Positions 1 through 41,208 of a stretch of DNA of 41,208 bases are shown here, piece after piece. Each line of letters opens with the position of its first letter. Within the stretch, counting starts at the first letter, position 1. The notes beneath the pieces were generated by a model. The model saw only the letters and a program-made list of their open reading frames with translations. It was not told the DNA's origin and searched no databases. The DNA is taken from NCBI GenBank assembly GCA_013202745.1, contig JABMRJ010000062.1, forward strand, positions 1-41,208, given 5' to 3'. The translations under genes and the position numbers were made by a program. Origin of the DNA: Candidatus Omnitrophota bacterium. Lineage in GTDB: Bacteria; Omnitrophota; Gorgyraeia; JABMRJ01.

Positions 1-823
1 CATCCGCTATCTTTCCGTAATCAACGAGCGAAATCGCTTCCGACCTGTTTTTCGGGTCTATGCCCAGCCCTTTTAAGACGTCTATTATCTCCGCCTTTTT
101 CATGCCAAGAGCCTCTTTATGCGAAAGCGCTGAGGAGAGCATCTTCCTGCGCTGCAAGAAGGCAGATCTTATAACCTTATTTAACGTATTCTCGTCCCTC
201 ACCTTTATGGGGGGTTCTTTAAGGAGTTTCAATTTAACAAGGGATGAATCGACTTCAGGCCTCGGGAAGAATACACCCCTGTTGATATCGAGCAGGATCT
301 CTATATCGCAATGGTACTGCAAGAAGAGACTGAACGCCCCGTAGTCCTTATTTCCAGGGACCGCATTCATGCGGTGCGCAACCTCTTTCTGCACAGTAAT
401 AAAGGCGGTATCTACCCTGTCTTTAAATTCTATGATCTTTTGTATGATCGGGGTCGTAATATAGTACGGTACGGCGCCTACAATCTTTATCCCTTTAAAG
501 GAGAGGCGGCGTATGTCAAATTTTAGAAAATCCTCGTTGATTATCTCCAGATTCTTCGCACTCTTAAGGATCTTCTTCAGGTTGAGGGCGAGCTTCTTAT
601 CTATCTCAATGGCATATACGAATCCGCCTTCTCTTGCAAGGGCCTCGGTAAGCGCCCCCAGCCCGGCCCCTATCTCTAAGATTACGTCATTTGCCTCTAT
701 GCCAAGCAGCCTGATAATCTTCTCCCTGGCATTCTTATCTATGAGAAAATTCTGGCCGAGCCTCTTCTTGAGATAAAAGCCTTCCTTCTTCCCTAAATCT
801 GTTATCTGGGTCTTCGTAAGCAT
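1..823 (-). CDS. rsmA: 16S rRNA (adenine1518/adenine1519-N6)-dimethyltransferase RsmA/KsgA; the 3' end runs off the window
   Basis: Absent from the ORF track because it is open at the window edge. Hand translation from the ATG at 823-821 gives MLTKTQITDLGKKEGFYLKKRLGQNFLIDKNAREKII..DVILEIGAGLGALTEAL..AVPYYITTPII..FFPRPEVDS. The LGQNFL and EIGxGxGxLT motifs are typical of KsgA. About 274 codons are open to the window edge. The start overlaps the pdxA stop by 22 nt, and the order surA-pdxA-ksgA is classical. Confidence 0.88.
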   Translation of the reverse strand, partial: MLTKTQITDLGKKEGFYLKKRLGQNFLIDKNAREKIIRLLGIEANDVILEIGAGLGALTEALAREGGFVYAIEIDKKLALNLKKILKSAKNLEIINEDFLKFDIRRLSFKGIKIVGAVPYYITTPIIQKIIEFKDRVDTAFITVQKEVAHRMNAVPGNKDYGAFSLFLQYHCDIEILLDINRGVFFPRPEVDSSLVKLKLLKEPPIKVRDENTLNKVIRSAFLQRRKMLSSALSHKEALGMKKAEIIDVLKGLGIDPKNRSEAISLVDYGKIAD

Positions 824-1743
824 AGTTTAGCAGCGAGCCTAATAGACTCTATCATGCCGGAAGGGTCGGCGATACCGCGACCGGCTATGTCGTATGCGGT
901 CCCGTGAACGGGTGAGGTCCTTACAAAGGGGAGCCCCAGCGTCACATTTACACAACTCTCGCGCCCTACCATCTTAACCGGTATCATCGCCTGATCGTGG
1001 TACATGGCAATGAGCGAGTCGAACTTCCCCCTGTAAAGAGAATTGAATGCGCTGTCAGCAGGCAGGGGGCCGTCTATGTCGGTTATTGTGCGCTTCAGGC
1101 CGTTGATCGCCGGTCTTATTATATCTATCTCTTCCCGGCCGATCACACCATTTTCGCCTGCATGGGGATTGAGCGCACAGACGCCTATCCTTGGATTGCG
1201 TATCTTAAAATTATTCTTTAAAAATGAGTGCGTGAGCTTCACCGCGTCAATTATCTTTTCTTTCGTGAGTCTCTTCGATACGCTCTTTAAAGTGATATGC
1301 CTTGTAACTACGGTTACCTTAAGGCGCTTACCTACAAACATCATCGCCACATTCTTTGATGAGGTATGGTCCCTTAAGTATTCGGTATGGCCTATAAACT
1401 TTATGCCGGCTTTGGTAATGACCTCTTTGTTTACAGGGCCTGTCACGAGTGCATCGGCTCTCTTTTGTTTGAGTAAGCGCAATGCTGTATCGAGATAAAC
1501 TACGGGAACGGTATCCGCGTTGCCCGATCCCACATCGAGCACACCAATACCGCTTTTGCCGGATATCACATGCCCGAACCTTTTGTGGCGCCTTAACGTC
1601 TTAAGGCTTCCTATGATTAAATAATCGGCGAGATTTCTTATGGAGCGCATGGAAAGGGCCCGCAGAATTACTTCGGGGCCGATGCCGCGGCCGTCACCCA
1701 TGGTAAGCAGGACCGTGGGCCTATCTGATCGAGATATAGGCAT
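802..1743 (-). CDS. pdxA: 4-hydroxythreonine-4-phosphate dehydrogenase PdxA
   Basis: 313-aa ORF. PdxA-family motifs are GIGPEV, GHTEYL, NPHAGENG and VRTSPVHGTAYDIAG. It sits between the surA-like gene and ksgA. Confidence 0.9.
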   Translation of the reverse strand: MPISRSDRPTVLLTMGDGRGIGPEVILRALSMRSIRNLADYLIIGSLKTLRRHKRFGHVISGKSGIGVLDVGSGNADTVPVVYLDTALRLLKQKRADALVTGPVNKEVITKAGIKFIGHTEYLRDHTSSKNVAMMFVGKRLKVTVVTRHITLKSVSKRLTKEKIIDAVKLTHSFLKNNFKIRNPRIGVCALNPHAGENGVIGREEIDIIRPAINGLKRTITDIDGPLPADSAFNSLYRGKFDSLIAMYHDQAMIPVKMVGRESCVNVTLGLPFVRTSPVHGTAYDIAGRGIADPSGMIESIRLAAKLCLRRPR

Positions 1744-2695
1744 TTGCTTTAAGCTTCTCCAGCCACTCTTCGAATTCCCTCTGTGCCTTAACGCGATAGA
1801 TCGCGTCCATGACCTTCAGCCTGACATCTTCAAAGGGGAGAATCTTTTCCGCTTTTCTGTCATAGATCTGGAAGAGATGGTACCCTATGGGCGTCTCTAT
1901 GATCTCGGAGATATCGTTGACTTCGAGAAAGAATATAACACTATCTATCTCTTTTAAGAGCTCCCCCTTATTAACAAAACCAATGTCCCCGCCCGCTTTA
2001 GCGTAGGGCCCTTCGGAATAGTTGAGGGCAAGTTCCCTGAAGTCGCGGCCTGTCAGAGCCATCTTGCGCACATCCTCTGCAAGCTGGTGGCTCTCAATAG
2101 GTGTACGCTGTTCGGAGCTTAACTTTATCAGGATGGTATTGGCAGCTACCTGTTCATGCTGCGTATAATCGTCAACATGGTCAGAATAGTATTTGCTCAC
2201 TTCGGAGGGCTGTATCTCAATCTTATACTTTATCTGGCTGTCTATGGTCTTCTGTATCATGAGCTGCTCTCTGTATTTTGCGCGCAGCTCACTCAGCGTC
2301 ATGTTCTGTTTGTTAAGCAGGTTCTCGAGTGTGATGTTTTTATCCTTAAGAAGACCTACTTTCGTCTCTTCCACCCTCGCATCGATCTCTTTTTCGTCTA
2401 TCGCAATGTTGAGCTTCTTTGCCTCGCTCAATATGAGCTTATCAGAGACGAGCTGCTTAAGTATATCCATCCTCGTCTCATCGATCTTTTCGTAGAAGAC
2501 CTCTTCATCCTTATAGATCTGCGTATACTGCAGATACATGGGATAGAGCACCCTGTCTACCTCTGTCTGCGTAATGACTTCATCATTGACAACAGCCACT
2601 ATCTTATCTACTATTTTTGCATAAGACGAAGTGCTGCAGAATAAAAACTGCAGGATCAATAACAGAGATATATTCGCAATAGACTTACCCGTCAT
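1721..2695 (-). CDS. surA: SurA-like periplasmic chaperone / parvulin peptidyl-prolyl isomerase
   Basis: 324 aa. It has an N-terminal signal peptide (..STSSYA/K), a SurA-N-like helical region and a parvulin core (GGDIGFVNKGEL..PIGYHLFQI). It lies upstream of pdxA. Confidence 0.78.
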   Translation of the reverse strand: MTGKSIANISLLLILQFLFCSTSSYAKIVDKIVAVVNDEVITQTEVDRVLYPMYLQYTQIYKDEEVFYEKIDETRMDILKQLVSDKLILSEAKKLNIAIDEKEIDARVEETKVGLLKDKNITLENLLNKQNMTLSELRAKYREQLMIQKTIDSQIKYKIEIQPSEVSKYYSDHVDDYTQHEQVAANTILIKLSSEQRTPIESHQLAEDVRKMALTGRDFRELALNYSEGPYAKAGGDIGFVNKGELLKEIDSVIFFLEVNDISEIIETPIGYHLFQIYDRKAEKILPFEDVRLKVMDAIYRVKAQREFEEWLEKLKANAYISIR

Positions 2696-2698
2696 ATC

Positions 2699-3598
2699 CT
2701 AACCTTCCTGGAGTACCCTATCTTCAAGGATCTCTTCTATTTCTTCGGCTGGTTCCAGGAGTTCTGAATTTATTGTGATATCCGCGCCTGATCTAAGATT
2801 CGTAAGAAGTTCGTCAAATAATCGGCGCCTCTCCTGAGAGGTAATAACGAGCTTTATCCTATCCTTGACCGTCTCATACTCTATGGGCTCCGGAGCCTTC
2901 TTTTCTGTAAGCATTATGATGTGGTACCCGAACTGCGTCTTTACCGGGCCCGATATTTCGCCAACCCGCAATTTTGTGCAGGCATCCTCGAATTCAGGGA
3001 CCATCTGCCCTACTGTAAAGTATCCCAGATCCCCGCCGCGCTTATTGGTAACATCGAGTGAGTGATTCTTTGCCAGTTCGCCGAATATTGCGCCGGCATT
3101 CAGGCGGTCGAGGATATCGACGGCCTCGCTTAAGGTCTTGACGAGTATGTGGGATGCCTTAAAGAGTTCCGGGCTTACAAAGTCTTTCTTATGCTCTTCG
3201 TAATACGCCTGCATCTGCAGTTCGCCGATGTCTATCTTGTCCTCTATCTCTTCCTTTGCATATTTCGCTATCATTATCTTCTTCTCGGCCTCTTTTAGAA
3301 GCTTGCGTACTTCTTCGTCGTGATTGAGCTTCTTTTTGGCTGCCGCCTTGTAGAGAAGTGACTCGACTATCAGGTTTTCGAGGTATTCGACTTTATTATT
3401 CTCCGCCACGCTCCTGACATCTTCAGGCAGGTTATCTATCTTATAATAAAATTCGCTCAAGGTTATAACTTCATTGTTGACCTTCGCCAGTACGGCACTA
3501 GTATCCTTTACATCCTTATCTGTGGCCTCTTTCTTGCCGCATCCAATAATAGTAATTGCAATTATCAATACGACCGCTAGCCATGTGTGTTTCTTCAT
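2699..3598 (-). CDS. Parvulin-type peptidyl-prolyl isomerase lipoprotein (PrsA/PpiC-like)
   Basis: I placed the start at the ATG at 3598 (MKKHTWLAVVLIIAITIIGC), which follows GGAGGAG; the track's upstream start is a TTG with no RBS. It has a lipobox (IIGC) and a parvulin core (GGDLGYFTVGQMVPEFE..QFGYHIIML). Confidence 0.75.
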   Translation of the reverse strand: MKKHTWLAVVLIIAITIIGCGKKEATDKDVKDTSAVLAKVNNEVITLSEFYYKIDNLPEDVRSVAENNKVEYLENLIVESLLYKAAAKKKLNHDEEVRKLLKEAEKKIMIAKYAKEEIEDKIDIGELQMQAYYEEHKKDFVSPELFKASHILVKTLSEAVDILDRLNAGAIFGELAKNHSLDVTNKRGGDLGYFTVGQMVPEFEDACTKLRVGEISGPVKTQFGYHIIMLTEKKAPEPIEYETVKDRIKLVITSQERRRLFDELLTNLRSGADITINSELLEPAEEIEEILEDRVLQEG

Positions 3599-3660
3599 AA
3601 CTCCTCCTATAATTTTATTTATATTACCATATGATAGCTTATAATACAAGGCTATTGTGA

Positions 3661-5556
3661 CTAATTCTTGAACGTATCGATAGCAGATTTTAACAGACGG
3701 CAGTAGAGGTCAAAGCCAACGGCCTCCACAAAACCATGCTGCTCGGAGCCAAGCAGATTACCTGCGCCCCGTATCTCCAGATCCTCCATCGCAAGCTTAA
3801 ATCCGGAGCCGAGCTCTGAGAATTTCTGTATAGAGGATAACCTCTTCTGCGCATCGTTTGATAGTGTCGTGCGTTTCGGCACAAGCAGATATGCATAAGC
3901 ATCTCTGGTAAAACGGCCCACCCTTCCCCTTAGCTGGTAGAGGTCGGCAAGACCGAATGTATCGGCACGATTTATGAATATGGTATTGGCATTGGGTATG
4001 TCTATCCCTGACTCTATGATTGTGGTACAGACGAGTATATCTATCTTATTGGCTATAAACCCCAACATCGTCTTCTCAAGCTCTCTTTCTGTCATCCGGC
4101 CGTGGCCAACCTCTATACGCGCGTCAGGCAGGAGAATTTTAAGTTTATTCGCTATCTTTTCGATGCCCCGGACCCTGTTATGAACAAAGAAGATCTGCCC
4201 CTTCCTCTTTAGCTCCTTCCGGGCCGTTCTTTTAATAAAATCATCCGTATATTCTACAACCTGCGTCTTGACGGCAAGCCGTTTTGCCGGAGGTGTATTG
4301 ATTACAGACATATTCTTTGCACCAACGAGGGCCATATATAACGTCCTCGGTATGGGGGTGGCCGTAAGCGTCAGCACGTCGACCATAAGCTTGAGTGACT
4401 TTATCCTCTCCTTCGCCTTCACGCCAAAGCGCTGTTCTTCATCTATTATCAAAAGCCCTAGATCCTTTATCTTTATATCCTGGGAAAGTAGACGGTGCGT
4501 ACCTATGACTATATCAACTGTGCCCGCCTTGAGGCCGTCAACTATGATGGACTGTTCTGTCTTCGTCCTGAATCTCGACAACATCTCTATCCTCACAGGA
4601 AAGTCTTTCATCCTCTTTCTGAATGTATTATAATGCTGCTCCGCAAGGATCGTTGTAGGGACCAATATACAGACCTGTTTGCTATCCATGACCGCTTTAA
4701 ATGCAGCCCTAAGCGCAACCTCGGTCTTGCCGTAACCAACATCTCCGCACAGGAGCCTGTCCATCGGGCCGGGCTTCTCCATGTCCTTCTTCGTCTCTAC
4801 GGCGGACTTGGCCTGATCAGGCGTCTCGTCATAGGCGAATGCATCTTCGAGCAACTTCTGCCAGTCTGTGTCTTTGGAGAATTTATGCCCTACAAGGGCG
4901 CCTCTCTTTGCCTGCATCTCAAGTAGCTCATAGGCAAAGGTCACGACACCCTTCTGGGCCTTCCGTTTTATGCGCTGCCAGCTACGCGAACCGAGCTTCT
5001 GGAGTTTTGGGGGCCTCTTATGGAAGGTTACGTACTTCTGAATGAGGTTAAGGTCACTCGAAGGCACATAGAGCGTATCCCTCCCGGCATATTCTATTAC
5101 GAGGTGATCTATATATTTCTTATCTACCTTGATGCGGTCCATGCCGCGGTAGATCCCTATACCGAATTTTGTATGGACGACATGGTCACCCGGCTTTATA
5201 TCTATAAAATTGTTTATGGGGTATTCGTCGCCGTATTCATCGTGCTTTTTCTTTATCCTCCTGGGCCTTATGCCTTTTATCGGGAGCATTATAATGGCAT
5301 CGTGGTCCTCGAATCTCTTGCCGCTTAAGAGATCGTAGCTCGCTATCCTATCTATCTTATCCCGATAGAGCTCTATTCTAACAGGGGATTGAAAATTTAG
5401 GGGAAAGCATTCGATAATCTCACCCCTTCTGCTAAAATCCCCTTCTTCAAGAGTATGGTCACACCCTTTATAGCCGAAGGCGGTAAGCCTGAGGAGGAGA
5501 TCCTCAGGATCGATATGTCTATTCTTGTAGATCTTTATTGTGTCGAACGTCGTCAT
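3661..5556 (-). CDS. mfd: Transcription-repair coupling factor Mfd, unusually short (631 aa)
   Basis: It carries a UvrB-homology remnant (GDFSRRGEIIECFP..PVRIELYRDKIDRI), a CarD-like RNAP-interaction domain (GDHVVHTKFGIGIY) and an SF2 translocase (GDVGYGKTEVA, IIDEEQRFG, QLRGRVGR). It ends right after the translocase, and flanking genes leave no room for the missing domains. Confidence 0.85.
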   Translation of the reverse strand: MTTFDTIKIYKNRHIDPEDLLLRLTAFGYKGCDHTLEEGDFSRRGEIIECFPLNFQSPVRIELYRDKIDRIASYDLLSGKRFEDHDAIIMLPIKGIRPRRIKKKHDEYGDEYPINNFIDIKPGDHVVHTKFGIGIYRGMDRIKVDKKYIDHLVIEYAGRDTLYVPSSDLNLIQKYVTFHKRPPKLQKLGSRSWQRIKRKAQKGVVTFAYELLEMQAKRGALVGHKFSKDTDWQKLLEDAFAYDETPDQAKSAVETKKDMEKPGPMDRLLCGDVGYGKTEVALRAAFKAVMDSKQVCILVPTTILAEQHYNTFRKRMKDFPVRIEMLSRFRTKTEQSIIVDGLKAGTVDIVIGTHRLLSQDIKIKDLGLLIIDEEQRFGVKAKERIKSLKLMVDVLTLTATPIPRTLYMALVGAKNMSVINTPPAKRLAVKTQVVEYTDDFIKRTARKELKRKGQIFFVHNRVRGIEKIANKLKILLPDARIEVGHGRMTERELEKTMLGFIANKIDILVCTTIIESGIDIPNANTIFINRADTFGLADLYQLRGRVGRFTRDAYAYLLVPKRTTLSNDAQKRLSSIQKFSELGSGFKLAMEDLEIRGAGNLLGSEQHGFVEAVGFDLYCRLLKSAIDTFKN

Positions 5557-5568
5557 TGGGGTAGGCAG

Positions 5569-7263
5569 TTACATTTGAGTGGGGGCACTCACTCCTAAGA
5601 GGCGCAGACCATTGGCGATGACTATCCTAATACAATCTACAAGGAGCAGCCTCGCCCTTGTAAGAGCAAGGTCCTCCTGTGAGACCACCCTGTGTTTACT
5701 ATAGAAACTATGAAAGCTCTTTGCGAGCTCTTCTAAGTATGAGACCATCCTGTAAGGTTCATAACCCTCTGCGCTTGAGCGGACTGCAAACGGAAATTGC
5801 CGCAGCATCCTCAATATATTAAATTCTTCTTTAGTTTTAAGCGGCATAAGGTCGATATGGCCGGCATCTGCCCCTATCTTCATCGTATCACCGGCATGTT
5901 TGATTATGCTCGATATACGCGCGTGCGCATACTGTATATAGTAGACAGGGTTGTCGAGCGTCTGCTTCTTCGCAAGTTCAAGATCGAAATCGAGATGACT
6001 GTCGCGCTTCCTCCTTAAGAAGAAGTATCTCGCGCAGTCACGCCCTATCTCATCCATCACCTCTTTGAGCGTGATGAAACTCCCCGCCCTCGTAGACATG
6101 GGTATAGGCGTCTTCCCTCTGTACAGCGTAACAAGCTGAATTATCAGCACAGATAAGGCATCCGCATCAAGCCCCAAGCCTGTAATGGCCGCCTTTATCC
6201 TGGGAATGTAACCGTGGTGGTCAGGCCCCCAGGTATTTATGAGCCTTGTAAATCCCCTCTTATACTTATCCATGTGATAGGCAATGTCAGGGCCCAGGTA
6301 TGTAAAGGCCTTGTCACTCTTTATTATAACTCTGTCTTTTTCATCTCCGAATGCGCTCGACTTGAGCCAGAGTGCACCTTCGTGCATATATGTATGGCCA
6401 TTCTTATCGAGTATCGAGAGTGCCTTTTTTACATTTCCGCCTTTTGTGAGTTTACGCTGAGAAAACCAGGTATTAAACTTAACGCCAAATGCAATAAGGT
6501 CTCTTTTGATATCCTTTAAGATGACCTTGTAGCCGTAGTCTGAAAAGAATGAAAGCGGTGCATGCGCTTTACGCGCGCCGTTTCTCTTTTTTATAATACC
6601 TGCGATATCCTTTACATATTCACCGCGGTAACCGTCCTGTGGAAACTCTGTCTTTTCGTTGATCAGTTCGAGATATCTTGCACGTATGGAAGCGCCGAGT
6701 AAGTTTATCTGCCTGCCTTCATCATTAAGATAATACTCTTTGTACACCTTAAAACCGGAAAACTTTAATATATTGGCGAGTGAATCCCCGAATGCCGCCT
6801 GGCGGCCGTGTGCTATCGTAAGGGGACCCGTAGGGTTTGCGCTCACAAACTCTATATTTGTCTTTATGCCGCAGCCTATTTCGTTCCTCCCGAAGTTACC
6901 GGCCTCTTTTTTAATCCGCGCGAGCACGTGATACAGGCATTCGCCCTTGAGGAAAAAATTTATGAACCCCGGAGCGCCCACTTCACAATTTTTGATTATT
7001 GCGCAGTATGGCGGGTTCTTGATGCGCAGCTTTATCTGGTCGACCATTATGTGGGCTATCTCTTTTGCCGGGTGCCGTATCCTGTGGCCTATCTGGAGGG
7101 CTATATTTGAAGCGAGGTCGCCAAATGAACTCTGCTTAGGTATATCGAGTGTAATCTCGGGTGAGTCTTTAAATGCAAAATATTCTTTAAGTTTATCCGC
7201 GGATTCTTTAAGAAGGGTGAGTACGGCTTTCTCTATATCTACCATGTTATAAGCTAGAGGCAA
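5569..7263 (-). CDS. argS: Arginine--tRNA ligase
   Basis: 564 aa. Class I signature region SANPTGPLTIAHGR, KMSKS-equivalent PMSTRAGSF, and a C-terminal DALR-type anticodon-binding region. Confidence 0.93.
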   Translation of the reverse strand: MPLAYNMVDIEKAVLTLLKESADKLKEYFAFKDSPEITLDIPKQSSFGDLASNIALQIGHRIRHPAKEIAHIMVDQIKLRIKNPPYCAIIKNCEVGAPGFINFFLKGECLYHVLARIKKEAGNFGRNEIGCGIKTNIEFVSANPTGPLTIAHGRQAAFGDSLANILKFSGFKVYKEYYLNDEGRQINLLGASIRARYLELINEKTEFPQDGYRGEYVKDIAGIIKKRNGARKAHAPLSFFSDYGYKVILKDIKRDLIAFGVKFNTWFSQRKLTKGGNVKKALSILDKNGHTYMHEGALWLKSSAFGDEKDRVIIKSDKAFTYLGPDIAYHMDKYKRGFTRLINTWGPDHHGYIPRIKAAITGLGLDADALSVLIIQLVTLYRGKTPIPMSTRAGSFITLKEVMDEIGRDCARYFFLRRKRDSHLDFDLELAKKQTLDNPVYYIQYAHARISSIIKHAGDTMKIGADAGHIDLMPLKTKEEFNILRMLRQFPFAVRSSAEGYEPYRMVSYLEELAKSFHSFYSKHRVVSQEDLALTRARLLLVDCIRIVIANGLRLLGVSAPTQM

Positions 7264-7543
7264 ACGGTTCTTCTTTATATTCTAATTGCGGAGAATCGGC
7301 CCAGAGACGTTCAAGGCCGTAGAAACTTCTCGTATCCTGGATAAATACATGCGCTATGATATCACAAAAATCCAGTAGCACCCAGGTGCCTTCTGCATAA
7401 CCTTCGATATTTAAAGGTATTATTCCTTTTTGGCGGGCCGTCTCTTCAATGCTATCGGATATGGCTCTTACCTGTCTTGTAGACCTTCCACTGGCTATGA
7501 CAAAGTAATCACAGATCTGTGATGGCCGCCGCATATCCAGCAT
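7247..7543 (-). CDS. rsfS: Ribosomal silencing factor RsfS (Iojap family); the true start is probably upstream (to about 7612) at a non-canonical codon
   Basis: RsfS core DYFVIASGRSTRQVRAISDSI. The frame stays open upstream of the first ATG and encodes the conserved N-terminal helix (..EAKLRLIAQAACDKKAEDVIMLDM). There is no ATG, GTG or TTG between 7544 and 7645. Confidence 0.85.
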   Translation of the reverse strand: MLDMRRPSQICDYFVIASGRSTRQVRAISDSIEETARQKGIIPLNIEGYAEGTWVLLDFCDIIAHVFIQDTRSFYGLERLWADSPQLEYKEEPFASSL

Positions 7544-7645
7544 TATAACATCCTCCGCTTTCTTATCACAAGCGGCCTGCGCTATAAGGCGGAGCTTTGC
7601 TTCTGTATTTATTGTAACTTCCTCTTTTGCAGATATATTATAGGA

Positions 7646-7789
7646 TTACTTACCCATTATGCGGTACATGCCGGTTCCGCAATCTGGACACTTACCCTTC
7701 ATTGCTTTTCTCTTGTTCTTCATCGTTACTTCTTTTGCGTCTTTCATCTCTTTCTTTGCTTTGCATTTTACACAATAACCCGTTGCCAT
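7646..7789 (-). CDS. Small zinc-ribbon protein, DUF5679-like (47 aa)
   Basis: Absent from the track because it is under 60 aa. Hand translation gives MATGYCVKCKAKKEMKDAKEVTMKNKRKAMKGKCPDCGTGMYRIMGK, with a CxxC..CxxC pattern. A GGAGGTG RBS lies 6 nt upstream of the ATG at 7789. The sequence resembles the DUF5679 family from memory. Confidence 0.7.
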   Translation of the reverse strand: MATGYCVKCKAKKEMKDAKEVTMKNKRKAMKGKCPDCGTGMYRIMGK

Positions 7790-7830
7790 TCTTTCACCTC
7801 CTCATTTTATATTCCGAATCAGTTGCAATA

Positions 7831-7858
7831 AGTTTACCATATATATATAGAATGTCAA
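7831..7858 (-). promoter_or_regulatory. Sigma70-like promoter for the DUF5679-rsfS unit
   Basis: On the minus strand: TTGACA (7858-7853), a 16-nt spacer, then TAAACT (7836-7831), preceded by TGG. It lies just downstream of the nadD stop. Confidence 0.45.
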
Positions 7859-7865
7859 GCCTGCA

Positions 7866-8432
7866 CTAGCGATATAACTCCTTTGTAATAATATAATTAT
7901 ACACTTCTTTAGGCACAAACTCCTTGAATGGCTCCCCTTCCCGGGCACACCTCCTTATCTTTGAAGAAGATATATCAGGCAAATCCGCGTCGAGGATCCT
8001 TATATGGGCAGGGGGTTTATCCATTGCAAAGCCTGCACGCCTGGCTATAACAAACGTACATATCTTCTCAAGCTCGTCTATATCCTTCCATGAGGCGAGC
8101 TCCTTTAAGTAATCTGAGCCGGCTATGAAGAATATTTCAGCATCCTGAAACATCCGCTTAAACTCTTTTATCGTATTGATAGTATATGATGTACCCTTAA
8201 GCCTGAATTCAATATCTGATACCGCGAAGCCGGGAGACCCCTTACAGGCAAGGCTTGCCATCTCATATCGGTCTTTCCATGGGAGTATCTCTTCATTATC
8301 TTTATGGGGAGGTATGTATGATGGAATGAAGATGATCTTGTCCAGCTTGAGTTGTATTTTAGCCTTTCGAGCGAGTTCTATATGTCCAAGGTGGGCAGGA
8401 TCGAATGTCCCGCCCAGTATACCAATCTTCAT
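7866..8432 (-). CDS. nadD: Nicotinate-nucleotide adenylyltransferase
   Basis: 188 aa. GILGGTFDPAHLGH (HxGH motif) and ISSSKIR (ISSTxxR-like) motifs. Confidence 0.9.
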   Translation of the reverse strand: MKIGILGGTFDPAHLGHIELARKAKIQLKLDKIIFIPSYIPPHKDNEEILPWKDRYEMASLACKGSPGFAVSDIEFRLKGTSYTINTIKEFKRMFQDAEIFFIAGSDYLKELASWKDIDELEKICTFVIARRAGFAMDKPPAHIRILDADLPDISSSKIRRCAREGEPFKEFVPKEVYNYIITKELYR

Positions 8433-8441
8433 TTAAGGCCC

Positions 8442-9698
8442 CTATGTACGGATCTGGCCGTTGCCAAATATCACATATTTGTAAGATGTAAGCTCGTGCA
8501 GCCCCATAGGACCGCGGGCATGCAGCTTATCCGTGGATATGCCTATCTCTGCCCCCATGCCAAACTCTCCGCCGTCTGTAAAACGTGTAGATGCATTCAA
8601 GTAGACGCTGGATGAGTCTACGCACCTTAAAAATTTCATGGCATTTGAGTAATTATCCGTGACTATCGTATCTGAATGCATGGAGCCGTAGCGCGCAATA
8701 TGGCCAATCGCCTCATCCAGACTTGAGACTACTTTGACAGCCAGTATGAGGTCGAGATATTCTTGAGACCAGTCGTTCTCTTTGGCCGCTTTCACGCCTC
8801 TTGCCATTGCCCTGGTCTTCTGGCACCCCCTGACCTCTACACCTTTATCCTGCAGCTCTTTTACCAATACAGGCAGGAATCTCGGCGCAATCTCGTTATG
8901 CACAAGGAGCGTCTCCATGGCATTGCATACACCCGGCCGCTGCACCTTTGCGTTTACCGCTATCCTGTGAGCCATATTTATGTCGGCATATCTATCTACA
9001 TAGACATGGCAAATCCCCTTATAATGCTTTATAACGGGTATGCGCGATTTAGAGACGACCTCTCTTATGAGCCCTTCTCCGCCGCGCGGCATCACCAGGT
9101 CTATATAATCAGCCTGCTTTAAGAGTATGCCTACGGCCTTGCGGTCTGTAGTCTTTACCATATTTATACTGCCGTCCGGCAGCTTAGATGCCTTTGCGGC
9201 GCTGTTTAGAATATCATAGATGGCGATGTTAGAGTTGATGGCTTCGCTTCCGCCTCTCAGTATGATGCTGTTTCCGGACTTCAGGCACAGGCCTACGCAG
9301 TCGCTGGTAACATTGGGCCTCGATTCATATATAATAGCTATAACACCTATGGGTACCCTCATCTTGCAGATCCAGAGGCCGTTCGGCCGTTTTTGGGTAT
9401 CGTAGACTACGCCCACCTCATCTTTTAATGACGCGACCGTCCTCAATCCATCTGCCATCGACTTCAAGCGCTTATCATTCAGCGTCAGCCGTTCTAACAT
9501 AGCAGCCGAGAGCCCTTTCCTTCGTGCATTCTTAACATCCAGGCGATTGGCCTTAAGTATAGCGGCCTTCTTTTTTATTAAATTCCGCGCCATCGACTTA
9601 AGGGCGCTGTTTTTCCTATCTGCGTCAAGTGTCGCCAGTACCCTGGATGCCTCTTTTGCCTTCTTGGCAATATTTATCATCTCATTGTCCAATGCCAT
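8442..9698 (-). CDS. proA: Gamma-glutamyl phosphate reductase
   Basis: 418 aa with full-length resemblance to ProA (..VIAIIYESRPNVT.., CNAMETLLVH, NASTRFTDGGEFG). It is adjacent to proB. Confidence 0.93.
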   Translation of the reverse strand: MALDNEMINIAKKAKEASRVLATLDADRKNSALKSMARNLIKKKAAILKANRLDVKNARRKGLSAAMLERLTLNDKRLKSMADGLRTVASLKDEVGVVYDTQKRPNGLWICKMRVPIGVIAIIYESRPNVTSDCVGLCLKSGNSIILRGGSEAINSNIAIYDILNSAAKASKLPDGSINMVKTTDRKAVGILLKQADYIDLVMPRGGEGLIREVVSKSRIPVIKHYKGICHVYVDRYADINMAHRIAVNAKVQRPGVCNAMETLLVHNEIAPRFLPVLVKELQDKGVEVRGCQKTRAMARGVKAAKENDWSQEYLDLILAVKVVSSLDEAIGHIARYGSMHSDTIVTDNYSNAMKFLRCVDSSSVYLNASTRFTDGGEFGMGAEIGISTDKLHARGPMGLHELTSYKYVIFGNGQIRT

Positions 9699-9708
9699 AT
9701 AGCGCTCC

Positions 9709-10824
9709 TCACAAGATCACGAGATTGTCGCGGTGGACGACCTCGTCATAATGTTTATATCCGAGTACACCCTGGATCTCATTCGTCTTTAATCCCCTGA
9801 TCTTCTTAAGCTCCAAAGCTGAATAATTGGTAAGCCCCCTTGCAAATTCATTGTTTGATTCGTCTACTATGCCCACCACATCACCTATTGCAAATCTCCC
9901 CTCTTCGCTTGTGATCCCTGAAGAGAGCAAGGACTTCTGCCCATCTATCAGCGCCGCTTTTGCGCCGCTGTCAACCTTGATCGTACCCTGAGGTCTCGAC
10001 GTATACGCTATCCAGTGCTTCCTTGCGCTTATACCCTGGCTCTTGGCGAGAAATAGTGTCCCTACGGTCCCGCCTTCTGCTATCTTGATGAGTATGTTCT
10101 CTTTACTGCCGTTTGCAATAATGCACGGTATGCCGGAGCTGGTAGCTATCTTGGCGGCCTGGAGTTTCGACCTCATCCCCCCGGTCCCGACTTTAGACTT
10201 CTGCCTTATCGCATAGTCTTCTACATCACGCGTGATCCGCTCTACGATGCCTATGCAGCGTATCCGCTTTTTCCGCTTTTCGTCATACTCGTAGAGACCG
10301 TCGACGTCGCTCAGTATAACGAGGAGGTCCGCATGTACCATATTTGCGACGAGGCTTGAGAGCCTGTCATTGTCGCCAAACTTAATCTCTTCGGTAGATA
10401 CGGTATCATTCTCGTTTATGACAGGTATGACTTTCTTATCGAGGAGCGTAAAGACCGTATTCTTGGCGTTGAGATAACGCTTCCTGTCCGTTAGATCATC
10501 CTGCGTCAGGAGTATCTGCGCTGCAACCAGGCGGCGTTTCTTGAAGGCCTCCTCATACATCCTCATAAGCGTGCTCTGGCCTATGGCGGCGCACGCCTGC
10601 AGCTGCGGCAGGGATTGCGGCCTTGCGCAGATATTGAGCATACCCATGCCCGCGCCGATGGCGCCTGAGCTGACTATAATAACCTCTGTGCCTCCATTGA
10701 TAATCTTTGCTATCTGGGCAGCAATATTTAGCATCCGCTTCTTGTCCAGACGGTTATCTTTAGACGTTATGGTACTCGTCCCTACCTTTATTACTATCCT
10801 CTTAAATCTTGTTTTCTTTACCAT
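9709..10824 (-). CDS. proB: Glutamate 5-kinase with C-terminal PUA domain
   Basis: 371 aa. Amino-acid kinase fold (IVIKVGTSTIT, VIIVSSGAIGAG, FGDNDRLS) plus a PUA-like C-terminus. Confidence 0.93.
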   Translation of the reverse strand: MVKKTRFKRIVIKVGTSTITSKDNRLDKKRMLNIAAQIAKIINGGTEVIIVSSGAIGAGMGMLNICARPQSLPQLQACAAIGQSTLMRMYEEAFKKRRLVAAQILLTQDDLTDRKRYLNAKNTVFTLLDKKVIPVINENDTVSTEEIKFGDNDRLSSLVANMVHADLLVILSDVDGLYEYDEKRKKRIRCIGIVERITRDVEDYAIRQKSKVGTGGMRSKLQAAKIATSSGIPCIIANGSKENILIKIAEGGTVGTLFLAKSQGISARKHWIAYTSRPQGTIKVDSGAKAALIDGQKSLLSSGITSEEGRFAIGDVVGIVDESNNEFARGLTNYSALELKKIRGLKTNEIQGVLGYKHYDEVVHRDNLVIL

Positions 10825-11778
10825 CTATAGCACCTCTTCTATAGCTTGAATCAGTTCTGTAAGACCTTCTTTATCCAGCGCGGATATCGGATAAACCTTC
10901 CTCTTAATAACTTCTGTAAAGCGCTTAAAATTCTCTTTTGCCTGCGGCAGATCCATTTTATTGCATGCGAGTATCTGTCTTTTTCTTAATAGCTTTTTAC
11001 TGTAGAGACCCAGCTCTTCATTTAGGCTGTGATAATCAGTTACAGGGTCCCTGCCATCTACTGCTGCCATGTCAACAATATGGAGAAGTATTTTTGTCCT
11101 CTCAACATGTCGCAGGAACTGGTGGCCCAATCCCCTTCCTGCGTGCGCACCTTTTATAAGGCCTGGTATATCTGCTATGACGAAATCGCGCTCCTGGCAC
11201 TTTACTACACCCAGCTTGGGCTCCTTGGTGGTAAAGGGATAGCTGGCTATCTTTGGCCTTGTATTAGATACGCTCGATATCAATGTCGACTTGCCGGCAT
11301 TTGGATAGCCTATTAATCCTACCTCGGCTATCAGTTTGAGCTCTAATATTACATCCCTCTCTACGCCCGGCGCGCCCTTGTTCGCCTGCCTGAACCTTGA
11401 ATTCCCCCTGCCGCCGCTTCCACCGGACGCTATTATGACACTTTGATCTACGCTTGAGAGGTCACGCAGCGTCTCACTCGTTTCTGCATCCATGATGACG
11501 GTGCCCGGAGGAACCCTTACAATGCAGTCTTCGCCCCTCCTGCCGGTCTTTTGGTTTGAGCTGCCATGCGAACCCGGCTTTGCCTTAAAGAGTTTTCTGT
11601 ATTGAAAATCTAATAGGGTTTGTATATTTCGGTCGGAAATTATTATACAATCCCCGCCATCTCCTCCGCTGCCGCCGTCCGGCTTGCCCCGCGGATTCAC
11701 CCTCGTTCTGTGAAAACTGTTGCAGCCGCTGCCGCCGTCTCCTGCCTTGAGATGGATCTTGGTTCTGTCTATAAACAC
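10825..11778 (-). CDS. obg: GTPase Obg/CgtA (short form without a C-terminal extension)
   Basis: Glycine-rich Obg fold (GGSGGDGGD, GGSGGRGN). G motifs GYPNAGKSTL, DIPGLIKGA and NKMD. It follows rplU-rpmA. Confidence 0.9.
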   Translation of the reverse strand: MFIDRTKIHLKAGDGGSGCNSFHRTRVNPRGKPDGGSGGDGGDCIIISDRNIQTLLDFQYRKLFKAKPGSHGSSNQKTGRRGEDCIVRVPPGTVIMDAETSETLRDLSSVDQSVIIASGGSGGRGNSRFRQANKGAPGVERDVILELKLIAEVGLIGYPNAGKSTLISSVSNTRPKIASYPFTTKEPKLGVVKCQERDFVIADIPGLIKGAHAGRGLGHQFLRHVERTKILLHIVDMAAVDGRDPVTDYHSLNEELGLYSKKLLRKRQILACNKMDLPQAKENFKRFTEVIKRKVYPISALDKEGLTELIQAIEEVL

Positions 11779-11782
11779 GTGC

Positions 11783-12025
11783 TTATGCGGGGATTACGTT
11801 TATCTTCTTGGTTGGGGTAAAGCCTATCTTCCCATCGCATAACGCGAAGATAGTGTGATCTCTTCCCATTGAGGTATTTAGCCCCGGACTGAACCGCGTT
11901 CCGCGCTGTCTGACTATGATATTGCCCGCTCTTGCAAGCTGGCCGCCATATAACTTTACGCCCAGCCGCTTTGCATTACTATCCCTGCCGTTACGACTGC
12001 TGCCGAGTCCTTTTTTATGTGCCAT
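11783..12025 (-). CDS. rpmA: 50S ribosomal protein L27
   Basis: [24 protein letters not shown].. is the canonical L27 N-terminus. Confidence 0.95.
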
Positions 12026-12035
12026 TGCCCTCTCC

Positions 12036-12350
12036 TTAAGCTACGCTGATATCCTTTACCTTCAGCTTCGTATAGGTCTGTCTGTGGCCTATCTTCTTCT
12101 GATAACCTTTTCTGCGCTTCTTTTTGAAGGATATCGACTTCTTACCCCGGAAATCACCCAATACCTCGCAATTTACCTTTATATTCTTCAGATAGGGTTT
12201 GCCGATCTCCACGTCTTTGCCATCCGCATAAAGGAGTACCTTATCAAGCTTTACGTCTTTTCCGGAAGCCTTGTCGAGCTTCTCCACCTCAAAGACATCG
12301 TTCTTTGAGATGCGATATTGCTTGCTTCCTGTCTCTACTATAACGTACAT
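12036..12350 (-). CDS. rplU: 50S ribosomal protein L21
   Basis: [14 protein letters not shown].. I placed the start at the ATG at 12350, which follows GGAGG. The track's extra 4 codons begin at a TTG inside the RBS. Confidence 0.93.
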
Positions 12351-12384
12351 ATTTACCTCCAACCCCTATGATATTTGAGCCAAT

Positions 12385-12414
12385 ATATTACCATATAATT
12401 ATATTACTTGTCAA
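12385..12414 (-). promoter_or_regulatory. Sigma70-like promoter for rplU-rpmA-obg
   Basis: On the minus strand: TTGACA (12414-12409, overlapping the last rng codons), an 18-nt spacer, then TGgTAATAT, an extended -10 (12390-12385). Confidence 0.4.
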
Positions 12415-13915
12415 GGGAATCTATTACGATCTGCTCAATATGGAAGGCAGGGTTCTCCCTCAATATTACCTTGCGCCTATACCTGTTTTCAAGGGCTGAG
12501 ATCGTTGACCTATCTACTGTCAAAAGGTGCCTGTGTACATCGGGATGGATATATAAGACGAGCCGTTTTCTCGGTTGCTTCTTAAGCGCATGGGCCAGTT
12601 CCCTCTTTGCCTCTATGGATACCGTGACTACAGACTTTACAGACCCCCTACCGTTGCAATATGGACATATCTTGTAAGAGAGGCTCTCAACGCTTTTCCT
12701 CATCCTCTGCCTAGTCATCTCTACAAGGCCAAGCGCAGAGATATTGAGAACCTTCGTCTTTGCCTTATCGCGCCTGAGTGACTCTTTAAGGGTTTCGAAG
12801 ACGCGCTGCCTGTGCTCCCTTGCCTCCATGTCTATAAAATCTATCACTATAATACCGCCCATGTCGCGCAGCCTCATCTGCCTCGATATCTCCCTGGCTG
12901 CCTCCAGATTTGTATTGAAGGCGGTCTCTTCGAGAGACTTCCTGCCGACATAGCCGCCCGTATTCACATCTATCGCCACCAGGCTCTCGGTCTGCTCAAT
13001 TATGATATAGCCCTTGTTCTTAAGATATATCCTGTTCTCATAAATCTTATCGATCTCTTTCTCTATGCCAAAGCGCTCAAAGAGCGGCGTCTCTCCGCGG
13101 TAGTATTTAAGCCTGAGCCTTAATGACGGGTTGAGAATGCCGATAAAGCGGGCAATCTTCCTGAACTCTTCCTTGTCATCAACGATAAGCCTGTTTACGT
13201 CCTTTGTAAATAGATCCCTTACGACCCGGAGCGCCAGATCGTGTTCGCGATGGATAAGTGAGGGCGCCTTGGCAGAGCTTGAATCACGCTTAACCTTTTC
13301 CCACACATTTGAGAGATAATTAACCTCCGCAGCAAATGCCCTCCTGCCGCAACCAATTCCGGCTGTACGGGCGATGAATCCGCCTTTCCTGGATTTCCCC
13401 AGGGAGGCAAGATCTCTTTTTATCCTGGCGCGCTCAGAATCCTTCTTTATACGTTTTGATACGCCGATCCTCGACTCATGAGGCATATAAACAATCAGCC
13501 TGCCGGGGAGTGATACATGTGTAGTAAGCCGTGCCCCTTTTGTCCCTATAGGTTCTTTTACGATCTGGACGAGCAGCTCCTGCCCCTTTTTTAAGAGGTT
13601 CGTTATCTGCGGCATAGACTCTTTCTTATGCCTCGAGCTCCTCTTATGCTCTGTGGATTCGGAAAAAAGCTCCTCTATGTCTGGAGGTGTCTCAACGATA
13701 TCGCTTACGTGCATAAAACCATTCTTCTCTAAGCCTATATCTATAAACGCTGCTGCCATCCCGGGCAGGATGGCATTCACCCTTCCTTTATAGATATTTC
13801 CTACGAGTCTTTGCTGGTCGGCCCTCTCTACATAAAATTCTTCGAGTGCATTGCTTTCAAGTATGGCAACCCTCTTCTCCTGTGCTTCTACATTTATGAG
13901 TATCTGTTTATACAT
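12404..13915 (-). CDS. rng: Ribonuclease G/E family endoribonuclease
   Basis: 503 aa. S1 domain (GNIYKGRVNAILPGMAAAFIDIG), catalytic region (AIDVNTGG.., IIVIDFIDM) and a Zn-link-like CPYCNGRG. Confidence 0.85.
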   Translation of the reverse strand: MYKQILINVEAQEKRVAILESNALEEFYVERADQQRLVGNIYKGRVNAILPGMAAAFIDIGLEKNGFMHVSDIVETPPDIEELFSESTEHKRSSRHKKESMPQITNLLKKGQELLVQIVKEPIGTKGARLTTHVSLPGRLIVYMPHESRIGVSKRIKKDSERARIKRDLASLGKSRKGGFIARTAGIGCGRRAFAAEVNYLSNVWEKVKRDSSSAKAPSLIHREHDLALRVVRDLFTKDVNRLIVDDKEEFRKIARFIGILNPSLRLRLKYYRGETPLFERFGIEKEIDKIYENRIYLKNKGYIIIEQTESLVAIDVNTGGYVGRKSLEETAFNTNLEAAREISRQMRLRDMGGIIVIDFIDMEAREHRQRVFETLKESLRRDKAKTKVLNISALGLVEMTRQRMRKSVESLSYKICPYCNGRGSVKSVVTVSIEAKRELAHALKKQPRKRLVLYIHPDVHRHLLTVDRSTISALENRYRRKVILRENPAFHIEQIVIDSLDK

Positions 13916-13917
13916 GA

Positions 13918-14220
13918 TTATATAATCGCCGCCTCCAAAATATTTATACCCTCGGGGAGCGTTCTTTGCAATTTAAGCTTTAGCTCCGCGGGTCTTATAC
14001 ATTTATCCAGCCTGAATACAGCCTCAAGCGAACTCGACTCCATGCCTAATTTAATAGCAGGCTGTATGCTTATCCTCGGCCTGGGATTGAATCCTTTCGA
14101 GAGCGATACATCTATGCATGCCCTCCGCGCAGCCCTCTGGAAAAGGCGCATCAAGTCGAGATGGGATATGAACCTCATAATGCCCTTTTTTGCAAAAACT
14201 ATCCTGACCTTTTCATTCAT
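13918..14220 (-). CDS. DUF2344 / TIGR03936-like radical-SAM-linked protein, N-terminal half only (100 aa)
   Basis: MNEKVRIVFAKKGIMRFISHLDLMRLFQRAARRA..SKGFNPRPRIS matches the conserved N-terminus of this family from memory. I placed the start at the ATG at 14220; the track's 42-codon extension overlaps pilQ. The gene ends 3 nt before rng. Confidence 0.65.
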   Translation of the reverse strand: MNEKVRIVFAKKGIMRFISHLDLMRLFQRAARRACIDVSLSKGFNPRPRISIQPAIKLGMESSSLEAVFRLDKCIRPAELKLKLQRTLPEGINILEAAII

Positions 14221-14227
14221 AACGAGA

Positions 14228-15778
14228 CTATCTTGCCTTCCAGGGCAGCTCCCACCACTTCTTTTGCAGCTTTCTAACGGGCAATGCCCCTGAGACCTGT
14301 TTATCCTTAGGCTGCGGTATATTTGCGTATTTGACATTCGGGTCAACCTTAGTCTGCCACTTCTCCTTAACGAGATGGACGGTTATGAATATTATAAGCT
14401 CCGTCCTGTCTACAATCTTCTCTTTCTTAGAGAAGAGATAATCACCTATGAAGGGTATATCGCCAAGAAGCGGGAGTTTTGTCTTTCTGTCCGCTGTAGA
14501 CTTAGTAATCAGGCCGCCGAGCATTATAGTATCGCCGTCCCTTACCATGACCTCAGCCTCTGCTTCTCTGACAGTAAATACTGTAGCCACAATGCCGCGG
14601 CTCTGGTCCAGCGTCTGCGTCCCGGAAAATGAACTGACCTGCGGTTTCAATTCTACAACTATATCGCCTTCCCTGTTTATATGGGGCGTTACGTTCAGGA
14701 CAACACCGAGCTCTCTCTTGCCCTCTTCTCCCAGGCTCGTCATCTCGAGCGTCCCGGTCTCCTCATTCCTCTCGAATGTAGGGAAGAACATGGTGTCGCC
14801 TACATGGATGCTAGACTTTTTGTTATTCAGTGTCGTTATCCTGGGGTTTGACAATATATCTGTATCTGTCCTCGATTCGAGATACTCAAGGACCGCCTGA
14901 AATGATGAAAAATCGAGAGTTCCGAATGCAAACTGATCCGTCTCCACAAACGGAAATATTGACTTCTCCCTTATCTCACCCCCTGGGAATTCCGATTCGG
15001 TCGTCCCTGCATACTGATCGCCTGGTGTGGCAGGATCCGAATTGCCTATAGCGAAGAATTTGTCTACATTATCCTCGAGGCTTGTTGTCACGCGCCGCGT
15101 AAATGGGAAAGTAGTAGGTTTCTTGGCGCCCATAACTGAGATCTTCGCATGCCAGTCTATGCCCAGGTATTCATCATCATCGAGCCTCGTCTCTATAATC
15201 TTCGCCTCTATAAGCACCTGAGGTGTCCTCATATCAAGCTTCTTGACTATTTGACCGATCTTATAGAGGTTTGTGGGGATGTCTGTCGCTATTACTACGT
15301 TCGTCCTCGCATCATACTTGGCTTTTCCCCTCGCAGTAAGCATCTCCTGTATAGACTCGACCACCTCTTCGGATTTTGCATAATTCAGAGTATATACCTC
15401 GGTCGTAAGCTCTTCCTGCTTCAGGCTCTCAATCGTAGTAACGCGGATGATATTCCCCTCCCTTTCATATGCAAAGCCATAGGTCCTCAGGACAACATCA
15501 AGCGCCTTTTCCCACGGGACATCGGTGAGCCTTATGGTCACAAATCCTGCGACCTCGGGGCCTGCCACTATATTTACGCCGCCTTTATATGAGAGGATCC
15601 TTAGCACATTATGGATGTCGGCATTCTTAAAATCCATAGTGACATTCCCGTCTTTGGACGCACCTGCAGCCATGGGGTCATTGCCGGGAGAGGCCCCCTG
15701 AGCATATCCTACAGGGTTTATGGCAAAGACAAAAAATGATGACGCCAGTAAAAATATAAATGCCCTATTCTTCTTCAT
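14228..15778 (-). CDS. pilQ: Type IV pilus secretin PilQ
   Basis: 516 aa. Signal peptide, secretin N-domains (NFKNADIHNVLRILS) and a secretin C-domain (VMVRDGDTIMLGGL..KLPLLGDIPFIGDYLF). It is the last gene of the pilMNOPQ unit. Confidence 0.9.
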   Translation of the reverse strand: MKKNRAFIFLLASSFFVFAINPVGYAQGASPGNDPMAAGASKDGNVTMDFKNADIHNVLRILSYKGGVNIVAGPEVAGFVTIRLTDVPWEKALDVVLRTYGFAYEREGNIIRVTTIESLKQEELTTEVYTLNYAKSEEVVESIQEMLTARGKAKYDARTNVVIATDIPTNLYKIGQIVKKLDMRTPQVLIEAKIIETRLDDDEYLGIDWHAKISVMGAKKPTTFPFTRRVTTSLEDNVDKFFAIGNSDPATPGDQYAGTTESEFPGGEIREKSIFPFVETDQFAFGTLDFSSFQAVLEYLESRTDTDILSNPRITTLNNKKSSIHVGDTMFFPTFERNEETGTLEMTSLGEEGKRELGVVLNVTPHINREGDIVVELKPQVSSFSGTQTLDQSRGIVATVFTVREAEAEVMVRDGDTIMLGGLITKSTADRKTKLPLLGDIPFIGDYLFSKKEKIVDRTELIIFITVHLVKEKWQTKVDPNVKYANIPQPKDKQVSGALPVRKLQKKWWELPWKAR

Positions 15779-16163
15779 AATTTTCTCCTTTCTTAACCAA
15801 ACCTACTTGAGTTTCTACTCCGTTAATAATAAGTGTCACACTCTTTTTTTCTATTTTCTTTATCTTCACATCCCCTTCTTCCTGGCCTTCTACTACGATG
15901 ACATTGTTTATTACTGCTATAGAACTGCCTCCCGGGTCCCAGGCTATCCCCTCCAGGGTTATATCGTCCGCAGTGCGGACATCACTGAGCCTGGTAGACT
16001 TTTCCCTGCCCTTTGTTATGAGAGGAATAAATGGATCCCTGTTATCATTCTGATCATATATGAAATACTCCTCAGCCTGGACAGAGATATATACAGGCGC
16101 CTGCACCGAGACGGCTAGAAATATAAGCATGGCAATGATCTTAAACATCGCTTCCTTTCGCAA
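15765..16163 (-). CDS. PilP-like small periplasmic protein (signal peptide, no lipobox)
   Basis: 132 aa. It sits between pilO and pilQ. It has a signal peptide (..FLAVSVQA) and a C-terminal beta-rich segment (GIAWDPGGSSIAVINNVIVVEGQE..). The assignment rests mainly on position. The start may be the internal MFKII. Confidence 0.5.
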   Translation of the reverse strand: MRKEAMFKIIAMLIFLAVSVQAPVYISVQAEEYFIYDQNDNRDPFIPLITKGREKSTRLSDVRTADDITLEGIAWDPGGSSIAVINNVIVVEGQEEGDVKIKKIEKKSVTLIINGVETQVGLVKKGENYEEE

Positions 16164-16725
16164 TCAATATATATGTGCTTAAGATAAGCTTGATATTATG
16201 TCTCTTGATGTTTTCCGGATTGGCGTTTATATCCATATCCTTTACCATAATAAATCTGTCGCCTGTCTCGAGCCTCTGAAGAAACTGCCCCAATTCGTGA
16301 TAACCGCATTGGGCTACAATCTCAATAGGTATCTCCTGGTAGACTACATTCTTCTCTGCCGCGCGCAGACCCTCCCTGCCAAAAGGCCTTATACCGATAA
16401 TCTTAACACGGGACTTACCTGCTATGCTCGAAAGGCTTTCGAGCAGCTTGGGAACCTCTTCTTCGCTCGGGAATATCTCTTTATATTCGTCCATCTTAAG
16501 GCGCGCTTGGGCTTCATTCTGCTCTATCGTTTTTCTTGTTGATATAAGTTCTTTTGCATCCGCAAGGTCTGCCTTCAGGACGGAGACTTTTGGCAATAAA
16601 TTCATTAACTCATCTATCGATGGCTTGAATAACAAATTGAAGTAGACAGCCGCAATTATCATTACAAAGAGGACTGAGAGGAGCGTCTTTTCGCGCTTGT
16701 TCCTTCCCAACTTAACGCCTGCCAT
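16141..16725 (-). CDS. pilO: Type IV pilus alignment protein PilO
   Basis: 194 aa. One N-terminal TM segment, a coiled coil and a ferredoxin-like C-terminus. Its start overlaps the pilN stop by 1 nt (TAATG). Confidence 0.72.
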   Translation of the reverse strand: MAGVKLGRNKREKTLLSVLFVMIIAAVYFNLLFKPSIDELMNLLPKVSVLKADLADAKELISTRKTIEQNEAQARLKMDEYKEIFPSEEEVPKLLESLSSIAGKSRVKIIGIRPFGREGLRAAEKNVVYQEIPIEIVAQCGYHELGQFLQRLETGDRFIMVKDMDINANPENIKRHNIKLILSTYILIAKGSDV

Positions 16726-17417
16726 TACATCGTTCCTTTCTTAACGCTTGCTTCCTTAAAATACGAATTGATCTTAAAACTCATCGTCTCCGTATCACCG
16801 ATTTTATTCAATTCTGTGGAGACGAGCTCTATATTTGAAAAATCTCTAAAGAAATCTGCGTCGCTTTTTAATCTCTCTATAAACTTTCCTATGATAGCAA
16901 GTTCGTCACCGAATGAAGAGGATACCTCGCCTTCGATATTCAGATAGGACACAATTAAATTCTGTGAAGTTTTATTTCGGGAGCTTGTGCCGATATCCTT
17001 CTTTAACAAACCCGTCCTATTCTTTTCTATGACAACTGTTTTCTTGTCGATAGAGACCCTGGTAAACCATACACCGGGTATTATGAGGTCGCTGAGCTGA
17101 TTCAGTTTCTTGGACCAGAGAATCTTTTTATGTGTCAGGGATTCTATCGCATCAAGCCGCTTCTTTACACTAAGACCGTCTCTTTTGATAAGCTCTATAG
17201 ATTCTTTCTCTTCCCTGATGGACGACCACCCTCTCTCCATCTTTCCATAGGCGGCCTTGTTTACCCTGATAACGGTTATGAAGACGAGATGTGTCACAAC
17301 AAAGAAGATGGCGATGCCGACAGCAGCAGGCAAAAATGCCGCTGTCGCGTCAGGTATCTTAAATGCCTTCCGCTTAGCCTTAAGCTCATCAGGTAAAAGA
17401 TTAATCTCTATCATCAC
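16725..17417 (-). CDS. pilN: Type IV pilus alignment protein PilN
   Basis: 230 aa. N-terminal EINLLP motif (the PilM-binding peptide) followed by a single TM segment. Confidence 0.75.
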   Translation of the reverse strand: MMIEINLLPDELKAKRKAFKIPDATAAFLPAAVGIAIFFVVTHLVFITVIRVNKAAYGKMERGWSSIREEKESIELIKRDGLSVKKRLDAIESLTHKKILWSKKLNQLSDLIIPGVWFTRVSIDKKTVVIEKNRTGLLKKDIGTSSRNKTSQNLIVSYLNIEGEVSSSFGDELAIIGKFIERLKSDADFFRDFSNIELVSTELNKIGDTETMSFKINSYFKEASVKKGTM

Positions 17418-17418
17418 T

Positions 17419-18417
17419 TCATCGCCTTACGGCGAGCCCCACAGCTATGGGGAGCTCTGCCTTTAGGTCTCTCAGCTTTTGGATTTCTATATCTTTATCG
17501 GCCTTTAAGAATCTAAACGGCCCCCACTGGCTGCACTCTACGCCGAAGCTTTCTGCAAAGATTTCCGTTAATCCTTTCAGGTTTGAGAGCCCGCCGCTTA
17601 ATAAGATCTTGTTTACTGAAATGCCTGCCTGGTTTTCATAAAAGCTGAGAGAAAGCTTAACCTCTTCTATCATGTTGGCAAGTATCGGCTTTGCCATCTC
17701 CATCAATTCATTATATCTATCGCCGGGATTCTCTTTGAACTCCGCGGCCTCGCTCAAGCCGAGATTGAGCTTTTCTGATATGGCCTTATCGATATCTATG
17801 CCGCCCATCTCGAGCTCCCTGGTAAAGGCCGCATAACGCCCCTTCAATATGTTTATCATCGTCAAATTGTCTCCAATGTGTATCAAGGCAGTATTCGCAC
17901 TCGTATCTAAATCAGGGAAGGTCAAAAGGAATGCATTTATTAAAGCGAATGAATCGCAGTCGATTATATTGAGCGTAAGGCCGGCCCTCTGTGACATCTT
18001 GACCAGCTCTGAAATTGCTATCTTTTTTGCCGCGACAAGGAGCACCTGCATCTTACCGTGGCTCGCCTGTTCGATTATCTGACAATCTATGTTGACATCG
18101 TTAAGATCGAATGGTATATGCTTCTCTGCCTCAAATCTCATTGAGCTCTTCATCTCATCCTCTGTCATCTCCGGAAGCTCTACATACCTCACAACTACTG
18201 AGGGGCCCGAGATCGCTATATTGGCCTCTTTAAAAGAATATTTGCCGGCCATGCGAACAAGCTCTTTTACGTACCCGTCCGCTGTCTTTTCGCCAACTTT
18301 TACAATATCAAAATTCATGAGCACAGGATTATCTGCATTGCCTGACAGCTGGACGATCTTTATAGATGAGCTCCCAATATCTATGCCGGTATTTAATTTC
18401 AACCGTTTGTGCTTCAT
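17419..18417 (-). CDS. pilM: Type IV pilus assembly ATPase-fold protein PilM
   Basis: 332 aa with an actin/FtsA-like fold (GIDIGSSSIKIVQL, LIHIGDNLT, SGGLSN). It is followed by pilN. Confidence 0.9.
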   Translation of the reverse strand: MKHKRLKLNTGIDIGSSSIKIVQLSGNADNPVLMNFDIVKVGEKTADGYVKELVRMAGKYSFKEANIAISGPSVVVRYVELPEMTEDEMKSSMRFEAEKHIPFDLNDVNIDCQIIEQASHGKMQVLLVAAKKIAISELVKMSQRAGLTLNIIDCDSFALINAFLLTFPDLDTSANTALIHIGDNLTMINILKGRYAAFTRELEMGGIDIDKAISEKLNLGLSEAAEFKENPGDRYNELMEMAKPILANMIEEVKLSLSFYENQAGISVNKILLSGGLSNLKGLTEIFAESFGVECSQWGPFRFLKADKDIEIQKLRDLKAELPIAVGLAVRR

Positions 18418-18433
18418 GGGTACTCGTGCCCTT

Positions 18434-18553
18434 CTATGCCGCTTGAGCAGACTGCCTGCGGATTATCTCCGAGGTCCGTGAGTTCGTAATTTCCGCAATA
18501 ATGGCCACAACTATCATCATCTCGACAATAGTAAGCCCAACCCTCGCAATCAA
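18434..18553 (-). pseudogene. Prepilin N-terminal remnant (39 codons from a TTG)
   Basis: Hand translation gives (M)IARVG/LTIVEMMIVVAIIAEITNSRTSEIIRRQSAQAA*. The G/LTIVE..VVAII segment is a class III signal with Glu at +5 and parallels KG/FTLVEIMIVVAIIG of the adjacent pilA. There is no globular domain and no clear RBS. Confidence 0.4.
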
Positions 18554-18590
18554 GAGTTGGGCATGTCCAGGTCTCTTCTCGCATTTGTTA

Positions 18591-18662
18591 TAATATGGCA
18601 TTATTACTTATTATCATAATATTATGTTATGTGTCTAATTATTATACAATAATGCCATATTA
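18591..18662. repeat. 15-bp perfect inverted repeat with a 42-nt AT-rich spacer
   Basis: TAATATGGCATTATT (18591-18605) and AATAATGCCATATTA (18648-18662). The spacer contains a 12-bp palindrome, CATAATATTATG (18615-18626). The repeat lies between the pilA terminator and pilM. Confidence 0.85.
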
Positions 18663-18688
18663 CTAGTGGAAAGTCAAGCAGATATGAC

Positions 18689-18724
18689 AAAAGAGGCGGT
18701 GAGTTGTTACTCACCGCCTCTTTT
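18689..18724 (-). terminator. Intrinsic terminator downstream of pilA (symmetric, potentially bidirectional)
   Basis: 16-bp perfect stem, AAAGAGGCGGTGAGT.. (18689-18704) pairing with 18709-18724, and a 4-nt loop. A/T runs flank it on both sides. It starts 19 nt after the pilA stop. Confidence 0.8.
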
Positions 18725-18742
18725 CTATATCCGTATTAGCAA

Positions 18743-19084
18743 TTACTGTCCAGCCACATTCCCGTGTACGCCGCATGATGCATACGCCGGAACGCTGCCC
18801 GAGGCAGCAACGAGCGTATAAGCATTTGAGTCGCCATCAACGGTAGGCACGTTCCTCAAATACGGGCTTAGGTTTGCGAGTGCCGTAGGCCAAGCACCAG
18901 TGTCAATCTGGAACATCTGAATGGCACTATCGATCTGCCTTAGGTTTGCTAAGCATGCGTTTGACGCTGCCGTAGCACGTGCAGTCACAAAATTTGGAAT
19001 GGCTATAGCTGCCAATAACCCTATAATTGCTACAACGATCATTATTTCGACAAGCGTGAAGCCTTTCCTGTCTCTCTTCTTCAT
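18743..19084 (-). CDS. pilA: Type IV major pilin (prepilin)
   Basis: MKKRDRKG/FTLVEIMIVVAIIGLLAAIAIPNF is a canonical class III signal with Glu at +5. The start at 19084 follows GAGGAGGGG. Two Cys residues (C52, C112) could form a disulfide. The gene has its own promoter and terminator. Confidence 0.9.
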   Translation of the reverse strand: MKKRDRKGFTLVEIMIVVAIIGLLAAIAIPNFVTARATAASNACLANLRQIDSAIQMFQIDTGAWPTALANLSPYLRNVPTVDGDSNAYTLVAASGSVPAYASCGVHGNVAGQ

Positions 19085-19265
19085 CGTCATTCCCCTCCTC
19101 TCCAACCATGTTTGGTTAGTCTGGCCTCTTATTTCAGCACATCAAAGCATAGGTATAATATATATTAGCCCTTATGCTGCGATATGTTACCTGCTTGGGA
19201 AGACTATCTGTCAAAGATCCCTCTTGCGGGGCCTCGATATGAGGCCTTTTAAGGCCATCGAAACA

Positions 19266-19293
19266 AGTATAGCATATAACGGTTAAAAGTCAA
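19266..19293 (-). promoter_or_regulatory. Sigma70-like promoter for pilA with a leader of about 175 nt
   Basis: On the minus strand: TTGACT (19293-19288), a 16-nt spacer, then TATACT (19271-19266). It lies just downstream of the pilC stop. Confidence 0.45.
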
Positions 19294-19305
19294 CCCTTGG
19301 GGTGC

Positions 19306-20520
19306 CTATCCGGTCACTATTTGCGATAACTGGAATATTGGTAAGAACATACAGATGACGATGGCCCCTATGACTATACCTAAAAATGCTATTATAAGAG
19401 GTTCTATCATGCTCGTTAGGCCGCTTACAGAAGCATCGATCTGCTCATCGTAAAAGTCCGATATCTTGGAAAGCATCTTATCCAACTCACCGGTCTTTTC
19501 ACCAACCGAGATCATCCTCACTACAAGCGGCGGAAAGACCCCGCATCGCTTGAGTGGTGTTGCTATGCTCTCCCCTTCCCGTATACTGTTGCGCACATCC
19601 GTAACTGCATTCTCAACTACCATATTCCCTGACGTCTTCGCTACTATCTCGAGACATGTCAGTATGGGCACACCTGCCTTTATTAATGTTGAGAGGGTCC
19701 TGGTAAACTTGCTTATTGCTACCTTGCGCACCAATGCTCCAAAGATAGGGAGTCTCAAAAAACGGCGATCAACAAATAACTTTCCTCTGGGCGTCTTTGC
19801 GAAGCGTCCAAACATGAAGGCAATTATAGAAAAGGCCACAACGAAAATAAGGAAATATCTCCTTAAGATCTCACTGGCGGATATTAGAATCTGGGTAGGC
19901 AGCGGCAGATCAGCGCCAAAACCGGCATATATCTCGCCAAATATCGGTATCACTTTTATTAAAAGGAGTATAGTGACCGATAAGGCCATGACAGTTATCA
20001 CTGCCGGGTATACCATGGCCGACTTGATCTTTTTTTGCAGCGTATTTGTCTTTTCGAGATAGAGCGCTACCCTGTCGAGTATTTCATCGAGCATGCCGCT
20101 CGACTCGCCGGCCTTTACCATATTGACAAAAATATTAGAGAAGACCCCGGAGTGTTTGGCAAACCCTTCAGAGAGGCTCTTGCCGGATTCGATCTCTTTG
20201 CGCACATCTATGAGCACCTCTTTAAAGGCCTTGTTCTCCATCTGTTCAGAAAGTATATCCAAAGCACTTATCAGTGTAATGCCTGCGCTCACCATCGTCG
20301 CCATCTGCCTGGAGAATATTACAAGATCATCCAATTTTACCTTCTGCTTAAAAAATGTTCCGGAAAATATTGATGCTATCTGCGCTGCCTCAGTGACGTT
20401 TATGATAACCAGCCCTTTATCCCTCAGCATCTTTATCGCCTCATATTTGTCAGCGGCTTCTATAATGCCCTTTACGGCTTTTCCTTCTTTATCTTTTGTA
20501 ATGTAGTTATACATTGGCAT
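19306..20520 (-). CDS. pilC: Type IV pilus platform protein PilC (GspF family)
   Basis: 404 aa. Two GspF-type repeats and three TM regions. It follows the pilB genes. Confidence 0.93.
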   Translation of the reverse strand: MPMYNYITKDKEGKAVKGIIEAADKYEAIKMLRDKGLVIINVTEAAQIASIFSGTFFKQKVKLDDLVIFSRQMATMVSAGITLISALDILSEQMENKAFKEVLIDVRKEIESGKSLSEGFAKHSGVFSNIFVNMVKAGESSGMLDEILDRVALYLEKTNTLQKKIKSAMVYPAVITVMALSVTILLLIKVIPIFGEIYAGFGADLPLPTQILISASEILRRYFLIFVVAFSIIAFMFGRFAKTPRGKLFVDRRFLRLPIFGALVRKVAISKFTRTLSTLIKAGVPILTCLEIVAKTSGNMVVENAVTDVRNSIREGESIATPLKRCGVFPPLVVRMISVGEKTGELDKMLSKISDFYDEQIDASVSGLTSMIEPLIIAFLGIVIGAIVICMFLPIFQLSQIVTG

Positions 20521-20532
20521 CTTCGTCCTCCT

Positions 20533-22248
20533 CTAATCAGAGGTAATTCGCAGGACTTCTTCCAGTGTCGTCAATCCCGCGACAAATTTTTCAATGGCAT
20601 TGGCCTTCAGGCTCTTCATGCCATTCTTTAAAGCGTAAGCATTAATCTCGTCGCTTGACTTTCTCGCAACGATCATCTCCCTTATCTTGTCATCGATAAG
20701 CAATGTTTCGAGGGTGCCGAGTCTGCCGAAGTATCCCGTATGGATGCATTTATCACACCCCTTGCCTTTATAAAATTGAATACTCTTTTTTGTCTTGCGC
20801 AAATTTTTTATATCAATACCGGCCCGCTCAAGCACCTCGTCTGGAATGTCGACGGGCTCTTTACAATGGACACAGATCTTCCTGCAGAGCCTTTGTGCGG
20901 CCATCATAACGCCGCTCGACGCTATAAGAAAAGGTTCGACACCCATATCTATAAGCCTTGTAATGGCACTCGCTGCATCGTTTGTATGTAAGGTACTCAA
21001 TACCAGGACACCTGTCAATGAGGCCTTTATCGCTATATCTGCCGTTTCAAAATCTCTTATCTCGCCAATCATGATGATATCGGGACTCTGTCTCAAGAGT
21101 GACCTCAAACCGCTTGCGAATGTGAGACCTATATCTGCGTTTGTCTGGATCTGCGTAATCCCTTCCACCTGGTATTCAACAGGGTCTTCTACTGTAATTA
21201 TCGATCTCTCAGGCACGTTGAGCTGGGTAATAATCGAATACAATGTAGTCGACTTACCGCTGCCTGTAGGCCCTGTAACTAGTATCATGCCATAGGGCCT
21301 TTCCAGCGCTTTCTTAAAGACGTCGAGCGTCTCTTTTAAAAACCCCAGTTTATCAGGCCCTACACTCAGGTTGGCCTTATCGAGCGCTCTTAAGACCATC
21401 TTACTCCCGAAACTTATTGGCAGGGATGACACCCTGAAGTCTATCTCTTTTGCTCCGTGCCTGATCTTAAACCTGCCGTCTTGAGGAAGCCTCGACTCGG
21501 TTATATCCAGGCGCGACATGATCTTTAGTCTTGCCAGTACTGCGTTTTGATTCTTCTTTGGAAGGATAAATGCCTCTTGCAGCTTTCCATCAACACGATA
21601 TCTTATCCTGAGGGCATCTTCTTCCGGCTCTATATGTATGTCGCTCGCCCTCTTCTTTATGGCCTCCGCCAATATAAGATCAACCACCTTTACTATGGAC
21701 GTCTGCTTACTCTCTACAGTGACCTGTTTTAGATCTACCTTCTCTTCGGCCACAACCTCAAGCCCTTCTATATTTTCCTCCGTCTCAAGCTCGACCGTCT
21801 CATCCTTATCTGATGCGCCGTAACATATCTCTATTGCATTCCTAATATCGCTCTCTGTGGATATTACCAGATCGATTTCACATTTTGTCATAGCCTTTAC
21901 ATCGTCTACTGCAAAGATATTCATAGGATCAGATACGGCCACCGTCATATGGTTGCCTATCCGTGAAACAGGCACAACCATATAATGGCGCGCAAAACGC
22001 TCTGGTATCTGCAATATGAGTGATGGGTCGATATTGTACTTAGAAAGGTTTATAGGAGGTATATTGAATTCCTGGCTCAGCACGATCATGAGATCCTTTT
22101 GTGTTACATATCCGTTGTCGATAAGTATCTTGCCTAAATTACCGCCTTTCTCCTTTTGGATGATAAGCGCCCTCTCAAGCTCTGCCTTCTTTATGAGCTT
22201 AGAGTCCATCAATATCTTTGCAAATTTATCCTTGAAGGATTCTGCCAT
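20533..22248 (-). CDS. pilB: Type IV pilus assembly ATPase, PilB/GspE paralog 1
   Basis: 571 aa. N-terminal MshEN/T2SSE_N domain, Walker A GPTGSGKSTT, Asp box/Walker B PDIIMIGEIRD, His box TGVLVLSTLHTNDA, and tetracysteine CVHC..CDKC. Confidence 0.9.
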   Translation of the reverse strand: MAESFKDKFAKILMDSKLIKKAELERALIIQKEKGGNLGKILIDNGYVTQKDLMIVLSQEFNIPPINLSKYNIDPSLILQIPERFARHYMVVPVSRIGNHMTVAVSDPMNIFAVDDVKAMTKCEIDLVISTESDIRNAIEICYGASDKDETVELETEENIEGLEVVAEEKVDLKQVTVESKQTSIVKVVDLILAEAIKKRASDIHIEPEEDALRIRYRVDGKLQEAFILPKKNQNAVLARLKIMSRLDITESRLPQDGRFKIRHGAKEIDFRVSSLPISFGSKMVLRALDKANLSVGPDKLGFLKETLDVFKKALERPYGMILVTGPTGSGKSTTLYSIITQLNVPERSIITVEDPVEYQVEGITQIQTNADIGLTFASGLRSLLRQSPDIIMIGEIRDFETADIAIKASLTGVLVLSTLHTNDAASAITRLIDMGVEPFLIASSGVMMAAQRLCRKICVHCKEPVDIPDEVLERAGIDIKNLRKTKKSIQFYKGKGCDKCIHTGYFGRLGTLETLLIDDKIREMIVARKSSDEINAYALKNGMKSLKANAIEKFVAGLTTLEEVLRITSD

Positions 22249-23979
22249 CTATGCCTCTATAGCCTGGTCGCCGACTGTCACCCTCACTACCTCCTCAAGC
22301 GTTGTAAGTCCGGCAAGCACTTTTGCCAGGCCGTTCTCTCTCAGTGTCTTCATGCCCTCTTTTATTGCCTGTGCTTTAATCTCAGACTCCTGAGCTCTGC
22401 GCGCTATCAAGTCTTTTATCGTAGGCGTAAGGACCAATACCTCAGCCAATCCTATCCTTCCCTTATAACCTGTATTTTCACATGTCTTGCAGCCTCTGCC
22501 TTTATGTAATATAACCGGTGCCTTAATATTGTCTATCCGCAGCCTCTTTAGTATCGATTCATTCACCTTGTATTCTTCCGAACATTTCGGGCAAACTTTT
22601 CTGATTAACCTCTGCGCCGCTACGAGAACTACGGATGAAGATATGAGAAAAGGTTCTACCCCCATGTTGACCATGCGCACTATAGAACCGCATGCGGTCG
22701 TCGTATGCAAGGTGCTCAAGACAAGGTGCCCGGTAAGCGCCGCTTTTATGGCTATGTCGACTGTATTGAAGTCCCTTATCTCACCGACCATTATTACGTC
22801 CGGGTCCTGCCTCAGTATAGACCTTAAGGATGCTGCAAACGTAAGGCCTATATTCGACTGTATGGCCACCTGATTTATCCCCTTCAGCTGATATTCTACC
22901 GGATCCTCTACCGTCACTATATTCTTCTCCGGAGAGTCGACGAGATTAAGTATGGAATAGAGTGTGGTCGTCTTGCCGCATCCGGTCGGGCCGCAGATGA
23001 GTATCATGCCATGAGGCCTGGCAGAAGCCTTCTTTAAATCATCCAGCGGCTCTCTTTCGAAGCCAAGCTTATTTAGATCTAGCACCGCCTGACTTTTATC
23101 GAGAATCCTCAACGCGGCCTTTTCTCCCATGCTTGACGGAAGAACCGATATCCTGAAATCGACTTCACGCTCAGCTATCTTTATCTTAAATCTTCCATCC
23201 TGCGGAAGCCGCCTCTCTGCAATATTTAAGTTAGACATAACCTTAAGACGCGATACTATCGCAGCATGCATGGTGCGCGGGGGCTTGCGCCCCTCCCTTA
23301 GGAGGCCGTCTACCCTGTAACGCACCCTCATCTCATGCTCTAAAGGCTCTATCAATATGTCGCTCGCCTTGAGTCTTATGCCATCACTCAAGAGCCTGTC
23401 TGTGACCTTAACTACAGGCGCCTCCTGCGTAAGCTTCATAAGGGCTTGAGAGTCTATATCTTCGACTGAAGACTCTTCTACCATCTGTATCCTCTTCGCC
23501 TCTTCTATGTCTTCTATAATCTTTTCTACAGCATGGTGGGTATCCTCACCATAATAATGCTCTATCGCATCCCTCATATCTTTATCTGTTGTAACGACCG
23601 GGCCTATCTTGAATCCTGTAAGGGCCTTGATATCATCTACGGCAAATACATTGAGTGGATCGGCCATGGCAACGGTCAATATATTGCCCATCTTTGATAT
23701 CGGGAGGATATTATAATGCAGCGCTATCTTCTTAGGGATGAGATTGAGGACCTCAGCATCTATCTTATACCTCGACAGGTTTATCGGGGGTACGCCAAGT
23801 TCCAGACTAAGGAGGGACATAAGGGCATCTTTCTCTACGAACCCTTCACCCACCAATATATCACTCAATTTGCCGCCCTTCCGCTTCTGTATCTTAAGGG
23901 CCTTGTCGAGATCTTTCTGTGAAATCAGGCCCTTCTTTATAAGGGCACTTGAGATCCTGTCTCTTAAGGTAGGTGACAT
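22249..23979 (-). CDS. pilB: Type IV pilus assembly ATPase, PilB/GspE paralog 2
   Basis: 576 aa. MshEN domain, Walker A GPTGCGKTTT, PDVIMVGEIRD, TGHLVLSTLHTT, and CPKC..CKTC. Its TAG stop abuts the ATG of paralog 1 with no spacer. Confidence 0.9.
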   Translation of the reverse strand: MSPTLRDRISSALIKKGLISQKDLDKALKIQKRKGGKLSDILVGEGFVEKDALMSLLSLELGVPPINLSRYKIDAEVLNLIPKKIALHYNILPISKMGNILTVAMADPLNVFAVDDIKALTGFKIGPVVTTDKDMRDAIEHYYGEDTHHAVEKIIEDIEEAKRIQMVEESSVEDIDSQALMKLTQEAPVVKVTDRLLSDGIRLKASDILIEPLEHEMRVRYRVDGLLREGRKPPRTMHAAIVSRLKVMSNLNIAERRLPQDGRFKIKIAEREVDFRISVLPSSMGEKAALRILDKSQAVLDLNKLGFEREPLDDLKKASARPHGMILICGPTGCGKTTTLYSILNLVDSPEKNIVTVEDPVEYQLKGINQVAIQSNIGLTFAASLRSILRQDPDVIMVGEIRDFNTVDIAIKAALTGHLVLSTLHTTTACGSIVRMVNMGVEPFLISSSVVLVAAQRLIRKVCPKCSEEYKVNESILKRLRIDNIKAPVILHKGRGCKTCENTGYKGRIGLAEVLVLTPTIKDLIARRAQESEIKAQAIKEGMKTLRENGLAKVLAGLTTLEEVVRVTVGDQAIEA

Positions 23980-23980
23980 A

Positions 23981-24103
23981 TTATCTTTTACCGTAATATC
24001 TGGTTAGGGCATCGCTCACATCGCTTAATGTGCTTACGAATACCTGGACATTACATTTGGATAGAAGTTCTATGTCTTCGACTGCCTGGATATTTAATGG
24101 GTT
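23981..24103 (-). other. In-frame continuation of the MshEN-domain gene beyond its TAA (40 codons plus a stop)
   Basis: Hand translation directly after the TAA at 24106-24104 gives NPLNIQAVEDIELLSKCNVQVFVSTLSDVSDALTRYYGKR*. This aligns with ADPLNVFAVDDIKALTGFKIGPVVTTDKDMRDAIEHYYGED of PilB paralog 2. Confidence 0.7.
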
Positions 24104-24421
24104 TTACATAGCTATAGTAAGAGTCTCACCGATCCTATCTATGGGGATTAGATGATACTGTCTTGCAACATGCTCCGGTATGATATTAATAACGGCGTTG
24201 TCGATATCATAGCCTTTTAAAGGGAGATAGGGAAAACCATACTGAACGGTTATTGCCTGCGCAATCTCCTCTTCTGTAGCATGGCCCATGGCAACGAGTA
24301 TCTGGCCGATCAGCCCGCCCTTATGAGTCTGTATCTCAAGGGCCTTATCGAGCTGTTTCTTGGTTATTATGCCCCTCTCCATGAGGAGCTCTCCGAGTTG
24401 TTTTGAGATCTTTCTTTTCAT
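24104..24421 (-). CDS. Stand-alone MshEN / T2SSE N-terminal domain protein (105 aa as annotated; about 146 aa if the TAA is bypassed)
   Basis: QLGELLMERGIITKKQLDKALEIQ-THKGG-LIGQILVAMGHATEEEIAQAITVQ matches the tandem 24-residue MshEN c-di-GMP-binding motif. The ORF ends at a TAA inside the domain. Confidence 0.7.
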   Translation of the reverse strand: MKRKISKQLGELLMERGIITKKQLDKALEIQTHKGGLIGQILVAMGHATEEEIAQAITVQYGFPYLPLKGYDIDNAVINIIPEHVARQYHLIPIDRIGETLTIAM

Positions 24422-24426
24422 CTAGA

Positions 24427-25491
24427 TTATTGATGAAGAAGCCGTGCCAGATCATTGGGATCGGTCGTCCTGCCCATGGCATCTTCGTATGTTATTACAC
24501 CTTTTCTGTACAATTCTGCAAGAGACTGGTTCATAGTCCTCATGCCTTCCTTATGACCGGTCTGCACAGCAGAATATATCTGGTGGACCTTTGACTCACG
24601 TATCATACTACGTACCGCTGCATTTACCATAAGGATCTCTGTGGCCAGTGCCCTGCCCGTGCCCTTTGCCCTTGGTATAAGCTGCTGTGAGACGACACCC
24701 ATAAGCACGAAGGACAACTGGGTACGTATCTGCGCCTGCTGGTATGCCGGAAAGACATCTATAGCCCTATTGATAGTCTGGACAGCATCTGAGGTATGGA
24801 GAGTTGCAAATACAAGATGTCCGGTCTCTGCGATGATGAGCGCAGACTCTATGGTCTCGAGATCCCTCATCTCTCCTATGAGTATGACGTCAGGGTCCTG
24901 CCTAAGGACGTGCTTGAGGCTGGCCCCAAATGAAAACGTATCCGAACCCAACTCCCTCTGTTCAATTATGGCCTTCTTGTGCTCATGGAGAAATTCTATA
25001 GGATCTTCAATGGTTATTATATGGCATTGCCTTTCTAAGCTTATCGCATTGACCATAGATGCAAGCGTAGTCGTCTTCCCGCTTCCGGTTGCGCCTGTTA
25101 CCAGCACAAGCCCTTTCGGCTTTCTCGACAATTCCGTTACGGGCCCGATCGGCAGTCCGCATTCTTCAAAACTCATGATCTTAAAAGGTATGGCCCTTAT
25201 CGCCACACCTACGCTCCCGCGCTGCTGATATACATTTACCCTGAAGCGGCTCAAGCCCTCTACGCTGAAGGACATGTCAAGCTCCCTATCCTTCTCAAAC
25301 CTCTCTATCTGCTCCTGGCTCAACAGGCTGTAGGCCAGATCTTTTGAGATCTGCGAATTCACCACATCTGCATTTGCGGATACAAGCTTTTCATCTATAC
25401 GATACTGCGGTGGCGTGCCGACCGTTATATGGAGATCGGATGCATTCTTTAGTATCATCTGTTTCAATAATATCTTCAATTCGCTCTTCAT
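24427..25491 (-). CDS. pilT: Twitching-motility retraction ATPase PilT
   Basis: 354 aa. Walker A GATGSGKTTT, PDVILIGEMRD and TGHLVFATLHTSDA. No MshEN domain. Confidence 0.93.
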   Translation of the reverse strand: MKSELKILLKQMILKNASDLHITVGTPPQYRIDEKLVSANADVVNSQISKDLAYSLLSQEQIERFEKDRELDMSFSVEGLSRFRVNVYQQRGSVGVAIRAIPFKIMSFEECGLPIGPVTELSRKPKGLVLVTGATGSGKTTTLASMVNAISLERQCHIITIEDPIEFLHEHKKAIIEQRELGSDTFSFGASLKHVLRQDPDVILIGEMRDLETIESALIIAETGHLVFATLHTSDAVQTINRAIDVFPAYQQAQIRTQLSFVLMGVVSQQLIPRAKGTGRALATEILMVNAAVRSMIRESKVHQIYSAVQTGHKEGMRTMNQSLAELYRKGVITYEDAMGRTTDPNDLARLLHQ

Positions 25492-25509
25492 GTCCCCTCT
25501 CTCTCTTAT

Positions 25510-26928
25510 TTATGTCGCAACTCTATTTTTGCCTTCAAGTTTTGCCCTTTTCATAAGAGCGGTGGCCTTTTCAAAGAGATCCTTGGATGAGATCCCGTCT
25601 ATCGGATTCTCGCTTACACTCCCGCTTATGGTAAGCGAGAATTTGCTCTTCTTAGAGACCTTTATTCCAATATCCTCTACTTTTTTTCTTATCTCTTCTG
25701 CAAGCTGTGTCGCCTCCTTCTTGTTCTTCTCCGGAAGGACGACAGCAAATTCGTCGCCGCCTATCCTGGCCACTTTACTCACGGGCGTAACGCTATCTTT
25801 GAGCGTAGCTGCAATTTTCTTCAGCACATCTTCTGTTACCATTTCACCCTGCGTCTGTCTGAACTCTTTAAAATTGTCTATATCAAAAAGCAGTAGTGAG
25901 CATGGCCTCTGGTAGAGCATCGCCCTCTTTATCTCTTCGCCAAGCCTCTCTTTTATATATTTATTATTATAGAGATCCGTAAGCTCATCCTTTATTGCCA
26001 GCTCTTTGGTCTTTCTAACAAGTAGATCGTTTCCAATGGCAATGCCCAACTGCTTGCTCAGTACCTTAATAAGCTCGATGTCATCCTCTCTGAACCTGAA
26101 ATTATCCGTATTGTTTCCTGTAAAGATAAAGCCTATAGAACTGCCGCGCGATATCACGGGCACTACGGCACAGTTTCGCATCTTGAATTTTCTGCAGATA
26201 TCTTCGGATTGCGACGTCAACCGCGCAGAGGTATCGACCTTGATAACCTTCTTATCACCCACATTCCGCCCCAGGAACTCTTTACCAAGATTAAAAGAGA
26301 TCGTCTTTAAATGCTCTTTATCTATATTAGACGACGCCATAAGGTTCAATTTCGGGCTATTATCTCTAATTAAAAAGAGCGCTGTGGAGTTGTCATCATA
26401 GAGGTCATTTACTTTTTCTACTATGATCTCGTAAACACGTTCCAGCTTTTCAGAGACGGCTATCATGTCGCCTATCTGGAGGAGGTTAGATAGCGCCAGG
26501 ACCTTCTTCTGAATCTCAAGATTCACCTCTTTAGTCCTTACGCTATAATCCTGGAGCTCGCTCATATAGCCCTTTATCTTCTGAGTCATGGCGTTTATAG
26601 ATCTGCCAATGTCGCCGACCTCATCCTCTGTCTCTATTGTCACCCTTTTGCCGAAATCGCCGCTTGCGATGATGCGGGTCTCAAGCGCCATATCTATAAT
26701 GGGGTCTACCATCCTCTTGGCGAGAATTAGCCCGAGAAGGGCTATAGATATCGTAAGGATCACGATTATGCTCACCTCCGCAAGGTCATCAAGGGCCGGG
26801 AAGATGAAAGTTGAGACGAGATATACGCACACAAGAAGCGGGATTATAGACATGAGGGCAAAAGATATCATTAGCTTATAACGTAAGCCTTTTGGAACCA
26901 TAGACATACGTCTAAATAATTTTTTCAT
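25510..26928 (-). CDS. Membrane-bound diguanylate cyclase (2 TM - HAMP - GAF-like - GGDEF)
   Basis: 472 aa. Two N-terminal TM segments, a HAMP domain (..DEVGDIGRSINAMTQKIK), a GAF-like middle region and an intact RIGGDEF active site. No RxxD I-site lies 5 residues upstream. AGGAGGG RBS. Confidence 0.88.
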   Translation of the reverse strand: MKKLFRRMSMVPKGLRYKLMISFALMSIIPLLVCVYLVSTFIFPALDDLAEVSIIVILTISIALLGLILAKRMVDPIIDMALETRIIASGDFGKRVTIETEDEVGDIGRSINAMTQKIKGYMSELQDYSVRTKEVNLEIQKKVLALSNLLQIGDMIAVSEKLERVYEIIVEKVNDLYDDNSTALFLIRDNSPKLNLMASSNIDKEHLKTISFNLGKEFLGRNVGDKKVIKVDTSARLTSQSEDICRKFKMRNCAVVPVISRGSSIGFIFTGNNTDNFRFREDDIELIKVLSKQLGIAIGNDLLVRKTKELAIKDELTDLYNNKYIKERLGEEIKRAMLYQRPCSLLLFDIDNFKEFRQTQGEMVTEDVLKKIAATLKDSVTPVSKVARIGGDEFAVVLPEKNKKEATQLAEEIRKKVEDIGIKVSKKSKFSLTISGSVSENPIDGISSKDLFEKATALMKRAKLEGKNRVAT

Positions 26929-26971
26929 AACACCCTCCTGTTATATTATTATTATATTATAATTATCAACA

Positions 26972-27000
26972 AGTATACATTACACTATATATTTTGTCAA
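26972..27000 (-). promoter_or_regulatory. Sigma70-like promoter for the DGC-pilT-pilB operon
   Basis: On the minus strand: TTGACA (27000-26995), a 17-nt spacer, then TATACT (26977-26972). It lies about 45 nt upstream of the DGC ATG. Confidence 0.5.
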
Positions 27001-27073
27001 ACTTAAGAGGCAGGGATTGCACCTTAGCTCAAGCTATATTACAGAACGCGCAATAGGAAAAAGTCTTACGTTA

Positions 27074-27093
27074 CCTGCCTGCCGGCAGGCAGG
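27074..27093. repeat. 20-nt perfect GC-rich palindrome
   Basis: CCTGCCTGCCGGCAGGCAGG is self-complementary over all 20 nt. Confidence 0.9.
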
Positions 27094-27100
27094 CGCTCCC

Positions 27101-27218
27101 CTCAGCTTCTTGTACCGGGTGCAATTTTGTTCGGCAAAGTGTCCCCGAATTGAGCTCCAAGCTGTCCCTGGGGACAGGTTGGTGAGTAAATTTGCACCCG
27201 GTACAAGAAAATACTGAG
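27101..27218. other. 118-nt extended hairpin (candidate structured RNA element)
   Basis: 18-bp perfect stem: TTCTTGTACCGGGTGCAA (27107-27124) pairs with TTGCACCCGGTACAAGAA (27192-27209). A 5-bp outer helix, CTCAG/CTGAG (27101-27105 / 27214-27218), extends it. An inner hairpin is CTGTCCC-TG-GGGACAG (27162-27177). Confidence 0.7.
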
Positions 27219-27301
27219 CGAAGGCTCTATGTGTCTTTGGGGCTGGATAAAGGACTGCGGCACTTTGCCGAAGCGACACAACTTTAGGGGGTAAGAGATT
27301 C

Positions 27302-27340
27302 TTAAAGAGAAAGGGGGACATACTCCCCCTTTCTCTTTAA
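27302..27340. terminator. 17-bp perfect hairpin, terminator-like in both orientations
   Basis: TTAAAGAGAAAGGGGGA (27302-27318), a CATAC loop, then TCCCCCTTTCTCTTTAA (27324-27340). The stem has a GC core and a U/A-rich base. Confidence 0.55.
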
Positions 27341-27357
27341 TATAGATTGGTGTGTTA

Positions 27358-27432
27358 GGGAAATGGCATATTTGTTTGGCATCCGACGGATCTATGTCAA
27401 TGTTAAGGATGGCAAAAAATATGCCATTTTCT
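27358..27432. repeat. 24-26-bp imperfect inverted repeat with a 22-nt spacer
   Basis: AAATGGCATATTTGTTTGGCATCC (27361-27384) pairs with GGATGGCAAAAAATATGCCATTTT (27407-27430), 22 of 24 complementary, plus up to 2 flanking pairs. Confidence 0.85.
27412..27426 (-). promoter_or_regulatory. Sigma54-type -24/-12 promoter element
   Basis: The minus strand reads TGGCATATTTTTTGC. The consensus is TGGCAC-N5-TTGC, with GG and GC separated by exactly 10 nt. It lies within the right arm of the inverted repeat. Dyads at 27476-27498 and 27501-27519 sit about 75-120 nt upstream of the predicted start. Confidence 0.45.
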
Positions 27433-27500
27433 GAGTACATACTAGGAGGGGGTGACAGTGAGCGTCTGGGAGATTCCATGTCGTAGCGAACGTCATGGAG

Positions 27501-27519
27501 GGGGAACCTTAGGTTCCCC
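27501..27519. repeat. 8-bp perfect dyad with a 3-nt centre
   Basis: GGGGAACC-TTA-GGTTCCCC. A second, imperfect dyad, CCATGTCG..CGTCATGG, lies at 27476-27498. Confidence 0.8.
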
Positions 27520-27527
27520 TATGAAAT

Positions 27528-27562
27528 AAAAACGTTCTGACCTATATCAGGAGGACGTTTTT
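27528..27562 (-). terminator. Probable intrinsic terminator of the mre-mrdA-rodA-radical-SAM operon
   Basis: The minus-strand RNA reads AAAAACGUCCUCCUGAUAUAGGUCAGAACGUUUUUAUUU. It forms an imperfect stem spanning the TGA stop (27549-27547) and is followed by a U-run. Confidence 0.4.
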
Positions 27563-29247
27563 ATCTTCTTAGCTTCACTAATGAGGTGGGAGTGTGTAAT
27601 ACCCGGATCGATGTGGTCCCAGGGTAGTTTGGCTTCAAAATCTCTCTTTTCATATATATAAGAGTAAGGGTCTACGCCCTCCTCTTTGAAGGCCTCCATC
27701 CATGCTCCGTAGTTAAAGTGCTCAGACCAGCTGTCGAACCTGCAGCCTTTTTTGAATGCACGCAAGATGACCCTGCCAAGGCGCATGTCCCCGCGGGATA
27801 TTATACCTTCCAGTATGCTCACCTTAGTATTTTGGAATTTTATCTTCACCCTCCTCGCTGTCAGCCTCTCCATTATGTAGTTTAGCCTACTATTGAGCTC
27901 TTCTTCTCTAAACATGCCTTCCCACTGGAATGGTGTATGCGGCTTCGGGATAAATGAAGATATGCTTACATTGATCTGGAGGCGCCTGTCTATATTGAGC
28001 ATGGAATTCACCGCATCAATCATCTCGTCTATATCTTTGTACTCCTCGGTAGGGAGACCTATCATAAAGTAGAGTTTTACTCTCTTCCACCCGAATTTTA
28101 CAGCTGCCTCAATGGCGGGTTTAAGCTCATCTATATCTATGCCTTTATTTATGACAGATCTCAGGCGGCTCGATCCTGCTTCAGGCGCAAGAGTCAGTCC
28201 GCTTATCCTAATATTGCTAAGAAGCTCAGGAAATTCCTTAATGATCTTATCTACCCTTAGCGAAGGAAGGGAGATATTTACACCCTTCTTGTAATATTTT
28301 TTGATAATGGACTGTATAATACTTATGATATGGGAATGGCTCCCTGATGACAGTGAAAGAAGAGAGACTTCTTCGTATCCTGTCTCCTTTAATCCTTCTT
28401 CGCACAGCTCGAGTACCTTCCTTGCTGAACGCTCTCTTTTATGATGATAGAGTGTGCGCGCCTGGCAGAACCTGCACAGATGCGGACACCCCCTCATGAT
28501 CTCCACACTCAGCCTGTCATGGACTATGCCGATATAAGGGACGATCTGCTTTGTGGGATAGAATGAATTCTCGAGATCTGCTATCACCCTTTTTCTTATG
28601 GTAGGCGGGTTTGTATTGCGGTATACCGACGGTACATAGACGCCCTCTATATGCGACAGCTCCTTAAGAAGGTTTTCTTTATTATAATGCCCTCCTTCTT
28701 TAGATGCGATTACCGCATCTATACATTCGAAGAGAACCTCTTCTGCCTCTCCTATTATAAAGAGGTCTATAAAATCGCTGAGCGGTTCCGGATTGAATGA
28801 TGAAGGCCCTCCGGCTATTACAATGGGTTCATTCTCGCCCCTTTCGCTCGACGTAAGCGGTACGCCGGCCATATCCAGGATATTTAATAGATTTGTATAA
28901 TTGAGTTCGTATGCCAGCGAGAATCCGATAATGTCAAAACTCGCGATATCCGCTCTTGACTCAAGCGTAAACAAGGGTATCGCTTCCGCCCTCAGGATCT
29001 TCTCTAGGTCAATATTGACAGAGAAGACTCTTTCGCATGCTATATCCGGCCTATTATTCAGCAGATGGTATATGAGTTTGAAGCCAAGATGGCTCATGCC
29101 GACTTCGTAGAGATCGGGAAAGGCAAGCGCAAACCGCAATCGGGAATTCCGGAGATCCTTCTTTACAACATTCCACTCATTGCCGAGATATCTCCCGGGC
29201 CTCTGTACGCGCGACAGTATCTCTTCAAATTTAGCTTGATTTAACAT
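27547..29247 (-). CDS. B12-binding-domain radical SAM protein (TIGR03960-like)
   Basis: 566 aa. N-terminal B12-like domain, CxxxCxxC cluster motif MRGCPHLCRFCQA, and a long C-terminal extension. Family assignment is from memory of overall architecture. Confidence 0.8.
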   Translation of the reverse strand: MLNQAKFEEILSRVQRPGRYLGNEWNVVKKDLRNSRLRFALAFPDLYEVGMSHLGFKLIYHLLNNRPDIACERVFSVNIDLEKILRAEAIPLFTLESRADIASFDIIGFSLAYELNYTNLLNILDMAGVPLTSSERGENEPIVIAGGPSSFNPEPLSDFIDLFIIGEAEEVLFECIDAVIASKEGGHYNKENLLKELSHIEGVYVPSVYRNTNPPTIRKRVIADLENSFYPTKQIVPYIGIVHDRLSVEIMRGCPHLCRFCQARTLYHHKRERSARKVLELCEEGLKETGYEEVSLLSLSSGSHSHIISIIQSIIKKYYKKGVNISLPSLRVDKIIKEFPELLSNIRISGLTLAPEAGSSRLRSVINKGIDIDELKPAIEAAVKFGWKRVKLYFMIGLPTEEYKDIDEMIDAVNSMLNIDRRLQINVSISSFIPKPHTPFQWEGMFREEELNSRLNYIMERLTARRVKIKFQNTKVSILEGIISRGDMRLGRVILRAFKKGCRFDSWSEHFNYGAWMEAFKEEGVDPYSYIYEKRDFEAKLPWDHIDPGITHSHLISEAKKIKTSS

Positions 29248-29249
29248 GG

Positions 29250-30344
29250 TCAGAATCTCGGACGGCGCATGCCTATGTTTAAGAGAAGGCCGATAGAGAT
29301 CATGGTTGTGATGAGTGAAGAGCCCCCGTAACTCATAAGGGGCAATGGCAGGCCTACTACAGGCATAAACCCTGCGGCCATTCCCAGATTGACGATTATC
29401 TGAAAGGCGAGCATTGCGATTATCCCTACAGCCATGGACCTACCGTAGGTATCGGCTGTAGCGCCGGCTATCTTAAGCCCTCTGTAGAGCAAGACGGAAA
29501 ATAGGCCTATAAGTATGAGGCAGCCTATAAAACCTCCCTCTTCGCCTATCACAGAAAATATAAAATCGGTATGCCTCTCGGGAAGAAAATTAAGCTGGTT
29601 CTGCGTACCGCTCAGCCAGCCCTTGCCCAGGACGAATCCCGAACCTATAGCTATCCTCGACTGGATCATAGTATAGCCGGCACCGAGCGGATCGGCATTG
29701 GGGTTTATAAAGACCGATAACCTCAGTTTCTGATATTCTTTAAGCATGTGCCATATAAAAGGGGTCGATAATAATCCGATAGAGATTATCGTTAGGAGGT
29801 GCCTTATCCTCGCACCCCTTGCAAATAACATAAAAAAGAGGATGGGCATAAGGACGAGCGCGGTTCCTAAATCGGGTTGCAGATAGATAAGAACCAGAGG
29901 CGGCATGGTAATGAGAAACGGCACAAAGAGATCTGTGATTCTATAAGAGAACTTCGCCCTAGTCCCAAGATAAGAGCTCAGGGCAAGTATGTAGGTAATC
30001 TTTATAAATTCGGAAGGCTGGAAGCCGAATCCCCCTATTGAGAACCATCTCTGTGCGCCGAATCTGGCGCGGCCGAAAAAGAGCACCATAACAAGCAAGA
30101 GGCAGTTTAAGCCAAATAATATATATGCCCAATCTATAAAGCGCTGGTAGTCTATATTGAGTATTAGAAAAAGAATTACGAGTCCCGCACACATCCAGAG
30201 AATCTGTTTCAATACCAGGCCGCCCAAAAGACCGGAGCCCTCAGTATGTGTTGCGCTATATATAGAGGAAAGCCCTATAGCAAATATTACGAGTGTAACT
30301 ATGAATAGTACCCTGTCAAAATCCCTATGTAACTTTGCCTTCAT
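29250..30344 (-). CDS. rodA: Peptidoglycan glycosyltransferase RodA (SEDS family)
   Basis: 364 aa and about 10 TM segments. FtsW/RodA/SpoVE motifs (QPSEF.K, PERHTDFIF, PLPLMSYGGSS). It lies immediately downstream of mrdA. Confidence 0.9.
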   Translation of the reverse strand: MKAKLHRDFDRVLFIVTLVIFAIGLSSIYSATHTEGSGLLGGLVLKQILWMCAGLVILFLILNIDYQRFIDWAYILFGLNCLLLVMVLFFGRARFGAQRWFSIGGFGFQPSEFIKITYILALSSYLGTRAKFSYRITDLFVPFLITMPPLVLIYLQPDLGTALVLMPILFFMLFARGARIRHLLTIISIGLLSTPFIWHMLKEYQKLRLSVFINPNADPLGAGYTMIQSRIAIGSGFVLGKGWLSGTQNQLNFLPERHTDFIFSVIGEEGGFIGCLILIGLFSVLLYRGLKIAGATADTYGRSMAVGIIAMLAFQIIVNLGMAAGFMPVVGLPLPLMSYGGSSLITTMISIGLLLNIGMRRPRF

Positions 30345-30346
30345 AT

Positions 30347-32065
30347 TTAGAAATAATTTAACTCCTTAAGTTTTCCGAAAATATCACCTGCGGTCTTGCT
30401 GGCTGCGAGGCCGCCTTTCCCGCCATACTCAAGGAATATGACTACCGCCGCCTTGGGATCGTCTGCCGGGGCAAACCCAGTAAACCACGCATGTGTCTTG
30501 TCGGTAGAGGTCTGTGCTGTCCCGGTCTTACCCGCCACCTTGAGCCCGCTGACAACAGCATTGCGACCTGTGCCATTAGAGTCATTGACCACTTTTACAA
30601 GACCCTCTTTAATTATCTCTATCGTCTCTTTGCTAATATTAACCGGCCTCTTTTCTATCTGGGAGATATCGACATCCTCTATCCTCTTGACTAAGTAGGG
30701 TTTTACCAGATAGCCGCCGTTTGCAATGGCAGATATTGCCCTGACTATCTGTAAGGGTGTTACCAGAAGATACCCCTGGCCTATAGAATAGTTGAGCGTC
30801 TCCCCCTTATACCATGACTCCCTCTTTTTTAGCGCCTTCCACATCTTATTCGGTACGAGTCCGCTCGCCTCATTGGACAGGTCGATACCTGTAGGCCTGC
30901 CGAATCCAAACCGCGAGGAGTAGTTGGCTAAGTTCTCGACGCCGGCCATGCTCCCTGCCTGATAAAAATAGACATTGCAGGAGTTTTTGATGGCATCACG
31001 CATACTCTGTTCACCGTGGCCCTTCTTTTTCCAGCATCTGAATACCTTATTCCCGAGGGCATAACTGCCATTGCATGTCAAAGTAGTACGTGCTGTTACC
31101 CCGCCCCTCTCAAGCGCTGCAGCTGCGGTCACGACCTTAAATACAGATCCCGGAGGATAAGTACAATGGGCCGCCCTATTGAGCATAGGATAGTCTTTCC
31201 TTACGAATAGGCTGCTTATTTTGCCGGACCCTGCATCCTCGATAAAGAGGTTCGGGTCGAAGGATGGGGTACTTACCAGGCTTAAGATACGGCCGTTTCT
31301 CGGATCCATAACACATACAGCACCGCGCGCGCCCTTGAAGATTTCCTCTATAAAACTCTGGAGCCTTATATCTATAGTAAGGTAGAGATCTTTACCCTTT
31401 ACAGGCTCCCTTATACCGAGAAAACCTACCTGGTATCCCATGTTATTCACTTCTATCTGCATGCCGCCGCGGGTGCCTTTTAAGTAATTGTTGTAATGCT
31501 TCTCTATACCTGATTTGCCGATAAGGTCGTTCATGCGATAACCGTAATCCTTAAGGCGTGTAAGCTCACCCCGGTTTATCTGCCCTAAATAACCAAAGAT
31601 ATGTGAACCGGCATCCTTGTAAATATAATGCCTGCGCGGGGACGTCTCTATAAAGACGCCTGGCAGGTCCAGCCTCTCTTCCTCAAGTATTATCGCCTTT
31701 TTCTTGCCTATATCGGAGAGGATCTTTACAGGCTGAAACGGTGTGACAAAATTTCTTTTAAGGGATTTTCTTAGATCTTCCTGGGAAACATCAAGAATAC
31801 CACTGAGATCTTTTAGAATCTCATCCTTATGTTTTAACTCCTGCGGTATGATGGCGACATCGAATGATATCCTATTGTCCACCAGGAGTTCGCCATTGGT
31901 GTCAAATATTCTTCCGCGGGGGCTCTCTATGGACAGGAGCCTTATGCGGTTCTGCGTGGAGAGTTTCTGATATAAGGTACCCCTTACGATCTGTATATAG
32001 AAGAGTCCTATTATAATAAATAAAAAGGAGACAAATATGATTATCCCTAATGTCTTTATCCTCAT
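30347..32065 (-). CDS. mrdA: Penicillin-binding protein 2 (elongasome transpeptidase)
   Basis: 572 aa. N-terminal TM segment, and SxxK (PGSVFK), SxN (NSCN) and KTG (GKTGTAQ) motifs. It sits between mreD and rodA. Confidence 0.9.
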   Translation of the reverse strand: MRIKTLGIIIFVSFLFIIIGLFYIQIVRGTLYQKLSTQNRIRLLSIESPRGRIFDTNGELLVDNRISFDVAIIPQELKHKDEILKDLSGILDVSQEDLRKSLKRNFVTPFQPVKILSDIGKKKAIILEEERLDLPGVFIETSPRRHYIYKDAGSHIFGYLGQINRGELTRLKDYGYRMNDLIGKSGIEKHYNNYLKGTRGGMQIEVNNMGYQVGFLGIREPVKGKDLYLTIDIRLQSFIEEIFKGARGAVCVMDPRNGRILSLVSTPSFDPNLFIEDAGSGKISSLFVRKDYPMLNRAAHCTYPPGSVFKVVTAAAALERGGVTARTTLTCNGSYALGNKVFRCWKKKGHGEQSMRDAIKNSCNVYFYQAGSMAGVENLANYSSRFGFGRPTGIDLSNEASGLVPNKMWKALKKRESWYKGETLNYSIGQGYLLVTPLQIVRAISAIANGGYLVKPYLVKRIEDVDISQIEKRPVNISKETIEIIKEGLVKVVNDSNGTGRNAVVSGLKVAGKTGTAQTSTDKTHAWFTGFAPADDPKAAVVIFLEYGGKGGLAASKTAGDIFGKLKELNYF

Positions 32066-32067
32066 AG

Positions 32068-32571
32068 CTAAAATTTAGGCTCTCTTATCTTTAAGATCTT
32101 GTTCAAACAAAAGAATGCAGGCGGCGCCAGGATAGAGGTATATGATGCGGCAAGTAAGAGCGTAAGAAGTGATACATGCCACGATGGTATTCCGACAGGC
32201 TCGGCACCTCTCATCACAACCTTAAAAAAAATGCTGAGTGAGCCGGTAGTGAGTGACAGAGATAATGTAAGGAGTATCTGCGCCAAAAAACTCTCTTTAT
32301 ATATCTTGTTTTTAAGGTAAGTCGCCAGGAGTGCGGATAAGCCGAATACTGCCATACTCAAACCTACGGAACCCGTAGTCAATATACCGCGCAATAGCCC
32401 TCCAAAGAGTCCTGCCTCAAGAGAATCTCTCCAATCTGAATGGAGGCTTATGAATATTATGATAATAAGCACAAAATCGAGCTTCGCGGTCCCGATGCCC
32501 AATAGTGCGCTCTCTACTAAAACACCGGCTGCTATCAAGGCGTATGCGCGCGCCTTTCCTATTCTATACAT
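32068..32571 (-). CDS. mreD: Rod shape-determining protein MreD
   Basis: 167-aa polytopic membrane protein in the canonical slot after mreC. Confidence 0.78.
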   Translation of the reverse strand: MYRIGKARAYALIAAGVLVESALLGIGTAKLDFVLIIIIFISLHSDWRDSLEAGLFGGLLRGILTTGSVGLSMAVFGLSALLATYLKNKIYKESFLAQILLTLSLSLTTGSLSIFFKVVMRGAEPVGIPSWHVSLLTLLLAASYTSILAPPAFFCLNKILKIREPKF

Positions 32572-33326
32572 AGGACCTCTTCCACCCGCGATAAGTCTAC
32601 TGCGGGTTTTACGATAGCCGTCTGATACAGGCCGCTCTTATCTATGAATACGTCTTCAACGGTCCCCACAAGGATCCCCTTGGGTATAGAACCGCCAAGC
32701 CCTGAGGTAATGACAAGATCCCCCGGCCATACATCCGCATTGAGTGATATAAAAACCATCTGGCACTGCCTGCTCAGCGTCCCGTAAAGCAGGCCGTCAT
32801 GGCGTGTCCTTTCGATGAGCACGCCTACCCTTGAATCCGGATCAGTTACAAACATCACCTTTGCGCTGGATGCTCCCTGTTCAATCACCCTGCCGAGAAG
32901 CCCTTTATCTGTAACAACGGCCGTGTACTTTTTAATGCCGTCCTTCTTGCCCTTATCTATAAAGATTATACTCGTCCAGTTCGACGGATCCCTGCCTATT
33001 ATCCGGGCCGATAGGGTCTTGTATTTTGTATATTTTTTAAAATTGAGTAATTTTTTTAATCGGTTATTCTCGCGGATGACTTCGTCCAGTTCAACAAGTC
33101 TTTTTCTTATGATCTCTATCTTCTCTTTAAGGATCCGGTTCTCTTCTGCAAGACGGCTTTCCGGAAATACAGATGATATGACTTTTCGCGAGATATTATG
33201 CGAGCTTTTAAAGACGGGTTCTACTATATCGAGGATTTTGCTTCGTGTGGCGGTAAATAACAAATTGACTGCCCAGATTAAGACAACAGCGGTCAATATC
33301 GATATTGTAATATTATTTCTGTTCAC
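32559..33326 (-). CDS. mreC: Rod shape-determining protein MreC
   Basis: 255 aa. TM segment, coiled coil (ENRILKEKIEIIRKRLVELDE) and beta-barrel C-terminus (GLLGRV.., GDLVITSGLGG..PKGILVG). Confidence 0.9.
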   Translation of the reverse strand: MNRNNITISILTAVVLIWAVNLLFTATRSKILDIVEPVFKSSHNISRKVISSVFPESRLAEENRILKEKIEIIRKRLVELDEVIRENNRLKKLLNFKKYTKYKTLSARIIGRDPSNWTSIIFIDKGKKDGIKKYTAVVTDKGLLGRVIEQGASSAKVMFVTDPDSRVGVLIERTRHDGLLYGTLSRQCQMVFISLNADVWPGDLVITSGLGGSIPKGILVGTVEDVFIDKSGLYQTAIVKPAVDLSRVEEVLCIE

Positions 33327-33343
33327 ACTTTAAGGTGGGTATA

Positions 33344-34429
33344 CTAAGATTCTAACTTGTGGGTTACGGCTACTCTCTTAAGATAGTGCAATTCGCTCAA
33401 GACCTTACCTGTGCCTAATGCGACTGCCGTGAGAGGATCATCTGCAACGTGTACAGGCAACCCGGTCTCCTCCTGTATCAGCTTATCAAAACCCCTCAGG
33501 AGTGCACCGCCTCCGGCCATGATGATTCCCCTATCTATCAGGTCGGCTGAAAGTTCGGGCGGCGTCCTCTCAAGTGTAATCCTTATGCTCTCGATAATCT
33601 GTGCTATAGGTTCGCCCAGGGACTCTCTTATCTCTTCGCTGGTAACGGTAATCATCTTAGGGAGCCCTGCCACAAGATCTCTACCCCTTACCTCCATAGT
33701 TAATTCTTGTTCGAGAGGATACGCGGAGCCTATCTTTATTTTGATCTCTTCGGCCGTCCGCTCACCAATCATCAGGTTATAGGTCTTCTTGAGATAATTT
33801 ATTATAGCATCATCCATCTCATCGCCGCCTATCCTTATAGATTTGGAGAATACTACACCGGCCAGAGATATGACGGCCATCTCTGTGGTGCCACCGCCTA
33901 TATCGATAATCATATTCCCGGCAGGTTCCTGTATCGGCAGCCCTACTCCTATCGCGGCCGCTATAGGCTCCTCGATCATGAAGACTTCCCTTGCGCCTGC
34001 GTGGAGTGCTGAGTCTTTAACCGCGCGCTTCTCGACTTCTGTTATGCCTGAAGGAATGGCTATCACCATCCTCGGCCTTACCAGACGGCGCGAGTTATGG
34101 ACCTTCTTGATAAAATAACGAAGCATACTCTCTGTAATCTCGAAATCGGCTATTACGCCGTCTTTCATGGGGCGTATGGCTACTATATTACCAGGCGTGC
34201 GTCCAAGCATGCGCTTGGCCTCTTCCCCTACAGCGAGTACGTTTGATGTGCCTTTTTGGATCGCGACTACGGAAGGTTCACAGAGGACTATCCCCTGCCC
34301 TTTAACGTATGCGAGGGTACTTGCAGTGCCAAGGTCTATTCCCATATCATTTGAGAATAAACCCGCAATAAAATCAAATGCCTTTTGCATCAATCCCAGA
34401 ATCTTTTTAAACACTGTATTTGCATCCAT
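33344..34429 (-). CDS. mreB: Rod shape-determining actin homolog MreB
   Basis: [20 protein letters not shown].. and full-length MreB resemblance. An alternative start at the ATG at 34390 ([15 protein letters not shown]) matches typical MreB N-termini better. Confidence 0.93.
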
Positions 34430-34440
34430 TGCTTTTAAAA

Positions 34441-34469
34441 ATTATAACAGACCTTATTATATGTGTCAA
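34441..34469 (-). promoter_or_regulatory. Perfect-consensus sigma70 promoter upstream of mreB
   Basis: On the minus strand: TTGACA (34469-34464), a 17-nt spacer, then TATAAT (34446-34441). It starts immediately after the aroA stop. Confidence 0.6.
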
Positions 34470-35789
34470 CTAGTTTTTAACGCTGACGGATTCCATGAGA
34501 TCGAAAAATTCAGGGAATGATGTATCGATACAGCCTATATCATTTATCTCAGATTCGCCGTTAGAAGCGAGCGCCGCTACAACGAGCGCCATCGCAGTCC
34601 GATGATCCCCTAAGCTTGCGACCTTTGCGCCTTTAATGCTCTTGTTACCTCTTATCTTAATATCGTCTCCGTCCACGGAGATATCCGCGCCCATGCCCGT
34701 TAACGCCGCGGTCATGGAATCTATCCTGTCTGTCTCCTTAACGCGCAATTCTCCGGCCCCTTTGATCAATGTATCCCCTTCGGCAAAGAGCGCAGCCACC
34801 ATTAATATAGGTAACTCATCTATAATAGAAGGTATCTTATCCTTCTCTATTGAAATGCCTTTTAGGCTGCTATATTTCACAGTGATATCACATATATCTT
34901 CACAACCGTTAAAGTGTTTATTCTCAATGCTGATATCGCCGCCCATATTTGTGAGCGCATCCAATAAACCCGTACGTGTCCTATTGCTGAGTATATCCTT
35001 TATTACAAGCTCTGAACCTTTTAATAGTAATGCGGCTGTTATGAAGAAGGCGGCGCTCGATATATCTCCCGGGATCTCGAACGCCTGGGCCTTCAGCCTC
35101 TGAGATCCATAGAGCGTAACCTTCTGGTCGTCTATTACCATCTTTGCGCCAAAGAGGCTGAGCATCCTCTCGGTGTGATCACGGGATTTAACGGGCTCTT
35201 CCAGCTCTGTTACGCCGTCGACATATAACGCTGCAAGCATTACGGCAGACTTTACCTGTGCGCTTGCAACCTTGCTCTTATATCTTATCGCTTTCAGCTT
35301 ACCGCCTTTTATAGTAAGCGGAGCGAAGTTATCTTCTCTCGCACTTATCCTTGCGCCCATGAGCCTCAATGGTTCAATAATCCTGTGCATAGGGCGGCTT
35401 GATAAGGATTCGTCTCCGGTAAGTGTGGTCTCAAAGGCCTGTCCTGCCAGTATCCCGGATATGAGCCTCATAGATGTACCTGAATTCCCCAGATATATAT
35501 CCCCTTGAGGCTTCTTAAGCCCTCCCAGTCCGGCTCCTTCAATAATAAGGTCCTCGCCTAAAAATCTTATATCCACGCCAAGCCCCTGGAAGGCCTTGAC
35601 CGTATATAAGCAATCTGCGCTTTTCAGGAAATTTTTTATTACTGATCTGCCTTCCGCAATGGAGGCTATCATCACCGTGCGGTGGGATATAGACTTGTCG
35701 CCTTTGAGGCGAATGCTGCCGACGATCTTCTTTATTGGGTTTATCTTTATACTTTTCATGGAAGGCACTATGTCATTCTGAGGAGACAA
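34470..35789 (-). CDS. aroA: 3-phosphoshikimate 1-carboxyvinyltransferase (EPSP synthase)
   Basis: 439 aa. Motifs LKGDKSISHR, LGNSGTSMRL and GDHRTAMAL are typical of AroA rather than MurA. Confidence 0.88.
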   Translation of the reverse strand: MSPQNDIVPSMKSIKINPIKKIVGSIRLKGDKSISHRTVMIASIAEGRSVIKNFLKSADCLYTVKAFQGLGVDIRFLGEDLIIEGAGLGGLKKPQGDIYLGNSGTSMRLISGILAGQAFETTLTGDESLSSRPMHRIIEPLRLMGARISAREDNFAPLTIKGGKLKAIRYKSKVASAQVKSAVMLAALYVDGVTELEEPVKSRDHTERMLSLFGAKMVIDDQKVTLYGSQRLKAQAFEIPGDISSAAFFITAALLLKGSELVIKDILSNRTRTGLLDALTNMGGDISIENKHFNGCEDICDITVKYSSLKGISIEKDKIPSIIDELPILMVAALFAEGDTLIKGAGELRVKETDRIDSMTAALTGMGADISVDGDDIKIRGNKSIKGAKVASLGDHRTAMALVVAALASNGESEINDIGCIDTSFPEFFDLMESVSVKN

Positions 35790-36678
35790 AGACCTGATCC
35801 CCTTCTCTTATACCGGCGTTGGTAAAATCGGGCAATATGGTGGAGGCGGACATCTTTTCATAAAGTTTCTCTACGCATGTACGCGCAATAAGTTTGTCCT
35901 TCCTGTACACATCGAGCTCCATTCCTATATTTATGCCGTCTGCCTTTCCGAGGTTAGAAACGATAAAATCAAATTTTCTGTTCACTACCAGTACGGCGCC
36001 CTGGTTTTGGGGTGCCTCTGCAGGGATCTTCGTGTACGCAGTCTCCACAACAACATCATCTTTGGGTTTCTCGGAAGGGGCCGGCCTGGAGATGTTTAAT
36101 GGTTTTTCGTAATATCTGTTTGTTAAATCTCCTGATTCATCCTTCTGGTATGTACTACCCCTCACTTCTATTCTCTCGAGCTCTACGCCCTTTCTGGTCA
36201 TCATATCCTTGAGCCTGGCTTCGAGCGTCTCCTTGGCGTCCATCAAGACCTTGTACTGGTCATTAAGATCGCGAAAGGCGCCTTCTGCGCTCGTAAGCTT
36301 GTGGACCAGTCCCAGGCGCTCCTCTTTCTCTTTCATCACGTCATCCAAAAGCTCGTCTGACTTTCTCTTCTCTTCTTCAAGCTGTGATGTAAGGGACTCT
36401 TTTGACGCCTTCTCTCTTGCGAGTTGCTCAGAGATCTTCTTGGCCTCATCCCTGGCAGAACTCAGCTTGGACTCAAGATCTTTATTTATGATCTTTATCT
36501 CGCCAAGTTCGCGCACAGTATCTTCCTTGGCTATAACAGCTTTTTTTAGTTCTGCTTCTATATAAGCCCTCTTCTCTTTTTCGGATTCTTTAAGAATAAA
36601 AAAAGCTACCGTACTGCACATAAGGAATACGCTAGCAGTTATTAATAACCCTAAGCCTATTTTTAGATTCTTATTCAT
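35773..36678 (-). CDS. Membrane-anchored coiled-coil protein with a C-terminal beta-rich domain (function unknown)
   Basis: 301 aa. One N-terminal TM segment, about 150 aa of charged heptad-like sequence, a Pro/Lys linker and a roughly 80-aa C-terminal domain (VLVVNRKFDFIVSNLGKADGINIGMELDVYR..IREGDQV). It overlaps the aroA start by 17 nt. Confidence 0.7.
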   Translation of the reverse strand: MNKNLKIGLGLLITASVFLMCSTVAFFILKESEKEKRAYIEAELKKAVIAKEDTVRELGEIKIINKDLESKLSSARDEAKKISEQLAREKASKESLTSQLEEEKRKSDELLDDVMKEKEERLGLVHKLTSAEGAFRDLNDQYKVLMDAKETLEARLKDMMTRKGVELERIEVRGSTYQKDESGDLTNRYYEKPLNISRPAPSEKPKDDVVVETAYTKIPAEAPQNQGAVLVVNRKFDFIVSNLGKADGINIGMELDVYRKDKLIARTCVEKLYEKMSASTILPDFTNAGIREGDQVFVSSE

Positions 36679-36701
36679 ATTATTACGCCTATATTACGTT
36701 A

Positions 36702-36729
36702 ATTATATCATAGAAAGTTAAGAAAGCAA
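36702..36729 (-). promoter_or_regulatory. Sigma70-like promoter (extended -10) for the coiled-coil gene/aroA
   Basis: On the minus strand: TTGCTT (36729-36724), a 16-nt spacer, then TGaTATAAT (-10 at 36707-36702). Confidence 0.4.
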
Positions 36730-36773
36730 GTGAAATGAACACAAGAATAACACAAGAGTACATGCGCATTATG

Positions 36774-36826
36774 AAAAGGTGTGCGGTGTCCGCCGAAGCG
36801 ACAAGCGGAGACGGGTACCGCAGACC
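36774..36826 (-). terminator. Intrinsic terminator after rluD
   Basis: On the minus strand, GGTCTGCGGT (36826-36817) pairs 9 of 10 with ACCGCACACC (36787-36778). The stem encloses a GC-rich inner hairpin with a CUUCGG-type loop and is followed by UUUU (36777-36774). Confidence 0.5.
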
Positions 36827-37720
36827 TTATAATAGTCGCTTCATATCATCCGGCATCTCAGACTTAAACTCCATCATTTTTTTCGTGACCGGGTGCTTAA
36901 ATCCGAGCATGGCTGCGTGGAGCGCATGGCGCTCAATAAGGTTTGATGCCTTGCCATATTTCTTGTCGCCTAAAAGAGAATGGCCGAGATATTCCATGTG
37001 CGCCCTTATCTGATGTGTCCTGCCTGTCCCGAGCTCCAATTCAAGCATTGTATAGTTATCGTAGCGCTTCAAGACCTTATAGTGCGTGATAGCATCTTTG
37101 GCTTCTGTAAAACTAACGGCCATCTTCTCCCTCTGTCTCTTATGCCTGCCGATAGGGAGATCTATAGTACCGTTGTCGAGCTGGACTACACCTTTTACAA
37201 AAGCGATGTATTTTCGTCGTGTAGTCCGTTTTTTAAATTGGTCCGAGAGACGTTTGTGCGTGTAGTCATCCTTGGCGGCAACGAGCAGGCCGGAGGTATC
37301 CTTGTCAAGCCTGTGAACTATCCCCGGCCTCAGTTGTCCGCCTACTCCTGAAAGATCTTTACAGTGCCAAAGAAGCGCATTTACCATGGTTCCTCTTTTG
37401 TTCCCTACGGCCGGATGGACAACCATCCCGGCGGGCTTGTCAATAACAATCAGGTGATCATCTTCAAAGACGATATTCAATGGGATATCTTCTGCTGATA
37501 TCCGCGTCTCCACCGGCGGAGGGACGGTAAACACTACAAGATCCCCCTTCTTTATCCTGGCATGCCTCTTGACTACAGTGTCATTTACGCTGGCATGCCC
37601 TTTCAGGATCAGCCTCTGTACAAAAGATCTGGAGTAATCCGCAGTAAGATTCTCTACCAGAAACAGATCGAGTCTCTTATTATTATCTTTTTCCTGGGCC
37701 TTTAATCTGTGTGTTTCCAT
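36827..37720 (-). CDS. rluD: 23S rRNA pseudouridine synthase, RluD/RluA family
   Basis: S4-like N-terminus and the catalytic motif HRLDKDTSGLL. I placed the start at the ATG at 37720 (METHRL), which follows AGGAG. The track start is a TTG without an RBS. Confidence 0.85.
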   Translation of the reverse strand: METHRLKAQEKDNNKRLDLFLVENLTADYSRSFVQRLILKGHASVNDTVVKRHARIKKGDLVVFTVPPPVETRISAEDIPLNIVFEDDHLIVIDKPAGMVVHPAVGNKRGTMVNALLWHCKDLSGVGGQLRPGIVHRLDKDTSGLLVAAKDDYTHKRLSDQFKKRTTRRKYIAFVKGVVQLDNGTIDLPIGRHKRQREKMAVSFTEAKDAITHYKVLKRYDNYTMLELELGTGRTHQIRAHMEYLGHSLLGDKKYGKASNLIERHALHAAMLGFKHPVTKKMMEFKSEMPDDMKRLL

Positions 37721-38423
37721 ATCTCCTTCTAAGATAATATAGAACAAGGCTAACGGCGAAGAGGATTATATTGATCATCTGCGACATGTTAAGCCCCGCA
37801 AAGATAGTAGTTAAGTCCCCTCTCAAAAAATCTATCATGAACCTGGCCGGGGCATATAACAGGAAGTACAAAAGAAATATCTCTCCGTCAAATCTCTTCT
37901 TCTGTGATATTATACGCAATAAAATATAGATCGATAATAATGCTAATGAGAGATACACTTGCGTAGGATGTCTCAAGAGGGTATCTTTCGCGAATGGTAT
38001 TCCGAAGCAGCACCCATTCATGAAACACCCGATCCTCCCGATGGCCTGCCCGAGAGGAAGATACTGCATTACGAGGTCTCCTGCTTTCCAGAAGGGCAGT
38101 CTATTCTTTGAAAGAAAGATCGCCCCTGCAATGATGGAGGCGATTATTCCACCCTGTATCGCCAGCCCCCCTCCCTGTATGTTTACAATTTCAAGGGGGT
38201 TCTTTATGTAGTGGCTGAGATTTAAACTGACATGAAATAATCTCGCGCCTACCAGTCCGGCTATAAGCAGAAGAAGGAGAAAATCCCATAGAGAATTTTT
38301 TGGGATAGAGTATCTTTGTGAATCCTTCGCTATAAGATAACTCGTCACTATAAAGGCGAGTGATACAAGGAAGCCGTAGGCGTATATGGTAAATGGTCCG
38401 CATTTAACTATTACCGGATGCAT
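37683..38423 (-). CDS. lgt: Prolipoprotein diacylglyceryl transferase
   Basis: 246 aa, polytopic. Lgt signature GRIGCFMNGCCFG. Confidence 0.9.
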   Translation of the reverse strand: MHPVIVKCGPFTIYAYGFLVSLAFIVTSYLIAKDSQRYSIPKNSLWDFLLLLLIAGLVGARLFHVSLNLSHYIKNPLEIVNIQGGGLAIQGGIIASIIAGAIFLSKNRLPFWKAGDLVMQYLPLGQAIGRIGCFMNGCCFGIPFAKDTLLRHPTQVYLSLALLSIYILLRIISQKKRFDGEIFLLYFLLYAPARFMIDFLRGDLTTIFAGLNMSQMINIILFAVSLVLYYLRRRYGNTQIKGPGKR

Positions 38424-38917
38424 ATTTTGGCCTTCTTCCGGGGCTTAAGGATCTGGATACATATAAGCAGTGCTCCGATAGTTATGGCGCTATCTGCTAT
38501 ATTGAATACCGGCCATACGCGGAAATCGAGAAAATCTATCACGTAGCCGAACCTGAGCCTGTCTATAAGATTTCCGAGGATCCCGCCGAGGATCAGCGCA
38601 AAAGCATATCTTGTAATACCGGGCTCTCTCTTAATGCGCGGTAAATACAAAAATGCAAAGATCGCGCAGGCGATGCCCAATACTGTAAAAAGAAAAGTCT
38701 GTGACTTAAATATGCCGAAAGCGGCTCCTTTATTATAAACCAGGGTAAGGTGAAAGATATTTTTTATTACGGCAAGTGAGCTTCCCGATGGAATTACTCT
38801 TTGTATGAAGAGCTTCGCTATCTGATCACAGAACAAGACAGAGAGGCTTATAGTTAAAAGGCGTGGTATTATTCTACCTTCGGTTGTGACTCTTCTTTCT
38901 CCTGGCATTTTTTGCAA
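38411..38917 (-). CDS. lspA: Lipoprotein signal peptidase II
   Basis: 168 aa. Motifs NKGAAFG and FNIADS (catalytic Asp residues). It has the classical position downstream of ileS. The start overlaps the dksA-like gene. Confidence 0.9.
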   Translation of the reverse strand: MQKMPGERRVTTEGRIIPRLLTISLSVLFCDQIAKLFIQRVIPSGSSLAVIKNIFHLTLVYNKGAAFGIFKSQTFLFTVLGIACAIFAFLYLPRIKREPGITRYAFALILGGILGNLIDRLRFGYVIDFLDFRVWPVFNIADSAITIGALLICIQILKPRKKAKICIR

Positions 38918-39252
38918 TACTCGGCGTGTGGTACGGCTTTGAGTCGTTTTTTTGCTATAGACTTTTCACACGAAAGACAATTGCCATAATTCTTATCCAT
39001 TATCCTCTTCAAGGCCTCGTCTATCTTTATGAGTGTCTCACGCTCCGCATCGGCTATGCCCAGCGAAAAGTCTCTATCATAATTGTCAGTCGCCACGTCA
39101 GCCATATGGAAGGTATAGCCTGAAAGGTCGCCGGAAGCATCGCGCTGCGACTTCTTTAGCATCTCCTCTGTGATGCGATCTACTCCGCTGAGAATCTCAC
39201 CGCGCTCTTTTAATAAAAGTTTCTTATATATTTCCGCTTCTTTTTTGTTCAT
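38869..39252 (-). CDS. DksA/TraR-family C4 zinc-finger protein
   Basis: 127 aa. Coiled-coil N-terminus with acidic tip residues and a C-terminal CLSC-N17-CKKC zinc finger. Confidence 0.8.
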   Translation of the reverse strand: MNKKEAEIYKKLLLKERGEILSGVDRITEEMLKKSQRDASGDLSGYTFHMADVATDNYDRDFSLGIADAERETLIKIDEALKRIMDKNYGNCLSCEKSIAKKRLKAVPHAEYCKKCQEKEESQPKVE

Positions 39253-41208
39253 CTCTTAACTGCCTCCTTCGAGTTTGTTTTGATAACATCTCTACACCTT
39301 AAGCAGAGATCTTTATAAACCTCATCCTTCCCTACGCTTTCACTATAATTCCAGCATCGACAGCATTTATCGCCTGCCGCCTTTGTTACCTTTATCTCCA
39401 TCTCCGCCTTTGGCGAAGCGTCCGAATCTATCTCTACCTGAGAGACTATAAAGATACTTGGGAGCTCTTTTGCCTCTCTCTTTAAGGCCTCTGCATATTC
39501 GCCGCTCTTTACCTTTAAGACTACCTTCGCTTCAAGGGGAGAACCTATGATTTTTGCCTGGCGCGCCAGCTCAAGCTCCGCAAGAACTTTCTCCCGGACT
39601 GCAAACAAAGTTCTGTATTTTTCAAGGAGCTTCTTATCACATTTAATATCATCCGATTCCGGCCACGCGCTTAAGTGGACACTATCATCTCCTGCGCCCG
39701 GCATCTTGCCCCATGCCTCTTCGGCCGTAAAGCTTAAGATCGGCGCAAGCATCCTAATCAATGATGAAAGTATAATATGCATCGCACTCTGCGCAGATCT
39801 CCTGGCGTGTGACGCAGCCGCAAAAGTATACAATCTATCTTTGAGAATGTCAAGGTATATTGATGACATCGTTACCGTGCAGAAATTATAGATGGCATGG
39901 TAGATAAAGTGGAAATTATAATTATCATAATGGCTCTGGACCGCATCGATCAGATTCCGTGTTTCTCCTAATGCCCACCTGTCAATCTCGAGCATATCCT
40001 TATATGGACAGACATCCTTAAAATCAAAATCATATATATTGCTCAAGAGATATTTGAAGGTATTCCTTATCTTGCGGTATGCATCTGAGAGCCTCTTGAG
40101 TATCTCTTCGGAAAGCCTTACGTCTTCATTGTAATCGCTTGACGCGACCCATAACCTCAATATATCAGCACCGTACCTCTTCATGATATCCTGCGGCGCT
40201 ATAACATTCCCCATGGATTTGGACATCTTCTTGCCATCACCGTCAACGACAAATCCGTGAGTAAGTACAGATGCATAAGGAGGTCTCTTCTCTATAGCAT
40301 AAGCGGTTATGAGAGAGGACTGAAACCACCCCCTGTGCTGATCAGATCCTTCGAGATAGAGGTCTGATGGAAACTGGTCACGGCGCTTGAGCACGGCCTG
40401 GTGGCTTACGCCTGATTCAAACCATACATCGACGATATCGGTCTCTTTCTTAAAATTGGCACTTTTGCACTTTTTGCACTTTGTACCGGCGGGCAGGAGC
40501 TGTTCAGGGTCTCTTAAGAAGAATGCATTGGACCCTTCCTTCTCAACTATCCCGGCCACATTCCTTATTGATCTTCCGTCAAGATGGAGTTCACCGCAAT
40601 CAGCGCAGTAGAATGCAGGTATAGGCACTCCCCAGTATCTCTGGCGCGAGAGGCACCAGTCGGGCCTGTTTTCGACCATAGAGGATATCCTCCCCTTGCC
40701 CATGTCGGGGATCCACCTTACCTTGCTCTTAATGACATCGAGGAGTTTCTTTCTTAGACCCTTCTTATCTATGCTCATAAAATATTGCTCTGTAGCCCTG
40801 AAGATGATAGGCTCTTTACATCGCCAGCAGTGCGGATATGAGTGGCTTATATCCTCTCTACATAGTAGATCACCCGATGAAGAGAGGTTCTTGAGTATTT
40901 CCGCATTTGCCTTATAAATAGATAATCCTTTAAGTCCTCCCGCAGTATTATCAAACCGTCCCTTCTGGTCAACGGGCATTATAGTAGGGAGTTTATACGC
41001 CCTGCCCGTTAGATAATCATCCTGTCCATGGCCGGGTGCCGTGTGGACACACCCGGTTCCTTCGACATTGGATACATACTCCGCAAGGACAACCCTGGAG
41101 TCTCTTTCAATAAACGGGTGCCTTGCAACCAACCCTTCAAGTTTCTTGCCGGGAATCTTTTTAACGATCTTTACATTTTCTAAAGAAAGTTTAGAAGCAA
41201 CGCTATCG
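39249..41208 (-). CDS. ileS: Isoleucine--tRNA ligase; the 5' end lies outside the window
   Basis: The frame is open to the window edge beyond the track's internal Met. KMSKS motif (KKMSKSMGN) and a C-terminal Zn-binding CCRCWNY..CLRC. It is followed by lspA. Confidence 0.95.
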   Translation of the reverse strand, partial: DSVASKLSLENVKIVKKIPGKKLEGLVARHPFIERDSRVVLAEYVSNVEGTGCVHTAPGHGQDDYLTGRAYKLPTIMPVDQKGRFDNTAGGLKGLSIYKANAEILKNLSSSGDLLCREDISHSYPHCWRCKEPIIFRATEQYFMSIDKKGLRKKLLDVIKSKVRWIPDMGKGRISSMVENRPDWCLSRQRYWGVPIPAFYCADCGELHLDGRSIRNVAGIVEKEGSNAFFLRDPEQLLPAGTKCKKCKSANFKKETDIVDVWFESGVSHQAVLKRRDQFPSDLYLEGSDQHRGWFQSSLITAYAIEKRPPYASVLTHGFVVDGDGKKMSKSMGNVIAPQDIMKRYGADILRLWVASSDYNEDVRLSEEILKRLSDAYRKIRNTFKYLLSNIYDFDFKDVCPYKDMLEIDRWALGETRNLIDAVQSHYDNYNFHFIYHAIYNFCTVTMSSIYLDILKDRLYTFAAASHARRSAQSAMHIILSSLIRMLAPILSFTAEEAWGKMPGAGDDSVHLSAWPESDDIKCDKKLLEKYRTLFAVREKVLAELELARQAKIIGSPLEAKVVLKVKSGEYAEALKREAKELPSIFIVSQVEIDSDASPKAEMEIKVTKAAGDKCCRCWNYSESVGKDEVYKDLCLRCRDVIKTNSKEAVKR

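Follow-up and report, generated by a model that had tools for sequence, protein, structure and literature searches.

An in-frame TAA private to one contig in a conserved stand-alone MshEN gene of an Omnitrophota pilus motor operon

The stand-alone MshE-N-like (MshEN) gene at 23984..24421 (minus strand) is very probably a conserved and otherwise intact gene of 146 codons. The one TAA that interrupts its translation in this contig, at codon 106, is a private single-base change that reflects either an error in the consensus or the sequencing, or a rare recent allele. The window, i.e. the whole stretch of DNA analysed here (41,208 bp), is one entire contig of a metagenome-assembled genome (1.67 Mb, 195 contigs, 91.5% complete). 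Judged by the sequences of sibling assemblies and orthologues, the TAA is not a property of the lineage or of the strain.

The split gene, its domain and its predicted fold

An earlier note on this DNA, made from the sequence alone, had described a 105-aa open reading frame, a TAA, 40 further in-frame codons and a second stop 1 nt before the ATG of pilB. This frame is seen in the translation. The 105 codons from the minus-strand ATG at 24421 end with ..GETLTIAM and are followed by the TAA at 24106..24104 (24104..24106, minus strand), the middle base of which is window position 24105, a T on the plus strand. The 40 in-frame codons past the TAA (23984..24103, minus strand) read NPLNIQAVEDIELLSKCNVQVFVSTLSDVSDALTRYYGKR (NPLNIQ...RYYGKR) and are closed by a second TAA at 23983..23981 (minus strand). 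The latter is the true terminator of the MshEN gene and lies 1 nt ahead of the pilB ATG at 23979.

The 40 codons were thought to continue the same MshEN domain, and this is borne out by the Pfam MshEN model (PF05157), which matches both pieces in register and above its gathering cut-off of 23.1 bits. The 105-aa piece accounts for profile positions 1-45 (E 6e-8, 32.9 bits), the 40-aa piece for positions 47-86 (E 2e-5, 25.0 bits). The TAA therefore occupies profile position 46, a residue position inside the domain, as had been proposed. In the alignment with both PilB paralogues, likewise anticipated in the note, the TAA stands opposite Ala in PilB1 and Ser in PilB2, within ..AM[A/S]DP[L/M]N... 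The PF05157 model spans the C-terminal subdomain only (residues 61-145 of the MshEN protein), and the c-di-GMP-binding four-helix bundle (residues 8-60) is wholly upstream of the TAA.

Gene callers (JGI, Logan) begin the MshEN gene at Met14, which results in products of 133 aa and 92 aa; an SD-like GGAGAG upstream of Met14 probably misleads them. Since residues 1-13 (M-K-K/R-x-I/V-x-K-Q-L-G-E-L-L; window 24382-24421) are conserved across orthologues and hold the first residues of c-di-GMP motif I, the ATG at 24421 is taken as the true start. For annotation, the gene is best treated as an intact 146-aa protein that starts at the conserved Met1 and not at Met14.

Residues 8-60 (24242..24400, minus strand) form the c-di-GMP motif pair QLGELLMERGIITKKQLDKALEIQ-THKGG-LIGQILVAMGHATEEEIAQAITVQ, i.e. 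two 24-residue motifs separated by a 5-residue spacer. The consensus is [R/K/L]LGxx(L/V/I)(L/V/I)xxG(L/V/I)(L/V/I)xxxxLxxxLxxQ, present twice with 5 residues in between (Wang et al. 2016; NF053729). NCBIfam model NF053729, which describes the 53-residue c-di-GMP motif, matches residues 8-60 over 53/53 positions with 59.2 bits (cut-off 38). The stand-alone protein was earlier ranked as the best motif fit among the three MshEN copies of the window, a ranking that agrees with the lower NF053729 scores of the two PilB proteins (48.6 and 47.9 bits). Position 1 of motif I is Gln, which is outside R/K/L and also outside the relaxed set [RKPN]; among the 110 family members, 100 have Gln here. Motif II has Leu at position 1, as in the very-high-affinity GSPII-B domain of PilF, and its positions 11-12 are His-Ala in this strain (Tyr/Phe-Ala in the family).

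A structure of the read-through sequence was modelled with AF2 from a 53-sequence alignment (pLDDT 91.4, pTM 0.82). The model consists of a four-helix bundle (H9-15, H21-34, H38-44, H50-61) and a C-terminal alpha/beta subdomain (H75-78, H83-89, E91-97, E100-105, H111-121, E124-129, H132-143). Codon 106 immediately follows the second strand of the C-terminal subdomain, so that one strand and two helices, all undamaged, are encoded past the TAA. The top Foldseek match of the read-through model is MshE with c-di-GMP (5htl, TM 0.81/0.85). At the sequence level, the full-length protein aligns to Geobacter PilB N-termini (E 1e-28 to 1e-30) and to the GSPII domains of Thermus thermophilus PilF (E 1e-44, three domains combined), and residues 4-143 align to Vibrio cholerae MshEN (5HTL; E 4e-18). 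By profile, motif and modelled fold, the split gene encodes a member of the MshEN family.

The TAA site in sibling assemblies and orthologues

Four public freshwater-metagenome runs (X1-X4) contain the sequence. Position 24105 is T in the window and G in every other assembly covering the site, where the codon is TCA (Ser106). TAA and TCA are separated by one C-to-A change on the coding strand (G-to-T on the plus strand). Over positions 14001-34000, T>G at 24105 is the sole difference between the window and the Logan contigs of X1 and X2. The JGI contig L026 (13,445 bp) and the contig L028 (5,530 bp; a Logan contig of X1) differ from the window at 24105 only, and the JGI contig L027 (10,255 bp) differs at 24105 and four other sites. 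At 23996, within the 40 codons past the TAA, L027 has a synonymous TAT-to-TAC change (Tyr142). This polymorphism is common to L027 and a sister strain in X4 and represents ordinary, selection-compatible variation. The sister strain (~95% identical; protein P0004) has G at 24105 and thus Ser. X3 is without a contig over 23996-24110, and the X2 assembly is broken at 24042-24073; similar breaks also occur elsewhere at this depth (~7-10x).

The protein collection gives the same picture. The truncated proteins, with entries of 105 aa (NCBI) and 92 aa (JGI), come from the 41,208-bp contig only. The protein of the intact allele, P0123 (133 aa), is found on 3-4 other contigs and equals the window protein from Met14 except for Ser106. 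A search for 31-mers spanning the TAA allele matched no indexed run, which is a weak test (a 61-base query with 2 sampled words only), and exact look-ups of the 146-aa read-through sequence and of the 105-aa product in the contig index gave no match.

Outside the site difference, X1-X3 are identical to the window except for two clustered patches. The first (43-228) comprises 16 differences in ~190 bp at the contig end. The second (39046-39121) comprises 7 differences in 76 bp and is intergenic, located between the ORFs 38411-38917 and 39249-41132. The source population of the window is therefore not identical to those of X1-X3. A search with the window-private patch 39030-39140 led to run X4, where the second patch has the same form as in the window. 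In X4, several strains are mixed at low depth, and only a contig of the sister strain (G) covers 24105. In sequence, the two patches look like strain mosaicism or recombination tracts, or like the assembler switching between co-occurring strains.

A stand-alone orthologue is present in 32 of 40 relatives from the same class, as open frames of ~146-200 aa that are 42-73% identical to the window protein; the orthologues themselves are 146-160 aa long. The site was checked at the codon level in 20 of these orthologues, all of which encode Ser (TCA, TCC, TCG, TCT) or Ala (GCN). Orthologues degraded in different ways, which the earlier note would have taken as the mark of a decaying pseudogene, were not found; those checked are intact. 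Counting all loci examined, 23/23 have TCN or GCN and none has a stop. The '1 TAA' flags raised for the relatives G016 and G034 were rejected as a conserved internal stop because the natural terminators had been included in the match. In the family alignment of 110 members, the site is occupied by Ser (90), Ala (16), Gly (3) or Cys (1).

Conservation extends past the TAA. N107 is conserved in 109/110 family members, and P108, N110, A113, D116, E118, Q126, F128, T131 and Y143 are invariant or nearly so in the family alignment. The 40 residues after the TAA are identical to those of P0123; at the DNA level they match L026 and L028 exactly, and L027 differs at 23996 only. Taken over the complete gene, the other 145 residues equal the intact allele (P0123 from Met14; DNA of L026/L028 over the full gene), i.e. 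there is a single lesion. Stand-alone MshEN proteins are also abundant in databases, with >2,800 clusters of 143-220 aa that are mostly unnamed or annotated as 'PilB' or 'hypothetical'.

Explanations for the TAA

The earlier note had listed four options, namely a recent nonsense mutation, a sequencing or assembly error, a functional truncated receptor and leaky read-through. The first two remain. Sibling assemblies read a sense codon (TCA), an outcome that the note had named as refuting; a selected truncated receptor is very unlikely, and leaky read-through has no support. A consensus error and a rare recent nonsense allele are about equally likely, and all other explanations taken together are improbable.

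The reading as a consensus or sequencing error, according to which TCA is the true codon of the source population and the T at 24105 arose artificially in assembly or through read errors at modest depth, has an even chance of being correct. The change is private to one contig, lengthens a run of T (GGTTTG to GGTTTT) and the depth in sibling samples is only ~7-11x. It is also a nonsense change in a strongly constrained gene, whereas 23996, the one other isolated SNV that was codon-checked, is synonymous. Random errors would be expected to produce such a pattern; variants that have passed selection would not. On the other hand, assemblers take the majority path, so that an error must dominate the local reads, and real microdiversity is common in this population.

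A genuine loss-of-function allele, i.e. a very young nonsense mutation that segregates or has become fixed within one sample's sub-population, is a serious candidate at somewhat under even chances. Isolated SNVs between sibling assemblies occur at ~1-4 per 10 kb (four in the 10 kb of L027), which makes a genuine variant plausible. The window has strain-specific patches of its own (43-228 and 39046-39121), the contig breaks of X2 and X3 around the site are compatible with mixed alleles, and the lack of secondary damage fits a very young lesion. The allele was, however, seen in none of the other assemblies covering the site and in no contig of the indexed runs, and it deletes residues that are invariant in the family.

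In the case of a real allele, the ribosome would terminate once strand beta-2 of the C-terminal subdomain has been made. The four-helix bundle would stay, and one strand and two helices would be lost. N107 would also be lost; it is the equivalent of MshE D108 and PilF D266, a position that is the only residue of the C-terminal subdomain contacting the ligand (PMC11731258). With the C-terminal subdomain left incomplete, the TAA allele would most likely abolish function, and it might also act in a polar manner on the translationally coupled pilB.

It is very unlikely that the TAA marks a selected, functional 105-aa truncated receptor or gives rise to two isoforms by leaky read-through. The 105-aa product retains the four-helix bundle, and isolated N-terminal subdomains bind c-di-GMP in published work: VcMshEN 1-62 alone with a KD of 0.35 uM (PMC5013675) and PilF 159-221 alone with a KD of 54 nM (PMC11731258). 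A truncated binder is thus biochemically conceivable. However, the cut is located after the second strand of the C-terminal subdomain and not at the boundary near residue 61, and the residues removed are among the most conserved of the family. None of the 20 codon-checked orthologues or 110 family members has a stop or ends at this site, the same strain has Ser elsewhere, and the allele is found on one contig only. It is likewise highly improbable that the 105-aa product acts as a real c-di-GMP sink uncoupled from the motor that gives rise to heterogeneity within the population.

Read-through in particular is at odds with the use of TAA as the main terminator and with the tRNA set. TAA is the commonest terminator in the genome, where it closes 298/655 long open frames, and no tRNA with anticodon UUA, CUA or UCA was found among the 26 tRNAs of the 91.5% complete assembly. 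Recoding or programmed read-through was rejected on these grounds, i.e. a stop that is not conserved (0/23 loci), undepleted TAA and no suppressor tRNA found. Separate translation of the 40-aa tail was rejected as well; the earliest possible in-frame start past the TAA is a GTG that lies 12 codons before the end of the frame.

A decaying pseudogene, as a remnant of a duplicated pilB 5' end, is hardly credible. The two pilB genes follow the gene directly and encode N-domains homologous to its product, but identity to the PilB N-termini amounts to only 35-37%. A recent duplicate or fragment of pilB is ruled out at this level of identity. Moreover, stand-alone orthologues with 55-73% identity occupy the matching position in 32 of 40 relatives, database clusters of such proteins are numerous (see above), the alignment columns are very strongly conserved and the gene carries no further lesion. 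A decaying pseudogene, like recoding and programmed read-through, is thus excluded or very unlikely.

The case calls for caution with in-frame stops in metagenome-assembled genomes. Here, the stop vanishes once sibling assemblies are compared, and it should therefore not be taken for recoding, for an isoform switch or for a pseudogene. The lasting point is the gene itself: a strongly conserved stand-alone MshEN, fixed between pilT and pilB and located beside a dedicated diguanylate cyclase in small-genome Omnitrophota.

Genomic context and putative c-di-GMP signalling

To characterize the synteny of the locus, the proteins of the window were compared by tblastn with the corresponding neighbourhoods of 20 relatives. 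The order radical-SAM / GGDEF / PilT / MshEN / PilB1 / PilB2 / PilC is conserved across these neighbourhoods, and the GGDEF gene is found directly upstream of the block in 15/20 relatives. In the window, all genes of the block are encoded on the minus strand. The GGDEF gene (25510..26928) encodes a HAMP-GAF-GGDEF diguanylate cyclase according to Pfam, with an intact RIGGDEF and no RxxD I-site. It is followed by a PilT-family retraction ATPase (24427..25491; TIGR01420 464 bits, Pfam T2SSE), the stop codon of which is 5 nt before the MshEN ATG. Downstream of the MshEN gene are PilB paralogue 1 (22249..23979), PilB paralogue 2 (20533..22248) and, as the last gene of the motor block, the PilC platform protein (19306..20520; Pfam T2SSF and synteny). 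A B12-type radical-SAM gene (Radical_SAM_N2; window 27547-29247; loci L030-L047 in the relatives) is located directly upstream of the GGDEF-pilT-mshEN-pilB block in 15/20 relatives.

The motif residues are distributed unevenly among the three MshEN copies. The stand-alone protein retains Gly3 and Gln24 in both motifs in 20/20 relatives. In PilB1 of the window, Gly3 is replaced by Ser in motifs I and II, and motif II ends in Glu instead of Gln. Among the 20 relatives, Gly3 of PilB1 motif I is mostly Thr, Asn or Ser, Gly3 of motif II is Ser in 16, and the terminal residue of motif II is never Gln (Glu, Gly or Asp in 18/20). PilB2 of the window lacks both Gly residues of motif I, and its motif II ends in Glu. 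For this paralogue, Gly3 of motif I is Gly in only 1/20 among those listed, Gly3 of motif II is Gly in 7/20, and the terminal Gln of motif II is replaced by Glu in 18/20 relatives. Changes at the corresponding positions (G11V, G40L, Q61V) are among those blamed for the loss of binding in XpsE (PMC5013675), and Q190E weakens PilF GSPII-B (PMC11731258).

The loss of ligand-contacting Gly and Gln residues in the PilB paralogues and their retention in the stand-alone MshEN suggest a division of labour. The intact protein would most likely bind c-di-GMP supplied by the co-encoded GGDEF cyclase and would relay the signal to the neighbouring motor ATPases PilT and PilB, acting in trans. On the basis of synteny and motif sequences, it is tentatively proposed that this is an Omnitrophota-wide arrangement, in which a free-standing MshEN, encoded together with a HAMP-GAF-GGDEF cyclase of its own, may have taken over c-di-GMP sensing for the pilus motor from the PilB N-domains and would act in trans on PilB and/or PilT. 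That both PilB N-domains pass the NF053729 cut-off (48.6 and 47.9 bits) speaks against a strong version of such a division of labour. The MshEN block is a compact candidate system in which pilus extension and retraction would be under trans-acting control by c-di-GMP. A literature search for descriptions of stand-alone MshEN proteins or of a c-di-GMP module tied to an Omnitrophota pilus yielded nothing specific.

Among characterized systems, V. cholerae MshEN (5HTL; PMC5013675) has the same two-subdomain fold (Foldseek TM 0.81/0.85 over 138 columns). It also has two 24-residue motifs with a 5-residue spacer, and Leu2, Gly3, Gly10, the hydrophobic cluster and the terminal Gln are kept in both motifs. 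In contrast to V. cholerae, where MshEN is the N-terminus of the ATPase MshE, the window protein is free-standing with 146 aa. The first motif residue is Gln (motif I) or Leu (motif II) instead of Arg, the equivalent of Asp108 is Asn107, and c-di-GMP binding by the window protein is a prediction.

The GSPII-B domain of T. thermophilus PilF (8PDK; PMC11731258) shares the arginine-free motif with the window protein. HMMER pairs Q8 with K167, and motif II starts with Leu in both proteins. Its fold matches the window model with a TM of 0.74-0.77. GSPII-B is, however, one of three tandem domains in PilF, and the Gln at motif I position 1 of the window protein is outside the published R/K/L.

The FimX-PilZ-PilB system of Xanthomonas (7LKM/7LKO) is a functional analogy only, in that a separate c-di-GMP sensor signals in trans to PilB. 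The Xanthomonas PilB N-domain has the same fold as the window model (TM about 0.75). The sensor there is a degenerate EAL domain that acts via a PilZ adaptor, whereas the putative sensor here is the MshEN domain itself. In E. coli NfrB/DgcJ (NCBIfam NF008411 match), an MshEN domain likewise works with a dedicated diguanylate cyclase in a local signalling module. NfrB is a fusion of MshEN with a glycosyltransferase; the window domain, in contrast, stands alone in a pilus motor operon.

Among the matches listed, the 1.67-Mb genome of the window contains 8 GGDEF domains and each of 40 relatives (1-2.7 Mb) contains 2-14. The density of c-di-GMP signalling genes is high for such small genomes. Some relatives (G008, G024, G032 and G034) encode two or three extra stand-alone MshEN paralogues (150-200 aa, 40-49% identical) besides the syntenic orthologue. 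In addition, the N-terminal motif pair is tandemly duplicated in five homologues of 212-221 aa (P0019, P0023, P0024, P0026 and P0033). These proteins contain four c-di-GMP motif copies before one C-terminal subdomain, an arrangement that recalls the multi-motif GSPII-C of PilF.
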